A stretch of 42,653 nucleotides of DNA from assembly GCA_964563895.1 (NCBI GenBank), contig CAZLYY010000001.1:9112-51764 (forward strand). Direction: 5' to 3'. A program made the position numbers and the translations under genes. Positions 1-42,653 of this stretch are shown piece after piece. Within the stretch, counting starts at the first letter, position 1. The number at the start of each line of letters is the position of its first letter. The DNA is from an uncultured Christensenella sp. Its GTDB lineage: Bacteria > Bacillota > Clostridia > Christensenellales > UBA1242. The notes below the pieces were generated by a model, which saw only the letters and a program-made list of their open reading frames with translations, had not been told where the DNA came from and ran no database searches.

Positions 1-818
1 GGAACAAGTATCATTGGCTTTTTTAGATAAAGCAATTCGCAAATTGCATTGCTTCCAGCCCTAGACACAACAACACTTGCCAAAGCAAAAAGATGTTCTA
101 TATTTGGGCAAAATTCCATTTGGCAATAGTTTGAAAAAGGCATTTTTTTGCTTTTGTTTTTCCCAACCAAATGAATAACATTATATCTTTTTGTAAGTTG
201 TGGCAATGCTTGAAAAACAACTTCATTTAGACTTTCTGCTCCCGTTGAACCGCCTGTTATAAGTACAAAAGGCTTGTCGTCTTTTAGTTTTGTTATTTCC
301 AAACCTTTTGACTTTTGTCCAAGTGTGAGCTCATTTCTTATAGGGGAACCTGTAAAAATTGCTTTGTTTAGGTTTTCACTTGTTTTTTCAAAAGTTGTAC
401 ACATTTTGGAAGATATTTTGTAAATAATTTTGTTTGCTTTGCCCATAGTCATATCCGATTCGTGCGAAACGACAGGAATTTTAAGAAGAAAAGCGGACAA
501 ACACACGGGTAGAGACACATATCCACCTTTTGAAAAGACAACATCTGGCTTGATTTTTTTTAATATTTTTTTTATTTTTATTACACAATTAAGTAGTTTA
601 AAGGGAAGAACAATGTTGCAAATTTTGCAAGATTTATTTTTTTTGCATACGGGAATTTCTATAAATTTAACTCCCTTTATTTTTGAAATAAGTTCCTTTT
701 CAATGCCATTGCCACCTAGATAATAAATTTCATCAAAATGTTTTTTAAGTTCAGGCAAAAGACTAATATTTGGGATAACGTGTCCGCCTGTTCCGCCACC
801 TGTCAATACAATTTTCAT
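1..818 (-). CDS. murG: MurG (lipid I GlcNAc transferase, GT28), N-terminal ~272 codons; the gene runs off the window start
   Basis: Own minus-strand translation from the ATG at complement 816-818: MKIVLTGGGTGGHVIPNISLLPELKK...PDVVFSKGGYVSLPVCLSAFLLKIPVVSHESDMTMGKANKI...FVLITGGSTGAESLN...VVSRAGSNAICELL. It has the G-rich N-terminal loop (GGGTGGH) and the HESD and GGS/RAG motifs typical of MurG. It is absent from the ORF track because no stop lies inside the window. Confidence 0.85.
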   Translation of the reverse strand, partial: MKIVLTGGGTGGHVIPNISLLPELKKHFDEIYYLGGNGIEKELISKIKGVKFIEIPVCKKNKSCKICNIVLPFKLLNCVIKIKKILKKIKPDVVFSKGGYVSLPVCLSAFLLKIPVVSHESDMTMGKANKIIYKISSKMCTTFEKTSENLNKAIFTGSPIRNELTLGQKSKGLEITKLKDDKPFVLITGGSTGAESLNEVVFQALPQLTKRYNVIHLVGKNKSKKMPFSNYCQMEFCPNIEHLFALASVVVSRAGSNAICELLYLKKPMILV

Positions 819-894
819 ATAATTATTGTATGTTGCTTTTTATAAAAATAATCTTTTTCCATAAAAATTGGGTCTTTATTTTTTTATTTAGGTG

Positions 895-903
895 TGTTAT
901 AAT
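895..903 (+). promoter_or_regulatory. Extended -10 element TGtTATAAT immediately upstream of floA
   Basis: TG at 895-896 and TATAAT at 898-903. The floA ATG (910) lies 7 nt after the -10, with no Shine-Dalgarno between them, which implies a leaderless or near-leaderless mRNA. Confidence 0.3.
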
Positions 904-909
904 GCAGGT

Positions 910-1914
910 ATGAAAAATATGTTAGGATTAGCGAGTGGTCAAATAGTGGGGATTTTCCTAGGAGTCATCTTTGTGGTGGCGGTTGTTTTGTTTTGCATTT
1001 TAGTGCCTGTAAAAGAGTATTTTAAATGCCTTTTTTCAAAGTGTTATGTGAATTCAATAACTTTGCGTGCAATGAAGATGCGCAACTTGCCTTGTTCACT
1101 TATAACAGAGTGGTACATATATTCCAAGCACGCAGGACTAAATCTTCAAATAAAAGATTTGCAAAATCATTATGGCAGTGGCGGAAATTTGCAAAATGTG
1201 GTGAGTGGGCTTGTGTATGCTCAAAATGCAAGTGTAGACTTGTCGTTTGACAGTGCGAAAACACTTGATTTGGAAGGTAGAGATATAAAAGAAATCATTG
1301 AAGAATGTATCAATATAACCACTTTTGAAACGGGCAATTTTGTGGCAATATCCTATGATGAAAAGGAAGTTGTTTTTAATGTTCAAATTAGTGTAAAGAC
1401 AAATCTTGACAAACTTATAGGTGGCGTAAAGGAAGATACTTTGTTGTCTAGGGTAAAGGAAATCTTTATTTGTATGGTGGCGGGTGATGATGCAAATGAT
1501 GCTCTAAAAAATTGTGATGTTTACACAAAAAATGTAAAATTGAAAGGAATAGACAAAGATAGTTTTTACAAACTTGTTGATGTAAATGTTGTTGGTGTGG
1601 AACTTGGCAAAGATTATGCATACGAAAAGACTTTGCTTGATGACGAGCATAAAGAAAGGCTAGAAATTATATCCGCACAAAAAGAAAAGGCACAAAAAGA
1701 ACTTGACGAGCAAAACTTGAAAAACAAAGTTCAACAAGAATTGTTGGAAAAGGCAAAAATTGAAAAAGAGATGTCTATGGACGTCATAAACAAAGTAAAC
1801 GAAGGCAAGATTACAATGGTAGATTATTACAAACTTCAAAATCTTATTGCCGATACTGAGATGAGAAAATCAATTTTGGATAATCTTGCTTCGGATAAAA
1901 AAACCGCAAAATAA
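910..1914 (+). CDS. floA: Flotillin-like protein FloA (YqfA/UPF0365 family)
   Basis: N-terminal TM segment, then ...HAGLNLQIKDLQNHYGSGGNLQNVVSGLVYAQNASVDLSFDSAKTLDLEGRDI...LIGGVKEDTLLSRV... and C-terminal ...EGKITMVDYYKLQNLIADTEMRKS. This is collinear with B. subtilis FloA as I recall it ([21 protein letters not shown]...IDLAGRDV...GVMDYMNIKNIDADTEMR). I chose the ATG at 910 rather than the GTG at 892. Confidence 0.85.
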   Translation: MKNMLGLASGQIVGIFLGVIFVVAVVLFCILVPVKEYFKCLFSKCYVNSITLRAMKMRNLPCSLITEWYIYSKHAGLNLQIKDLQNHYGSGGNLQNVVSGLVYAQNASVDLSFDSAKTLDLEGRDIKEIIEECINITTFETGNFVAISYDEKEVVFNVQISVKTNLDKLIGGVKEDTLLSRVKEIFICMVAGDDANDALKNCDVYTKNVKLKGIDKDSFYKLVDVNVVGVELGKDYAYEKTLLDDEHKERLEIISAQKEKAQKELDEQNLKNKVQQELLEKAKIEKEMSMDVINKVNEGKITMVDYYKLQNLIADTEMRKSILDNLASDKKTAK

Positions 1915-1932
1915 AAATAAAAGGAGAGCAAA

Positions 1933-2553
1933 ATGGATAGTTTAGCATTGATTTTGATTGTATGTGTAGCAGTTTTTTTGCTCTCTTTTTGCTTGTTGTA
2001 TCGTCAAAAAGTTGCACATTTTTTTAAAACTATTGGTGGCGGAATAAAAAAATTTTTTGGATTATTCAAAAAAGGAAAGGGCAAAGTTGCAAAGCAAAAG
2101 TCCAAAGATAGATTGGAAAAAAGTGAATTGCAATCTAGACCTGTTTTGCTTCTTCCAAATGCAAATACAAAGTCAGGGGAAAATAAAGAACAAAGTGATG
2201 GCAATAAAAAACAAAATGCACAAGAAACAATAAAAACAGGCGGAAAGTTTGTCAGTTCAAATGAAAAAATTGTTGCACAACAAAATTTTGAAAGCAAGAA
2301 GAAAAGTATGCAAGACGATTTTGACAAATTTCTTGATGAATTGGAAGAAGAGACAAACGACAAAAATACTAGCCACGACCTAGATAACTTTTTTGCAGAA
2401 GACGAAGGGGATAGTGAAGAAGAAAAGTTTGATGATAAAATAAAAGAAAACAACTCAATAAAAGTGGACGGGGAAGATGTTGACTTGTCAAAACTTCCAC
2501 CAAAAATAAGACGACTTTTGCTTTCGGGAATGCTTGATAGAAAAGATGATTAA
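1933..2553 (+). CDS. Membrane-anchored hypothetical protein with a Lys/Glu/Asp-rich low-complexity tail
   Basis: SD (aaaggagag) 6 nt upstream. One N-terminal hydrophobic helix (LALILIVCVAVFLLSFCLLY), and the rest is K/E/D/N-rich. It occupies the position downstream of floA (where yqfB sits in B. subtilis), but I recognise no homology. Confidence 0.5.
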   Translation: MDSLALILIVCVAVFLLSFCLLYRQKVAHFFKTIGGGIKKFFGLFKKGKGKVAKQKSKDRLEKSELQSRPVLLLPNANTKSGENKEQSDGNKKQNAQETIKTGGKFVSSNEKIVAQQNFESKKKSMQDDFDKFLDELEEETNDKNTSHDLDNFFAEDEGDSEEEKFDDKIKENNSIKVDGEDVDLSKLPPKIRRLLLSGMLDRKDD

Positions 2554-2755
2554 GTCGCAAAAAGTAAATTTTAATTGCTTTTGATTGATAATTTCTAGAA
2601 TTTGTTTATTTGATAAGTTTTATATAAAGAAGTTTTATTGTAAATTATAAGGCTTCTTTTTTTTATAATTAAACTTTTTTATTGATTAAATATTTTTGCA
2701 AGTTTGTTTGTCTTTTTTGTGTTTGTGTGTTATCTTTCAATAGAAAGGAAAAACA

Positions 2756-3400
2756 ATGAAATACAAAACGACTTCTTATGAAAAGATATCTATAAAAGAT
2801 TTTGAACAATTTGATATAAAGGTTGTTATTTTTGATTTTGACTACACCTTGTATCAAGGACTTGTTTGGGGAAATGGTTGGATAGAGTATGTTTACAATG
2901 GGTTAAGAAGAATGCTTTCTTATTTGCCAAAAGACACCTATGATATGCTTTGCCAAAAGTATAATATAAAAGGTGATAGAATTTTTGAAAATGTATGCCA
3001 AATGCTAAGCAATGAAAACTTGCCTTGTAGCGTGAAAGATTTTAGAGGTTTTACACAAACTTTTAGATTTGAAACTGATTACACAAAGGCAAAACTTTTC
3101 CCACACGATTTGCTAGAATGTTTGAAAGAAAAATACAACCTTTATGTTGTTTCTAATACGGCAGAAAGCAAAATCAAATTTGATTGCGAAAAAATGCATT
3201 TTGATTTGAGTCCATTTAAAGGAATATATCAAAATAGATTTGACATAAAGGACTTGTCAAAAGCACTTGATTATAAAATGATAGCGGATATGGAAGGTGT
3301 CCCTTGCAACAAAGTTTTGGTTGTTGGAGATAGCGAGCAATACGACTTGGAACCTGCCCACAAACTTGGAATGCAAACTTTGCATATGCTAAGAAAATAG
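2756..3400 (+). CDS. HAD-superfamily hydrolase
   Basis: Motif I VVIFDFDYTLY (DxDxT), motif II VVSNT, motif IV VVGDSEQYD. SD (aaaggaaaaacaATG) is present. Confidence 0.7.
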   Translation: MKYKTTSYEKISIKDFEQFDIKVVIFDFDYTLYQGLVWGNGWIEYVYNGLRRMLSYLPKDTYDMLCQKYNIKGDRIFENVCQMLSNENLPCSVKDFRGFTQTFRFETDYTKAKLFPHDLLECLKEKYNLYVVSNTAESKIKFDCEKMHFDLSPFKGIYQNRFDIKDLSKALDYKMIADMEGVPCNKVLVVGDSEQYDLEPAHKLGMQTLHMLRK

Positions 3401-3530
3401 ATTTTAAAATATAAAAACAAATTTATGTTTAAGGATATAAAAATACAATTATATAAAAAACATAAAAAATTTTAATTTTGACATTTTTTATTGCCATTTA
3501 AAGTATTTTTATGCCTATTTCTTGCTAATT

Positions 3531-4121
3531 TTAAGAAGTTTTTTTAAGTTTCATTAATACTTTTTTGCAAGAATAATCTGTACCTGTTTTTAAACCTAAA
3601 TTTTTAATGATATTGACCATATGTTGAAATTTTTCTTCGTTAGTCATATTCTTTTTCATTGAATTATTTTCTTCATATTCAATAAAAATACCCAAATCAT
3701 TTACAACTTGTATAGCCATTTCTTGATAGCCATTAGAAAATATATAACTATCGTTGTGTAAGTTGCAATAATTGTTTAAACCTGCTAGGGTTAGTATATC
3801 TATCATTTTATCCTTGTCTTCAATATATGTTTTTGTTTTTTCTTCGCCAATTACATTGTCTAGACAATCATAGTCTTTTTTCTTATAACATATTTGAGTT
3901 TGAGACTTGCCATTTTCTATTATTTCACGTACTAAAATTGAATTTTTGATTAATTCTTGAAAGTCTATATTTGAGATATCATCTAATCTAGTAAAATACC
4001 AATCGTTTAGTTGAAAATTTTTGACAATATTAAATCCCAAACTTTTTAATTGTTTGAATAAGTCGTTTTTTGTTTCAAAAACTTGCACTGTTATTTCTGT
4101 TTCTTGCATATCTATCTCCAA
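3531..4121 (-). CDS. CYTH-like domain protein (triphosphate tunnel metalloenzyme / class IV adenylate cyclase-like)
   Basis: N-terminal acidic strand ETEITVQV (a degenerate ExExK), ILVREI...QICYKKKD (R/K tunnel residues) and C-terminal LGIFIEYEE (GxFxExE-like). Assigned by pattern recognition only. Confidence 0.5.
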   Translation of the reverse strand: MEIDMQETEITVQVFETKNDLFKQLKSLGFNIVKNFQLNDWYFTRLDDISNIDFQELIKNSILVREIIENGKSQTQICYKKKDYDCLDNVIGEEKTKTYIEDKDKMIDILTLAGLNNYCNLHNDSYIFSNGYQEMAIQVVNDLGIFIEYEENNSMKKNMTNEEKFQHMVNIIKNLGLKTGTDYSCKKVLMKLKKTS

Positions 4122-4310
4122 TTTTTGTTTATTTTATCAAAAGGAATGTTTTATTGCAAACCTATATTACACTTTGACGCAAGGAATTAATCTTTGGCTC
4201 ATTTTTTAATTAAAAATGGGCTATTTTTTTGTAAAAGTTAAGTTTTTCAATTTGAAAAAACAAAAAAGTGTGTTAAAATTAAACGAAAATATTATTTTGG
4301 GAGAGCAAAA

Positions 4311-6257
4311 TTGGGTAGTTATAACGCAAAGGACTTGGTTGTTTTGGAAGGCTTAGATGCTGTTAGACTTCGTCCAGGTATGTATATTGGTTCAACAGGG
4401 AGTAAAGGTGTACACCATATTTTGTGGGAAATTGTTGATAATAGTATTGACGAAATTACCAATGGTTTTGGTGGGCATATCACCGTTACTTTGCACAAGG
4501 ACGGTTCTGCAACTGTAGAAGATGATGGTAGGGGTATCCCTGTGGATATTCACCCACAATACAAAGTTTCGGGGGCGGAACTTGTTTTTACAAAATTGCA
4601 TGCGGGCGGGAAATTTGACTCGCACAATTATTCATACTCTGGCGGTCTTCATGGCGTTGGCGCAAGTGTTACAAATGCTCTTAGTGAGTATCTTTATTGC
4701 CAAATTGCCAAGGACGGCAAATTGTATGAAATTTCTTTTGAAAGCATTGCGGACAAAAAAGGAAAGGTGCATGGCGGAGTAAAAAGCAAGGATTTGACAT
4801 GTATTGGCAAAACGGATAAAACAGGCACAACTGTTACTTTTATGCCCGATAAACGTATTTTTGGTGCCAATGTGCTTGAAAGTGGTGTTATCAAAAAGAG
4901 ATTAAAGGAACTTGCTTTTTTAAACAAAGGCCTTGAACTTGTCTTTATTGACGAAAAGGAAGGGAAAGAAAGCATTTACAAATTTGATGGCGGATTGGTT
5001 GACTTTATAAATTATCTAAACGATGCAAAGACACCACTTTTCAAAAATCCTATTTTTGTAGAAGATGAAAATGAAAGACTTAAAATGTCCGTTGCTATTG
5101 TGTATACAAGCGATTATACGGATAGTGTTTTTTCGTATGTCAACAATATTCCAACAACCGAAGGTGGTACGCACGAAGTTGGGTTTAGAAATGGTCTTAC
5201 AAAAGTTTTGAATTTGGTCGCACGAAAACTCAATATTTTAAAGGACAAGGACGAGAACCTTTTGGGAGAAGACTACAAGGAAGGTTTGAGTGCTATTTTG
5301 TCAATCAAAATGAGAGATATAGAGTTTGAAGGGCAAACAAAAACCAAACTTGGCAACCCAGAAGTCAAGGGAATTGTTGAGGGAATGATTGTCAAGGAAC
5401 TTACAAGATTTTTTGACAAAAAGGAAAACTTACCTATTGCTCAAAGTATTTTTGAAAAAGCAAAAGAAGCACAAAAAGCAAGACTTGCAGCCAAAAAAGC
5501 AAAGGAAGTTACAAGAGCAAAAAACAGCATTGAGAACTCATCTCTTGTTGGCAAACTTGCAAATTGTTCGGGCAAAAAACCAGAACTTAACGAGTTGTTT
5601 ATTGTTGAGGGCGACAGTGCAGGCGGAAGTGCAAAGCAAGCAAGAGACCGCGGATTTCAAGCCATATTGCCACTTAAAGGAAAGCCACTTAATGCCGAAA
5701 AAAAGCGTCTAGAACAAGTCCTTGCAAACGAAGAAATTAGGACAATTATTGCTACTTTGGGGACAGGAATTGGCGAAGATTTTTCGTTGAAAGATTTAAA
5801 GTTTTACAAGGTTATAATTTTGTCCGATGCCGACCAAGACGGCGCACATATTAGAGCAATTTTGCTTACATTCTTTTATAGATATATGAAGGAACTTATT
5901 ACCAATGGACACGTTTTTATTGGGCTTCCACCACTTTACAAAGTGGAAAAGAAAGGCGAAGTAAAGTATGTCTATTCGGATAGAGAATTGCCTAATGCAA
6001 TAAAGGAAATTGGCAAAGGATATACCATTCAAAGATACAAAGGTCTTGGGGAAATGAACCCAGAACAACTTTGGGAAACAACAATGGATCCAAACAAACG
6101 TACACTTGTGAGAGTTGGTGTAGATGATGTTGCAAATGCGGAACTTCTCATAACCACTCTTATGGGCAACGACATTGATGCAAGAAAAAAATATCTTGCT
6201 CAATATGTGGACTTTAACAAACAAGATAATTTTATGAAGATTGACGAAAGGAAATAA
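4311..6257 (+). CDS. parE: Type IIA DNA topoisomerase subunit B (GyrB/ParE family; probably topoisomerase IV ParE given its partner)
   Basis: TTG start with SD gggagag. [32 protein letters not shown] (GHKL ATPase N-box), [31 protein letters not shown] and [10 protein letters not shown] (Toprim), DADQDGAHI. 648 aa. Confidence 0.9.
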
Positions 6258-6259
6258 TT

Positions 6260-9200
6260 ATGGACAACTTTCCGCCTGATGATGAAGAAAGAAACAAGAT
6301 TATTGACGGACAGATGGACATTGGGGAACTACTTTTTAGACCTGTTGACGATGGGGACGAGAAGGAGCCCCAACGAGATAAAGGTCTAGTCAAGGGACAA
6401 ATTCAATTTGATTTTTTAAATTTTGATGAGGAAAATATGAAGAAAAAAGACGACGAAAAACAAGAGTTGCTTAAAAAGTTAAATAAGGGAACAAGACTTG
6501 AAAGAGAAGAAAAAGAGTTGGGGTTGCTTAAAAAAGTGTCCCAAGATTTGCCATCTCAAGAAAAGAAGTCTAGCAAGCAACAAAAAGACGGAAAAGAAAC
6601 TTTGAAGGATAAAATTTTGTCAAAAGTTGCGGAAAAAGAGAATAAAAAGGCAAAAAAAGAAGTTGCAAGCAAAAGCGAAAAGCCTTTCAAACAAGTTGAA
6701 GCAACAAAAAAAGTTAAAAAAGAAGTTGAAGAAATAAAAGAAAAAAGTAGTGCTAGAAAAACCGAAATAAAAAAAGAAAAATCAAAAAAAATAGAAAATA
6801 GTGATGAAATTTTGGATACGGATATTTTCTTTCAAGATGCGGAAAGCATAAAGACTAGGGCAGAAGTAGAAAGTCTTAATAAAGGCTTTGAAGATGTAAA
6901 CAAAAGTGTTGGTAGTAATGTTTTTGAAAGTGTAAATGAAGTAAAAACAACCGACGTTGAAAGAGTTTACACCGATTCTGCTCCAGAAGAAATTGTAGAT
7001 GGTGTGTTGTACAAAAGTCTTGACGCGGTGCTTCACGAGTCAATGATTCCATACTCCGAGCACGTTATTTTGGACAGGGCACTTCCACGAGTAGAAGACG
7101 GCTTGAAACCTGTTCAAAGAAGAATTTTGTATGATATGCTTGAACTGGGCAATTTGCCTGACAAACCTTTCAAAAAGTCTGCACGTATTGTTGGGGACTG
7201 TCTTGGTAAATATCACCCACATGGCGATGCTTCTGTTTATGATGCGCTTGTCCGTATGGCTCAACCTTTCAACTTTAATGAAGTTTTGGTGCAAGGTCAT
7301 GGAAACTTTGGTAGTGTAGATGGCGATAGTGCTGCCGCTATGCGTTATACCGAAGCACGATTATCACCTTTGGCTCTTGAACTTTTGAGAGATTTGGATA
7401 AAAACACTGTCAAATGGGGCTTAAACTTTGACGACACTTTGAAAGAACCAGAAATGTTGCCGGGGAGATTTCCAAACCTTTTGGTAAATGGTTCTACAGG
7501 TATTGCCGTTGGACTTGCAACCAACATTCCACCACACAACTTGGGAGAATGTATTGACGGTGTTGTTGCGTATATTGACAATCCAAAAATAACCTTAAAG
7601 GAAATGCTTAAAATTATCAAGGGGCCAGATTTCCCAACAGGTGGATACATTTTGAGCAATTCGGAGTTGTATCAAGCATACGAAACAGGGCGTGGCAAAC
7701 TTTATGTAAGAGCAAAAATGCATATTGAAGGGACGGACAAACAAAGCATTGTTATAACGGAATTGCCTTATCAAGTCAACAAAGCAAGTCTTCTCCAAAA
7801 AATAGCCCAACTAAAAGAAGATGAAAAGTATAATTTAACAGGCATTCAAGAAATTCGTGATGAGTCGGATAGAGATGGTATGCGTGCGGTGATTAGACTA
7901 AAAAAAGATGCAAATGTTAAACAAGTTTACAATTCACTTCTCAAAAATACCGAACTTCAAGGCACTTTTGGTGTCAATATGGTTGCAATTGCAGGCGGAA
8001 AGCCAAAGCAAATGGGCTTGCTTGACATTATTTCATATTATGCGGAATATCAAAGGGAAGTTGTTTTACGTCGTACCAAATATGACTTAGAACAAGCCAA
8101 GGAAAGAGCACATATTTTGCAAGGTCTTATCATTGCAATCAAAAATATTGATGCGGTTGTGAAGATTATCAAAACTTCTCAAAACACAACGGAAGCAAAA
8201 AGTAGACTTAAAGAAAAATTCAATTTGAGTGATAGACAAGCACAAGCAATTCTTGATATGCGTCTTGCTAGACTTACAAGTCTTGAAGTTTACAAACTCG
8301 AAACCGAACTCAAAGAACTTGAAGAACTTATAAAAAAATACACCGAAATTGTCAATTCTACTAAGAAACAATTTTCCGTTGTCAAAAGCGAAATGCTTGC
8401 AATCAAAAAGCAATACAAGAGAGATCGTGTAACAACTTATTTGAAAGAATCAAGTGAACTTCAAGTGGAAGATGTAAAGGAAAAGGTTGTTGAAGTAAAA
8501 GAATATATGTTGCTCAAAACAGCCGATGAAAAATTAAAAGCGGTAAGCCTAAAAAATTTCAATGCTTCTAATAGAGAGATAACAGACAATACTCAACCAA
8601 ATGATATAATCACACTTTCACTCAAAACCAATAGTTTATCCACCATACTTGCCTTTACAAACTTTGGCAATTGCCACAAGATAAAGATGTCTATGATAAA
8701 CGAACAAAAATATCGTGATAAAGGTGTTGACGATTGGGTTATTTTCAAAACGTTGCAAAAGAAAGAAAACATTGTTGCATTGTTTAATGAAGAAGATATG
8801 GAAAAGCCGGGCAACCTTATGTTCTATTCCAAATTTGGTATGATAAAGAAGACGGAAAAGAAGGAATACAATTTGCTAAAAGTGTCTTATCAAGCAATGA
8901 AATTAAGAGATGGCGATGAACTTATAAAAGTGGAAGAAGAAAAGCAAATAAATTACAACCTTGCTTTTGTAACAAAAGAAGGAATGGTACTTAATGCAAA
9001 GACAGATGATATTCCACTTCAAGGTCGTGTTGCTGGCGGTGTAAAGGGCATAAATCTTTCGGGCAACGACTATTGCAAGTGTATTGAAAGTAGCGAAAAT
9101 ATGGAAGGCGAACTTGTTGTCGTGTCGTCAACTGGTCAATGCAAACGAGTTATCTTTGCAACAATTGATGAAAGTGCAAGATATAGAAAGGGTATAAAAA

Positions 9201-9394
9201 TTGCGAACGAAGATGTTGCATTTTGTACCTTGGTGAAAAAGCCAAAAACAATTTGTATTGTTGATAGCGAAAACAATTTGTACTACAAGTCAAGCGACTT
9301 AATTCACATTATGTCCCGTCTTGACAAAGGTAAACCATTTGAAAAAACAAAGAAAATGATGTTTGTATCAAAAGGTTTTACCGCAATTGAATAA
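6260..9394 (+). CDS. parC: Type IIA DNA topoisomerase subunit A (GyrA/ParC family; ParC-like, no GyrA box seen) with an unusual ~255-aa K/E-rich N-terminal extension
   Basis: The ATG lies 3 nt after the subunit B stop, with SD aaagga. The conserved core starts near aa 262 ([30 protein letters not shown] ... [18 protein letters not shown] ... [21 protein letters not shown]). KPVQRR and EARLSP are ParC-like, and I found no QRRGGKG-type GyrA box in the C-terminal beta-pinwheel region. The gene pair is not next to dnaA/recF. Confidence 0.85.
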
Positions 9395-9588
9395 AATATT
9401 TATTCAAAGTTTAATAAAAAAATATAAAAAGAAACTTTGCTTTTTGGGGGTTACTTCAGTTTGCATTGTTTCTTTTTTTTGTCATAAAATTTTTTGTTTG
9501 GATATAACAATAAATGTAGGAGTAAATTTGCAAAAAAAGATAAATTTTGACAATGGTTGACAAAAAATAAATTTTAAAAGGGTGTAGT

Positions 9589-10377
9589 ATGAAAAAGCGT
9601 AGGAGAATAAATTTTGTTGTAATAAAATCTCGTATAATTTGTTTTGCATTTTTAATTGTTGGGTTGATTGTATTGCTTGGTTGCAATTTTGGAGATGAAG
9701 AAGCACTTGCAAGTGTGTTTTTGGGGGTAAAAAGAAAAGTTCCTATTTATAGTGTGGCAAGAGAAGACAAAACCATTGCAATTTCATTTGATGCCGCTTG
9801 GGGTAGCGACAAAACGGATAAAATTTTGTCAATTTTAAAGGAATGCGACACACAAGCAACTTTCTTTTTGGTGGGTATGTGGGTGGATAAAAACGAAGAC
9901 TTGACAAAAAAGATTGCCGATATGGGACACGAAATTGGGACTCATAGCAACACTCACAAAGATTTTGTCAAGTTGTCAAATGACCAAATTACACTTGAAC
10001 TTGCAACTTCCAAAAGCAAAATTGAAAGGGCTAGTGGAAAAGAGGTTAAACTTTTTAGAGCCCCTTATGGAAGTTACAACAACAATACTCTTGATATAGC
10101 AAATTCTTTGGGACTCAAAACTATTCAATGGGACGTTGATTCTCTTGATTGGAAGGGTATATCAAGTGCTACAATTTGCCAAAATGTTCTAAAAAAAGTT
10201 AAGAGTGGTTCTATTATTTTGTGCCACAACAATGCCGAACATATTGTTGATGCTTTGCCTACTATACTAACAACTCTCAAAGGTCGTGGTTATAAATTTG
10301 TTACAATTAGCAATTTGCTATTAAATGGTGAAACGTCAATAGACAACACTGGTAGACAAATTTTAAAACAAAATTAG
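9589..10377 (+). CDS. Polysaccharide deacetylase (NodB homology domain; PdaA/PdaB-like)
   Basis: N-terminal TM/signal anchor, then IAISFDAAWGSD, ATFFLVGMW, HEIGTHSNTH, LFRAPYGSYN, and LCHNN (the NodB motif series). Confidence 0.85.
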   Translation: MKKRRRINFVVIKSRIICFAFLIVGLIVLLGCNFGDEEALASVFLGVKRKVPIYSVAREDKTIAISFDAAWGSDKTDKILSILKECDTQATFFLVGMWVDKNEDLTKKIADMGHEIGTHSNTHKDFVKLSNDQITLELATSKSKIERASGKEVKLFRAPYGSYNNNTLDIANSLGLKTIQWDVDSLDWKGISSATICQNVLKKVKSGSIILCHNNAEHIVDALPTILTTLKGRGYKFVTISNLLLNGETSIDNTGRQILKQN

Positions 10378-10548
10378 TTTTATCAAAAAAATTAAATAAA
10401 CCAAAGATTTACGAGCAATTTTGTTTTGAAGATTATTACTTTTTAAACTTTTTAAATGTTTTTCTTACCTTTTAGTTACAAAAAACAATAAAATGTTGCA
10501 AATTAAAGAAGATTTATTCAAAAGATTTACGCAAAAAGGAGAAATAAT

Positions 10549-11190
10549 ATGAGTTACGAATTGATGGAAAACAACAAAGTATTTTTAAAAGGAGTGGTGG
10601 ATAGCAAACCCATTTTTAGCCACGAGTCGTTTGGCGAAGGTTTTTACGAATTGTCTATCAAAGTAAATAGATTGTCCGACAATTTTGACAATATTCCCGT
10701 CATTGTTTCCGAAAAATTGTTGAACGCATTTGAAAAAGGAAAAACAATTTCCTTGTCCGGACAATTTAGGAGTTACAACAAACTTGTGGAAGGCAAAAGC
10801 CGACTTATACTCAATGTTTTTGTTCGCAACATTATAGAAATGGACGATTCAATGAATCCAAATGTTGTGGAACTTAGTGGATTTATTTGCAAAGAACCCA
10901 TTTTTAGAATGACACCTTTTGGTCGTGAAATATGCGATGTTTTGATTGCGGTCAATAGAGCCTACAACAAGTCCGACTATTTGCCTTGTATTGTTTGGGG
11001 GCGAAATGCAAGGTTTGTAAAAGATATCAACATAGGTCAAAAAGTGCAAATTGTTGGACGAATTCAAAGTAGAGAATATCAAAAACGACTTGCCGATGAT
11101 AGTTTGGAAAGACGTATTGCTTACGAAATAAGTGTCAATAAAATTAGTTTGGCGGACAATATAACAAAACCGCTTGCAAATCAACAATAA
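10549..11190 (+). CDS. Tandem OB-fold single-stranded-DNA-binding-like protein (no acidic C-terminal tip)
   Basis: Two internally similar halves: NKVFLKGVV..PIF.....GEGFYEL.I.V.R and NVVELSGFICKEPIFRMTPFGREICDVLIAVNR, each followed by I.VWGRNA/V.GR..S. The C-terminus is ...KPLANQQ, without a D/E-rich IPF-type tail. It lies directly upstream of recJ. Confidence 0.5.
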   Translation: MSYELMENNKVFLKGVVDSKPIFSHESFGEGFYELSIKVNRLSDNFDNIPVIVSEKLLNAFEKGKTISLSGQFRSYNKLVEGKSRLILNVFVRNIIEMDDSMNPNVVELSGFICKEPIFRMTPFGREICDVLIAVNRAYNKSDYLPCIVWGRNARFVKDINIGQKVQIVGRIQSREYQKRLADDSLERRIAYEISVNKISLADNITKPLANQQ

Positions 11191-11305
11191 AATATTTTTA
11201 ATAAATATAATAACAAGGAATGATACTTAATAGTAAAATTCCTTTTTTTGTATTTTGTAAATTTACAATTGTATTTATGCTATCAAATTTGTATTATAAA
11301 AATCT

Positions 11306-11334
11306 TTGCAAAGTGGATAAATTTATGTTATACT
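11306..11334 (+). promoter_or_regulatory. Sigma-A-type promoter of recJ (TTGCAA-17-TATACT with a TG extension)
   Basis: -35 TTGCAA at 11306-11311, a 17-nt spacer, TG at 11326-11327, and -10 TATACT at 11329-11334. The ATG at 11344 is only ~10 nt after the -10 and has no SD. Confidence 0.4.
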
Positions 11335-11343
11335 TTTTACATT

Positions 11344-13710
11344 ATGAATATAAATGAGATATCAAAAAAGTATAATATTTCGCCTATTGTGTGCGAACTT
11401 TTATCTTCACGCCAAATTGATAGCGAAGAAGATTTAAAGAAATTTTTATCACCGAGTGATAGTTGCTTTTATGACCCTTTCAAACTAAAAGATATGGATA
11501 AACTTGTAGAAAGAATAAGAAAAGCAATAAATAACAAGGAAAAAATCCTTATATTTGGTGATTATGATGTGGACGGAGTGAGTGCAACCGCAATATTGGT
11601 TAAATATTTTATGTCAAAAAGTGTTGATGTTAGTTATTATCTTCCCAATAGATATATTGATGGTTATGGCTTGACAGTTGACACTATAAAAATGTTGAAA
11701 GAAAAATTTTCGCCAGACCTTATTATAACCGTAGATTGTGGCATTGCTTGTGCAAAAGAAGTTGATTATGCAAAAAGTTTGGGGATAGAAATTGCCGTTA
11801 CAGACCACCACGACATACCAGAAATTTTGCCAAGTGGAATTGTCGTTGATGCAAAAATTGAAGGGCAAGATTATCCTTTCAAGTATCTTTGTGGGACAGG
11901 ACTTGCTTTTAAAATAGTGCAAGCGCTTGAAGGTTTGATTGTAGCAAAAGAATATCTTGGGATTGCTTCAATTGCCACAATTGCTGATATTGTGCCACTT
12001 TTGGACGAAAATCGTGCCATTGTAAAACTAGGGATGCAAGACTTTGATAGCAATCTTCCACTTGGGATAAAGATGCTTTTTGAAAAAAATAAATTGCCAT
12101 TGAATGCTTCATCAACGGATATAGCCTTTCGCTTGGCACCAAAAATAAATGCTGCCGGAAGAATGGGTGATGCTGGTGTCGCACTTGATTTGTATATAAA
12201 CAACGACAAAAATGTCCTTAAAAAAACAATTGAAAAGTTGGACAAGTTGAATACCGAAAGACAATTGTTATGCACAAAAGTTTATGAAGATGCGGTGTCT
12301 AGACTTGGTAATATCAATGTTTCAAATTACAATGCAATTGTCCTATATTCACCCAATTGGGATAGCGGAATTTTGGGCATTGTTTCGGCAAAATTGGCGG
12401 GGGAATACAATAGGCCAACAGTTCTATTCTCGGAAGTGGACGGGCTTTTAAAGGGAAGCGCAAGAAGTGTAGCAAATATTGATATTTATAGTGCTATTTC
12501 TAGCCAAAAAGAAGTTTTGGAAACTTTTGGTGGGCATAAAATGGCAGCGGGACTTACAATAAAAAAATCAAATTTCAACGACTTTTTGACCAATTTAAAC
12601 GCATTTTTATCAAAAAATTACACTTCAAAAGACTATATCTCAACAAAAACTTATGATATGGAATTAGATGTATCTCAAATAAATTATAAATTGATAGAAG
12701 ATTTGGATATTTTAGAGCCTTGTGGTTGCGACAATCCAAAACCAATTTTTGACATTTTACTTCCAGAAAGCACAACTTTTTCGGCTATGCCAAACCACCC
12801 AACACACCTTACCATCAACACCGGCAATGCAAGTTTTGTAGCGTTCAATTATTCCAAAATGATGTCCCTTCTTCGTGTAACCAAGGATAGACATATTCAA
12901 ACGGAATTGCAAATAAGTTCTTTTAGGGGAGTTCGTTCAATAAAAGGTATTGTAAAAAACATTGTCGCAGGGGAGATAACAAAAGCACAAGACGGCGACC
13001 TTTTGCGAGCAATATATTTAAAACAACTTTTTTGCAATGACGAACGTTTCAAGGCGACAACTTACACAAAAGAAGATTTGCCTAAATTTGTCCAAGATGC
13101 AAAAAAGGATTATTTTGGTTGGTTGTTTGTTTGCTCTACTTTTGATAGTTACAAAAAATTGTGTAATATGCTTGATTTTAAAGTGTCCCATTTTACTTAT
13201 GAAGTCATATCCAATAGCGGATTAAATGCCATTTTATTAGCGCCAAATAGTTATAGAAACTTCAATTGCTTCAAAAATATTGTTTTTGTTGATGCTATTT
13301 TAGAAAAAGGCTTTTTGGCTCAAATCAATAGTTTAACAGATGCAAAACTTTATTATTTAAAGGACACCACTTTAGATACTTCCATTGTAGAAGATTTGAG
13401 ATTTGATAGAGAAATTTTTGGCGAGTGCTACAAGGCAATGAGTATGTATGCAAGGAAAAGTACTCTTTTTTGCAACGATTTTGACCTTTACAAACACCTT
13501 TTTGTATCAAAAGAAAGCAAGCAAAGGGCAATGTCCTTTAAACAATTTGTTTTTTGCTTCAATGTTTTTATAGAATTGAAATTGTTTGATATATGCGATG
13601 AAAAAGATAGTTATTTTTTAACAGAAAACAAACAAGTTTTTAAGAGCCTTGACAGTTCAAAAATTTATAGCAAAATAAAATCTATCAAACAAGCAAGCAA
13701 AAAAGATTAG
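11344..13710 (+). CDS. recJ: Single-stranded-DNA-specific exonuclease RecJ
   Basis: DHH motifs ILIFGDYDVDGVSA, ITVDCG, AVTDHHD; DHHA1 region GGHKMAAGLT. I chose the start at MNINEISKKYNISPIV... (11344), which matches the usual RecJ N-terminus. The 32 residues upstream of it in the track ORF (from the TTG at 11248) are hydrophobic junk that overlaps the promoter. Confidence 0.9.
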   Translation: MNINEISKKYNISPIVCELLSSRQIDSEEDLKKFLSPSDSCFYDPFKLKDMDKLVERIRKAINNKEKILIFGDYDVDGVSATAILVKYFMSKSVDVSYYLPNRYIDGYGLTVDTIKMLKEKFSPDLIITVDCGIACAKEVDYAKSLGIEIAVTDHHDIPEILPSGIVVDAKIEGQDYPFKYLCGTGLAFKIVQALEGLIVAKEYLGIASIATIADIVPLLDENRAIVKLGMQDFDSNLPLGIKMLFEKNKLPLNASSTDIAFRLAPKINAAGRMGDAGVALDLYINNDKNVLKKTIEKLDKLNTERQLLCTKVYEDAVSRLGNINVSNYNAIVLYSPNWDSGILGIVSAKLAGEYNRPTVLFSEVDGLLKGSARSVANIDIYSAISSQKEVLETFGGHKMAAGLTIKKSNFNDFLTNLNAFLSKNYTSKDYISTKTYDMELDVSQINYKLIEDLDILEPCGCDNPKPIFDILLPESTTFSAMPNHPTHLTINTGNASFVAFNYSKMMSLLRVTKDRHIQTELQISSFRGVRSIKGIVKNIVAGEITKAQDGDLLRAIYLKQLFCNDERFKATTYTKEDLPKFVQDAKKDYFGWLFVCSTFDSYKKLCNMLDFKVSHFTYEVISNSGLNAILLAPNSYRNFNCFKNIVFVDAILEKGFLAQINSLTDAKLYYLKDTTLDTSIVEDLRFDREIFGECYKAMSMYARKSTLFCNDFDLYKHLFVSKESKQRAMSFKQFVFCFNVFIELKLFDICDEKDSYFLTENKQVFKSLDSSKIYSKIKSIKQASKKD

Positions 13711-13803
13711 TTTTGGAAGTGTTAGTTAAAATTAAGTTTTTAGTAAAGCAAGCAATGTTATTTGATAAATTTTATTGATTAAAGAACAACTTGAAAAAAT
13801 TTG

Positions 13804-13832
13804 TTGACATATATTTGCAAAAGTTGTAAAAT
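13804..13832 (+). promoter_or_regulatory. Sigma-A-type promoter of rpsO-pnp (TTGACA-17-TAAAAT)
   Basis: TTGACA at 13804-13809, an exact 17-nt spacer, and TAAAAT at 13827-13832. This leaves an ~80-nt leader before rpsO that can pair (acaaag...ctttgt), which may be an S15 autoregulatory leader. Confidence 0.55.
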
Positions 13833-13920
13833 GTTTTCAACCTAAGACAAAGGGGCTCGTGATACTCCGAAGAATAACGGCCAACTTTGTTTTATGGAGT
13901 TTATTAAAAGGAGTAAAAAA

Positions 13921-14181
13921 ATGGAAAAAGCAAAAAAGCAAGAGATTATCAAATCTTTTGGGAGAAATGACAAGGATACAGGTTCAACCGAAGTCCAAAT
14001 TGCACTTTTGACCGAAAGAATTAATCATTTGACCGAACACCTCAAAGCCAATGCTCAAGACAATCACAGTCGTAGAGGACTTATCAAACTTGTTGGTCAA
14101 AGAAAGGGACTTTTGTCATATCTTGAACGCGAAGATATCAAAAAGTACAGAGAGCTTAAGAAAGCACTCAACATTAGATAA
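13921..14181 (+). CDS. rpsO: 30S ribosomal protein S15
   Basis: [68 protein letters not shown]... is canonical S15. SD aaaaggag lies upstream of the ATG at 13921; the track ORF starts 9 codons earlier. Confidence 0.95.
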
Positions 14182-14187
14182 CTTAAT

Positions 14188-14230
14188 AGCGGGTAAAAAA
14201 TATTTTAGGTGTTTTTTGCTCGCTTTTTTG
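14188..14230 (+). terminator. rpsO-pnp intergenic hairpin with T-run (attenuator/terminator or processing site)
   Basis: The left arm agcgggtaaaaaa (14188-14200) pairs with ttttttgctcgct (14212-14224) with two G-U pairs, and is followed by TTTTTT. Confidence 0.5.
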
Positions 14231-14302
14231 TTTAAATATCCACTTAATTTTTAGAAAAGTGATATAAAAATTGTCTAGATATAGAAGAAAAAGGAGAATA
14301 AA

Positions 14303-16387
14303 ATGGAAAATGTATTTGAAACTACCGTTGGCGGACGCAAACTTGTCGTCAAAACGGGGAAATACAGCGAACAAGCAAATGGAACTTGTTGGGTAAAATG
14401 TGGGGACACAGTTGTTCAATGCAACGTAACAATGGCAGAAAAGCCAAGAGATGGGATTGACTTTTTCCCACTTGGAGTTGATTTTGAAGAAAAAATGTAT
14501 TCTGTGGGCAAAATCCCAGGGGGATACAAAAAGAGAGAAGGTAGACCAAGCGACAAAGCAATATTGACTTCTAGACTTATTGATAGGCCACTTCGTCCAT
14601 TGTTTCCAAAAGGGTTTTACAATGATGTCGCAGTAGTTTGTACAGCATTGTCAGTTGACCCAGACATTGCTCCAGAGCCACTTGCAATGATTGCTTCATC
14701 GGTTGCACTTAGCATTTCGGATATCCCATTTGCAGGGCCAACAGGTAGTGTTGTTGTGGGGTGTATAAATGACAAATTTATCATCAATCCAACTTTGGAA
14801 GAAAAAGAAAAAAGTGATATGCACGTTACAGTTTCTGGAACTCACGATGCAATTTTGATGGTTGAAGCAGGTGCAAAAGAAGTAAGCGAACAAAAAATGC
14901 TTGATGCTATTATGTTTGCACACGAAGAAATCAAAAAATTGGTTGATTTCCAAAATGAAATTGTAAAGAAAATTGGCAAGGCAAAGAGAACAGATATGCC
15001 ATTGTTCTTGCCAAGTGAAGAAGTTGACAAACTTGTTAGAGAATATGCAGACGAAAAACTTGATTATGCTCTTGACACAACAGATAGAGAAACAAGACAA
15101 AACAGACAAGAAGAAGTTGAAAAAGATGTTTATGCTCATTTTGAAGAAACTTTGGCTGGAAAAGAAAGCGAAATTGGTGATGTTTTGTATAAAATGACCA
15201 AGGAAAAGGTTAGAGCAAAAATTTTAAACAAGGGTGTTAGACCAGATGGAAGAAAATTAAAAGAAATTCGTCCTATTTGGTGTGAAGTTGGTGTTCTTCC
15301 AAGAGTTCATGGTAGTGCGGTGTTCACTCGTGGACAAACACAAGTTTTAAATTGTTGCACTTTGGGTACATTGAGCGAAGGGCAAAAGTTGGAAGGACTT
15401 GATGAAGAAGACAACAAGAGATATATTCACCAATACAATATGCCACCATATGCAACAGGAGAAGCAAGACCACTCAAAACTCCTGGTAGACGTGAAATAG
15501 GCCATGGTGCTTTGGCAGAACGTGCTCTTGAACCTGTTATTCCAAGTGAAGCAGATTTTCCATACACATTGCGTCTTGTTAGCGAAGTGTTGAGTTCCAA
15601 CGGTTCATCATCTATGGCAAGTGTTTGTGGTTCAACTTTGTCCCTTATGGACGCAGGTGTACAACTTAAAGCCCCTGTTGCAGGTATTGCTATGGGACTT
15701 ATAAAGGATACAGATAGCAAAAAGGTTGCAGTTTTGAGTGATATTCAAGGGTTGGAAGATTTCTTGGGCGATATGGACTTTAAGGTTGCAGGTACAGAAA
15801 AAGGTATCACAGCAATCCAAATGGATATCAAGATAAAGGGTATTGACAAGGAAATTTTGACAACAGCCCTTAATCAAGCAAGAGAAGGCAGAATGCACAT
15901 TTTGGGCATTATGCTTGATACAATTAGCGAACCTAGAAAGGAACTTAGCAAATTTGCTCCAAAGATTATAAGTTTTGAGATTGACCCAGAAAAAATTGGC
16001 GATGTTATAGGTTCAGGCGGAAAGGTTATCAACAAAATTATTGAAGAAACAGGTGTCAAAATTGATATTGACGATGATGGAAAGGTTCTCATTGCAAGCA
16101 TTGATAGCGACAAAGCACAACGTGCAAAAGAGATAATTTTGAGCATTGTAGGGAACATTGAAGTTGGCTCAACTTATGTGGGCAAAGTTGTTAGAACAAT
16201 GCAATTTGGTGCTTTTGTGGAACTCACTCCTACAAAAGACGGAATGATTCACATTTCTAAATTGTCAGACAAGAGAGTTGAAAAAGTTACAGATGTTGTT
16301 AATGTTGGCGATACAGTTAAGGTAGAAGTTATAAAAGTTGACAATACAGGTAGAGTAGATTTGAAACTTCTTGAAAAAGTAAAATAA
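14303..16387 (+). CDS. pnp: Polyribonucleotide nucleotidyltransferase (PNPase)
   Basis: Two RNase PH domains (REGRPSDKAILTSRLIDRPLRPLFP; GRREIGHGALAERAL), a KH domain (IGDVIGSGGKVINKI) and a C-terminal S1 domain (VGSTYVGKVVRTMQFGAFVEL). 694 aa with a strong SD. Confidence 0.97.
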   Translation: MENVFETTVGGRKLVVKTGKYSEQANGTCWVKCGDTVVQCNVTMAEKPRDGIDFFPLGVDFEEKMYSVGKIPGGYKKREGRPSDKAILTSRLIDRPLRPLFPKGFYNDVAVVCTALSVDPDIAPEPLAMIASSVALSISDIPFAGPTGSVVVGCINDKFIINPTLEEKEKSDMHVTVSGTHDAILMVEAGAKEVSEQKMLDAIMFAHEEIKKLVDFQNEIVKKIGKAKRTDMPLFLPSEEVDKLVREYADEKLDYALDTTDRETRQNRQEEVEKDVYAHFEETLAGKESEIGDVLYKMTKEKVRAKILNKGVRPDGRKLKEIRPIWCEVGVLPRVHGSAVFTRGQTQVLNCCTLGTLSEGQKLEGLDEEDNKRYIHQYNMPPYATGEARPLKTPGRREIGHGALAERALEPVIPSEADFPYTLRLVSEVLSSNGSSSMASVCGSTLSLMDAGVQLKAPVAGIAMGLIKDTDSKKVAVLSDIQGLEDFLGDMDFKVAGTEKGITAIQMDIKIKGIDKEILTTALNQAREGRMHILGIMLDTISEPRKELSKFAPKIISFEIDPEKIGDVIGSGGKVINKIIEETGVKIDIDDDGKVLIASIDSDKAQRAKEIILSIVGNIEVGSTYVGKVVRTMQFGAFVELTPTKDGMIHISKLSDKRVEKVTDVVNVGDTVKVEVIKVDNTGRVDLKLLEKVK

Positions 16388-16420
16388 TTTTATAACAACC
16401 TATTTATTAATATAAATTTT

Positions 16421-16454
16421 AAAAATCACTTTGGTTTTCAAGGTGATTTTTTTT
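16421..16454 (+). terminator. Rho-independent terminator of pnp
   Basis: The stem atcactttg (16425-16433) / caaggtgat (16439-16447), with one G-U pair, has a 5-nt loop and is followed by T8. Confidence 0.7.
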
Positions 16455-16714
16455 GTGTAAATTTTGATTATTATGTCAAAAAAACAAATTTTTTGTTACA
16501 TTTTATTAAATAATGTCAAAAAAACAAGATTTTACAAATTTAAATACATTAATTTTTCCGTCTAAAATATAGTCAAATTTTTATTAGGAAAAAATTTTTT
16601 TATAACTTTTTAAAAAAAATAGGGAGTAAATGTTGTATTTCAAAAATCTTGGTGTTAAAAACAAAATGAGCATGCTTATAGAAATCAAAAAAAATTTTTG
16701 TTAATTTTTTATTT

Positions 16715-16731
16715 TTGACAACTGTTGTCAA
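16715..16731. promoter_or_regulatory. Perfect inverted repeat TTGACAA-ctg-TTGTCAA upstream of the sigma-like regulator gene (candidate operator overlapping a -35-like hexamer)
   Basis: Read directly: ttgacaactgttgtcaa, 62 nt upstream of the ATG at 16793. Confidence 0.3.
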
Positions 16732-16792
16732 CTTTTGTGTCGTAAATTGTATTTGTAAAATCTTTAAGATTTTTTAAAAAGGGGAAATTAAA

Positions 16793-17371
16793 ATGCAAAA
16801 TATATCAAAGGTTCAAAGAGAAGTCCTTAATTCTAAAGGGCAAGTTGCAAAAAAAATGTGCAAGACGGTTTTGAATGCTTACAATTTGTTGCCATATATT
16901 ACAAGTTCAATAGATAGACTTGTGGCAAAAAAGGCAGAATCGTCAATGTGTTTGGCAGTTGGAAAAAGTGTAGAAAGTTATGCAAATGAAATGATTTTTT
17001 TGACGGAACAAAAGGTTAGTTTGATAAACTTAAAAGTTCTTATTGATGAAACCTTGAGTGAAATGAAGGAAAAGGAAGCGAGAATATTGCTTTTGAGATA
17101 TGTAGACAATGTAAAATGCGAAGATTGTTTGTCTATTTTAAATATGGACAAGCGAACATTTTTTAGACGTCTACCTATTGCGCTAAATTCCTTTTATAAA
17201 ATTTTCAATTTCAAACTTTGGCAAAGAAAATTGGCAAGCAAGGGAATAATGGGACAAATGAACAATGTTTTTATAAAAGTTAGAAAATTTGCCGACAATG
17301 GCGGAAATATCGCAAAAAACAAGGAAAATATTTGTGGACTTATTTTGAACAATCTTAGAAAAATGGTGTAG
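16793..17371 (+). CDS. Sigma-70 region-4-like HTH protein; candidate phage late-gene activator (ArpU/RinA/Xpf-like in role) or DNA-recognition factor of the adjacent capsid island
   Basis: The central segment EKEARILLLRYVDNVKCEDCLSILNMDKRTFFRRLPIALNSF looks like a sigma region 4 / LuxR-type HTH. I see no region 2 motif. SD aaaaagggg lies upstream. The function is inferred from position upstream of the terminase operon. Confidence 0.4.
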   Translation: MQNISKVQREVLNSKGQVAKKMCKTVLNAYNLLPYITSSIDRLVAKKAESSMCLAVGKSVESYANEMIFLTEQKVSLINLKVLIDETLSEMKEKEARILLLRYVDNVKCEDCLSILNMDKRTFFRRLPIALNSFYKIFNFKLWQRKLASKGIMGQMNNVFIKVRKFADNGGNIAKNKENICGLILNNLRKMV

Positions 17372-17378
17372 ACAACTT

Positions 17379-18215
17379 TTACAAAATATCATCGTGATAA
17401 TTTTCAATTTTCTTTATGTTTGAAGTTTTTTTAAGTTTAGGACTATTTGTAGTACACTCACAAGGCTTTTTGTGGGGCTTCTTAAAAAGGTTTGGTTTAA
17501 AAGCAAGCAGAAGCAAAAATATTGCAGGCAATAAAACAAGCAAAAGAAGAACAATTTTTACTCCGGGTGTTAAATCAACAAGGGAATAAAGATAATCGTT
17601 GTCGCTTTCACCAAAAGGATTGGCTATTGTTGTAACGACTTCGGTATTTTGTGGAATGGAACTATTCATTTCGCACAAGCCAGCATAAAAATAACCAAAT
17701 ACACCTTGTTTTGTCTTGCCATAATACCAAATTGTGCCACGACCTTTAGTCTTTTCTTCACCATTTGTATGCCCATAGTAAGTTACATTTTCATATTTTT
17801 CAATGGTAGTTAAGGCTTTTCCAGAACTTGTTGGACTATCCATAACAGTTGTCCCATCGGTAGTAAAGACATAAAAAGTTGCTTCGGCATATGGGGTGTT
17901 TGGCGTTTCATTTATAGCACTTACTTGTTCTTTTAAAATAAATCCCACAACATCTAGATATTGTGCCTTGTAAAACATCTCATTGTAGTTGGAAAGTAGC
18001 AAAACAAAATAACTTTTGGGAATTGCAAAAAGACAATTTTCATTTGTTGCATTGGGAGTTTTGTAGAGATTGACATCATCATTCTCTACTTTTGCATACA
18101 AAAAAGTAGTCATTTTTGCTTCGGCTTTTATGTTAAAGAAAGCCCCAAACGACAAAAAGGTGAGACAAAATAGAATTAAAATATAAACAATTGAATTTTG
18201 ATATTTGTTTTTCAT
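17379..18215 (-). CDS. Exported/membrane-anchored protein with two SH3b-like repeats and a C-terminal TM helix
   Basis: N-terminal signal/TM (IVYILILFCLTFLSFGAFF). SH3b-like strings VNLYKTPNAT...YKAQYLDVVGFILKEQV and TTVMDSPTSSGK...WYYGKTKQGVFGYFYAG. C-terminal TM IVLLLLVLLPAIFLLLLAF followed by a basic tail. Confidence 0.45.
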   Translation of the reverse strand: MKNKYQNSIVYILILFCLTFLSFGAFFNIKAEAKMTTFLYAKVENDDVNLYKTPNATNENCLFAIPKSYFVLLLSNYNEMFYKAQYLDVVGFILKEQVSAINETPNTPYAEATFYVFTTDGTTVMDSPTSSGKALTTIEKYENVTYYGHTNGEEKTKGRGTIWYYGKTKQGVFGYFYAGLCEMNSSIPQNTEVVTTIANPFGESDNDYLYSLVDLTPGVKIVLLLLVLLPAIFLLLLAFKPNLFKKPHKKPCECTTNSPKLKKTSNIKKIENYHDDIL

Positions 18216-18459
18216 TTGGTCCTGCCTTGTTAAACTTGAATTGTCTAAAACTCAACTTATTTTGTCTTTCAACAAATAAATTTTATACAAAATTATTATA
18301 GGGTATTTAGTCTTGAAAAAAGTGTAAATTTTTATCAAAAAATAAGGTTTTTAGGCTTTATAAGTAAATATTGACAAGTTGACAGTTATATAAACATTGT
18401 ATAACAAATTAGAAATTTAAAATTATCAAATATTTATTTTGTAAAAAGGTTTGATCATA

Positions 18460-19893
18460 ATGCAAAAAAATGTAATAAATAAACTAAAAAACGTGTGTGA
18501 AGAAATAACAAAACGCAAAGATGCTGACAAATTGTCTACATACAACACAGGCAAGATTGTCCACAAAAAGCAACTTGCTTTTCACAAGTGCAACAAACGA
18601 AATCGTTGGGTTTTTGGCGGAAATAGAACGGGGAAAACAGAATGTGGGGCGGTAGAAGTTGTATATCTAGCACGTGGCAACCACCCCTACAAACAAAACA
18701 AAAAAGACACAATTGGTTGGGTTGTTAGTTTGTCCAAACAAGTACAAAGAGATGTAGCCCAAAAGAAAATTTTGACTTATCTTAGCCCATATTATATAGA
18801 AGATGTGGTTATGCAAAGTGGGAAAAAAGACTTTCCTGAAAGCGGAGTGATAGACTACATAAAGGTTAAAAATGTTTTTGGTGGGACTTCAATAATTGGC
18901 TTTAAAAGTTGCGACCAAGGGCGAGAAAAGTTTCAAGGTGCAAGTCTTGATTATGTTTGGTTTGATGAAGAACCAACGGAAGAAATTTACCTAGAATGTC
19001 GTATGCGTGTACTTGACAAAAAGGGACAAATTTTTGGGACAATGACACCACTAAAAGGACTTACTTGGGTGTATGATGAAATTTATTTGAATGCAAAAAA
19101 CAGCAAAGAAGTGTGGTATGAAACAATGGAATGGGCGGACAACCCCTTTCTTGACCCCAATGAAGTGAGTTTTTTTGAAGAGTCGTTGTCCGAAGAAGAC
19201 CTAGAAAGTAGAAAATATGGAAGATTTTTCAATGCAAATGGGTTGGTTTATAAGGAATTTGATGAAAAAGTAAACGTGATTGACCCATTTGACGTCCCAA
19301 AAGATTGGTATGACAATATTTCAATTGACCCGGGGCTTAACAATCCATTGTCTTGTCATTGGTATGCGGTGGATTATGATGGCAATGTTTATGTTATTGC
19401 CGAACATTTTGAAAAAAATAGGGATATTGACTATCATTCACAAAGAATAAAAGAAAAATGTGAACAACTTGATTGGTTTGCGGACGAACAAGGCAATTAT
19501 TCCGCCTTGATAGATAGCGCAGCCGGACAACACACCTTGAATGGTGCCAAAAGTGTTGCCGAACTCTTTTACGAAAGGGGTATCAAAGTTAATACAAAAG
19601 TAAACAAAGATTTGTTTTCTGGCATTTCCGTTGTGAAAAGTTATCTTAAAAATTCTCTTGGAGTTAGCAAACTTTTTATTTTTAAAAATTGTACAAATTT
19701 AATTCGTGAAATAAAAAGTTATTTTTGGGGGGAAGGGGACAATCCAATAAAAAGAGACGACCACGCTTTAGACGAACTTAGATATTATCTTATGACAAAG
19801 CCCAAAGCACATTTTGAGCCTAAAACCGCACTTCAAAAATATAAAGATAAAATTATAAGAAAAGTAAATTTTGCTAGAAAATCTTTTGATTGA
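18460..19893 (+). CDS. Phage terminase large subunit (TerL)
   Basis: Walker A GGNRTGKTECGA, Walker B LDYVWFDEEP, coupling motif GTMTP, and the C-terminal RNase-H-like nuclease signature RDDHALDELRYYL. I preferred the ATG at 18460 to the TTG at 18451. Confidence 0.9.
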   Translation: MQKNVINKLKNVCEEITKRKDADKLSTYNTGKIVHKKQLAFHKCNKRNRWVFGGNRTGKTECGAVEVVYLARGNHPYKQNKKDTIGWVVSLSKQVQRDVAQKKILTYLSPYYIEDVVMQSGKKDFPESGVIDYIKVKNVFGGTSIIGFKSCDQGREKFQGASLDYVWFDEEPTEEIYLECRMRVLDKKGQIFGTMTPLKGLTWVYDEIYLNAKNSKEVWYETMEWADNPFLDPNEVSFFEESLSEEDLESRKYGRFFNANGLVYKEFDEKVNVIDPFDVPKDWYDNISIDPGLNNPLSCHWYAVDYDGNVYVIAEHFEKNRDIDYHSQRIKEKCEQLDWFADEQGNYSALIDSAAGQHTLNGAKSVAELFYERGIKVNTKVNKDLFSGISVVKSYLKNSLGVSKLFIFKNCTNLIREIKSYFWGEGDNPIKRDDHALDELRYYLMTKPKAHFEPKTALQKYKDKIIRKVNFARKSFD

Positions 19894-19925
19894 TTTAAGT
19901 AGTCGCAATTTTATAAGGGGGAAAA

Positions 19926-20210
19926 ATGGAAAACAAGGTGAGTGAAGATGTTGCTTTTTCTGCCTTGAAAAATTTGATAGAAGGAGCAACGACCATTGAA
20001 GAAATAGAAGAATACACCGTTGACAAAGAAAAGGGACTTGTTTTGAAAGGTACAAAAAAAGTTATAAAAAAACTTCCGCCCGATTTGAATGCGATAAAAA
20101 CAGTTTTATCTTTTGACAATTTGCAAAATGTTGAGCAAATGAGTGATGAAGAGTTGGAGCGGGAGAAACAAAAACTTTTCAAACAACTTTTAGACGAAGA
20201 AAAGAAATAA
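19926..20210 (+). CDS. Small acidic helical protein of unknown function between TerL and portal (possibly a remnant of a TerS oligomerisation region)
   Basis: Strong SD (aagggggaaaaATG), 94 aa. KKVIKKLPPDLNAIKTVL faintly resembles the C-terminal part of Firmicute-phage small terminases as I remember them. No HTH. Confidence 0.3.
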   Translation: MENKVSEDVAFSALKNLIEGATTIEEIEEYTVDKEKGLVLKGTKKVIKKLPPDLNAIKTVLSFDNLQNVEQMSDEELEREKQKLFKQLLDEEKK

Positions 20211-20262
20211 TTTGAAGGAACAATTTATAAAAATTTTATAAATGTACAAAAAAGGAGAAAGA

Positions 20263-21891
20263 ATGAAAAAAAAGAAAAATGATTTTGTTGAAGATTTGGT
20301 GCTTTCAGTTAGGGAAGACTTTTTAAAAAGGCAAAAAGAAAGAAAAATTTTTGAAAGTACTTGGCGTCTTAACAACAACTTTTTGTCCGGCAATCAATAT
20401 GTGGGCATTGACTCTTTATATGATATAAAGCAAGAAGACAAAGTTTTCTTTTGGCAAGAAAGAAAGGTTTACAACCACATTGCACCAATCATCGAACAAC
20501 GTCTTGCAAAACTCAATGCAATAAAGCCCGAAATGGATATAATGGCAAGCAGTTCCAACGAAAATGACCAAAAGGTTGCAAGTTTATCTCAAGATATTTT
20601 ACGTGGTGCTTACGAAAAGTTTAATTTGAGCCAAATTATATCAAAAGCAACCGTATGGAGTGAGATTGCGGGAACAAGTTTTTACAAAGTTGTGTGGAAT
20701 GGTGCTTCCGGTCGCAAAATTTATGATAAAAATGGCAAACTTGTATACGAAGGTGATGTTGAAATAAGCGCATTGTCCCCATTTGAAATTTATCCGGACA
20801 ACAATTATGTTGAAGATATAAATGAGTGCGAGAGCATTATTCACGCAAAGGCATATAGTGTAAAAGCAATAAAAAACATTTGGGGAGTAGATGTAAAAGG
20901 GGAAGAAGTTGATGTTTTTGATGCTTCAACAAGTTTAGAACCTATCAAACAAAACAATCAAGCAATTGTGATTGAACGATACGAAAGCCCAAGCATTGAG
21001 TATCCAAACGGACGACTTGTTATTGTATGCGAAGACAAACTTTTGTACGTGGGCGAGTTGCCTTTTGTCAATCTTCCAGACGGCAAAAGGGGATATCCTT
21101 TTGTAAAGCAAGTTTGTTTGCGTGTGCCAAATTGTTTTTGGGGGAAAAGTGTTATAGAAAAACTTATTCCAATCCAAAGGGCATACAATGCTATAAAAAA
21201 TAGAAAACACGAATATATAAATAGGCTTTCAATAGGTGTTTTGGCGGTTGAAGACGGCAGTGTCGATGTGGACGAACTATCTCAAGAAGGTTTGCAACCG
21301 GGGAAAATAATTGTATATAGGCAAGGCGCTACACCACCAAAATTTTTAGATGAAGAATCTCTTCCAAAAGATTTTGACACCGAAGAAGAAAATTTGCGAA
21401 ACGAATTTAGCGAAATTAGTGGGGTAACAAACATTTTATCCAATCAATTTAGTGCCAACACTTTGAGTGGAACGGCATTGCAACTTTTGATAGAACAAGA
21501 TACTTCACGATTAAGTTCAAGCGTTGATGAAATTGACAGAGCAATAAAATTGGTTGCAAAAATGATTTTGCGTTTGTACAAGCAATTTGCGGTTATGCCA
21601 CGATTGCTCAAAGTTGCAAACAATGTAGGCAAAGCCGACCTTGTGTATTTCAAAAATAGCGACCTAGGGGTTGAAGATGTAGTATTTACAACAGATAGTA
21701 GTTTGGCAGAAAGCCTATCAACAAAAAGAGAACATATTCTCAAACTTCTATCTTCAAATGTTTTAAAAGACAAAGATGGGAATGTGGACAGCGAAGTAAA
21801 ACGCAAGATTTTGGAACTTTTTGGAATGAATTTTGTTTTGCCAACTTCTCAAAAGGAAAATTTAGACAAAAAGCAAAACGAACAAAAATAA
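20263..21891 (+). CDS. Phage portal protein
   Basis: 542 aa directly after the terminase. The N-terminal ...FESTWRLNNNFLSGNQYV... (the E..W..N..F..GNQ motif common in portals), its size, and its position before scaffold and capsid support the call. The SD aaggag precedes the ATG at 20263 rather than the one at 20242. Confidence 0.75.
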   Translation: MKKKKNDFVEDLVLSVREDFLKRQKERKIFESTWRLNNNFLSGNQYVGIDSLYDIKQEDKVFFWQERKVYNHIAPIIEQRLAKLNAIKPEMDIMASSSNENDQKVASLSQDILRGAYEKFNLSQIISKATVWSEIAGTSFYKVVWNGASGRKIYDKNGKLVYEGDVEISALSPFEIYPDNNYVEDINECESIIHAKAYSVKAIKNIWGVDVKGEEVDVFDASTSLEPIKQNNQAIVIERYESPSIEYPNGRLVIVCEDKLLYVGELPFVNLPDGKRGYPFVKQVCLRVPNCFWGKSVIEKLIPIQRAYNAIKNRKHEYINRLSIGVLAVEDGSVDVDELSQEGLQPGKIIVYRQGATPPKFLDEESLPKDFDTEEENLRNEFSEISGVTNILSNQFSANTLSGTALQLLIEQDTSRLSSSVDEIDRAIKLVAKMILRLYKQFAVMPRLLKVANNVGKADLVYFKNSDLGVEDVVFTTDSSLAESLSTKREHILKLLSSNVLKDKDGNVDSEVKRKILELFGMNFVLPTSQKENLDKKQNEQK

Positions 21892-21967
21892 ATCTAAAAA
21901 TAGAATAGTGCAAAAATTACAATATAAATTTGATTTTAATATTATTAAAAAATAGGAGAATAAAAAA

Positions 21968-22393
21968 ATGGAAGAAAAAATGGAACAACTAGACTTTCAA
22001 GCAGAAAAGGAGAGCTCCAACTTGGGCAAATTCAAGGACGCACAAGCGCTTCTTGATGCCTACAACAATTTGCAAAGCGATTACACAAAAAAGTGTCAAG
22101 CATTGTCGTCTTTGCAAAAAAATCTCAAAGAAAATGAAGGGGAACAACCTTCACCTGAGAGAGAAAAAGAAGATTTATCTAGTGAAGATAGGATAAAACT
22201 TCTTCAAGACTATGTCTACAACAATTCTGACTTCCGAGACAAACTTTTGGCAAAATATTTTGATGATATTATTCTTCCCAAAAGTCCACGACTTATAGGG
22301 AGTGATAGGGGTAGCGATACCATTGTTAGCCCTGTATCCAAACCAAAGACCTTGGAAGAAGCAGGAAAAATTGTTAGGGATATGTTGAAATAA
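21968..22393 (+). CDS. Capsid scaffolding protein (candidate)
   Basis: 141 aa, highly charged and helical. LGKFKDAQALLDAYNNLQSDYTKKCQAL resembles the conserved N-terminal string of Firmicute-phage scaffold proteins. It sits between portal and capsid, and no prohead protease gene is present. Confidence 0.6.
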   Translation: MEEKMEQLDFQAEKESSNLGKFKDAQALLDAYNNLQSDYTKKCQALSSLQKNLKENEGEQPSPEREKEDLSSEDRIKLLQDYVYNNSDFRDKLLAKYFDDIILPKSPRLIGSDRGSDTIVSPVSKPKTLEEAGKIVRDMLK

Positions 22394-22501
22394 AATTACA
22401 AAAAAATGGCAATTTAGATGGAAATAGAACATAAGTTATAGGCTAGAAATTTTGTATATTATCTTCAAAAATTTTTAAAAAATTAAAAGGAAAAATTAAA
22501 A

Positions 22502-23671
22502 ATGGTAACATTAGATTCAGCACAAAATGCATTAAAATCAGTATATCTTGGAGTTTTATCCGAACAACTCAACATAAAATCCAATGCATTTTTATCAAAA
22601 ATTAAACAAAGTAGCAAAGACGTTTATGGCAAGGAAATAATCAAACTTGCACCATATGGTCTTAATGGTGGGATATGTGCATCAAGCGAAACAGGTACAT
22701 TGCCAACCGCATCTTCTCACAAATTTTTGCAATTTAAGAGTGGGCTTAAAAACCTTTATGGAACAATATCTATTTCAGACAAAGCAATCAGGGCAAGTAT
22801 GTCCGATAGTGGTGCTTTTGTAAATCTTTTGAGTGATGAAATGGACAGCCTTGTCAAGTCAAGTGCTTTCAATCTTGGTCGTATGGTTTATGGGGACGGC
22901 ACAGGTCTTTTGGCAACAGTTACAGTAGCAGATTCAAAGACAACTTTTAACAGTGTCAAAAATTTTGTTGAAGGAATGAAAGTTGATATTTATAGTAGCA
23001 CAGGGGCACTTGCAAAGAGTGGACTTGTCGTTACTTACGTTGACAGAACAAACAAAACAATTACATTGAGCGAAGGTTATACTTTTGTGAATGGTGATAA
23101 AATTTACGCTTGTGGTTCAAAGGACAACGAAATTACAGGTATAAAAAGACTTTTTGACAAGACAGAAGCAAATAGAATGCTTTATGGCGTTGATAGAACA
23201 AATTATGCTTGGCTTTATCCTTATGTGGAAGAAAATTCTAAAACAGCAGTGGAAATAAGCGATTCTCTTATCCAAACAGCACTCAATTCAATTGAAGAAG
23301 AAACAGGTTCGCAAGTAGACTTTATTGCGGTTTCAGGCGATGTAAGAACGGCTTATCAAAAGTATTTATCCGCCAATAGACGCAACCTTGATATAGAAGT
23401 TTTGGCAGGTGGGTACAAGGCTATGACTTATGCTGGGATACCTGTCGTTTACGAAAGATTTGTTGACGATGGAACAATGTATCTTCTCAACACACAAGAC
23501 TTCAATTTGCACCAACTTTGCGATTGGGAATGGCTCACAACAGACAACGGAAGCATACTCATACCATCTGCAACAAGTCCAACATACACAGCAACCCTTG
23601 TAAAATATGCCGAACTTATTTGCGATAGACCAGGTGCACAAGGCAAAATTTCTAATATTAAAAATTCTTAA
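22502..23671 (+). CDS. Major capsid protein (presumed HK97-fold/P22-coat-like)
   Basis: 389 aa, Ala/Gly/Thr-rich and low in charge clusters. The strings ...LYGTISISDKAIRAS...AFVNLLSDEMDSLVKSSAFNLGRMVYGDGTGLLA... are typical of annotated phage major capsid proteins. Canonical position after the scaffold gene. Confidence 0.75.
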   Translation: MVTLDSAQNALKSVYLGVLSEQLNIKSNAFLSKIKQSSKDVYGKEIIKLAPYGLNGGICASSETGTLPTASSHKFLQFKSGLKNLYGTISISDKAIRASMSDSGAFVNLLSDEMDSLVKSSAFNLGRMVYGDGTGLLATVTVADSKTTFNSVKNFVEGMKVDIYSSTGALAKSGLVVTYVDRTNKTITLSEGYTFVNGDKIYACGSKDNEITGIKRLFDKTEANRMLYGVDRTNYAWLYPYVEENSKTAVEISDSLIQTALNSIEEETGSQVDFIAVSGDVRTAYQKYLSANRRNLDIEVLAGGYKAMTYAGIPVVYERFVDDGTMYLLNTQDFNLHQLCDWEWLTTDNGSILIPSATSPTYTATLVKYAELICDRPGAQGKISNIKNS

Positions 23672-23766
23672 TTACAAAAATTTTAAAGCGAACAAATCAT
23701 TATTTGAAAAATTAGTCAAATTGAATATATTGGGCTAATTTTTCTTTTAAAAAAGTCTTTATGTAG

Positions 23767-23793
23767 GCCAACTTATAACTATTGTAAGTTGGC
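23767..23793 (+). promoter_or_regulatory. 9-bp hairpin just downstream of the capsid gene (possible mRNA-stabilising or attenuating structure)
   Basis: gccaactta (23767-23775) / taagttggc (23785-23793), with no T-run after it. Confidence 0.3.
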
Positions 23794-23823
23794 TTGCAAA
23801 AAGATAATAAAAAGGGAAAAATT

Positions 23824-24195
23824 ATGAAAGGAAAAATAAAATTAACAAGAGATTTTTTCAATATTTCTCAAAGGCTAAAAAAGATTGATAGAGAGTATGA
23901 CCTTGTTTTTGACAAGGAAAGAAAAATTTTTGAAGTGTACATAGGCAAAGTTTTTTGTTTTAAAATTGGGGAAAAACTTGACAATTTAGCCCTCAAAAAG
24001 GCCTACGAAACACATATAAGGAACAAAAAGATTTTGCTTGAAAAGATAGAAAAAGACAATATGCTTTTGGAGAAAAAAGAAAAGGAACAAACAATAAACA
24101 AGGCAAAATTTGACTTAAAAAATATGATTGAATTTGCATCAAAAACAGGAAAAGATGAGAATTTTTATAACATAAATTCAACCAAATGGTTTTAA
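23824..24195 (+). CDS. Hypothetical structural/assembly protein (123 aa, basic, helical)
   Basis: SD aaaaggg lies before the ATG at 23824; the track ORF starts at the TTG at 23794. No motif recognised. Confidence 0.4.
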   Translation: MKGKIKLTRDFFNISQRLKKIDREYDLVFDKERKIFEVYIGKVFCFKIGEKLDNLALKKAYETHIRNKKILLEKIEKDNMLLEKKEKEQTINKAKFDLKNMIEFASKTGKDENFYNINSTKWF

Positions 24196-24207
24196 AAGGA
24201 GAATAAA

Positions 24208-24774
24208 ATGACCGTATTAGAATTGTTAAAGATAGCAAGCAATTATCTTTCTATTGATAAGGAACTTCAAATTTTTTTTGAAGAAAGTGATACAAGCAGT
24301 GCAACCGATGAAGCAAAAAGCAAATTTAACAAACTTTTGCTTAGTTTCAACAATATTATAAACGAAATTGCATTGCACAAAGCACCAACAAAAACTATTG
24401 AAGTTGAGACTTCTTTTGGCTTAAACGAGATTGATTTAAGTGCTCAAAATTGCAACAAAGTGTTAAGTGTAAAATTAAAAAACGGCAAAAGATTGACCTT
24501 TTTACAAACAGGGCAGGTTGTTGTTTTTGATTGTTTGTCAAGAGAAAAAGTTTTGATAGAATACTCCTTTATTCCCAAAATTTACAAGGCGGACGACAAT
24601 CTTGATATTTTTACAAACATAGGCAATAGACTTCTTGCCATAGGTATTGCAAGCGAGTATTGCTACCTTGACGAAGTTTTTGACGATGCAAAAGAGTTGA
24701 GAGAAGAATTTGAAAAAGGTTTAAAGTCTATCCTTACAAAAAATGGTTTTATGCAAGGGAGAAATTTTGTATGA
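24208..24774 (+). CDS. Candidate head-to-tail adaptor (position and size equivalent to P22 gp4)
   Basis: 188 aa with SD aaaaggag. Its 4-nt ATGA overlap with the next ORF implies coupling. Assigned only from gene order (TerL-portal-scaffold-coat-gp4-gp10 in P22) and size (gp4 is ~166 aa). Confidence 0.35.
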   Translation: MTVLELLKIASNYLSIDKELQIFFEESDTSSATDEAKSKFNKLLLSFNNIINEIALHKAPTKTIEVETSFGLNEIDLSAQNCNKVLSVKLKNGKRLTFLQTGQVVVFDCLSREKVLIEYSFIPKIYKADDNLDIFTNIGNRLLAIGIASEYCYLDEVFDDAKELREEFEKGLKSILTKNGFMQGRNFV

Positions 24775-26228
24775 CATTAAAGAAAAATAAAATAGTTTAT
24801 AAAAATTTTTCACAAAACTTTAATTTTGATGATAGTGAATATCTCACTTCAACAAATTGCAGTTTAAAGTACAATGTTCAATCTTCAAAAGGGTATTTGA
24901 CCGAAGGGAAAGGACTAAAAAAACTATGCTTGCCATTTTTTTATCCAACAGTCCCAACCGAAGTTGAAACATCTTCTCAAAATTTCAATTTTGTTAGGAT
25001 TTGGTATTATTCTTATTATAGTGAAACGGATAAAAAGCAAAAATATTTTATGATTGCATTTGGCAACGACAATTATTTATATTATTCAAATTTGCATACA
25101 CACGCAGGGAAGTTTTACAAAATCCCCAATTGTTCGGCATTGTCATCTGTGCCAGATACAATCAACTTTATGTTAGGCACCGACTCTGTCATTGGTTTTG
25201 CATCAACAACAGACAATCTTCTTGTATGGTATTGCGACAAAGACCCTTACTTAGCCAAAAACACACCACGTTTCAAATCTATTTGTTTGCATGGGGATAG
25301 ACTTTTTGCCATTGATGCAGATGAAGATAATGTTGTGAGATATAGCGCCACCTACAACCCGCTTGACTGGAAAAAGGATATTTCTTCTTCCGAAGACGCG
25401 GACAAAATCACACTCAATGACTACAAAAGCAATTTGCAAAAATTGGTGTCCTTTAACGATTTTGTTTATGTCTTTCACGACTATGGCATATCCAAAATTA
25501 CAAGTTACAATTTAACCAAAAAATTTTATTGCACAAACATTTACAACACAACTAGCAAAATTTATACCAACACAGTTTGTGTATGTGGAGAGTATATCTA
25601 TTTTTTGCAAGAAGACGGCTTGTATAGGTTGGATAAAACAGATATAAAAAGAATAGATTTCAAGTTTTCCGACCTTTTTATGCACAATCAAGACGAAGCA
25701 AATAGTTGCTATTTTGATGGAAAATATTATCTTGCTTGCAAACTTGACTTTAATGATGGGGAAGAATCTACATACAACAACTCTCTTGTAGAATTTGATT
25801 TTGAAAACAACGAATTTAACATAATAAAAGGCATTGATATAGTGTCTATGCTACCAATCAATATATCTGGTGTAAACAAAATAGTTATTGCAAGGCGAGA
25901 TAAAAATATTTTGTACGAACTCACTTCTACTTCACAAATAGACTCACTTGCTACATTTAAATTTTGGCAAAGCGGACAAATAACTTTTGGAACAATTGAT
26001 GACAAGAAAATAATAAAAGATTTGCATATTTACTCAAAATATGATTGCGATTTTACAATCACTTCAAATAAAAAAACTTTTAAGTTTTCTATCAAAGGGC
26101 AAGACAAAATTCAACGTGTGCCGATTAATCTTGTGGGGAATGAATTTAAGTTTTCTTTGTCATCTACCGCAGATAAAATGCTTATAAAATATCTTGAAAT
26201 AAATTATGTTACAAAAAGTTATGATTAA
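24771..26228 (+). CDS. Candidate tail hub/nozzle or DNA-stabilisation protein (position and size equivalent to P22 gp10); beta-rich and repeat-like
   Basis: 485 aa (P22 gp10 is ~472 aa). It is rich in Y/F/N/D beta-strand-like repeats (DFVYVFHDYGISKIT, GEYIYFLQEDGLYRLD, DGKYYLACKLDF), which suggests a beta-propeller or beta-sandwich. No sequence-level identification. Confidence 0.35.
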   Translation: MTLKKNKIVYKNFSQNFNFDDSEYLTSTNCSLKYNVQSSKGYLTEGKGLKKLCLPFFYPTVPTEVETSSQNFNFVRIWYYSYYSETDKKQKYFMIAFGNDNYLYYSNLHTHAGKFYKIPNCSALSSVPDTINFMLGTDSVIGFASTTDNLLVWYCDKDPYLAKNTPRFKSICLHGDRLFAIDADEDNVVRYSATYNPLDWKKDISSSEDADKITLNDYKSNLQKLVSFNDFVYVFHDYGISKITSYNLTKKFYCTNIYNTTSKIYTNTVCVCGEYIYFLQEDGLYRLDKTDIKRIDFKFSDLFMHNQDEANSCYFDGKYYLACKLDFNDGEESTYNNSLVEFDFENNEFNIIKGIDIVSMLPINISGVNKIVIARRDKNILYELTSTSQIDSLATFKFWQSGQITFGTIDDKKIIKDLHIYSKYDCDFTITSNKKTFKFSIKGQDKIQRVPINLVGNEFKFSLSSTADKMLIKYLEINYVTKSYD

Positions 26229-26328
26229 AAAAATGTAAAAATCTTTTATTCTTAAAAATTATGTTCAAAAAAGTTTATTGTGTTGTAGTCTTTTGTTTTT
26301 ACAACAAAATGTTAAAAGGAGACAAAAT

Positions 26329-26406
26329 ATGGATAAAGAAAAATTTGACGAAAAGGAAATCAAGGAAGAGTTTATGAAACTCTTGATAAAACTTGGATTA
26401 TACTAA
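26329..26406 (+). CDS. 25-aa micro-ORF with a strong SD upstream of the holin-like genes
   Basis: aaaaggagacaaaatATG; MDKEKFDEKEIKEEFMKLLIKLGLY*. It stops 1 nt before the ATG of the next gene. Confidence 0.3.
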   Translation: MDKEKFDEKEIKEEFMKLLIKLGLY

Positions 26407-26407
26407 T

Positions 26408-26629
26408 ATGTGGGAAGAAATCTTTAATCAAGCGACTACAAATGGAATATGGGCGGTGCTTTTTGTTGGTTTGCTATTTTTCATCTTGACGGATAGTGCA
26501 AAACGCGAGAAAAAGTATCAAGAAACCATTGCAAAACTCAATTCACACCTAGATTGTGTGGAAGATATAAGAGACGAAATAAAAGAAATAAGGACATCAC
26601 TTATTAAAAAAGGAGATGTTAAAAATTGA
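26408..26629 (+). CDS. BhlA/UviB-family holin-like protein
   Basis: MWEEIFNQATTNGIWAVLFVGLLFFILTDSAKREKKYQETIAKLNSHL... has a single N-terminal TM followed by a charged coiled tail. This matches the layout and local motifs of SPbeta BhlA and C. perfringens UviB as I recall them (...GPFAVLFCWLLFYVMKTSKERESKLY...). Confidence 0.6.
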   Translation: MWEEIFNQATTNGIWAVLFVGLLFFILTDSAKREKKYQETIAKLNSHLDCVEDIRDEIKEIRTSLIKKGDVKN

Positions 26630-26988
26630 AAGATTCAAAAACAAATTTAGATGAAAACATTCAAGACACAACACAAGACACAGAACAAATTTTGGGGAAC
26701 ACACTTGACAATGACACGCAAGAAGAAAAGCCAACTTTCAACCCAAGCAGTTTATCTTTTTGGGTGGGACTTATAGCCATAATTTTAGGAACGCTTGAAG
26801 CATTTTTAATTGCTTTCAATGTCCAACTTGAAATAAACCTTTTGGTTGAAGGTGTGTCGACAATTCTTTTTGCTTTTGTTTGTTTTGGTGTTTTAAAAAC
26901 AAACAACAAAGTTATAACAAAAGACGATATAAAGTCTTCTCTTGAAGAAAATTTAAAATCAAAGAATAAAGATAAAAACGAAGAATAA
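26626..26988 (+). CDS. Two-TM small membrane protein (holin-like/antiholin-like) with an acidic N-terminus and a basic C-terminus
   Basis: The TTG start overlaps the previous stop by 4 nt (TTGA). TM1 is FWVGLIAIILGTLEAFLIAF and TM2 is VSTILFAFVCFGVL, followed by a charged C-terminal tail. Confidence 0.45.
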   Translation: MKDSKTNLDENIQDTTQDTEQILGNTLDNDTQEEKPTFNPSSLSFWVGLIAIILGTLEAFLIAFNVQLEINLLVEGVSTILFAFVCFGVLKTNNKVITKDDIKSSLEENLKSKNKDKNEE

Positions 26989-27078
26989 TCAATTTATAAA
27001 AACATTGCAAAATCACGACAAATTAAATTGATTTTTCAAATTAAAAATTTGAAATAAAAGTTTTTCGCAAATATTTAT

Positions 27079-27141
27079 AAAAAAGGACAATAAATCAAGG
27101 AAAATATTTTGGTTTTCCAGCGGTTTGTTGTTCTTTTTTTT
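27079..27141 (+). terminator. Compound hairpin with T-run closing the island operon
   Basis: The outer arms aaaaaaggacaa (27079-27090) / ttgttctttttt (27128-27139) enclose the inner hairpin ggaaaa (27099-27104) / ttttcc (27113-27118). Confidence 0.35.
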
Positions 27142-27368
27142 GTGCAAAATTTATTGTGTAATTTCAATATTTTTTCATTTTAAAATTTACTGCTAATTTT
27201 AAATTAAAGATTGATTTTCCCCAAAATTTGTATTGTTGTTTATTTGCTTGCTTTTTTTTGTTGTTTCAATATAATAAAAGTATGTATGGTTGCGTGTAAG
27301 TTTTTTTGCAACTGCATTTAAAATTTTTATTGTTGGATATTATATGAAGATTTCAAAGGGAATTAAAT

Positions 27369-28310
27369 ATGATTTTTAGAAATACTTTTAGGTTACTTTT
27401 AAGCAATTTTTCCAATGTTTGGAAAATGCTTGTTTATTATTGTATTTGTGTTGCGTTGACTTTTTGTGTTTGTGGTGTGCTTATTCACCCTATTATTGTA
27501 AAATTGTCCGAAGCAAATGTCTTTCAAGATTTTGCAGAAGCGGTAAACGGCTTGTTTTCCGCCACACCTACAACAACCGCAATTTCTTTGCAAGAAGTAG
27601 GACGTGTTGCTTTGTCAATTCTTTTGTCAAAAGAGTTGGTTGCCAATTTTATAATTTTGTGTTTTTGGCTTGCTATTGTTTTTCCTTTTACATTAGATTT
27701 AGCACAACTTCCTATGGGGGAAGTGTTGTATGGATATATGAGTAGTCAAACAAAATATGGCTTTACAGGTCGTTTTATAAAGACTATTGGCAAGAGTGCG
27801 GAATATAGCATTATTAGGATTTTTATGACATTGCTATTCAATGCATGTATTTTGGGGTTGACTTATTTGATAGTAAAGATTGCAACATATGGCAATCCAC
27901 TCTATTTAGGGCTAGATATTCTTTTGTTGGCGGTTATGTTTGTTGTCGTTGCACTCAAATATTCACTTCTTTCTTGTTGGATGCCTGCAATTTCCGTTCT
28001 TGATATGGGTGTTTTTGAAGCATTACGTCAAAACTTTAGATGTATTTCTAGACGTTTTGGAAGTATCTTTTCCAATTGTTTGCTTCTTGTTATGTCCGCT
28101 TTTGTATTCAACCTTATTTTTGGTGTGTTTTCATTTACCGTTTCATTTGTCGTATCATTGCCACTCACCGCATTTGTTTTTGTAGTTTTTCAAATGGTTA
28201 GTTTCTTTTCTGTACAAGGAATGAGATTTTATGTCTATCCTGATTTGTTTATTTCTCCTAAAACTTTTGAAGAATCTCTCAGCGTTGACGACTCAAAATA
28301 TATCATTTAA
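27369..28310 (+). CDS. Polytopic membrane protein of unknown function (about 6-7 TM helices)
   Basis: 313 aa made of successive hydrophobic segments (MLVYYCICVALTFCVCGVLI, FIILCFWLAIVFPF, IFMTLLFNACILGLTYLIV, ILLLAVMFVVVAL, LLLVMSAFVFNLIFGVFSF...). No catalytic motif recognised. Confidence 0.5.
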   Translation: MIFRNTFRLLLSNFSNVWKMLVYYCICVALTFCVCGVLIHPIIVKLSEANVFQDFAEAVNGLFSATPTTTAISLQEVGRVALSILLSKELVANFIILCFWLAIVFPFTLDLAQLPMGEVLYGYMSSQTKYGFTGRFIKTIGKSAEYSIIRIFMTLLFNACILGLTYLIVKIATYGNPLYLGLDILLLAVMFVVVALKYSLLSCWMPAISVLDMGVFEALRQNFRCISRRFGSIFSNCLLLVMSAFVFNLIFGVFSFTVSFVVSLPLTAFVFVVFQMVSFFSVQGMRFYVYPDLFISPKTFEESLSVDDSKYII

Positions 28311-28323
28311 TTATAAAAAACTC

Positions 28324-28352
28324 TTGACAAGTTTGGTTTAATTGGTTAAACT
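28324..28352 (+). promoter_or_regulatory. Sigma-A-type promoter (TTGACA-17-TAAACT) that would give rnj a ~300-nt leader
   Basis: TTGACA at 28324-28329, a 17-nt spacer, and TAAACT at 28347-28352. Confidence 0.4.
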
Positions 28353-28494
28353 TTCTTAAAGTAAATTAACTTAGGTTGAAACATTTATATTTTTATATAA
28401 ATGAAAATATACTTTATTACAATCAAATATATAAAAGCAAATAAGGGTTTGTTTGTTTTTATGTTTGTGTAATATGTTTTATAAAATAGGGAAC

Positions 28495-28596
28495 GGGTGC
28501 CTTTTTGTCTACCACAAAAATTGTGGTAGACTCCCGCAATTTGCTTGACGCAAATTGCGTAAAATTTAAACTCCGTTTAAATTTAAAAAGGCACCC
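28495..28596. repeat. Nested-palindrome 'cloverleaf' element A (four-way junction) in the rnj leader
   Basis: Closing helix gggtgccttttt (28495-28506) / aaaaaggcaccc (28585-28596), 12 bp perfect. Hairpin 1: 28507-28531, 11 bp perfect, loop aaa. Hairpin 2: 28535-28559, 10 bp perfect, loop ttgac. Hairpin 3: 28562-28584, 10 bp perfect, loop tcc. Junction linkers are 0-3 nt. Confidence 0.8.
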
Positions 28597-28656
28597 TTGT
28601 CCTACAAAACTTGTTTAGTTTATTAAAAATAAATATAAAAAAATAAAAGGAAAATT

Positions 28657-30780
28657 ATGGAAGAAAATAAAAGAAATTTTTGGGTGCCAGCGATGAGCAA
28701 CAAACGCACCACGTACAGTTCTGATGTTGATAGCAAGAACGACCACTCATCTACATCAGCAAAACAAAACATTAAAAAAAATGTTAAAGTAGAAGCAAAG
28801 ACTCAAAAAAATGAAAAGATTGCTTCTCAAAAGAAGTCGTCAAAACCAAAGGAAAACAAAACCAATAAAGTCCAAAAAACTACTACCACAAAGCCTTCAC
28901 CAAAGAAGTCTTTGAATAGTACTGGTTCAAAAAAGACAACAAATAGGGGTAAAAAGTCAACTAATACACAAGTCAATTTGACCAACGACCAAACTCTTTC
29001 ATTGAAGAATTTGAGTGCAAGAAAAAAGAATAATGACAAAAAAGACCTTTTTTCTGACAATATCACATCTGACCGCACAGAAAAATCTTTGATAGAAAAG
29101 AAACAAATTCCAGACCTTGGCAAATCAAATTTGCGTATCACTTTTATTGGCGGAATTGGCGAAATTGGCAAAAATATGACCGTTCTTGAATATGGCGATG
29201 ATATGATTATGATTGACGCAGGGCAGTCTTTCCCAGACGAAACTGCTCCTGGGATAGATTCTGTTGTGCAAGACCTTAGTTATGTAGAAGCAAACAAGAA
29301 AAAACTTCGTGCTATTTTTATAACTCACGGGCACGAAGACCATATTGGCGGACTTTGGTATGCTTTAAAAACTGTCAAAGCACCAATTTATGGTTCCGCT
29401 GTTTCTTTGGGACTAATTGAAGGCAAACTTGCCGAAGCGAAAGAACTTGATGGCACTGTTCTCAAATGTGTCAAAGCAGGCGCAACTGTTAGTGCAGGAA
29501 AATTTAAAGTGGAATTTGTTTCAATGACTCACTCCATTCCGGGTGCATTTGGGCTTGCAATTACCACTCCTGTTGGTACGATTTTCCATACAGGCGATTT
29601 CAAAATTGACGCTACTCCAATAGGCAATGATTATTGTGATTTAAAGCGTATTGCCGAACTTGGCAAAAAGGGTGTTTTGCTCCTTATGAGTGATAGCACC
29701 AATGTTGAAAGACAAGGTTTTTCTCTTAGCGAATCCGTTGTTGGAAAGACTTTCAAGCAACTTATTTCCAATTATAGAGAACAAAGAATTATCATTGCGA
29801 CATTTGCTTCAAACATTCATAGATTGCAACAAATTGCTGATTTTGCAAAGGAATTTAATAGAAAAATTGCATTTACAGGTAGAAGTATGCGCAATGTTTC
29901 CGAAATGGCTATGAAAATTGGCGAACTTCATTGTGATAGAGATTTGATTGTTGATATTGACAAAATTGACAAATACGAAGACAAGGAAATTATCATTATA
30001 TCCACGGGTTCACAAGGCGAAGTTATGAGTGCTCTCAATCGTATGGCACTTGACGACTATCCAAAGATTAAACTTGGGGATAACGATGTTGTTATTTTGT
30101 CTTCATCTCCAATTCCAGGAAATGAAAAACAAATAAACAATTTGATAAACCAACTTTATAGAAAGAATTGCAAAATTATTTACAACGAAATAGCCGAAGT
30201 CCACGCTTCTGGGCACGCTTATAAAGAAGAACTTAAAATTATTTTATCTCTTGTAAGGCCAACTTTCTTTATTCCTGTCCATGGGGAATATAGACACCTT
30301 AAAAACCAACAACTTTTAGCCAAAGAAATGGGTATGCCAGAAAGAAATATTATTATTCCAGAACTTGGTATGCAAGTGGAAGTTGCAAAAGATTTCATCA
30401 AGGTTGCAGGGCAAGTGCCAGCAGGCGATGTCCTTATTGATGGAACAGGTCGTGGCGACAAAGATAGCGATGTTATTCGTGATAGACTTTATCTCGCAAA
30501 AGAGGGAATGTGTGTCGTTGTTATAAAAATTGATGAGAATTCAAAACAAGTTGTAGCAAAACCAAGAATATATTCTCGTGGATTTATTTATAAAGATGAG
30601 TTAAATGAAATTTTGACTGGCTCACAAGATTTTATTTTGGAACAACTTGCACTTGTAGATTTGAAAGCCTTTGAAAGCACAAGAGAAATAGAAGCCTATG
30701 TTAAAAAGATAGCACTTTCTTATTTTTCAAAACATACCAAAAGGCGTCCAATGATTGTTCCTATTGTTATGGAAGTGTAA
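28657..30780 (+). CDS. rnj: Ribonuclease J (beta-CASP metallo-beta-lactamase RNase) with a ~157-aa Lys/Ser/Thr/Asn-rich N-terminal extension
   Basis: The core starts at NLRITFIGGIGEIGKNMTVLEYGDDMIMIDAG. It includes HITHGHEDHIGG (HxHxDH), the beta-CASP region and EVHASGHAYKEEL. SD aaaagg precedes the ATG at 28657. Confidence 0.93.
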   Translation: MEENKRNFWVPAMSNKRTTYSSDVDSKNDHSSTSAKQNIKKNVKVEAKTQKNEKIASQKKSSKPKENKTNKVQKTTTTKPSPKKSLNSTGSKKTTNRGKKSTNTQVNLTNDQTLSLKNLSARKKNNDKKDLFSDNITSDRTEKSLIEKKQIPDLGKSNLRITFIGGIGEIGKNMTVLEYGDDMIMIDAGQSFPDETAPGIDSVVQDLSYVEANKKKLRAIFITHGHEDHIGGLWYALKTVKAPIYGSAVSLGLIEGKLAEAKELDGTVLKCVKAGATVSAGKFKVEFVSMTHSIPGAFGLAITTPVGTIFHTGDFKIDATPIGNDYCDLKRIAELGKKGVLLLMSDSTNVERQGFSLSESVVGKTFKQLISNYREQRIIIATFASNIHRLQQIADFAKEFNRKIAFTGRSMRNVSEMAMKIGELHCDRDLIVDIDKIDKYEDKEIIIISTGSQGEVMSALNRMALDDYPKIKLGDNDVVILSSSPIPGNEKQINNLINQLYRKNCKIIYNEIAEVHASGHAYKEELKIILSLVRPTFFIPVHGEYRHLKNQQLLAKEMGMPERNIIIPELGMQVEVAKDFIKVAGQVPAGDVLIDGTGRGDKDSDVIRDRLYLAKEGMCVVVIKIDENSKQVVAKPRIYSRGFIYKDELNEILTGSQDFILEQLALVDLKAFESTREIEAYVKKIALSYFSKHTKRRPMIVPIVMEV

Positions 30781-30794
30781 TAAATTGTTGATTG

Positions 30795-30930
30795 AAAGGG
30801 AGCGGACAGGCGCTTGCGAAAATGTGCATTTTCACAATCGCCCCACCCCCTTTTTTCAATTTGAAAAATTGAAAAAGGGGGAACAAAAGTTTTTGGCATT
30901 GGCGCAAAAACTTTTGTGTCCGCTCCCTTT
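30795..30930. repeat. Nested-palindrome 'cloverleaf' element B immediately after the rnj stop; its closing helix plus T-run probably acts as the rnj terminator
   Basis: Closing helix aaagggagcggaca (30795-30808) / tgtccgctcccttt (30917-30930), 14 bp perfect, then TTTT. Inner hairpin 1: 30809-30842 (ggcg/cgcc plus gaaaat/attttc). Hairpin 2: 30846-30881, 14 bp with a 1-nt bulge (cccccttttttcaat/attgaaaaaggggg). Hairpin 3: 30884-30916, 12 bp perfect (caaaagtttttg/caaaaacttttg). Confidence 0.8.
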
Positions 30931-30958
30931 TTTATCAAACAAAACTTCCTTGCACTAC

Positions 30959-30986
30959 TTGACAAAATCGTCAAAATAAGTATAAT
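30959..30986 (+). promoter_or_regulatory. Sigma-A-type promoter of rnpB (TTGACA-16-TATAAT)
   Basis: TTGACA at 30959-30964 and TATAAT at 30981-30986, about 8 nt before the start of the P1 helix. Confidence 0.6.
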
Positions 30987-30994
30987 ATCTAAAC

Positions 30995-31409
30995 CTAGGT
31001 GGACAGGTGGTCGCAAGCTAAATATGGTGTTTAGTTTGAGGAAAGTCCGAGCTTCATTGGACTAGGGTGCTGAGCAACTCTCAGTGGAGGCAACTCTAAG
31101 GAAAGTGCAACAGAAATAAACTACGGCATCAAATTTTGTTGTAAAAAGTGTTTACATTTTGCCTTAATAGTGCTGTGCATGTAGTTAAGGGTACAACAAA
31201 TAGCCGTAAAAGGTGGAAAGGCGGGGTAAGAGCCCACCGGCAAATTGGCGACAATTTGTGCTATGTAAACCCCACTTGAAGCAAGATTAAAAAGGAACGT
31301 AATGCGTAGTCCTGCTAGTTCCTTTAAAAGTATCGCTTGAGCATATTGGCAACAATGTGCCTAGATAGATGACCACTTAATACAGAACTCGGCTTACAGT
31401 TCACACTAG
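30995..31409 (+). ncRNA. rnpB: RNase P RNA (bacterial, type B-like)
   Basis: Universally conserved GAGGAAAGTCCGAGC (P4 5' strand, ~31040) and ACAGAACTCGGCTTAC (P4 3' strand, ~31382). The P1 pairing ctaggtggac (30995-31004) / gttcacactag (31399-31409) includes G-U pairs, and GGTAAGAGCCCACCG is a J11/12-P12 type string. About 415 nt with its own promoter and terminator. Confidence 0.9.
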
Positions 31410-31410
31410 C

Positions 31411-31446
31411 AAAATATCTCACAGTTTTTCTGTGAGATATTTTTGT
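31411..31446. terminator. Bidirectional terminator shared by the convergent rnpB and sigK
   Basis: An 11-bp perfect stem, atatctcacag (31414-31424) / ctgtgagatat (31430-31440), with loop ttttt, an A-run upstream and a T-run downstream. Confidence 0.75.
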
Positions 31447-32148
31447 TTAATTTTTAAAAGGATTATCTTTTCCAATTTTTTCTCTTATTTCTTCAATTGC
31501 TTTTTTTTCAAGTCTACTTATGTACGACCGCGAAATATTGAGTTTTTTAGCAATTTCTCTTTGCGCATAAATTGGAGTGTTGCCAAGCCCATATCTCATA
31601 GATAAAATTTGATATTCTCGTTCGTTTAATGTGTCTTTTGCAAGATTAATCAATCTTTCGGTTAAAACAGAATTTTCAACATTTTCAATCACGTCTTCAT
31701 CGTTTGGAATAATATCTTGCAACGAAACTTCATTGCCGTCTTTATCTTTTCCTAGTGTTTCGCTAAGGGACATAACTTGTGTGTGTTTTTTGTTGACTCT
31801 TAAAAGCATTAAAATTTCATTTTCAATACAACGTGCCGCATAGGTAGAGAATTGTGTATTTTTGCCATATTCAAAAGTATTGACCGCTTTGATAAGCCCA
31901 ATAGAACCAACAGATATAAGGTCATCACTTTCAGCAGAACCCCCATATTTTTTTGCAACATGTGCAACAAGTCTTAGGTTGTGAGAAATGAGTTTTTCTT
32001 TTGCCTTTTTATCCCCATTTTTATATCTTCTAAAGTACTCTTTTTCTTGCTTTTCTTCAAGTGGTTTTGGAAAATTTGAAGCATTATTGACATAGGCAGA
32101 AAAAAGCATAATTTTATTCATAAAAGCCATAAAACTCTCAACAATCAT
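31447..32148 (-). CDS. sigK: Sporulation sigma factor, pro-sigma-K type (uninterrupted)
   Basis: A pro-sequence-like hydrophobic N-terminus, then NASNFPKPLEEKQEKEY, NLRLVAHVAKKY, DLISVGSIGLIKAV, STYAARCIENEILMLLR, GKDKDGNEVSLQDII and QREIAKKLNISRSYISRLEKKA. NLRLVAH, YAARCIENEILM and QREIAK..ISRSY match SigK better than SigE as I recall both. Confidence 0.7.
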   Translation of the reverse strand: MIVESFMAFMNKIMLFSAYVNNASNFPKPLEEKQEKEYFRRYKNGDKKAKEKLISHNLRLVAHVAKKYGGSAESDDLISVGSIGLIKAVNTFEYGKNTQFSTYAARCIENEILMLLRVNKKHTQVMSLSETLGKDKDGNEVSLQDIIPNDEDVIENVENSVLTERLINLAKDTLNEREYQILSMRYGLGNTPIYAQREIAKKLNISRSYISRLEKKAIEEIREKIGKDNPFKN

Positions 32149-32218
32149 ATATCAACTCCCTTATCTATACTTTTATGTTGAAATTTGTCAAAATTTGCTT
32201 GTCCAATTGTTTTTTGTG

Positions 32219-32249
32219 AATATATGGTTGTCATTGGCACAAAAATATG
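32219..32249 (-). promoter_or_regulatory. Candidate mother-cell (sigma-E/sigma-K type) promoter of sigK
   Basis: The minus strand reads tcCATATTt-17 nt-CATATATTc. -35 CATATT is complement 32244-32249 and -10 CATATATT is complement 32219-32226. This resembles the sigma-E consensus (ATATT-like -35, CATACA-T -10), about 60-70 nt upstream of the ATG. Confidence 0.35.
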
Positions 32250-32291
32250 GACTTTTTGACCTAAATATTGTTGTTGGAGTTTAATTGGTCG

Positions 32292-32405
32292 CGGGGGAGC
32301 GGGCAACGAGCCAAATGGCTCGTTCGTCCGCTTGCCAGCCCCAAAACGGGCTTGCAAGCGGGCGTGTCAAGGCTTTGCACCCCAAAGCCTTGACGCCCGC
32401 TCCCC
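32292..32405. repeat. Nested-palindrome 'cloverleaf' element C, a GC-rich island in the sigK/rarA divergent intergenic region
   Basis: Closing helix gggggagcgggc (32292-32303) / gcccgctccccc (32394-32405), 12 bp perfect. Hairpin 1: 32304-32323, 8 bp (aacgagcc/ggctcgtt). Hairpin 2: 32327-32360, 14 bp with one C-T mismatch. Hairpin 3: 32365-32393, 12 bp perfect (gtcaaggctttg/caaagccttgac). The closing helix shares GGGAGCGG with element B. Confidence 0.8.
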
Positions 32406-32466
32406 CTTATGCAAAGTTATTTTTTAAATAAAAATCATTTGTCAATTTCAATTATTTAATAAAACT

Positions 32467-32494
32467 TTGACTTTTTGTTATGTTGTGATAATAT
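32467..32494 (+). promoter_or_regulatory. Sigma-A-type promoter of rarA (TTGACT-16-TGaTAATAT)
   Basis: TTGACT at 32467-32472, TG at 32486-32487, and TAATAT at 32489-32494. It lies downstream of element C. Confidence 0.45.
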
Positions 32495-32534
32495 TTAAAT
32501 AAGGGATAAAAAGATTTCAAGGAGACAAATAAAA

Positions 32535-33773
32535 TTGGACAACCTATTTCAAAATTTATACAACGATAAAAAACCTTTGGCAGAAAAAATGCGACCAACA
32601 AATTTGGACGAATTTGTAGGACAAAAGCACATTTTAGGGAAAGGGAAATTGCTCTATAGACTTATTGAAGCAAAAAGAGTGCCAAGTGTTATTTTTTACG
32701 GGCCTCCAGGGACAGGCAAAACAACTCTCGCTCAAATAATTGCAAACACGAGCAACTCAAAATTTGTCAAACTCAATGCGATTTCAAATGGTGTCGCAGA
32801 TGTAAAAGCGGTTATTGACCAAGCCAAAAAAGATTTTGAATTGTATGGGCAAAAAACTTATCTTCTTCTTGACGAATGTCATAGGTGGAGCAAGGCTCAA
32901 AGCGATTCACTTTTATCTTCTCTTGAGAATGGTTATCTTCTTTTTGTTGGGTGTACAACTGAAAACCCAAGTTATAGTATGACCAGAGCAATAGTTTCTA
33001 GATGCTCGGTTTTTGAGTTTAAAAGGTTGGGCGAAGAAGATATAAAACTTGTTTTAAATAGGGCATTGAATGCCGAAAATGGGCTAAAAGCATACAATGT
33101 CAAAATGGACGATGAAGCCCTAAACTACATTGCTTCCGCTTGTGGCGGTGATGTGCGAAGTGCCTTGAACGGCCTTGAACTTGGCGCAATAACAACTCCC
33201 AAAAATAAAAATAAAGAAACAATTATTACCAAAGAAATATTGGCAGAATGTTTGCAAAAGAAAGCAACAACTTTAAACGAAGATGTGTATTACGATTTGC
33301 TTAGTGCTTTTTGCAAAAGTTTGCGTGGAAGTGATTCAACCGCGGCCTTGTATTATGCCAATAGACTTATTGAAGGTGGAATAGAACCACAAGTGCTTGC
33401 AAGACGCACAATTTGTCATGCTAGCGAAGATGTTGGCTTTGGAGCACCTATGGCACTTTTGCAAGCGTGTGCCGCATTGTATGCCTTGGACAATCTTGGT
33501 ATGCCAGAAGGCAATTTGGCTTTAACTCAAGCCATAATTTATGTGTGCGAGTCGCCAAAAGACAATAGGGTAGTTGTAGCAATGAATAGGGCACAAGATG
33601 ATGCCAAAAATCACCCAGACGACAATATTCCGCCATATCTTAGAAACCACACCCCACAAAGCAAATTTTACAAATATCCGCACGATTATGGTGGATATGT
33701 GGAGCAACAATATTTGCCAAATAGTTTAAAGAATAGAAAATATTTTGAAAGGAAAACCTCTAAAAAAGACTAA
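32535..33773 (+). CDS. rarA: Replication-associated recombination protein A (RarA/MgsA, AAA+ ATPase)
   Basis: TTG start with SD aaggag. PLAEKMRPTNLDEFVGQKHILG, Walker A GPPGTGKTT, Walker B LLLDECHRW, the MgsA C-terminal region YYDLLSAFCKSLRGSD..AALYY, and HASEDVG. Confidence 0.9.
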   Translation: MDNLFQNLYNDKKPLAEKMRPTNLDEFVGQKHILGKGKLLYRLIEAKRVPSVIFYGPPGTGKTTLAQIIANTSNSKFVKLNAISNGVADVKAVIDQAKKDFELYGQKTYLLLDECHRWSKAQSDSLLSSLENGYLLFVGCTTENPSYSMTRAIVSRCSVFEFKRLGEEDIKLVLNRALNAENGLKAYNVKMDDEALNYIASACGGDVRSALNGLELGAITTPKNKNKETIITKEILAECLQKKATTLNEDVYYDLLSAFCKSLRGSDSTAALYYANRLIEGGIEPQVLARRTICHASEDVGFGAPMALLQACAALYALDNLGMPEGNLALTQAIIYVCESPKDNRVVVAMNRAQDDAKNHPDDNIPPYLRNHTPQSKFYKYPHDYGGYVEQQYLPNSLKNRKYFERKTSKKD

Positions 33774-33906
33774 AATTTTTTATTTTATAGGGCAATATAT
33801 AACTTTAAAATAAAATATGACAAAATTGTCAAAATAATATAGTAGACAAAATCGTTAGGCGTTTTTGAAAAACTATGGTATGGTATAGTTGTAAAAGGGG
33901 AAAAAT

Positions 33907-34611
33907 ATGAAAATAAAAAATAGATTTTTTAGTATTGTTTTTGCAGTTTTACTTGTGTTGCCTATGATGTGTTTGCTAAGTGGCTGTGGCGGAGATGAAC
34001 CTATCCCAAAAGAGTATGCTTGGGGTAAAACCTTTAGTTATCAAGGTGTGTTTGTTGCTAACAAAGGACAGTATGGTATGGGCGGGACCCCTTATGGCGA
34101 ATTGCTAAAAAGTGAGTATAACAAGAATAATATTGATTTAGAAAAAGTGACTATAAATGGGGAAACAAAGGATTTGACCTCGGCTTGCAAAGGAATGACT
34201 GCGGACGCATTTATCTCACACATTGACAATCTTGCCAAGACAATGTTAGAGAAAAAATATGAAAATTTTGTTGTAAAGGTCGGTAGTGAAGAAGAAAAAA
34301 CAGTAACAATAAACAACACAACATACAATTGCGTTTTGCAAGGCGGAGATTATTATAATATAAAAGAAAATGACAACAATGTTGGTGGTTTTAATTCTTT
34401 AATTTCCCTAGACGTTGACGGCAAAACAAAGGGGTGCTTGAATTTGAGTTATAATAAATTTCAAGATACTTATTATAATATTTCAATGAGTTTCCCAACA
34501 ATAACGATTTGCAATGATGCCTCGGCAGATAAAAATACCAATGGAGATGAAGTTGAATCGACTTCAATTAGTATTCAATACTATCCATATTTAAGTAAGG
34601 TAAGCGAATAA
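33907..34611 (+). CDS. Lipoprotein of unknown function
   Basis: Signal peptide with the lipobox LLSGC (MMCLLSGCGG). 234 aa with SD aaagggg. Confidence 0.6.
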   Translation: MKIKNRFFSIVFAVLLVLPMMCLLSGCGGDEPIPKEYAWGKTFSYQGVFVANKGQYGMGGTPYGELLKSEYNKNNIDLEKVTINGETKDLTSACKGMTADAFISHIDNLAKTMLEKKYENFVVKVGSEEEKTVTINNTTYNCVLQGGDYYNIKENDNNVGGFNSLISLDVDGKTKGCLNLSYNKFQDTYYNISMSFPTITICNDASADKNTNGDEVESTSISIQYYPYLSKVSE

Positions 34612-34690
34612 TAAGTAAAAATTGATATATTTAAAATTTGAAAACAAGTATGAAAAGTATCTTGAAATTATAAAGAATTAAGTTTTGAAC

Positions 34691-34745
34691 AAAAAAATAC
34701 CACAAGAATTGGGGTGAACCCCAATTATCAAGTGGTATTTTTTTA
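34691..34745. terminator. Bidirectional terminator between the lipoprotein gene and tex
   Basis: The outer stem ataccac (34697-34703) / gtggtat (34732-34738) and the inner stem aattgggg (34707-34714) / ccccaatt (34719-34726) are flanked by A7 and T8 runs. Confidence 0.7.
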
Positions 34746-34753
34746 TAAAAATT

Positions 34754-36925
34754 TTAGGCTTGCGACACTTCTTCATCAACAGCTTTGCGAATAGAAAGTC
34801 CAATGCGTTGCTTTTGAAGGTCAATATTGATTATCTTTACTTTTACAATATCCCCAACAGAAAGTTCTTCGCTTGGGTGTTTGATAAATCTATCGCAAAT
34901 CTCGCTTATATGTACCAATCCGTCTTGGTGAACACCAATGTCCACAAAAGCACCAAAGTCAATAACATTTCTCACTGTTCCACGCATAATCATTCCAACT
35001 TTTAGGTCTTCTATGCTCAAAACGTCGCTTCTAAGTTCAGGTTTTGGCAAATCATCACGAATATCTCGCCCTGGTTTTAAAAGTTCCTTGACAATGTCGT
35101 CTAGGGTAGGGACACCAACACCACATTCGCTAGCGACTTTTTCTTCGCCTTTTGCGCCAATAAGTCTAGGCAAGTCTGCCATTGCTTCTGTCCCAATATC
35201 TTTTTCCGTCATATTAAACATTTTCAAAAGTTTTTCGGTGGCGGAATAACTCTCTGGGTGAACACCTGTATTATCCAAAATGTTTTTTTCGTTTGGAATA
35301 CGAAGGAAACCTGCACATTGTTCATAGGCTTTTGCACCCAACTTGTTTACTTTCAAAAGTTGGTTACGAGTGGTAAATTTGCCATTTTCACGCCTAAAAT
35401 CAACAATGTTTTTTGCAATAGAAGCATTGAGTCCTGATACGTGTTCAAGAAGTTTATAACTTGCTGTGTTTAGGTCAACCCCTACTGAGTTGACGCAATC
35501 TTCCACAACCCCATCAAGCACAGTCGACAACCTTTTTTGTGGCATATCGTGTTGATATTGTCCAACACCAATAGATTTGACGTCAATTTTGATGAGTTCG
35601 GCAAGTGGGTCTTGTAGACGTCTTGCAATACTTACGGCACTTCTTAGACTAACATCATAGTCAGGGAATTCTTCCGCCCCCAACTTGCTTGCACTATATA
35701 CACTTGCACCTGCTTCGTTTACAACCATATATTGCACCTTTCTATCAAGTTTTTTGATAAGGTTGCTTACAAAAATCTCACTTTCCTTGCTTGCCGTTCC
35801 ATTCCCAATAGAAATAGCATCAACATTATGCTTTTTGACAAGGTCTGAAATAATTTCTTCACTTTTTTCAATTTGATTGTGTGGTGGGGTAGGGTAGATA
35901 ACTGTTTTATCAATAACATTCCCATTTTGGTCAATAACAGCAACTTTGCAACCAGTTCTATATGCTGGGTCAAGCCCCAAAATAACCTTATCTTTCAAAG
36001 GTGGTTGCATAAGAAGTGGTTTTAGGTTGACTTCAAACATTTTTATTGCTTGTTCGTTTGCTTTGTCTGTAAGTGTTGTCCTAAGTTCTCTTACAAGGGA
36101 AGGTTCAATAAGTCTTTCAAAACTATCTTTTACAACTTCTTTTATGAAATCTTCATAAGAACCATTTTTGACCAAAACTTCATCTAAAATAAGTTCTTCG
36201 CATCTTTCAAAATTTGTTTCAACATCAACTTTCAAGCAATCTTCTTTTTCGCCCCTATTTATAGCAAGTATTCTATGGCTAGGAATTTTGTTTACAGGTT
36301 CTTTGTAGTTTTCATATGTTTGATAAACAAGATATTTTTCGCCTGGCTTTAATGTCGTTACAATTTGAGCGGAATCATAAATAAATTCTCTCAAAGTTTT
36401 TCTTATTTCCGCATCATCGCTTATCATTTCTGCAATAATGTCGCTAGCACCAGCAAGTGCTTCTTTTTCGTCTTTTACACCCTTTTCTTCGCTAACATAA
36501 TCTTTTGCAAGTTCTTCCAAAGTGTGTTTATCTTTTTGTTTAAAGATAATTTCCGCAAGTGGTTTGAGCCCTTTTGCTTCTGCAATGGTTGCCCTTGTTT
36601 GTCTTTTTGGCCTAAATGGTCTATAAATATCTTCTAGTTCGGTTAGGGTAAGGGCTTTGTTTAATTTATCCATAATTTCAGGCGTCATTTTTTCTTGCCC
36701 TTCAATGAGTTTTACAATTTCTTCTTTTCTTTTTTCAAAATTTCTCAAATAGTCAAGTCTGTCTGCAAAATCTCTTATAATTTGGTCGTCAAGACTGCCG
36801 TGCATTTCCTTTCTATATCTTGCAATAAAGGGAACGGTGCAACCTTCGTCCAATAAATTTATAATATTGTTTGCATAGTCAAGCCTAATGTTAAATTCCA
36901 AACTTAATGCTTTTGCAATGTCCAT
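34754..36925 (-). CDS. tex: Tex-like transcription accessory protein (YqgF/HhH/S1 domain RNA-binding protein)
   Basis: LLDEGCTVPFIARYRKEMHGSLDD near the N-terminus, a YqgF-like region (VILGLDPAYRTGCKVAVID) and a C-terminal S1 domain (GMIMRGTVRNVIDFGAFVDIG...DGLVHISE). I chose the ATG at 36925 (SD aaagga) over the TTG at 36949. Confidence 0.9.
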   Translation of the reverse strand: MDIAKALSLEFNIRLDYANNIINLLDEGCTVPFIARYRKEMHGSLDDQIIRDFADRLDYLRNFEKRKEEIVKLIEGQEKMTPEIMDKLNKALTLTELEDIYRPFRPKRQTRATIAEAKGLKPLAEIIFKQKDKHTLEELAKDYVSEEKGVKDEKEALAGASDIIAEMISDDAEIRKTLREFIYDSAQIVTTLKPGEKYLVYQTYENYKEPVNKIPSHRILAINRGEKEDCLKVDVETNFERCEELILDEVLVKNGSYEDFIKEVVKDSFERLIEPSLVRELRTTLTDKANEQAIKMFEVNLKPLLMQPPLKDKVILGLDPAYRTGCKVAVIDQNGNVIDKTVIYPTPPHNQIEKSEEIISDLVKKHNVDAISIGNGTASKESEIFVSNLIKKLDRKVQYMVVNEAGASVYSASKLGAEEFPDYDVSLRSAVSIARRLQDPLAELIKIDVKSIGVGQYQHDMPQKRLSTVLDGVVEDCVNSVGVDLNTASYKLLEHVSGLNASIAKNIVDFRRENGKFTTRNQLLKVNKLGAKAYEQCAGFLRIPNEKNILDNTGVHPESYSATEKLLKMFNMTEKDIGTEAMADLPRLIGAKGEEKVASECGVGVPTLDDIVKELLKPGRDIRDDLPKPELRSDVLSIEDLKVGMIMRGTVRNVIDFGAFVDIGVHQDGLVHISEICDRFIKHPSEELSVGDIVKVKIINIDLQKQRIGLSIRKAVDEEVSQA

Positions 36926-36972
36926 TTTGTTATCCTTTCGTTGTGTCAAATTTTACAATATGTTAAAAAAAC

Positions 36973-38229
36973 TTAAACAAGTTTTATTTTGTGTGCTTCA
37001 AGATAATATCTCTTTTCTCTTGCTTCACCAATAGAGAATGCCTTTCTTGGCAAAACTCCGTGTTTTATAACAAATTCAAAGAGTTGTGTCTTGTCAAGGG
37101 TAGGGAGTGTTATCCCAACTGCCTTTTTGTCCTTGTTGCAAATCTCTTTCAAAGAGTCAAGCCCGTGAATGTAGTCCACAGTCATTTCAAGTTCGTCTGC
37201 AAGACATTTGTCAATATATTCTTGCACCATTTTTATTGCAAGTGGTGTGTTGTTTGGCAAAGAGAATGTTTCTTCTTTCCCGTTTACAATAAGGGTTTGA
37301 GTTATCAAATCTTTTTCGTCAACATTGTTGTCTTTTGCAAGTTTTTTAAGCCCTTTTACAAATTTGCCAGAAGCATTTTTTACAACTCTAAATATTGGGC
37401 TAAACTCAATGCCTGCATCGTGAATGTTGACAACTTCAACAAGTGCATATCTTGCTGGGTGGCTGTCCAAAAGTTCTGCTGGCAAAGTTGCTTTCAATCT
37501 ATTCCAATGTTCTTTTGCTGTTGCCAAACTATGATTGCCATCACCCACTGCAAAAAGGAGTGGTGTTTCGCTATTAAATGCTTTTTTGAGATACTCTGGT
37601 GCTAAAAGTTTGTCAAATTTTGCAATGACACTATCAACATCTTTTATTTTGTATCCTTCAAGGTGTCCACCTTCCATATTTAGATTGAAATCATACACTT
37701 TTTCAAGTTGATTCCTATTTTGATACAATGTGTCTGCGATATGTTCATCTCTATCATCATACAAAAGCATAATGTGAGGGAATTCAAAGATAGAGTCTTT
37801 TCTTATTTCAACTCTTGGCGGAATTCTTTCAATAATAGTCCCTTCTGTTGCCTTGATAAGTGCTGGCACGTCTGGTCTAAAATCATAAGTTTCAAGGTCA
37901 ACGTTTAGCATAATTCCTAGTCTTTTTGGGTGCAATTTTGTAGAACGATTGACAAGTATCATACAATTGCCTTCATCTTCAAGAAGTTTTTTGTCATAAT
38001 ACTCTTTCATTTTATTGTTGATTTGCTTTATTCTTTCGCTATTATCCTTGCTTAGATAAAGTTCTGGGAAAATAAGGTCAAGTGTTGTTGGAGCACCGTC
38101 CACATAACTCTTGAGAGTCTCCCAATATTCTGGCTCGCTTGTAAATTGGTCGCAAGCAATGACCGCCCACTTAGACATATCAAAGTTCTTTCGTGGTAAA
38201 TAAATGTGTTGTTTTTTTATAATTGACAT
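36973..38229 (-). CDS. DUF1015 family protein
   Basis: ~418 aa. WAVIACDQFTSEPEYW..., AVGDGNHSLATAK and PARYALVEVVNIHD are strings I associate with DUF1015. I chose the ATG at 38229 with SD aggagaga; the track ORF adds 20 codons upstream. Confidence 0.6.
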   Translation of the reverse strand: MSIIKKQHIYLPRKNFDMSKWAVIACDQFTSEPEYWETLKSYVDGAPTTLDLIFPELYLSKDNSERIKQINNKMKEYYDKKLLEDEGNCMILVNRSTKLHPKRLGIMLNVDLETYDFRPDVPALIKATEGTIIERIPPRVEIRKDSIFEFPHIMLLYDDRDEHIADTLYQNRNQLEKVYDFNLNMEGGHLEGYKIKDVDSVIAKFDKLLAPEYLKKAFNSETPLLFAVGDGNHSLATAKEHWNRLKATLPAELLDSHPARYALVEVVNIHDAGIEFSPIFRVVKNASGKFVKGLKKLAKDNNVDEKDLITQTLIVNGKEETFSLPNNTPLAIKMVQEYIDKCLADELEMTVDYIHGLDSLKEICNKDKKAVGITLPTLDKTQLFEFVIKHGVLPRKAFSIGEAREKRYYLEAHKIKLV

Positions 38230-38463
38230 TTGTCTCTCCTTTTTTATAAAACTTTGGCAAAATTGCTTTATTGCCACAATTTTTGCCACAATTTACACTC
38301 TTTTACTATATCACTAATAAAGCAAATTTCAAAAAGATTTTCATTGTTTTAATAAAAAGAAAATATATAAATTTTTTAGACGTAATTATTGCTATATTTT
38401 TATTTTGTTATGGATAAATTCTAATATTTTTCAATTTAACATATATATGTGTAGGCGGTGTGT

Positions 38464-38727
38464 ATGTTTTTTTTACTTGATGAAATTTCAAAAATGAGTG
38501 GACTTCCTTTGGATATGATAAACAAAGGTTTTAGGATAATAAATTTTTGCAACAAGGCTGTGTATGTAGAAGGTTACACCGCCTTGATAGATGTAAATTT
38601 AAACGAAATTGGCATAAAACTCAAAAAAGGACTTATCAAACTCAATGGGGACGATTTGAAAATAAAAAATATGACACTTGACACTCTTCTTGTAACGGGC
38701 GACATTAGACAAATTGAAATGGGGTAA
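38464..38727 (+). CDS. yqfC: Sporulation protein YqfC (YabP/YqfC family)
   Basis: ...LPLDMINKGFRIINFCNKAVYVEGYTALIDVNLNEIGIKLKKGLIKLNGDDLKIKNMTLDTLLVTGDIRQIE matches the YqfC layout and is followed by yqfD. The exact start is uncertain (GTG 38458, ATG 38464 or ATG 38494). Confidence 0.7.
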   Translation: MFFLLDEISKMSGLPLDMINKGFRIINFCNKAVYVEGYTALIDVNLNEIGIKLKKGLIKLNGDDLKIKNMTLDTLLVTGDIRQIEMG

Positions 38728-38729
38728 AA

Positions 38730-39623
38730 ATGGCAAAAACTCTTTATAGAATAACGGGACTAAATTTTAAAAAGTTTTTAAACGAACTCAAAAAAAACAA
38801 AATAACAATTTTGTGCCTTACAAAAATAGACTACAATCAATTTGAAATTATGGTAGACAACTCTCAACGATTTTTGTCTATTTGCAAAGATTTTAAATAC
38901 AAAGTGGACGAAGTAAAATTGTCAAAAAAAGAAAAATTTTTGCGACTATTCAAAAGAAACTTTATTTTTGTTTTGCTTTCAATCATTATTTGTTTTTCTA
39001 TTTGCTTTTCGTCAAATTTTGTGTTTAGAGTGGAAATTTATGGACTTGAAAGCGTAGACAAAGAAGAAATTGTAAATGTTTTAAATAAAAATGGTTACAA
39101 GGTTGGACAATTAAAAAACAAGTACGATTTGGACAATATACAACCAATTTTGGTTAAAAATATAGATAAAATAAGTTATGCAACGGGGATAATAAAGGGA
39201 AGTACTCTTGTTGTTAGTGTTTATGAAAAAATTGACAACAGCCCCTATATTTATGACTATTTGCCCATTTTTGCCCCTTTTGATTGTATTGTAAAAGAGA
39301 TTTCTTTGGTGTCTGGGACGATAAAAGTTGCACAAAACGAAATGGCAAAAGCGGGGGACACAATAATTGCCCCTTATGTTGAAACAAAAGATTTCAAATG
39401 CTTGCCAATTCCTGCCAAAGCACAAATAAAAGCCTATGTTGAGATAAAAGAAAATATCCAAGTGGACAAAAATTTGGATAATGTGCAAAATTTAATTGAA
39501 GAATTGAAAAAAAAGTTGTATAATACCTTATCTTGCAAGGTTAAATCATATATTGTTGATGAAGAAATCGTGCAAGAGAACAATCTTTTGACCGTAAAAT
39601 TGTATGGTACAATTGAGTTTTAA
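38730..39623 (+). CDS. yqfD: Sporulation protein YqfD
   Basis: ITGLNFKKFLNELKKNKITI..., a central TM (FIFVLLSIIICFSICF), then FRVEIYGLESVDKEEIVNVLNKNGYKVG. This is collinear with B. subtilis YqfD, though shorter (297 aa). Confidence 0.7.
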   Translation: MAKTLYRITGLNFKKFLNELKKNKITILCLTKIDYNQFEIMVDNSQRFLSICKDFKYKVDEVKLSKKEKFLRLFKRNFIFVLLSIIICFSICFSSNFVFRVEIYGLESVDKEEIVNVLNKNGYKVGQLKNKYDLDNIQPILVKNIDKISYATGIIKGSTLVVSVYEKIDNSPYIYDYLPIFAPFDCIVKEISLVSGTIKVAQNEMAKAGDTIIAPYVETKDFKCLPIPAKAQIKAYVEIKENIQVDKNLDNVQNLIEELKKKLYNTLSCKVKSYIVDEEIVQENNLLTVKLYGTIEF

Positions 39624-39643
39624 AAAGTGGTGAAAATATATAA

Positions 39644-40117
39644 ATGAACGTATTATTGGTAGTTGATATGCAAAATGGTTTCATAAAAGATGACAAGCAT
39701 AAAGAGTTAAGCAAGAAGATTGAAAAACTTGTAAATTCCAATGCTTATGATAAAATTTTTGCCACAAAATTTGTCAATGATAGGACTAAAAACTCTTTGT
39801 ACGAAGACAAACTTAATTGGAAAGAACTCAAAACAAAGGTTGAACAAGATTTTTCGCTTACTTTTCCCAAAAATGTTGTAGTGTTTGAAAAAAATACTTA
39901 TGGACTAAATCAAAAAGATTTAAAGACACTTAAATCTCTTAAAATAGACAAAATTGACATTTGCGGTGTAGAGTCAGATGCTTGTGTGTATGCTATTGCA
40001 TTGCAATTGTGGGATATGGGGATTTATCCAAACATTTTGATTAACTATGTTTTGGGCAATATTGATATGAAACCTGTATTTTTGTGGCAATTTGGCAAAG
40101 TGGACGAAAGGAAATAA
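39644..40117 (+). CDS. Isochorismatase-family cysteine hydrolase
   Basis: LLVVDMQNGF (catalytic Asp region) and ICGVESDACV (catalytic Cys). 157 aa. Confidence 0.7.
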   Translation: MNVLLVVDMQNGFIKDDKHKELSKKIEKLVNSNAYDKIFATKFVNDRTKNSLYEDKLNWKELKTKVEQDFSLTFPKNVVVFEKNTYGLNQKDLKTLKSLKIDKIDICGVESDACVYAIALQLWDMGIYPNILINYVLGNIDMKPVFLWQFGKVDERK

Positions 40118-40173
40118 AGTTAAAAAATTGTTTTATAAAACAAATTAAACGAAAGAACAAAGGATTATATAAA

Positions 40174-40674
40174 ATGAAAGTATTTATAAATGATTATGCA
40201 TTATCAAAAAATTTTAAAAAACTTATTATAAAATTGTTAAAAACAGCAAACAAATATTCAAAATTCAATCAAAGAAAAGTGCAAGTTGAGATAAGTTTTG
40301 TAGACAAGGAACAAATTAGGCTTCTTAACAAGAAGGAAAGAAACGTAGACAAAGCAACCGATGTATTGTCTTTTCCAACTCTCAACCTAAAACCTATGCA
40401 AAAAATAAAAATAAAAGATTTCAAAGATGATATTGACCAAGAAACAAAGCACCTTATGTTGGGCGATATTATTATTTGTGAAGATGTTGCAAAGAAAAAT
40501 GCCGAAGAATATGGACATTCGTACGAAAGAGAACTTTGTTATCTCATTGTCCACGGCTTTTTGCATTTGCTTGGCTATGACCATATGGAAGAAGACGACA
40601 AAAAGGTTATGCGTGCTTTGGAAGAAGCGGTTTTGAAAAAATATAAAATTACAAGGGAACAAAATGAAGATTAA
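40174..40674 (+). CDS. ybeY: Endoribonuclease YbeY (rRNA maturation)
   Basis: DVLSFP, GDIIIC and HGFLHLLGYDH (the H3xH5xH zinc motif). I chose the ATG at 40174; the track ORF starts 30 codons earlier and overlaps the previous gene. Confidence 0.9.
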   Translation: MKVFINDYALSKNFKKLIIKLLKTANKYSKFNQRKVQVEISFVDKEQIRLLNKKERNVDKATDVLSFPTLNLKPMQKIKIKDFKDDIDQETKHLMLGDIIICEDVAKKNAEEYGHSYERELCYLIVHGFLHLLGYDHMEEDDKKVMRALEEAVLKKYKITREQNED

Positions 40675-41566
40675 ATGTGGTGTTGTGGGGGTTGTAGGGC
40701 TTCCAAATGCGGGGAAGAGTAGCCTTGTCAATGCCCTTATACAAGAAAAAGTGTCCATTGTTTCGCCCAAGCCACAAACTACACGAAACAATGTTATGGG
40801 GATATACAATGACGACAATTCTCAAATTGTTTTTGTAGACACTCCGGGGCTAAACAAAGCGGATAGCGGGCTTGGTGATTATATGCAAAAAAGCATAAAA
40901 GGTGCTGTGAGTGATGTAAGTGCCGTTTGTCTTGTTGTGGATATTGAAAAGGGTGTTACAAAAAAAGATTTGCAACTTATAGACAATTTTTATGCGTCCA
41001 AAACCCCTGTTGTTGTGGTTTTGTCCAAAACAGACCTTGTAAGTGCCGAAAAGGTTGCAAAAACGCTTGAAAGTTTTGTCCCAATTATAGACAAATGCGA
41101 AGTTGTGCCTGTTTCTAGTTTGAAACATAAAAATCTTGACACTTTGCTTGAAGTTGTCAAAAAATATTTGCCAGAAGTTGAAGATGACGAAAAACTTTTT
41201 GACGAAGATTATTACACCGACAAGCCCCTTAATTTTTTGGTGGCGGAAATTGTGAGAGAAAAGGCTCTTTATTTGTTGAATGACGAAATCCCGCATGGGA
41301 TAGCGGTTAAAGTGGAAAGTTTCAAGGAAGACGACACTTTGTGCACAATAGATTGCCTTATCGTTTGCGAAAAAGATTCTCACAAAGCAATTATCCTTGG
41401 CAAACAAGGGGAAATGATAAAAAAAATAGGGCATAATGCACGAGTAACCATACAAAAAATCATTCAAAAAAAGGTTATTCTTAATTTATTTGTCAAAGTT
41501 AAACGAAATTGGCAAAATAATTTGGAGTTTTTGGATAGTTTGGGTTATAATATAAAAGACCTATGA
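40664..41566 (+). CDS. era: GTPase Era
   Basis: G1 GLPNAGKSSL, G3 DTPG, G4 SKTD and a C-terminal KH domain (AIILGKQGEMIKKIG). It overlaps the ybeY end by 11 nt. Confidence 0.93.
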   Translation: MKIKCGVVGVVGLPNAGKSSLVNALIQEKVSIVSPKPQTTRNNVMGIYNDDNSQIVFVDTPGLNKADSGLGDYMQKSIKGAVSDVSAVCLVVDIEKGVTKKDLQLIDNFYASKTPVVVVLSKTDLVSAEKVAKTLESFVPIIDKCEVVPVSSLKHKNLDTLLEVVKKYLPEVEDDEKLFDEDYYTDKPLNFLVAEIVREKALYLLNDEIPHGIAVKVESFKEDDTLCTIDCLIVCEKDSHKAIILGKQGEMIKKIGHNARVTIQKIIQKKVILNLFVKVKRNWQNNLEFLDSLGYNIKDL

Positions 41567-41696
41567 GATTGTTTTAATTTCAATCAATTTGTGTCATAAA
41601 TATATTTTGATATCAAATCAAGATGCAAAAGTATAAATTTTTGAAAATTTTCACATACTAGCGAAGGACAAAGTGTTTTATAAAAGGGGAAAGTCT

Positions 41697-41900
41697 ATGG
41701 AAAAAGAATTGGAAGATAATCAACCAAATTACAAGTTGGGTAAAGTTTTAGATGGACTTTTTTATAAAACTGGGAACTTAGGTTTTAAAGTTTTGGGAGA
41801 ATTGATGTCCACATCTGAAAAAAATTTTGAAAATTATTTGGTAACACTTGAAAAATTCTGTGAAAAAGATAAAGATTTTGATAGTTGCCCAAATTTATAA
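41697..41900 (+). CDS. Small hypothetical protein in the era-recO gap (the position of YqzL in B. subtilis)
   Basis: SD aaaagggg lies before the ATG at 41697. 67 aa. The only support is its position between era and recO plus a weak FYKTGNLGFKVLGE resemblance to YqzL-type strings. Confidence 0.3.
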   Translation: MEKELEDNQPNYKLGKVLDGLFYKTGNLGFKVLGELMSTSEKNFENYLVTLEKFCEKDKDFDSCPNL

Positions 41901-41936
41901 AATCTAATCTAAGAATAACAGTTTGTATAAGATATT

Positions 41937-42653
41937 ATGGATAAAATCGTAAAAGGTATTGTTTTAAAGGCAAAGGACTATAAAGAAAATGACAAATTAC
42001 TCACACTTTTAACCTTGGAAGAAGGGAAAATTGTTGTGCGTGCAAGGGGAGTAAAAAAGGCAACTTCAAAATTGAAAGCCTTTTGTCAAGTTTTTTGTTT
42101 TGGCGAGTTTGAACTTGTAAATGGCAAGCCTTTTTTTATTTTGTCTGGGGTTAAAACTTTTGATAACTTTTATTCGCTCACAACAGATTATGACAAGTTC
42201 GTTTTGTCTAGCCTAGTCCCCCTTTTGCTTGACAAAATTTGTGTTGAAAACACAATGTATTCAAATCTTTTTTTGAGTGCAATAAAAACTCTTTCTCTTG
42301 TCAATCTTGATGCCGTTTCGCCACATTTGGCACTTACAAAATTTTTTTTAGATACACTTTACTACGAAGGTGTTTCCTTTGACTTTTTTCAATGTTCTAG
42401 TTGTGGGGATGCTTTAAACAACAAAATTTTTCTTGACCTTGATAGTGGGGAATTTGTGTGCGGAAGTTGTCTTTCAACGGGGAATTTTGTAGAGATAACC
42501 CTTGGTATGCTATCTGGACTAAAAATGATAAATGACACAAGTTTTGACAAGTTGCAAACAATAAAACTCAACAAAACTTTGCTTGAAAAAATCTTTGTTG
42601 TTTTGCTTAAAGATATAGCCAATAGATTTGATATAAATTACAATTTGTTAAAA
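41937..42653 (+). CDS. recO: DNA repair protein RecO, lacking a stop inside the window
   Basis: Own translation: MDKIVKGIVLKAKDYKENDKLLTLLTLEEGKIVVRARGVKKATSKLKAFCQVFCFGEFEL... (OB fold) and the zinc-finger-like CSSCGDALNNKIFLDLDSGEFVCGSC. It is not in the ORF track because it runs to the window end. Confidence 0.85.
   Translation, partial: MDKIVKGIVLKAKDYKENDKLLTLLTLEEGKIVVRARGVKKATSKLKAFCQVFCFGEFELVNGKPFFILSGVKTFDNFYSLTTDYDKFVLSSLVPLLLDKICVENTMYSNLFLSAIKTLSLVNLDAVSPHLALTKFFLDTLYYEGVSFDFFQCSSCGDALNNKIFLDLDSGEFVCGSCLSTGNFVEITLGMLSGLKMINDTSFDKLQTIKLNKTLLEKIFVVLLKDIANRFDINYNLLK

Follow-up and report, generated by a model that had tools for sequence, protein, structure and literature searches.

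A podovirus-type GTA, FpGTA, has been described in Faecalibacterium prausnitzii (bioRxiv 2024, Nat Commun 2026; PMC12946183), so the statement in the initial annotation of the present DNA that no such GTA had been characterised is out of date. The podovirus-type particles of FpGTA measure 40 nm, are apparently tail-less and contain about 8.5 kb of host DNA (PMC12946183), and FpGTA is near-ubiquitous in its host genus. The same study records GTA-like packaging in the genera QANA01 and HGM11616; in Christensenellaceae, packaging of fragments of about 4–6 kb was seen, with no locus assigned (PMC12946183). The RcGTA of Alphaproteobacteria belongs to a different phylum and is unrelated in sequence to the Christensenellales module analysed here. 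It has a siphovirus origin, with a long tail as well as a prohead protease, and is under CtrA/GafA-type regulation. RcGTA nevertheless resembles the module as a vertically inherited head-packaging cluster under purifying selection, with host regulators and a TerS for which PMC12946183 cites the lack of a DNA-binding domain. We also list as likenesses its dispersed accessory genes and its release by lysis. PBSX and PBSX-like defective prophages of Bacillus share with the module their nature as phage-derived elements of a Firmicute chromosome, and PBSX packages host DNA in pieces shorter than the element and is set free by lysis. In contrast to the module, PBSX measures 28 kb, is of myovirus type with a contractile tail and acts as a killing particle, and it has no sequence or architectural similarity.

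In the window, meaning the whole stretch of 42,653 nucleotides that was analysed, a phage-gene island spans 16.8–27.0 kb, with its ORFs placed as first annotated. pnp lies on one side and RNase J (rnj) on the other. The features are as follows.

16449..16528, no strand: tandem 40-nt direct repeat in the spacer between pnp and the regulator, candidate operator region (repeat search, sequence)
16793..17371, plus strand: putative late-gene activator of sigma-region-4/DUF1492 (ArpU/RinA-like) type, 192 aa (profile matches, position)
17379..18215, minus strand: SH3b-like membrane-anchored protein, divergently transcribed (synteny, SH3 matches)
18460..19893, plus strand: large terminase TerL, 477 aa from ATG (Terminase_6N, Terminase_6C, phrog_2)
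19926..20210, plus strand: small-terminase-like core protein, 94 aa (TerS-profile matches of orthologues)
20242..21891, plus strand: portal protein, P22/SU10 type (P22_portal 1e-20, SU10_portal 1e-7, phrog_156 2e-40)
21968..22393, plus strand: putative scaffolding protein, 141 aa, acidic, helical (position, composition)
22502..23671, plus strand: major capsid protein (MCP), podovirus-type HK97-like family (NF033394, phrog_14242)
23824..24195, plus strand: conserved small structural-module ORF, 123 aa (conservation in 69 loci)
24208..24774, plus strand: probable head-to-tail adaptor, 188 aa (AF2 model, Foldseek, position)
24771..26228, plus strand: podovirus tail nozzle/hub, P22 gp10-like beta-propeller, 485 aa (AF2 model, Foldseek, BFVD)
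26408..26629, plus strand: BhlA/UviB-family holin, 73 aa by gene call (Pfam Holin_BhlA)
26626..26988, plus strand: second, two-TM holin-like protein, 120 aa (position after nozzle, weak Phage_holin_1)
27369..28310, plus strand: polytopic membrane protein, 313 aa (conserved between holins and rnj, 15 loci)

The gene content first proposed, a sigma-region-4-type regulator, TerL, portal, scaffold, MCP, three structural ORFs and two holins, is borne out, with Pfam, PHROG and NCBIfam profile matches that are clear for TerL, portal, MCP and the BhlA holin and weak for the regulator and the second holin. Every island ORF of at least 60 aa is accounted for, and integrase, repressor, replication, fibre and endolysin genes are absent from 16.8–27.0 kb, as the initial annotation had it. 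No tRNA or att-like flanking repeat is found at the island. The ORFs are uninterrupted, the 4-nt overlaps are real (24771/24774 and 26626/26629), and the GC content equals that of the flanks, all in line with the earlier description. We consider the island to derive, probably, from a short-tailed (P22/SU10-like) phage that was domesticated long ago; it is now a resident cluster of Christensenellales that most likely acts as a GTA-like particle factory.

The TerL ORF opens at TTG 18451, and the gene call in the near-identical strain L149 gives 477 aa. Its sequence matches Terminase_6N (2e-13), Terminase_6C and phrog_2 (1e-30), and it has the full set of Walker A, Walker B, coupling and nuclease motifs, with Walker A and B kept in 53 of 53 orthologues. 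TerS had been thought absent, but the previously unlisted 94-aa ORF behind TerL has a TerS-like family: phrog_309, a ‘terminase small subunit’ profile, is matched by 7 of 40 orthologues, at 3e-7 in the best case, and phrog_23444 by one. These matches are confined to the central part of the profile, columns about 190–260 of 319, and the orthologue alignment contains a conserved motif. The 94-aa protein thus appears to be a TerS-like core without the N-terminal part of TerS profiles, and no DNA-recognition domain is recognisable in it. The window's own copy has no significant family match; we count against the GTA reading that this protein and the 192-aa regulator have sub-threshold family matches only.

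Among the head genes, the MCP matches NCBIfam NF033394 capsid_maj_Podo (1e-73) and phrog_14242 (6e-55) and has 5977 relatives in the database. The 141-aa ORF is read as a putative scaffold because of its place between portal and MCP and its composition; it is kept in 70 loci and has no Pfam or PHROG family match. The module lacks a prohead protease, and a delta-like extension is missing at the N-terminus of the MCP. The closest relatives among cultured phages are the Jasminevirus podophages (Arthrobacter phages Adat, Brad and Jasmine), Microbacterium phage Shocker and Cellulosimicrobium phage DS1, at twilight-zone identities of 27% for TerL, 24% for the portal and 25–28% for the MCP. In these phages, as in the module, TerL is followed by small ORFs, the portal, a scaffold-like ORF and the MCP. 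Their genomes, however, are full lytic genomes of 45 kb, with genes that are missing from the module: those for tubular tail proteins, for DNA metabolism, for two lysins and a holin, and for an internal protein of 1803 aa.

Downstream of the MCP, the small ORF opens at 23794, its length of 123 aa being that of the gene call in L149. It has a dN/dS of 0.1–0.3 and no Pfam, PHROG or PDB match. The initial annotation saw head and neck genes only. Our AF2 model of the 485-aa ORF (pLDDT 88, pTM 0.88) instead identifies it as a podovirus tail nozzle with the P22 gp10 fold, so a tail component is present and the module consists of head, neck and nozzle. Against PDB, Foldseek matches the model to the tail of Pa223 (2e-20, TM 0.72) and to VP1 (4e-17, TM 0.74), and further to GP4, P22 gp10 (8eap_D, 3e-13), SU10 and T7 gp12; its BFVD matches are annotated ‘P22 Gp10’. 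The proposed structural check was less decisive for the ORF directly preceding the nozzle ORF with a 4-nt overlap, whose model is of low confidence (pLDDT 66). Its best Foldseek matches are chains of about 200 aa in podovirus neck and tail complexes (KHP30 at 6e-5, SU10, A4, Pa223, crAss001, VP1 and GP4), with a TM of only about 0.3. It is probably the head-to-tail adaptor.

The minus-strand gene at 17379–18215, omitted from the earlier gene list, belongs to the module. In 51 of 53 loci it occupies the interval between these two genes, the regulator and TerL, and reads in the opposite direction; its dN/dS is 0.04–0.18. Its product has an N-terminal signal/TM segment, a C-terminal TM segment and cell-wall-binding-type domains; SH3_3 is matched in 9 of 39 orthologues, PDB matches to the SH3 domains 2kt8 and 4krt are weak, and no catalytic domain was found in it. 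At the other end, the BhlA holin ORF opens at 26393, matches Pfam Holin_BhlA at 4.5e-17 (62 bits; cutoff 22.6) and has a dN/dS of about 0.03. This holin follows the nozzle in 25 loci and is annotated so in L081, L084 and L146. In 68 of 75 related loci, the two-TM family is found behind the nozzle at a median distance of 147 nt, and its orthologues carry a weak Phage_holin_1 annotation. The 313-aa gene has no family match and is conserved only in the closer clade (15 loci); its membership is uncertain, and it may be a syntenic host gene.

In 47 of 53 loci, the module begins with the regulator. The matches of this protein in the window are weak (Sigma70_r4_2 3e-3, DUF1492 0.013, phrog_36 2e-6); among 32 orthologues, 12 match Sigma70_r4_2 (best 1e-5) and two match DUF1492, at 2e-8. 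Each copy of the 40-nt repeat contains TGTCAAA, a Spo0A-box-like heptamer with one mismatch to the 0A-box consensus (PMC3485338, PMC2731898), and the sites in the window are one-mismatch variants only. Upstream of orthologous regulator genes, the exact heptamer TGTCGAA occurs 2.16 times per kb, against 0.27 elsewhere in non-coding DNA, and concentrates at -45 and -100. This enrichment among related sequences suggests that Spo0A may control the module.

With gene order and orientation kept, the module recurs in about 80 species-representative genomes of Christensenellales gut bacteria, where MCP identities range from 90 to 52%, and in 59 IMG/VR contigs. We notice that pnp is a lineage-specific neighbor: the pnp and rnj borders hold in the window, and rnj-sigK lies downstream in the closer clade, but the deep anchor is pdaB-ssb, directly upstream in 40 of 46 loci. 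A fixed locus in relatives, which the initial annotation asked about, is found, though not on the pnp side. The cluster is not invariant, since TerL is separated from the portal in some lineages and restriction-modification genes stand in place of adaptor and nozzle in a few; this variation we count against the GTA reading.

Such losses or displacements of TerL or the nozzle, and the absence of most phage functions, are what a cryptic prophage remnant without current function and heading for decay might show. We regard this explanation as scarcely credible. About 600 orthologous ORFs are without real internal stops and remain intact across about 80 species despite saturated synonymous sites. 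Every module gene has a dN/dS of about 0.01–0.25, unsaturated pairs included, comparable to rnj and sigK, and within species 52 synonymous differences face 14 non-synonymous ones (pN/pS 0.07). Module proteins also evolve more slowly than flanking host proteins (mean distance 0.26–0.30 vs 0.39–0.41). MCP or TerL distances follow those of pdaB (r = 0.94, 42 taxa), and in a Mantel test of MCP against ssb the observed value was reached in 0 of 2000 permutations. The proposal of a retained rather than decaying system is thereby strongly supported. As intact ORFs and low dN/dS accompany divergence that tracks host genes, the module is an ancient, vertically inherited and selected element, neither a decaying prophage nor a satellite.

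A satellite of the capsid-forming PICI type, which makes its own capsids, packages itself and depends on a helper phage for tails and for induction signals, had been an option of the initial annotation, and we now find it very improbable. cf-PICIs are likewise small islands with TerL, portal, MCP and proteins for head completion, and they too have no long tail; the module has a regulator in front, and many of its copies are labelled ‘viral’ in IMG/VR. However, cf-PICIs are mobile and self-packaging; they carry an integrase, att sites and replication genes and are excised upon induction by a helper, whereas integrase, excisionase, alpA-type regulator, primase/replication gene and att repeats are all absent here. 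The fixed chromosomal position (40 of 46 species) and the co-divergence with host genes also speak against it, as does a TerS-like protein without a recognisable DNA-recognition domain. Moreover, its own adaptor and podovirus nozzle leave no room for a borrowed siphovirus tail.

In the GTA-like reading, the sigma-region-4-type activator (16793–17371), whose promoter has Spo0A-box-like sites in many species, would switch on the late operon. Scaffold and MCP would build a procapsid on the portal, and TerL with the TerS-like core would fill it by headful packaging. The N-terminal part that usually recognises DNA is missing from this core. Packaging would probably show no sequence specificity, so that host DNA would be packaged. 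Adaptor and gp10-like nozzle would then close the portal, and the two holins would let the particles out. Transfer of DNA to recipient cells may follow; for this, fibres or receptor-binding proteins would have to come from genes at another place, as they do in FpGTA from locus II. Fibre, receptor-binding, ejection, plug and endolysin genes are absent from the window and from the 10-kb flanks of relatives (about 140 related loci), which we count against this reading.

The same absence suits a domesticated capsid system kept for a purpose other than gene transfer, an explanation that we hold to be unlikely but deserving of weight. Candidate purposes are controlled release of eDNA, stationary-phase or sporulation-coupled DNA handling or altruistic lysis, or a particle that never delivers DNA, as with PBSX, which packages DNA yet acts as a killer. 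The holins as the only lysis genes, the Spo0A-box-like sites together with nearby sporulation genes, and the conserved SH3b membrane protein embedded in the module are consistent with this idea, and the FpGTA authors leave DNA delivery by their particles open (PMC12946183). In contrast, that TerL catalytic motifs, portal, adaptor and nozzle are so strictly conserved points to particles that are filled, sealed and equipped with a nozzle, and accessory genes may lie at a second locus, which is the case for FpGTA and RcGTA.

We return to the probable GTA-like particle factory and its precedent. FpGTA is also a chromosomal operon of about 10 kb in gut Clostridia without integrase or replication genes. 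It encodes a TerS-like protein devoid of a DNA-binding domain, together with TerL, portal, MCP, conserved hypothetical proteins and a gp10-like nozzle; its authors matched this nozzle to PDB 8eap, which the module nozzle matches too. Compared by description, FpGTA differs in that the TerS-like gene of the module follows TerL. The FpGTA MCP is named N4-gp56 family, whereas that of the module belongs to NF033394 with no N4-gp56 match, and a Prp-like protein stands between portal and MCP where the module has the 141-aa putative scaffold. The module opens with the sigma-r4-type regulator and the divergent SH3b gene and ends with the BhlA and two-TM holins. Fibres, holin and endolysin of FpGTA reside in a second locus, whereas the module is known from one; packaging of host DNA by FpGTA is shown experimentally, that by the module is predicted. 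With FpGTA as precedent, the kind is already known, and the Christensenellales module looks like a new, apparently independent GTA-like member beside it.

The window has a low GC content (about 33%), and its DNA is that of a spore-forming Clostridia bacterium. Its closest relatives are MAGs that bear the labels Christensenellales, 'uncultured Christensenella' or Ca. Onthoplasma. The gene set includes gyrB-gyrA, a pdaB-type sporulation deacetylase gene, an SSB-like gene, recJ, rpsO and pnp, together with the RNase J gene, sigK, rarA, yabP/yqfD, ybeY and era. Two of these genes enclose the island of phage-derived genes, referred to as the module:

14303-16387: pnp, left border of the island
28657-30780: RNase J gene (rnj), right border of the island

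Between RNase J and sigK there is a bacterial class A RNase P RNA (30995-31413, +; 252 bits). We also notice N-terminal extensions in two proteins. That of GyrA (6260-9394) is K/E-rich and about 250 aa long, the GyrA HMM match beginning at residue 253; that of RNase J is K/S/T-rich and about 155 aa long, the match starting at residue 160 (relatives, 550-600 aa). Both extensions are either real low-complexity sequence or over-long ORF calls.

HMM searches confirmed the large terminase (TerL), portal and major capsid protein (MCP) that the initial annotation had placed between pnp and RNase J. TerL matches Terminase_6N (2e-13) and phrog_2 (1e-30), and the portal is of the P22/SU10 type (P22_portal 1e-20, phrog_156 2e-40, with SU10_portal also matched). 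The MCP is of podovirus type (phrog_14242 6e-55; NCBIfam NF033394 1e-73, 248 bits) and gives no match to the N4-gp56 family (TIGR04387) at E<0.1. The 78-aa ORF belongs to the BhlA/UviB holin family (PF10960), which is marked by a single N-terminal TM segment followed by a charged helix; it scores 62.2 bits against a Pfam gathering cutoff of 22.6. A 120-aa ORF is holin-like with two TM segments. The first gene, the regulator, shows weak sigma-region-4/DUF1492 similarity, below threshold in the window protein (16-17.5 bits); among its orthologues, Sigma70_r4_2 is matched in 12/32 and DUF1492 in 2/32, at 2e-8. Its position would fit a putative relationship to ArpU/RinA-type (DUF1492) proteins, late-gene activators of Firmicute phages that lie directly upstream of the packaging genes.

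The AlphaFold model of the 485-aa ORF (pLDDT 88, pTM 0.88) has podovirus nozzle/hub proteins as its best Foldseek matches throughout, namely Pa223 (E 2e-20, TM 0.72), VP1 (TM 0.74) and GP4. P22 gp10 (8eap_D, 3e-13), SU10, T7 gp12 and viral models annotated 'P22 Gp10' are matched as well. With TM scores of 0.6-0.74 to P22 gp10, VP1 and Pa223, the predicted fold is that of a podovirus tail nozzle, so the particle would have a tail hub, more than a neck. Described at first as head/neck-only, the module comprises head, neck and nozzle. Structure prediction and Foldseek alone recognised the nozzle, and tblastn against 50,697 phage genomes returned no match. Directly upstream, with a 4-nt overlap, a 188-aa ORF gives a weak model (pLDDT 66) from a shallow alignment of 7 sequences. 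Its top matches are chains of about 200 aa at the adaptor position of the same podovirus tail complexes, and the ORF is a probable head-to-tail adaptor. Alignments of the MCP and of the 485-, 188-, 94- and 133-aa families, used as profiles against PDB sequences, yielded no significant match.

Two genes must be added to the ORFs described initially, which otherwise hold. The first encodes a conserved 94-aa family between TerL and the portal. It had been thought that no small terminase (TerS) was recognisable; in 7/40 members, however, PHROG 'terminase small subunit' profiles are matched, at best with 3e-7. Because these matches span only columns ~190-260 of 319, we regard the protein as a TerS-like core; missing is the N-terminal part, the usual site of the DNA-recognition domain in TerS. 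The second is a minus-strand 278-aa gene between the regulator and TerL in 51/53 loci, which is part of the module. Its product is membrane-anchored with SH3b-like domains, and no catalytic domain was detected in it. Overall, a P22/SU10-type podovirus morphogenesis set is present: P22-type portal, putative scaffold, HK97-like coat, weakly supported gp4-like adaptor and gp10-like nozzle.

The absences of integrase, repressor and replication genes reported at first were borne out. The island also has no tRNA and no att-like or flanking direct repeats, and its base composition is the same as that of its flanks. No further ORF of at least 60 aa fits in it. The window has no candidate ORF for a needle/plug, ejection proteins, tailspikes or fibres. 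Likewise, neither the locus nor the 10-kb flanks of its relatives contain a fibre, receptor-binding protein, plug, ejection protein or endolysin.

When one genome per GTDB species was scanned, relatives of the MCP turned up in 164 species, of which the best 80 loci were taken for study. Almost all of these 80 share one order and orientation: regulator, SH3b gene (minus), TerL, TerS-like gene, portal, scaffold, MCP, small ORF, adaptor, nozzle and holin(s). Identity across these loci falls from 90% to 52% for the MCP and from 88% to 59% for TerL. The exact window MCP is absent from the contig index, which does hold a strain with 99% identity. One candidate relative, L141 (38% partial MCP), was rejected as an unrelated phage. 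In the suggested synteny comparison, the upstream anchor proved to be pdaB-ssb, with pnp a lineage-specific neighbour: in 40/46 species with enough upstream sequence, pdaB and the SSB-like gene come immediately before the module. Downstream, mem313-rnj-sigK is also conserved in the closer clade. Virome pipelines call these loci 'viral': relatives occur on 59 IMG/VR contigs with the same compact module, SH3b gene included. These contigs were checked for full-phage relatives, and all strong matches are again the compact module.

In the window and its closest relative, recJ-rpsO-pnp (11248-16387) is inserted between the SSB-like gene and the module. Compared with the upstream regions of three other loci (L084, L004 and L006), and with most other species, in which the module comes right after pdaB-ssb, this placement is seen only in the window lineage, including L001 and the near-identical strain L149. 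It is a local rearrangement adjoining the module.

The cluster is not invariant, and in some lineages the regulator-SH3b-TerL block lies away from the portal. In six loci (L081, L145, L147, L146, L023 and L007), ABC-transporter and other host genes are found upstream of the portal instead, and no TerL, regulator or SH3b gene occurs within 7-10 kb of the TerS-like gene and portal. Here the cluster seems split into two loci; capsid genes of such lineages are still under purifying selection (MCP dN/dS 0.015 for L023/L022). In another group, L094/L136 (6.5-16 kb), L123 (11-20 kb), L142 and L046, the adaptor and nozzle are absent after the MCP and restriction-modification genes are present instead, followed by a LexA-like gene. 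L094 has a type I hsdM/S/R-like trio, and L123 two Dcm-like methyltransferases and a 902-aa ORF; the large ORFs of these two loci were considered as tail genes and rejected, being restriction-modification genes. The block resembles a defence island that has entered the distal module or taken its place. Some distant relatives carry extra ORFs near the holins (L146 13870-14778, L081 14271-15908, L147 14919-18555): a 302-aa DUF7934 protein between nozzle and BhlA holin, a 545-aa DUF285 protein, and unassigned ORFs of 437 and 724 aa. They could be lineage-specific particle or surface components.

The ORFs are intact, as first noted: about 600 orthologous ORFs contain zero genuine internal stops. 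Apparent stops in 13 ORFs were rejected as artefacts of HSP over-extension or start assignment, as was the high dN of the L067 portal. Walker A and B are kept in 53/53 complete TerLs. Because dS between the window and even the closest other species is saturated, with proteins still 88-89% identical, we used closer species pairs and a same-species strain. In the species pairs, dN/dS is 0.01-0.25 for every module gene, below 1 and similar to rnj and sigK. The strain comparison gives 52 synonymous against 14 non-synonymous differences across the module (pN/pS 0.07). A decaying prophage or junk DNA is essentially excluded by the intact ORFs, low dN/dS, this pN/pS and the conserved order.

Pairwise divergence of the MCP or TerL follows that of host proteins, with r = 0.94 against pdaB (42 taxa), 0.89-0.92 against sigK and 0.64 against ssb (Mantel 0/2000), and the module proteins evolve more slowly than all three. 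These results argue against a phage satellite of the capsid-forming type (cf-PICI), the other possibility raised initially. Such elements are mobile and patchily distributed and join their capsids to helper tails, whereas the module has a fixed locus, co-diverges with its host and encodes its own podovirus adaptor and nozzle. Among all ORFs of at least 40 aa, none of the marks of a cf-PICI was found (integrase, att sites, replication/primase genes, helper-responsive regulator), and we consider this origin essentially excluded. The module is, with high confidence, real, intact, ancient, vertically inherited and under purifying selection.

A gene transfer agent (GTA) with podovirus layout, thought uncharacterised in the initial annotation, has been described in Faecalibacterium (FpGTA; PMC12946183; bioRxiv 2024, Nat Commun 2026). 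Besides conserved hypotheticals, its 10.5-kb operon encodes TerL, a portal, an MCP, a TerS that lacks a DNA-binding domain, and a nozzle that was matched to 8eap; fibres, holin and endolysin come from a second locus 125 kb away. The particles are 40 nm in size, apparently tail-less, and contain 8.4-8.9 kb of random host DNA (PMC12946183). The module shares this layout, from a TerS-like protein with no recognisable DNA-binding domain through TerL, portal and MCP to the gp10-like nozzle (8eap), as well as the length of about 10 kb. In contrast, its MCP belongs to NF033394 and that of FpGTA to the N4-gp56 family by annotation (Table S2 of PMC12946183). The module has a scaffold, where FpGTA has a Prp-like gene between portal and MCP, a gene not found in the module; gene order and accessory genes also differ. 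Going by the annotations in that table, the two do not appear orthologous, and the module seems to descend from another podovirus lineage, domesticated independently. Since podovirus-type GTAs are already known, it would add another member to an established kind. In the closest cultured phages, 45-kb actinobacterial podoviruses (Jasminevirus and others; 24-28% identity), there are genes for tail tube proteins, lysins, DNA metabolism and a huge internal protein, none of which the module has.

Upstream of the regulator gene, the Spo0A-box heptamer TGTCGAA (0A-box consensus from PMC3485338 and PMC2731898) occurs at 2.16 per kb across species, 8-fold above the 0.27 per kb of other non-coding DNA of the same loci. 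The sites gather some 45 and 100 nt ahead of the start codon, and in the Onthoplasma clade one box lies between a TTGACT -35 and a TATACT -10. The window itself has one-mismatch variants only, of which two fall within a tandem 40-nt repeat (16449-16528). This enrichment is a lead, not proof, for host control at the stationary-phase/sporulation switch, which could mean activation or repression; in phi29, Spo0A acts by repression. Ahead of the regulator, a stretch of some 60-80 nt (window 16612-16690; L001 3888-3960) is conserved between two species with saturated dS and contains a good RBS (AGGGAG) and, in the window, a possible 24-aa ORF. An operator-like palindrome, TTGACAACTGTTGTCAA, follows at ~16714-16731. 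In the Onthoplasma clade, the SH3b-TerL spacer of about 85 nt (e.g. L025, L056) holds a strongly conserved non-coding block, TTTTAACAYAAAAA ... TTTGACAAGTTTAGG ... GAGTTTTAGTGTAAATTA. Its spacing is not sigma-70-like; possibly the block is the promoter on which the sigma-r4-type activator acts.

Taken as predicted, the products would form a self-sufficient head-filling and head-closing machine, with an activator, TerS-like protein and TerL motor, portal, scaffold, coat, adaptor, nozzle and holins. The lack of a recognisable DNA-recognition part in the TerS-like protein suggests a headful mechanism that takes up any available DNA. We favour a GTA-like particle packaging host DNA as the likeliest function, a reading we hold to be reasonably probable. 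The locus leaves DNA entry into a recipient unexplained, with no delivery genes nearby. The main rival, a particle with a role other than transfer, seems rather unlikely to us. We also entertain, as a still more doubtful idea, an order-wide capsid system, hundreds of species old and wired to Spo0A, whose nozzle-capped particles without fibres or ejection proteins would be a DNA-packaging organelle and not serve classical transduction. Chromosomal DNA might then be packed to be set free when the mother cell or the population lyses, or to be delivered by a route that known phages do not use, with the SH3b membrane protein as a new component on the host side.

To our knowledge, GTA gene clusters number a handful, nearly all in Alphaproteobacteria. 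FpGTA, published as recently as 2024-2026 (PMC12946183), is the first cluster of podovirus type. The same study observed GTA-like packaging in Christensenellaceae without naming a gene cluster (reads of about 6.3 kb for QANA01 and 4.1 kb for HGM11616); the module, at about 10.2 kb, is longer than these reads of roughly 4-6 kb. No other report of such an element in Christensenellales was found in the literature searched. The module is of good interest because it offers concrete candidate genes for this observed but unexplained packaging in a prominent gut lineage, and it has stayed at a single chromosomal site throughout an entire order of gut bacteria. If active, it would make capsid-mediated gene flow a built-in trait of Christensenellales and provide a second Gram-positive model of phage-head domestication, its regulation (possibly by Spo0A) and release by holins alone.

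Follow-up and report, generated by a model that had tools for sequence, protein, structure and literature searches.

To our knowledge, GTAs have long been known almost only from Alphaproteobacteria. Among the phages to which the locus described here can be compared, P22 has a late operon that runs through genes 3-2-1-8-5-4-10-26-14-7-20-16, with gene 9 for the tailspike. GTAs of the RcGTA type are host-inherited, non-replicating and phage-derived, and are under purifying selection; the small terminase (TerS) of alphaproteobacterial GTAs is reported to lack sequence-specific DNA binding (PMC6854486), and these elements are described as being kept in reduced genomes too (PMC9254644). In Bacillus subtilis, the chromosomally fixed, phage-derived PBSX packages host DNA, is released by lysis and is described as acting as a killing particle (PMC12946183). 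More recently, FpGTA of Faecalibacterium prausnitzii was experimentally shown to be a podovirus-like GTA-like element, whose particles look tail-less by electron microscopy and whose TerS lacks the DNA-binding domain (PMC12946183, Nat Commun 2026). As that report describes it, a second operon of 5.5 kb, encoding a BppU-like fibre, an upper fibre, a receptor-binding protein (RBP) and an RBP anchor, lies about 125 kb from the head operon. The same report gives GTA-type packaging of short fragments in Christensenellaceae-labelled genomes (HGM11616: 4.1 and 7.1 kb), and its account of them names no gene cluster (PMC12946183).

The window analyzed here is a stretch of 42,653 nucleotides from an uncultured Christensenella sp., whose genome assembly measures 786 kb in 115 contigs and is 92% complete. 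Between pnp, which ends at 16387 and is followed by a terminator at 16421-16451, and rnj, which starts at 28657, the window holds a gene island of about 11.5 kb (16.8-28.3 kb), that is, more than 1% of this reduced genome. Its core genes all lie on the forward strand in the order TerL, 94-aa ORF, portal, 141-aa ORF, coat, 133-aa ORF, 188-aa ORF and 485-aa ORF. We consider that this island is probably a domesticated, GTA-like module for a podovirus-type particle of gut Clostridia, with a minimal tail made of an adaptor and a nozzle. Through the nozzle gene its order is that of P22, with which it also shares the PF16510 portal, a similar size of adaptor and hub, and the lack of a prohead protease, no family of which was found in the island with Pfam or PHROGs. 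Compared with P22, however, the island is without the gp26 needle, the gp14/7/20/16 ejection proteins, the tailspike, and lysogeny and replication genes; its TerS is truncated and placed between TerL and portal, its adaptor, which includes a beta domain, is of the T7/SU10 fold, and its chromosomal position is fixed. The ORFs are exactly as an earlier, sequence-only reading had set them out (TerL, portal, scaffold, coat, a 123-aa ORF, 188 aa and 485 aa, then holins), and its suggestion of a protease-less, P22-type assembly agrees with this gene content.

Among GTA-like systems, FpGTA as published resembles the island most visibly: both have a chromosomal head operon in gut Clostridia with a TerS lacking the DNA-binding domain, TerL, portal, a gene in the scaffold position, coat and a nozzle like P22 gp10; each occurs in nearly all members of its host group, and a podovirus-like particle is inferred in both cases. 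The coat is annotated as 'N4-gp56 family' in FpGTA and as capsid_maj_Podo (NF033394) in the island, a comparison made by annotation only, and since the two families are annotated differently we treat FpGTA as an analogue and not as a shown homologue. Fibres, RBP and lysis genes of FpGTA are found in its second operon, whereas in the island the holins immediately follow the nozzle gene, and targeted queries of the genome revealed no fibre locus; likewise, TEM, proteomics and DNA-size data exist for FpGTA, whereas the module is known from its genes alone. Unlike the module, RcGTA is siphovirus-like and has a prohead protease, tail tube, tape measure and fibres, and the two are unrelated at the family level, with hosts in different phyla. 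PBSX has a Gram-positive host, as the module does, but is myovirus-like with a contractile tail, and no homology of parts links the two.

The packaging and head genes were identified mostly by family matches. The large terminase TerL (480 aa; 18451..19893) matches PF03237 (2.3e-13), PF17289 (6e-4) and phrog_2 (1e-30), and its translation carries a Walker A-like GGNRTGKT and a Walker B-like VWFDEE motif. The P22-type portal (549 aa; 20242..21891) matches PF16510 P22_portal (1e-20), PF23899 SU10_portal (1e-7) and phrog_156 (2.4e-40). Between portal and coat lies a 141-aa ORF (21968..22393), without a family match in Pfam and conserved in relatives, which we regard as a putative scaffolding protein from its position and its charged, helix-rich sequence. 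The major capsid protein, of the podovirus-type HK97 fold family (389 aa; 22502..23671), matches only NF033394 capsid_maj_Podo in NCBIfam (1.1e-73; 248 bits, the cut-off being 80) and phrog_14242 in PHROGs (6e-55). It is followed by a conserved 133-aa ORF (23794..24195; 123 aa from an internal ATG at 23824), in which D20, R27, Y35, L62 and N89 are invariant in an alignment of 17 sequences; no match was found in Pfam, PHROGs, NCBIfam or Atlas, and a profile search of the PDB returned nothing below E 2.8. The ORF that precedes the adaptor gene in Arthrobacter phage Brad was tried as a counterpart and rejected (hhalign probability of 0.6 only).

The 94-aa ORF between TerL and portal (19926..20210) was compared by hhalign with a 150-aa TerS of a related cluster, itself assigned by phrog_309 (5e-32). 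The two matched with a probability of 95.8 (E 7.5e-9), residues 9-73 of the 94-aa protein aligning to residues 63-131 of TerS, i.e., to its C-terminal two thirds only. Truncation is the rule among relatives: the ORF in this position has a median of 101 aa in 82 loci and is short in nearly all of them, full-length forms occurring only in three more phage-like relatives, and in tblastn alignments of these ORFs with the 150-aa TerS no match began before about residue 45 other than those in L028, L030 and L168. DNA binding is generally a function of the N-terminal part of TerS, and the part that is missing here gives a weak helix-turn-helix match in the reference TerS (phrog_3855, 9e-4). On this sequence evidence the 94-aa protein appears to be a small terminase without the N-terminal DNA-binding part, the DNA role of that part being suggested by the weak match together with general knowledge of TerS. 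A search of the 94-aa alignment against PDB sequences matched only spurious designed-repeat proteins, which were discarded.

For the 188-aa ORF (24208..24774), no Pfam match was obtained even at E<=5, and hence none to PF24175 SU10_adaptor, a family that a distant homologue in a related locus does match (6.6e-10). Its predicted structure (pLDDT 85.4) has the adaptor fold, a helical bundle with a beta domain. With Foldseek, all 15 matches at E<=0.001 were to phage portal-tail, neck or virion reconstructions (KHP30, 8e-7; SU10, TM 0.63), and with VIA the model matched the adaptors of A4, GP4, KHP30, SU10, N4, VP1 and T7 with Z scores of 13.1-8.7 over 156-176 residues (13.1 for cyanophage A4, 11.5 for SU10, 8.7-8.9 for T7 gp11). 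P22 gp4 was absent among the listed structural matches of both programs. No similarity to the 'tubular tail protein' of phage Brad was detected by hhalign with the adaptor alignment. As judged from the model, the 188-aa gene encodes a podovirus head-to-tail adaptor of the T7 gp11 / SU10 fold, predicted to be dodecameric.

The 485-aa ORF (24771..26228) overlaps the adaptor gene by 4 bases, and this adjacency is kept in about 100 related loci. Its predicted structure (pLDDT 89.4, pTM 0.89) shows the beta-propeller nozzle fold with a full-length match: Foldseek retrieved Pa223 (1e-20), VP1 (TM 0.77), the PhiM1 nozzle, P22 gp10 (TM 0.60) and T7 gp12, the matches in BFVD included proteins named 'P22 Gp10 DNA-stabilising', and phrog_3287 was matched by the sequence (7e-5). 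A tblastn search of 50,697 phage records found no match to the protein; by coat and portal, the closest phages, with identities of about 25%, have podophage-like genomes and are phages of Arthrobacter and Microbacterium. The model supports the 485-aa gene as encoding a podovirus tail nozzle or hub, predicted to be hexameric. The tail of T7 is alike in its gp11 adaptor fold and gp12 nozzle fold; gp12 exceeds the module nozzle in length by about 300 residues, and the gp17 fibre and gp14-16 core proteins of T7 have no counterpart in the module.

These results bear on most of what the sequence-only reading had proposed. The gp4- and gp10-like roles that it gave to the 188-aa and 485-aa proteins are borne out by predicted folds of podophage adaptor and nozzle, and not of unrelated proteins such as enzymes. 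Its idea that the 485-aa protein might be a multifunctional hub, plug and RBP finds no support, as no extra domain was seen and the best nozzle matches, spanning more than 550 alignment columns, reach a TMq of 0.71-0.77. Tails of the T7 type have their channel closed by the nozzle itself (e.g., structure entry 6r21). The remark that nothing obvious would seal the channel does not necessarily describe a gap, since the nozzle may close it here too. The noted absence of needle, ejection and receptor-binding genes was confirmed: no needle, ejection protein, fibre or tailspike family was found in any ORF between pnp and rnj, small unassigned ORFs included (Pfam, PHROGs, NCBIfam), nor elsewhere in the genome by targeted sequence queries.

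Podophages keep fibre genes right after the nozzle, and fibres are often unrecognisable by sequence. An extra unassigned ORF of 320-610 aa occupies this very position in about 10 of 93 related loci, which together with the incompleteness of the genome (92%, 115 contigs) and with the arrangement reported for the second operon of FpGTA (PMC12946183) would fit a complete GTA-like or phage-like particle that has a second, unlinked locus for its fibres, RBP or plug. This would be a variant of the GTA-like reading and not exclusive of it, and we consider it possible though rather unlikely. Against it, the queries brought nothing meaningful: phrog_4577, a tail protein found beside the nozzle in two relatives, had 0 matches in the genome, tail proteins of phage-like relatives gave only short chance-level tblastn matches (best E 0.017), the extra post-nozzle ORFs of relatives gave none at E<=0.1, and no paralogue of any cluster gene was detected outside the window by tblastn. 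Moreover, the median gap from the nozzle to the next known gene is 241 bp over the 93 loci, which in most clusters leaves too little space for a fibre gene. The earlier proposal that missing parts are supplied in trans gains no orphan tail gene from the targeted genome queries, though another locus may still supply them, as in FpGTA. As no receptor-binding component was identified, delivery to recipient cells is doubtful.

Directly 3' of the nozzle gene lies a BhlA-family holin (26393..26629; PF10960, 4.5e-17; phrog_2429, 4e-13), 62-82% identical across the genus, and then a 120-aa membrane protein (26626..26988) that is a probable second holin; its own match to Phage_holin_1 is weak (E 0.17), and its positional counterparts in other families match Phage_holin_1 (8e-6) and phrog_297 (6e-11). 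No endolysin was recognised in the genus. DUF7934, a putative peptidoglycan hydrolase, is present in 38 of 80 related loci and missing here; a single weak match in the own genome (17 bits) falls inside UvrB and was dismissed as noise. In another explanation, a domesticated particle was selected for a function other than delivery, for example programmed lysis with DNA release or PBSX-like killing or competition, packaging being a by-product. The best-kept small gene is indeed the BhlA holin, and the annotation of its PHROG families reads 'involved in bacteriocin production or immunity'. Neither the island nor the targeted genome queries yielded receptor-binding or ejection proteins, and the authors of FpGTA do not settle this question for their own element, in the published account (PMC12946183). 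Nonetheless we hold this explanation to be unlikely: TerL, portal and the truncated TerS rank with the genes under the strongest constraint (dN/dS 0.04-0.06, approximate values), which is hard to explain if the packaged DNA were irrelevant, and a tail made of a nozzle only has no obvious killing device.

At its left edge, the island begins with a 192-aa sigma-region-4 / ArpU-like protein (16793..17371, forward strand), a putative late-gene activator by matches to Sigma70_r4_2 (3e-3) and DUF1492 (0.013) in Pfam and to the transcriptional regulator/activator families phrog_36 (2e-6) and phrog_248 (1e-4) in PHROGs; its position is unchanged in relatives. Divergent from TerL, on the reverse strand, is a 278-aa membrane protein with an SH3b-like ectodomain (17379..18215), whose translation reads as having hydrophobic segments at both termini. 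Its Atlas neighbours at 0.96 are Bacillota clusters with SH3_3 in 12-37% of members, and its position is conserved across genus and order. Between the lysis genes and rnj, a 313-aa polytopic membrane protein (27369..28310, forward strand) has no family match in Pfam and is of uncertain membership in the module; its identity is 48-56% among the 11 loci of the genus that have it, and it adjoins rnj in many loci of other genera and is missing from some clusters of other families. Apart from the pnp terminator, a promoter and terminator scan of the island was uninformative. A late-promoter motif upstream of TerL was sought in 31 distinct loci and given up, as nothing stronger emerged than short words rich in A and T and, close to the ribosome-binding site, a loose TGTC...T-rich element, too weak to be used for a scan of the genome.

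None of the ORFs of at least 60 aa between pnp and rnj matched integrase, repressor, replication or lysogeny families (Pfam, PHROGs, NCBIfam), and no tRNA gene was found in the whole window. The module is not a prophage, as follows from this lack of integrase, replication and lysogeny genes together with the genus-wide presence, synteny and housekeeping-like dN/dS described below. A capsid-forming, cf-PICI-like satellite, which produces heads itself and depends on a helper phage for tail parts, would also show head, packaging and connector genes and no fibres, and contigs with the cluster are indeed catalogued as viral in IMG/VR. Those contigs, however, carry the housekeeping flanks rnj and sigK and the gene of the 313-aa membrane protein, in keeping with a fixed chromosomal position; no gene for an integrase or for replication, excision or interference was found in the island (Pfam, PHROGs), it has its own lysis genes, and its own nozzle is what constitutes the tail in podoviruses. 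We thus regard a satellite as very improbable.

Conservation of the cluster is broad. Of the 24 other genomes of the genus, 23 carry the 485-aa gene, at identities down to 25%, and the only genome with two matches carries two halves of the gene on separate contigs. The cluster is collinear in 13 same-genus loci as far as the contigs extend, and also in 80 species loci, out of at least 591 relatives, that were found with the coat alignment as query. The right-hand neighbour is rnj in 22 of these 80, most relatives do not keep pnp as the left flank, and clusters of other families have MurG, polysaccharide deacetylase and SSB, all genes of the window, in their flanks. Among 121 evenly drawn genomes of the order, 50 have the coat gene, mostly all-or-none by family (4/4, 4/4 and 3/3 in three families, 0/4 in each of eight others); 47 of these 50 have one match, and two have a split coat gene, so decay does occur. 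Outside the order, the coat was found in six of the remaining genomes of a 200-genome sample of the class.

Measured against a related locus (L034), dN/dS was 0.04 for TerL, 0.06 for portal, 0.05 for coat, 0.16 for the 133-aa ORF, 0.11 for adaptor, 0.09 for nozzle and 0.04 for holin, compared with 0.07 for rnj and 0.03 for pnp, these values being approximate because of dS saturation (1-2.5, with no computable value for two genes). With an overall range of 0.04-0.17, the module is under purifying selection similar to that on the flanking housekeeping genes. A decaying remnant of a P22/T7-like prophage, stripped of tail-accessory, ejection and lysogeny genes, is therefore difficult to reconcile with the data: about 100 loci have its ORFs intact and in the same order, and between them coat identity falls from 89% to about 45%, and the cluster is single-copy, all-or-none by family and kept beside rnj across genera. 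What speaks for such a remnant is the gene order of a podophage late operon truncated after the nozzle, and a related 34.8-kb prophage-like contig with full TerS and large tail proteins. The reading is already contradicted by the conservation data, and we give it hardly any credence.

Over 19 taxa, coat and rnj distances correlate with a Spearman coefficient of 0.69, a value reached by 0 of 2000 Mantel permutations, and the coat diverges less than rnj; within the genus (10 taxa), the correlation with rnj is weak by Spearman (0.09-0.39), with a Pearson coefficient of 0.68-0.77 and 0-1 of 2000 Mantel permutations reaching it. The cluster appears to be inherited vertically with the host in many gut Clostridia. 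Being chromosomally fixed, under purifying selection and apparently vertically inherited, it favours the last of three outcomes that the sequence-only reading had offered, namely that the particle is not an infectious-type vehicle.

Under the GTA-like reading that we favour, the module would work as follows. The 192-aa activator would switch the operon on in a subpopulation of cells, and proheads would assemble on the portal with the scaffold and without a protease. TerL and a TerS devoid of its DNA-recognition domain would then package host DNA by headful with no sequence preference, and adaptor and nozzle would close the portal vertex, the nozzle serving as plug as in T7-type tails. Release would occur through lysis by the holins, joined in other genera by the putative peptidoglycan hydrolase DUF7934. 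Particle production, random packaging, self-sealing of the nozzle and delivery to recipient cells are what we infer from gene content and folds; a cultured carrier, Pumilibacter intestinalis CLA-AA-M10, is among the related loci, so experiments are possible.

One podovirus-like GTA-like element of gut Firmicutes, FpGTA, was described in 2026, and the module points to a second lineage, probably independent of it, in a cluster that a prominent gut order carries in no fewer than 591 of its species-level genomes. More tentatively, and at less than an even chance, the module could be a self-contained, fibre-less podovirus-type GTA consisting of portal, adaptor, self-closing nozzle and perhaps the 123-aa protein, an ancient single-copy possession of a large part of Christensenellales that is kept even at a genome size of about 0.8 Mb. 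It would then be the source of the short-fragment, GTA-type packaging in Christensenellaceae-labelled genomes seen in human faecal virus-like particles, belong to a lineage independent of FpGTA and have the smallest known GTA tail. A GTA-like nature would explain bacterial DNA in virome preparations, as well as the cataloguing of such loci as viral contigs. Finally, the minimal tail, retained in a genome of 786 kb, raises the question of the least that a tailed particle needs in order to hold DNA and deliver it across a Gram-positive wall.

Between pnp, which ends at 16387, and rnj, which starts at 28657, the window carries a phage-like island of about 11.5 kb. It encodes a 192-aa regulator (sigma-region-4/ArpU-like), a divergently transcribed 278-aa SH3b-type membrane protein, TerL, a P22-type portal with a 94-aa ORF between it and TerL, a 141-aa scaffold candidate, a podovirus-type major capsid protein (NF033394, 1e-73), a 133-aa ORF (123 aa from an internal ATG), the 188-aa and 485-aa ORFs (24208-24774 and 24771-26228, plus strand), which overlap by 4 bases, a BhlA holin, a 120-aa membrane protein, and a 313-aa polytopic membrane protein. 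The ORF list and family matches bear out the gene order of the sequence-only reading, that of a P22-like late operon. Neither integrase, repressor, replication gene nor protease was found within the island, and no tRNA in the whole window.

No curated family in Pfam or PHROGs matched the 188-aa protein, and the sole family match of the 485-aa protein was a weak one to phrog_3287, "virion structural protein" (7e-5). The structures of both were predicted once alignments of their relatives (56 and 19 sequences) had been built. In the 188-aa model (pLDDT 85.4) a helical bundle is joined by a beta domain. The proteins it matches belong to phage necks and tails, most of them in portal-tail reconstructions of podophages, and wherever an entry names the matching chain, the label is adaptor. 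Foldseek retrieved KHP30 (8e-7) and SU10 (TM 0.63), as well as N4, crAss001, and T7 gp11, while VIA-align matches, spanning about 160-175 residues, gave Z scores of 13.1 for cyanophage A4, 11.9 for GP4, 11.5 for SU10, and 8.7 for T7 gp11; the predicted adaptor fold is of the T7/SU10 type. The 485-aa model (pLDDT 89.4, pTM 0.89) is almost all beta and matches tail nozzles over its full length (Pa223, 1e-20; VP1, TM 0.77), with further matches to the PhiM1 nozzle, P22 gp10 (TM 0.60), SU10, and T7 gp12, and to proteins named "P22 Gp10 DNA-stabilising" in a viral structure library. Therefore, the equivalence to gp4 and gp10, proposed from ORF size and order, is right in function, the predicted folds being those of an adaptor and a nozzle.

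The 133-aa ORF is the sole gene of the structural module left without an assignment. Its product is conserved, with D20, R27, Y35, L62, and N89 invariant in 17 sequences, and profile and Atlas searches detected no relative of known function. Most same-genus homologues end in T-[RK]-W-[IF], similar to the R-R-W-[LF] with which adaptor homologues mostly end, a shared basic-Trp-hydrophobic type of C-terminal motif in the two alignments (A4 and A2; window 23794-24774 and relatives); the window's own adaptor has a different end, GRNFV.

No island gene resembles a needle, ejection protein, fibre, or tailspike, and the observation of missing tail genes, like the structural guess made with it, holds on the island scan and the predicted folds. 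Genome-wide, targeted queries of this 92%-complete genome returned no paralogue of any cluster gene (tblastn), no match to the tail protein phrog_4577 (profile search), and no meaningful tblastn match to the tail proteins of more phage-like relatives or to the extra ORFs that follow the nozzle in some relatives. The only DUF7934 match in the genome, inside UvrB, was rejected as noise.

One genome of the order holds two head-module copies, the second of which is GC-rich (67%; L031, G033:C1:2216300-2236200, also L162), is present in IMG/VR as a 34.8-kb contig, and encodes a full TerS and, after the nozzle, an 807-aa tail protein (phrog_21973, phrog_1330) and a 704-aa ORF; this copy is probably a relative that is a genuine prophage. 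In two other relatives a phrog_4577 tail protein follows the nozzle, and this type is absent from all of the best 80 loci. The gap from the nozzle to the next gene has a median of 241 bp (93 loci). Together, the phage-like relatives with tail genes and this short gap argue that the ancestral phages had tail accessories, mostly absent from the conserved chromosomal form. In about 10 of the 93 loci one additional ORF of 320-610 aa separates the nozzle from the lysis genes (e.g., L141:8383-11507, L046:13678-15249, L080:13646-15070, and L113:11401-14116); these ORFs match nothing in Pfam or PHROGs, share no relationship apart from a single pair, and are candidates for lineage-specific fibres or receptor-binding proteins. 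In most clusters outside the genus, from which it is absent, DUF7934 (PF25588) is encoded after the nozzle and before the holins (L025:5164-6183, L026:7043-7999, L027:3917-4903, L029:15388-16086, L030:3848-4846), as it is in 38 of the 80 best loci; two relatives have it fused to PG_binding_1 or LysM, which suggests that this DUF family is a lysin, a phage-type cell-wall hydrolase. Separately, one 50%-identity cluster of related coats (P0214, P0342-P0355) is spread over many independent contigs of about 15.8-16.6 kb; in this capsid lineage, such contigs may represent the whole genomes of very small free phages.

By profile, the 94-aa ORF aligns to residues 63-131 of a 150-aa TerS (probability 95.8, E 7.5e-9) encoded upstream of TerL in a related cluster (phrog_309, 5e-32). 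Where alignable, its tblastn matches to this TerS never begin before about residue 45; counterparts at 82 loci have a median of 101 aa, and the only relatives with a full-length form are three that are more phage-like (L028, L030, and L168). The TerS-like protein appears to have lost its N-terminal DNA-recognition part, as reported for the RcGTA terminase (PMC6854486) and the FpGTA TerS (PMC12946183).

Regarding inheritance, 23 of the genus's 24 other genomes carry a homologue of the 485-aa gene, with identity from 76% down to 25%; of 16 genomes that stand for the order's other families, 9 also have one. At 13 same-genus loci the genes from the regulator through rnj and sigK are collinear as far as contigs extend, and conservation of coat (69-77%) and TerL (66-75%) equals or exceeds that of the essential RNase J (52-69%). 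A coat-alignment scan, with one genome per species, found at least 591 relatives, titled as uncultured Clostridia, "Christensenella sp." MAGs, Borkfalkia, Fimimonas, and a cultured Pumilibacter; the best 80 loci all have identical gene order, with rnj adjoining in 22, and cluster flanks in other families hold genes also found in the window (murG, polysaccharide deacetylase, and SSB). The coat gene was present in 50 of the 121 genomes that sampled the order evenly, its presence by family being nearly all-or-none, and was single-copy in 47 of the 50; outside the order it occurred in only 6 genomes of a 200-genome class sample. Against the closest relative (L034), dN/dS was 0.04-0.17 for each computable cluster gene, with dS saturated, similar to flanking rnj (0.07) and pnp (0.03). 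Coat and rnj distances correlated across 19 taxa (Spearman 0.69, reached by none of 2000 Mantel permutations), the rank correlation being weak within the genus alone (0.09-0.39). On this genomic pattern, we do not regard the island as a prophage. Many fragments of the cluster are entered in IMG/VR as "viral contigs" (L115-L171), several with rnj, sigK, or membrane-protein flanks; virome catalogues are counting a chromosomal element as virus.

The source genome (786 kb, 115 contigs, 0% contamination, low GC) contributes to the window the housekeeping genes murG, floA, gyrB- and gyrA-type topoisomerase subunit genes, recJ, rpsO, pnp, rnj, sigK, mgsA, tex, yabP, yqfD, ybeY, era, and recO. This strongly reduced gut Clostridium retains sporulation genes, namely SigK (NF004471, 2e-82), YabP, and YqfD (31447-32148, 38458-39623). 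RNase J (28657-30780) has a Lys/Ser/Thr-rich N-terminal extension of about 150-170 residues ahead of the metallo-beta-lactamase domain, Pfam domains beginning at residue 171; the extension is variable, because tblastn alignments to relatives begin at residues 13-159, mostly at or after 117. In the 1044-aa GyrA/ParC-type protein (6260-9394) the DNA_topoisoIV domain does not begin before residue 273, which points to some 240 additional N-terminal residues, an unusual extension or insertion. The 213-aa SSB-family protein (10549-11190) has its OB domain only at residues 105-200, and this long form recurs, at 216 aa (phrog_26861, 8e-30), beside the cluster in another family (L026:9661-10311).

Our literature search found no published description of the cluster and one relevant paper, on the FpGTA of Faecalibacterium. 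There, operon I (10.5 kb) encodes a TerS without DNA-binding domain, TerL, portal, coat, and a P22 gp10-like nozzle, and operon II (5.5 kb) fibres, RBP, holin, and endolysin; capsids of about 40 nm, with no visible tail, contain about 9 kb of host DNA, and FpGTA is called the first among GTA-like elements to be podovirus-like in its morphology (PMC12946183). The paper also reports GTA-type packaging for Christensenellaceae-labelled genomes and names no gene cluster (PMC12946183). The FpGTA coat is annotated as "N4-gp56 family" (PMC12946183), whereas the coat here is capsid_maj_Podo; compared by annotation, they seem to be analogous and perhaps independent lineages. With moderate confidence, we favor a domesticated, GTA-like particle of podovirus type whose minimal tail consists of adaptor plus nozzle and which selection maintains in a large group of gut Clostridia. 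GTA-like particles of podovirus type are a recently established kind, from which the cluster described here would differ as a variant.

Follow-up and report, generated by a model that had tools for sequence, protein, structure and literature searches.

Position and anatomy of the elements

The window, as the whole 42.6-kb stretch of DNA analysed here is called, comes from an uncultured gut Clostridia genome and carries three intergenic elements, A, B and C, in the neighbourhood of rnj (encoding RNase J), rnpB and mgsA. Element A (28495-28596) lies upstream of rnj, which starts at 28657, and downstream of a conserved promoter-like site at 28324-28352. Its closing helix, formed by GGGTGCCTTTTT (28495-28506) and AAAAAGGCACCC (28585-28596), surrounds hairpin 1 (28507-28531; 11 bp, loop AAA), hairpin 2 (28535-28559; 10 bp, loop TTGAC) and hairpin 3 (28562-28584; 10 bp, loop TCC), and an imperfect extension of the outer palindrome spans 28487-28604. 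Between the rnj stop codon (30778-30780) and a perfect-consensus rnpB promoter (30959-30986) lies element B (30795-30930), 15 nt from the former and 29 nt from the latter. The closing helix of B, AAAGGGAGCGGAC (30795-30807) with GTCCGCTCCCTTT (30918-30930), encloses a first hairpin of 15 positions with two mismatches and the loop GTGC (30809-30842), a second of 16 bp with the loop GAA (about 30847-30881) and a third of 13 bp with the loop GCATTGGCG (30883-30917); TTTTTT follows this helix (T-run 30928-30933). Element C (32293-32406) lies between a conserved block upstream of a sigma gene and a conserved mgsA promoter-like site (32467-32494), and would be untranscribed judging from promoter positions predicted by consensus matches and conservation. 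Here, GGGGGAGCGGGC (32293-32304) and GCCCGCTCCCCC (32395-32406) close hairpin 1 (32305-32324; loop AAAT on 8 bp), hairpin 2 (32325-32364; loop CAAAAC, with a single T.G pair and a single C.T mismatch in the stem) and hairpin 3 (32366-32394; 12 bp, loop CACCC). A and C have no U-tract.

In minimum-free-energy folds, each element forms a 12-13 bp closing helix with exactly three hairpins, as a sequence-only reading had proposed. The coordinates in that reading hold for A and B, while C, which it placed at 32292-32405, is shifted. The helices are almost wholly Watson-Crick paired, with 47-61 such pairs and 1-2 single mismatches per element. Where near-perfect hairpins had been described, B hairpin 1 has two mismatches. 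Palindromy in A and B runs about 5 bp past the closing helix. GC content is 0.39 in A, 0.44 in B and 0.67 in C, against 0.33 for the window; C is indeed two-thirds GC, but A, at 39%, is not especially AT-rich as had been suggested. The closing core that the same reading attributed to both B and C was recovered, as all four occurrences of GGGAGCGG or its complement in the window fall within the closing arms of these two elements.

The folds lie far beyond chance. With RNA parameters on the + strand, the energies of A, B and C are -54.4, -75.4 and -93.6 kcal/mol (z of -10.3, -9.8 and -11.6), none of 200 shuffles matched these energies, and the - strand folds equally well. DNA parameters gave the same folds (z of -10.8, -9.4 and -11.3), and over both strands and either parameter set z ranges from -9 to -13. 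A sliding scan with 150-nt segments over the full 42.6 kb ranks the elements as the three most stable (-94, -74 and -61), and the next segment is at -45. A custom nested-palindrome detector found only A, B and C in the window; clean three-hairpin elements numbered zero in 2.1 Mb of viral contigs and one in 0.97 Mb of diverse Clostridia contigs. Across 26 variants, each element keeps 38-61 Watson-Crick pairs with few mismatches (G.T about 6, A.C about 3, other about 7), among which G.T is not commoner. This strand symmetry of pairing is as expected for DNA palindromes. No Rfam match at E up to 10, no tRNA match by ARAGORN and no riboswitch match was obtained for A, B or C, consistent with the earlier view that they are neither tRNAs nor riboswitches.

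Relatives and dispersal

Orthologs of A occur upstream of rnj in four other genomes (L001, L002, L110 and L107), and the surrounding rnj leader is alignable in three species. These copies retain hairpins 2 and 3, with the hairpin 3 sequence AAATTTAAAC-n3-4-GTTTAAATTT conserved in five species, and their closing helix and hairpin 1 have been replaced with complementarity kept. In L107, the interior of the element is inverted. A second set of four copies, termed type-1 (L005/L358 and L112), aligns over its whole length, and RNAalifold predicts the four-way fold for these copies too, 12 of its 40 pairs showing compensatory changes. The 5' closing arms of the elements have GGGRGC in common, extended in A-type and type-1 copies to a common GGGRGCC-TTTGTGC.

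A covariance model, R1, was trained solely on the four type-1 copies, which come from genera other than that of the window. C and A are its best matches in the whole window, C with 45.1 bits (E 2.4e-9) on the - strand and 32.1 bits on the + strand, and A with 34.4 bits (E 1.4e-6); B reaches just 15.9 bits (E 0.077). R1 also matches the A elements of L107 and L110, and additional elements from L361 and L049 have the same architecture. All clean multibranch elements encountered have three hairpins, no more and no fewer, and the polarity of the closing helix is always 5'-G-rich to 3'-C-rich. In B and in the three L005 copies, the hairpin nearest the 3' end of the sense strand is the CAAAAGT-like one.

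Judged from these orthologs, type-1 relatives and model matches, A, B and C belong to one lineage-restricted family of uncultured Christensenellales-like Clostridia, in line with the single family proposed earlier, and they correspond to no described repeat or RNA family. The accompanying claim of unrelated stem sequences is not supported in that form, since GGGRGC is common to the closing helices, hairpins 2 and 3 of A are kept in orthologs and type-1 copies align throughout. Given these common arm motifs, conserved hairpins and full-length alignments, the architecture can probably be explained largely by common descent and arm homogenisation, without selection on the fold.

The family is dispersed and varies in presence between relatives. 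B is missing from L107, L001 and L002, relatives with about 80% RNase J identity, and C from L002 and L107. B is an insertion relative to L107, which has no terminator-like sequence at all at that position, and is present, with variants, in every strain contig covering the site. Type-1 copies occupy non-orthologous sites: those at position 13292 of L005 and position 3480 of L112 have 86% identity across 131 nt, a stretch that takes in a 25-nt tail on one side, while the RNase J proteins of L005 and L112 are 53% identical. The corresponding site in L006 is empty and holds an ordinary terminator. Further copies and presence/absence between relatives are the outcome that the sequence-only reading had named as supporting a REP/MITE-like family. 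No direct-repeat target-site duplication accompanies the supposed MITE terminal inverted repeats at the two sites with an empty-site comparison. As that reading had noted for the vicinity, transposase, HUH and RT domains are absent from the 30 window ORFs scanned, and also from precomputed Pfam listings for genes within about 10 kb in eight related genomes. No excision footprint was found either, and mobility is proposed from the distribution of the copies. Density is low in the stretches examined: the 42.6 kb of the window hold 3 copies, and stretches of 14-22 kb from relatives hold 0-3.

The positions of the copies give no consistent role in transcripts. Two L005 copies start at the stop codon of the upstream gene, another (L005-3939) is located behind an ordinary terminator, and orientation relative to neighbouring genes differs among copies, being flipped in L107 and L112.

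Strain polymorphism

Among the 5-7 strains compared, paired columns are 4.7% variable, similar to flanking intergenic DNA (4.9%) and below third codon positions (7.0%), whereas the figure for unpaired columns (loops and linkers) is 41.7%; relative to flanking intergenic DNA, this is an odds ratio of 13.7 (p 3e-14). Within the species, loops change at about six to eight times background and stems at background. The loops of three ordinary hairpins from the same strains are invariant, in a small control set of 13 loop nucleotides. The comparison of L002 with L110 repeats the pattern, with 50% of loop, 23% of flanking and 11% of stem positions variable. Paired positions co-vary among strains in the series C-G / T.G / T-A and G-C / A.C / A-T.

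Some loop differences are inversions. The loop of C hairpin 1 is AAAT or ATTT in different strains, an exact reverse complement, and the two loop states combine with SNPs 12-15 nt away in all four possible gametes. In hairpin 2 of A, the loop reads either TTGAC or GTTAA. The polymorphism pattern favours a DNA-level process, and the RNA-stability and enzyme-substrate roles raised by the sequence-only reading are possible alternatives.

Known systems and possible origins

REP, BIME and REPIN elements are found in Proteobacteria and are mobilised by RAYT, a Y1 HUH transposase. A REP consists of a single imperfect hairpin (20-40 nt) whose head, GTAG or CGTC, is conserved, and REPs occur in hundreds of near-identical copies together with a RAYT gene. 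The likeness lies in short intergenic palindromes that fold as ssDNA and often exceed the genome in GC content; they are dispersed, lineage-specific and non-coding, and some have been taken over as terminators or as stabilisers of mRNA 3' ends (PMC3116915, PMC3333891, PMC3733652). The present elements differ in their four-way junction of 80-140 nt, GGGRGC ends, highly diverged copies and low density, and no Y1/HUH gene lies in any neighbourhood examined. Bacterial MITEs are flanked by direct-repeat target duplications, carry an interior that comes from a parent IS and resemble one another in sequence. Correia, RUP, bcr1 and Nezha are comparable in size (80-150 bp), terminal inverted repeats (here the closing helix), intergenic location, presence/absence between relatives, strong predicted fold and occasional stop-codon overlap; here, by contrast, the two sites compared lack a target-site duplication, the interior is built of three perfect palindromes independent of one another, and little beyond the closing arm is common to the copies.

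The GC clusters, double-hairpin and repetitive hairpin-forming elements of yeast, Allomyces and sponge mitochondria are likewise GC-rich, hairpin-forming and mobile in AT-rich genomes, scattered between genes and defined by fold over sequence, and their mobilising enzyme is not known (PMC4478555, PMC2800124). However, they belong to organelles, have one or two hairpins and frequently come with a short target duplication, whereas the elements studied here lie on a bacterial chromosome and combine a closing helix with exactly three hairpins. In the parvovirus (AAV) ITR, an outer A-A' helix surrounds the B-B' and C-C' hairpins with 3-nt loops, in flip or flop orientation; AAV ITRs and Streptomyces telomeres are ends of linear replicons that serve in priming, end-patching and Rep nicking. 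Both resemble the present elements as nested palindromes forming T-, Y- or cloverleaf junctions in ssDNA, and flip/flop recalls the loop and interior inversions. The elements here differ in their internal chromosomal location and three, not two, inner hairpins, with no Rep or terminal protein nearby. Among RNAs, tRNA and the SAM-I and cobalamin riboswitches also have a closing helix with three hairpins, and hairpin clusters have been proposed as terminators (PMC8355165). Relative to four-way-junction RNAs, the present elements have perfectly paired stems of two to three times the length, no junction or loop nucleotides are conserved, the antisense fold is equally good, and ARAGORN and Rfam give no match.

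Several explanations can be weighed. Chance palindromes or ordinary intrinsic terminators without family relationship would fit the abundance of hairpins in AT-rich genomes and the stem and T-run of B, but this account is effectively refuted: the elements are the three most extreme folds of the window, controls gave none in 2.1 Mb and one in about 1 Mb, closing-arm motifs and modules are common to copies with orthologs and paralogs in relatives, R1 recovers A and C, and T-runs are missing from these two. It is also improbable, though less so, that these are host-selected dsDNA or cruciform sites, either bound by a junction-, hairpin- or palindrome-binding protein, with each hairpin a palindromic operator-like site, or absorbing supercoils to tune promoters. 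Strand symmetry agrees with this, as does the location of C between divergent promoters, where negative supercoiling accumulates (the twin-domain model); A hairpin 3 is kept in five species like a dimer binding site, and the 5'-GGG polarity suggests sequence-specific recognition. However, hairpin sequences other than A hairpin 3 are unconserved between copies, leaving no common operator, B and C are dispensable in close relatives, contexts are unrelated, no candidate binding protein is linked to the elements, and hypervariable loops are unexpected if contacted by protein.

A more serious contender, though still unlikely, is that the elements are functional structured RNA modules, in which the transcribed four-way junction would be a very stable block or processing signal preserved by selection on RNA pairing. 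A would then control or protect the RNase J mRNA from its 5'-UTR, B would serve rnj as terminator and 3' protector, and other copies would be 3'-UTR caps. The retention of A between promoter-like site and start codon, B with its T-run right after the rnj stop, the L005 copies at stop codons and the 3'-most CAAAAGT-like hairpin are in keeping with such roles, as are several stem mismatches that are G.T on the sense strand (hairpin 2 of L110 and of L361, strains L018 and L020). On the other side are the lack of an Rfam match, helices nearly without G.U pairs, the equal antisense fold, the flipped orientations in L107 and L112, the locations of C between conserved divergent promoter regions and of L005-3939 past a terminator, and the absence of U-tracts from A and C. 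At the B site, L107 is without a terminator-like sequence, so that B is dispensable there. RNA modules also predict slow stems and neutral loops, whereas stems change at background and loops six to eight times faster.

The preferred reading, to which about half of our confidence goes, is that of a REP/MITE-like repeat, dispersed and acting at the DNA level, whose nested palindromes are kept perfect by template switching within a strand. Two papers describe template switching between inverted repeats, or quasipalindrome mutagenesis, as a documented DNA-level process yielding multinucleotide changes, which homogenises arms and inverts spacers and so predicts perfect arms, co-varying pairs and reverse-complemented loops (PMC8604942; PMC7202029). 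As a mechanism and not an element family, it leaves dispersal, the constant count of three hairpins and the G-rich/C-rich closing polarity unexplained, and the hypervariable loops may instead be due to diversifying selection or to ectopic conversion from unseen paralogs. The long retention of A in the rnj leader also speaks against this reading.

Under the preferred reading, all copies would probably derive from a single founder with a 5'-GGGRGC closing helix around three hairpins, and each strand, in single-stranded or supercoiled DNA, could fold up into a four-way junction with all arms paired. One palindrome arm would be copied onto the other, by intrastrand template switching or by repair templated on a hairpin, putting substitutions into both arms, so that sequence drifts while pairing stays Watson-Crick. 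The same switching would invert spacers, giving loop flip-flop and whole-interior inversion, and unpaired loops and linkers would be mutation hot spots. New intergenic sites and other genomes may occasionally gain copies, no transposase having been found nearby. A copy inside a transcription unit would present a very stable fold open to host use, as may have happened with B, which is shaped like an rnj terminator, and with A, whose retention in the rnj leader across five species with a conserved hairpin 3 points to a probable host function at that site.

Architecture and genomic setting of the elements

The sequence-only reading had described three nested palindromes, each with one closing helix around exactly three hairpins, and this architecture was borne out when positions 28300-32600 were read and their folds computed. 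Element A (28495-28596) is closed by the helix GGGTGCCTTTTT / AAAAAGGCACCC and carries hairpins at 28507-28531, 28535-28559 and 28562-28584, while element B (30795-30930) is closed by AAAGGGAGCGGAC / GTCCGCTCCCTTT, with hairpins at 30809-30842, about 30847-30881 and 30883-30917, and element C (32293-32406) by GGGGGAGCGGGC / GCCCGCTCCCCC, with hairpins at 32305-32324, 32325-32364 and 32366-32394. With RNA parameters, the + strand energies of A, B and C are -54.4, -75.4 and -93.6 kcal/mol (z -10.3, -9.8 and -11.6), and the - strand folds equally well (z -10.5 to -12.8). DNA parameters reproduce the same folds, with z of -9.4 to -11.3. A 150-nt sliding scan places A, B and C as the three most stable stretches in the window, the next reaching -45 kcal/mol, and a purpose-written detector found no further multibranch nested palindromes there. 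The GC content is 0.39 in A, 0.44 in B and 0.67 in C, compared to 0.33 in the window.

Closing arms are perfect over 11-14 bp across the copies of the family, and arms overall span 6-17 bp. In every copy the closing helix is G-rich at its 5' end, the reverse never being seen; the 5' closing arms have GGGRGC in common, and GGGRGCC-TTTGTGC in the A-type copies and in the sequence-related type-1 copies of other genomes. The closing-helix core proposed to be common to B and C also held, as GGGAGCGGRC is shared by the closing arms of the two elements, and wherever GGGAGCGG or its complement appears in the 42.6 kb (four times), it is a closing arm of B or C. Every clean multibranch element found has exactly three hairpins.

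The window comes from the chromosome of an uncultured Clostridia bacterium. A phage-like cluster (18451-28310, with terminase, portal, major head protein and holin genes) precedes A, which is followed by the RNase J gene, rnj (28657-30780, + strand), so that rnj stands between A and B. Beyond B come the RNase P RNA gene, rnpB (class A, 30995-31413, 252 bits in Rfam), a gene for a 233-aa sigma-70-family factor (31447-32148, - strand), element C, and the gene for MgsA/RarA (32535-33773, + strand). As a conserved promoter-like site, TTGACA-17-TAAACT, is found upstream of A, this element is probably within the rnj leader. Element B follows the rnj stop codon and precedes an rnpB promoter with a perfect consensus; it fits the form of an intrinsic terminator (GTCCGCTCCC after rnj, with TTTTTT following the closing helix). 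Element C is located between a block conserved upstream of the sigma gene and a conserved mgsA promoter-like site, and consensus matches and conservation place it probably outside both neighbouring mRNAs. No T-tract is present at A or C on either strand, and all three elements went unlisted by a terminator scanner whose loop limit is 3-8 nt.

Copies in related genomes and relation to known families

Orthologs of A occur upstream of rnj in relatives with RNase J 78-82% identical, at the same site and with the same architecture, in four contigs of related genomes: L001 (1516-1620), L002 (about 5751-5850), L110 (9753-9846) and L107 (9830-9931). The hairpin AAATTTAAAC...GTTTAAATTT is kept in the A elements of all five species and the hairpin GCAATTTGC in those of three, and the closing helix and hairpin 1 are wholly different in each species, with each arm still complementary to its own partner. 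The A-type closing arms are GGGTGCCTTTTT, GCGGGAGACCTTTG, GTGGGCGCATTCA and GGAGCCCTGTG. Relative to rnj, the hairpins of L107 run in the opposite order, indicating that the interior of A is inverted there. The helices of the A orthologs vary in length and sequence and are misaligned by MAFFT and RNAalifold; hence no covariation count is given for A. Directly after the ortholog in L002 is a short tandem array (5848-5893) of about three units of ACTACTACTAACC, which is absent from the window and L001.

Elements B and C are absent at the corresponding sites of L001, L002 and L107 and, by this comparison, are lineage-specific. Only about 40 nt separate the rnj stop codon from the rnpB -35 element in L107, so B is an insertion of about 150 nt relative to that genome. 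No direct-repeat target-site duplication surrounds B when it is compared with the empty site in L107, and its right flank, ATCAAACAA, approximates an inverted copy of its left flank, TTGTTGAT.

The type-1 copies lie at non-orthologous sites, three of them in L005 (= L358), a contig of a more distant genome with 28% GC (3939-4032, 9790-9895 and 13292-13392), and one in the related contig L112 (about 3484-3589). All four are alignable over their full length, and RNAalifold returns a four-way fold with double compensatory changes in 12 of 40 pairs. The L005 copy at 13292 and the L112 copy share 86% identity over 131 nt, a stretch that takes in a one-sided tail of 25 nt, in genomes whose RNase J proteins are only 53% identical. 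The former follows a GDPD gene, the latter lies within the phage-like cluster, and in L006, the sister genome of L005, the site matching L005-13292 is taken up by an ordinary terminator. The similar copies at unlike sites and the empty site in L006 make up the strongest evidence for dispersal or horizontal movement. No direct-repeat target-site duplication was found at the type-1 copy T1c in comparison to the empty site in L006. In L005 (9790-11192, = L358 13748-15117), mgsA is inverted relative to the window, L006 and L107, and where it meets the sigma gene a type-1 element directly adjoins the mgsA stop codon; this palindromic element may mark an inversion breakpoint.

A covariance model built from the four type-1 copies only (R1), run with filters off, puts C, with 45.1 bits (E 2.4e-9), and A, with 34.4 bits (E 1.4e-6), at the top of the whole window, and it also matches the A elements of L107 and L110. 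The family, from Christensenellales-like Clostridia, is defined here by a closing helix of at least 10 bp, usually beginning 5'-GGGRGC, exactly three near-perfect hairpins, linkers of 0-4 nt and detection by R1; A and C belong to it (34-45 bits, E 1e-6 to 2e-9), and B is borderline, at 15.9 bits, with a closing arm as in C. No significant R1 matches were found in 1.09 Mb of other Clostridia and phage-like contigs, and the controls for clean three-hairpin elements gave none in 2.1 Mb of viral contigs and one in 0.97 Mb of diverse Clostridia. A diverged element (z -8.7) is present in the related contig L361 (18111-18245). A miniature version of this architecture, 81 nt long and GC-rich, is found in L049 (1998-2078), a 57%-GC Clostridia contig, with an 11-bp closing helix, three hairpins of 8-9 bp, zero-length linkers and the loops GAA, GAA and GGC. 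GCGAAGC is a classic ultra-stable DNA mini-hairpin. The miniature may be an independent invention or a distant relative of the family. Among the related contigs examined, both further copies and element-free orthologous sites were seen; the sequence-only reading had held that empty sites without any further copies would point to chance palindromes or ordinary terminators.

The elements do not coincide with known structured RNAs. The Rfam check that had been proposed returned RNase P RNA class A as the sole family, even at E up to 10, and Rfam 15 at that limit gave at most 19.6 bits over the elements within 28400-32500, compared to gathering thresholds of at least 51. The view that they are not tRNAs was upheld, as ARAGORN reports no gene in the window and the arms of 6-17 bp differ from the 7/4/5/5-bp arms of the tRNA cloverleaf, in which nucleotides of the D and T loops are conserved. 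Likewise, no transposase, HUH or reverse-transcriptase domain was found in the 30 window ORFs scanned, as had been stated for the vicinity, nor was a tyrosine recombinase domain. No RAYT or Y1 HUH transposase was found in these ORFs or in the precomputed Pfam listings of genes lying within about 10 kb in eight related genomes, and no insertion sequence was seen in the examined loci. The 234-aa ORF at 33907-34611 was considered as a mobility gene and set aside; it matches neither Pfam nor PHROG, its N-terminus is hydrophobic, and it looks unrelated.

Neither blastn of C against plasmids nor blastn of the whole 3.9 kb against phages gave a relevant match. Pattern scans of IMG/VR with TTTTGTGC..GCACAAAA and GGGAGCGG..CCGCTCCC, in which the closing-arm matches served as a negative control only, yielded no clean three-hairpin fold among the matches listed (at least 120 DNA stretches each). 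In the same database, an 18-mer of the type-1 tail had one match, by chance, the 313-aa protein of the phage-like cluster had no relatives, and the major head protein led to 13 loci with no elements. A metagenome scan with the sigma protein, which served as a control, returned distant Clostridia only (at most 63% identity) and no close relatives, and the two ORFs at the left end of the window had no exact-protein match.

In behaviour, the elements are closest to REP/REPIN and MITE-type repeats. REP/REPIN sequences are single imperfect hairpins of 20-40 nt or inverted pairs of these. They start with a conserved tetranucleotide, GTAG or CGTC, share their genome with a RAYT (Y1 HUH) transposase gene and number tens to hundreds per genome in nearly identical form, whereas the elements are four-way folds of 80-140 nt whose closing arms begin GGGRGC, with no GTAG/CGTC head, and amount to 0-3 highly diverged copies in the 14-42 kb looked at per genome. 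The suggestion of a MITE-like family stands as regards terminal inverted repeats, given the perfect closing arms of 11-14 bp, and fails as regards direct-repeat duplication, which was not seen in either of two empty-site comparisons; in addition, the ends of MITEs match a parent insertion sequence encoding the transposase. Integron attC sites were rejected as a match, being single imperfect hairpins with extrahelical bases, R/L boxes and an adjacent integrase and cassettes, unlike the branched, perfectly paired elements. The shape of the elements resembles parvoviral ITRs and Streptomyces telomere palindromes, though the terminal location of these is lacking. Mitochondrial GC clusters, double-hairpin elements and repetitive hairpin-forming elements are similar in behaviour (PMC4478555, PMC2800124). 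With no GTAG/CGTC head, no RAYT in view, no target-site duplication, no terminal location and no Rfam or tRNA membership, the elements fall outside all compared families and are structured interspersed palindromic repeats in kind.

Sequence variation and possible origin

Where contigs of other samples code for an identical sigma protein and cover the sites, the elements are always present. In an alignment of the window with the strain contigs L017-L022, 14 of 296 paired columns of A, B and C are variable (4.7%), close to the 28 of 566 columns (4.9%) in flanking intergenic DNA and the 73 of 1047 (7.0%) at third codon positions, compared to 25 of 60 columns (41.7%) in loops and linkers. The difference between paired and unpaired positions is strong (Fisher p 1e-12), as is that between loops and flanking intergenic DNA (odds ratio 13.7, p 3e-14). 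The loops of three ordinary hairpins in the same strains, namely the rnpB terminator, the terminator at 34679-34756 and a hairpin upstream of A, are invariant. The same order is seen between species, where L002 and L110 differ at 50% of loop, 23% of flank and 11% of stem positions; this pair alone makes up the between-species loop test, the pairs within L107-109, L110/111, L112/113 and L361/362 being 99.8-100% identical.

Changes in stems and loops follow distinct patterns. Hairpin 2 of C shows co-varying series with both intermediates (C-G / T.G / T-A and G-C / A.C / A-T), and hairpin 1 of B shows the series C-G / C.T / A.G. Single helix mismatches comprise about six G.T, three A.C and seven others, with no clear strand bias. 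The loop of C hairpin 1 reads AAAT in five strains and its exact reverse complement, ATTT, in four. The strains contain every one of the four gamete combinations that this loop can form with SNPs at a distance of 12-15 nt, suggesting that inversion has recurred. In hairpin 2 of A, the loop is TTGAC or its near reverse complement, GTTAA.

As described in PMC8604942 and PMC7202029, intrastrand template switching at inverted repeats homogenises the arms and inverts the spacers. Strand symmetry, Watson-Crick stems changing at the background rate, hypervariable and reverse-complemented loops, and interior inversion together match this outcome and therefore favour an explanation at the level of DNA; selection acting only on an RNA fold would not predict this combination. 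For A, a role in the host as RNA is plausible, since it is retained in a conserved leader with the sequence of hairpin 3 conserved, and a terminator role is plausible for B. The position of C, the placement of L005-3939 after a terminator, the flipped orientations and the lack of B and C in close relatives mean that neither role can hold for the family at large.

We put at roughly even chances the proposal that the elements are DNA-level nested palindromes, in which one four-way palindrome would be the founder ancestral to the copies, self-templated correction would keep the arms of each palindrome complementary, and copies would have spread to new intergenic sites. The DNA would fold in vivo, correction would proceed by template switching, and B, C and the L049 miniature would share descent with the other copies. 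This proposal is silent on the constancy of three hairpins, the G-run start and the movement of copies, leaving room for a dedicated structure-specific enzyme. Such an enzyme, encoded elsewhere, would recognise the fully paired four-way junction with its 5'-GGGRGC closing helix in single-stranded DNA and mobilise the elements within and between genomes, its repeated cutting and resynthesis producing the hypermutation and flip-flop of the loops; a junction-resolving nuclease, an HUH-type nickase or a recombinase would be candidates. We consider this unlikely; if true, bacterial mobile DNA would gain a new class, defined not by its sequence but by a Holliday-junction-like fold.

Bacterial interspersed palindromes of the REP, BIME and MITE kinds are known mostly from Proteobacteria and take the form of one hairpin or of a fragment flanked by TIRs. 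In the present repeat, from a lineage of gut Clostridia, the feature that stays constant is a fully paired four-way junction, and the strains of this lineage offer an unusually clean natural view of palindrome dynamics, with complementary arms changing at the background rate, loops several-fold above neutral, and spacers and interiors inverting. If the pattern holds genome-wide, it would provide direct evidence from population genetics that DNA structures of this kind arise in vivo and undergo concerted evolution, and the hunt for the enzyme or repair pathway behind them would become testable. Because perfect compensatory change is possible without RNA function, covariation screens can mistake such elements for conserved structured RNAs, and the elements may also break or confuse metagenome assemblies and annotation.

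Flanking genes and other folded loci

The RNase J of the window has 707 aa, with a lysine/serine/threonine-rich N-terminal extension of about 150 aa; its length is 709-816 aa in close relatives and the usual 550-553 aa in distant ones of the same clade. The class A RNase P RNA occurs here in a lineage encoding sporulation proteins (YqfD, YabP and a pro-sigma-like factor). Many low-GC Firmicutes have class B RNase P RNA.

The phage-like cluster immediately upstream of rnj spans about 10 kb and encodes a large terminase, a P22-like portal, a major head protein (phrog_14242), a virion structural protein, a BhlA holin and the 313-aa protein. It is also found in the related contigs L002, L005/L358, L006, L107, L110, L112, L359, L361 and L363-L374, its position and order are constant across genomes with RNase J only 52-82% identical, and the same host genes (polysaccharide deacetylase, SSB-like) stand ahead of it in IMG/VR contigs. 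It has the appearance of a domesticated capsid or GTA-like module passed on vertically, and not of a prophage. The SSB-family protein (10549-11190) has 213 aa with an N-terminal extension of about 100 aa, and its gene, just upstream of that of RecJ (11248-13710), is kept beside the cluster in IMG/VR contigs.

Contigs of other strains end about 1-2 kb or less downstream of the last long ORF of the window. The ORF at 33907-34611 is strain-variable, being present in L017 and L019 and replaced by unrelated sequence in L018. Between convergent genes, the nested palindrome at 34679-34756 has a single inner hairpin, AAAAAAATACCAC ... AATTGGGG-TGAA-CCCCAATT ... GTGGTATTTTTTT; it is invariant among the strains having it and looks like a bidirectional terminator. 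In L359, the intergenic gaps within the phage-like cluster are unusually long, and a different, strongly folded two-branch element of 120 nt (CGTCATTCTGAGCGAAGCGAAGAATCCC...) is located at 1830-1949.
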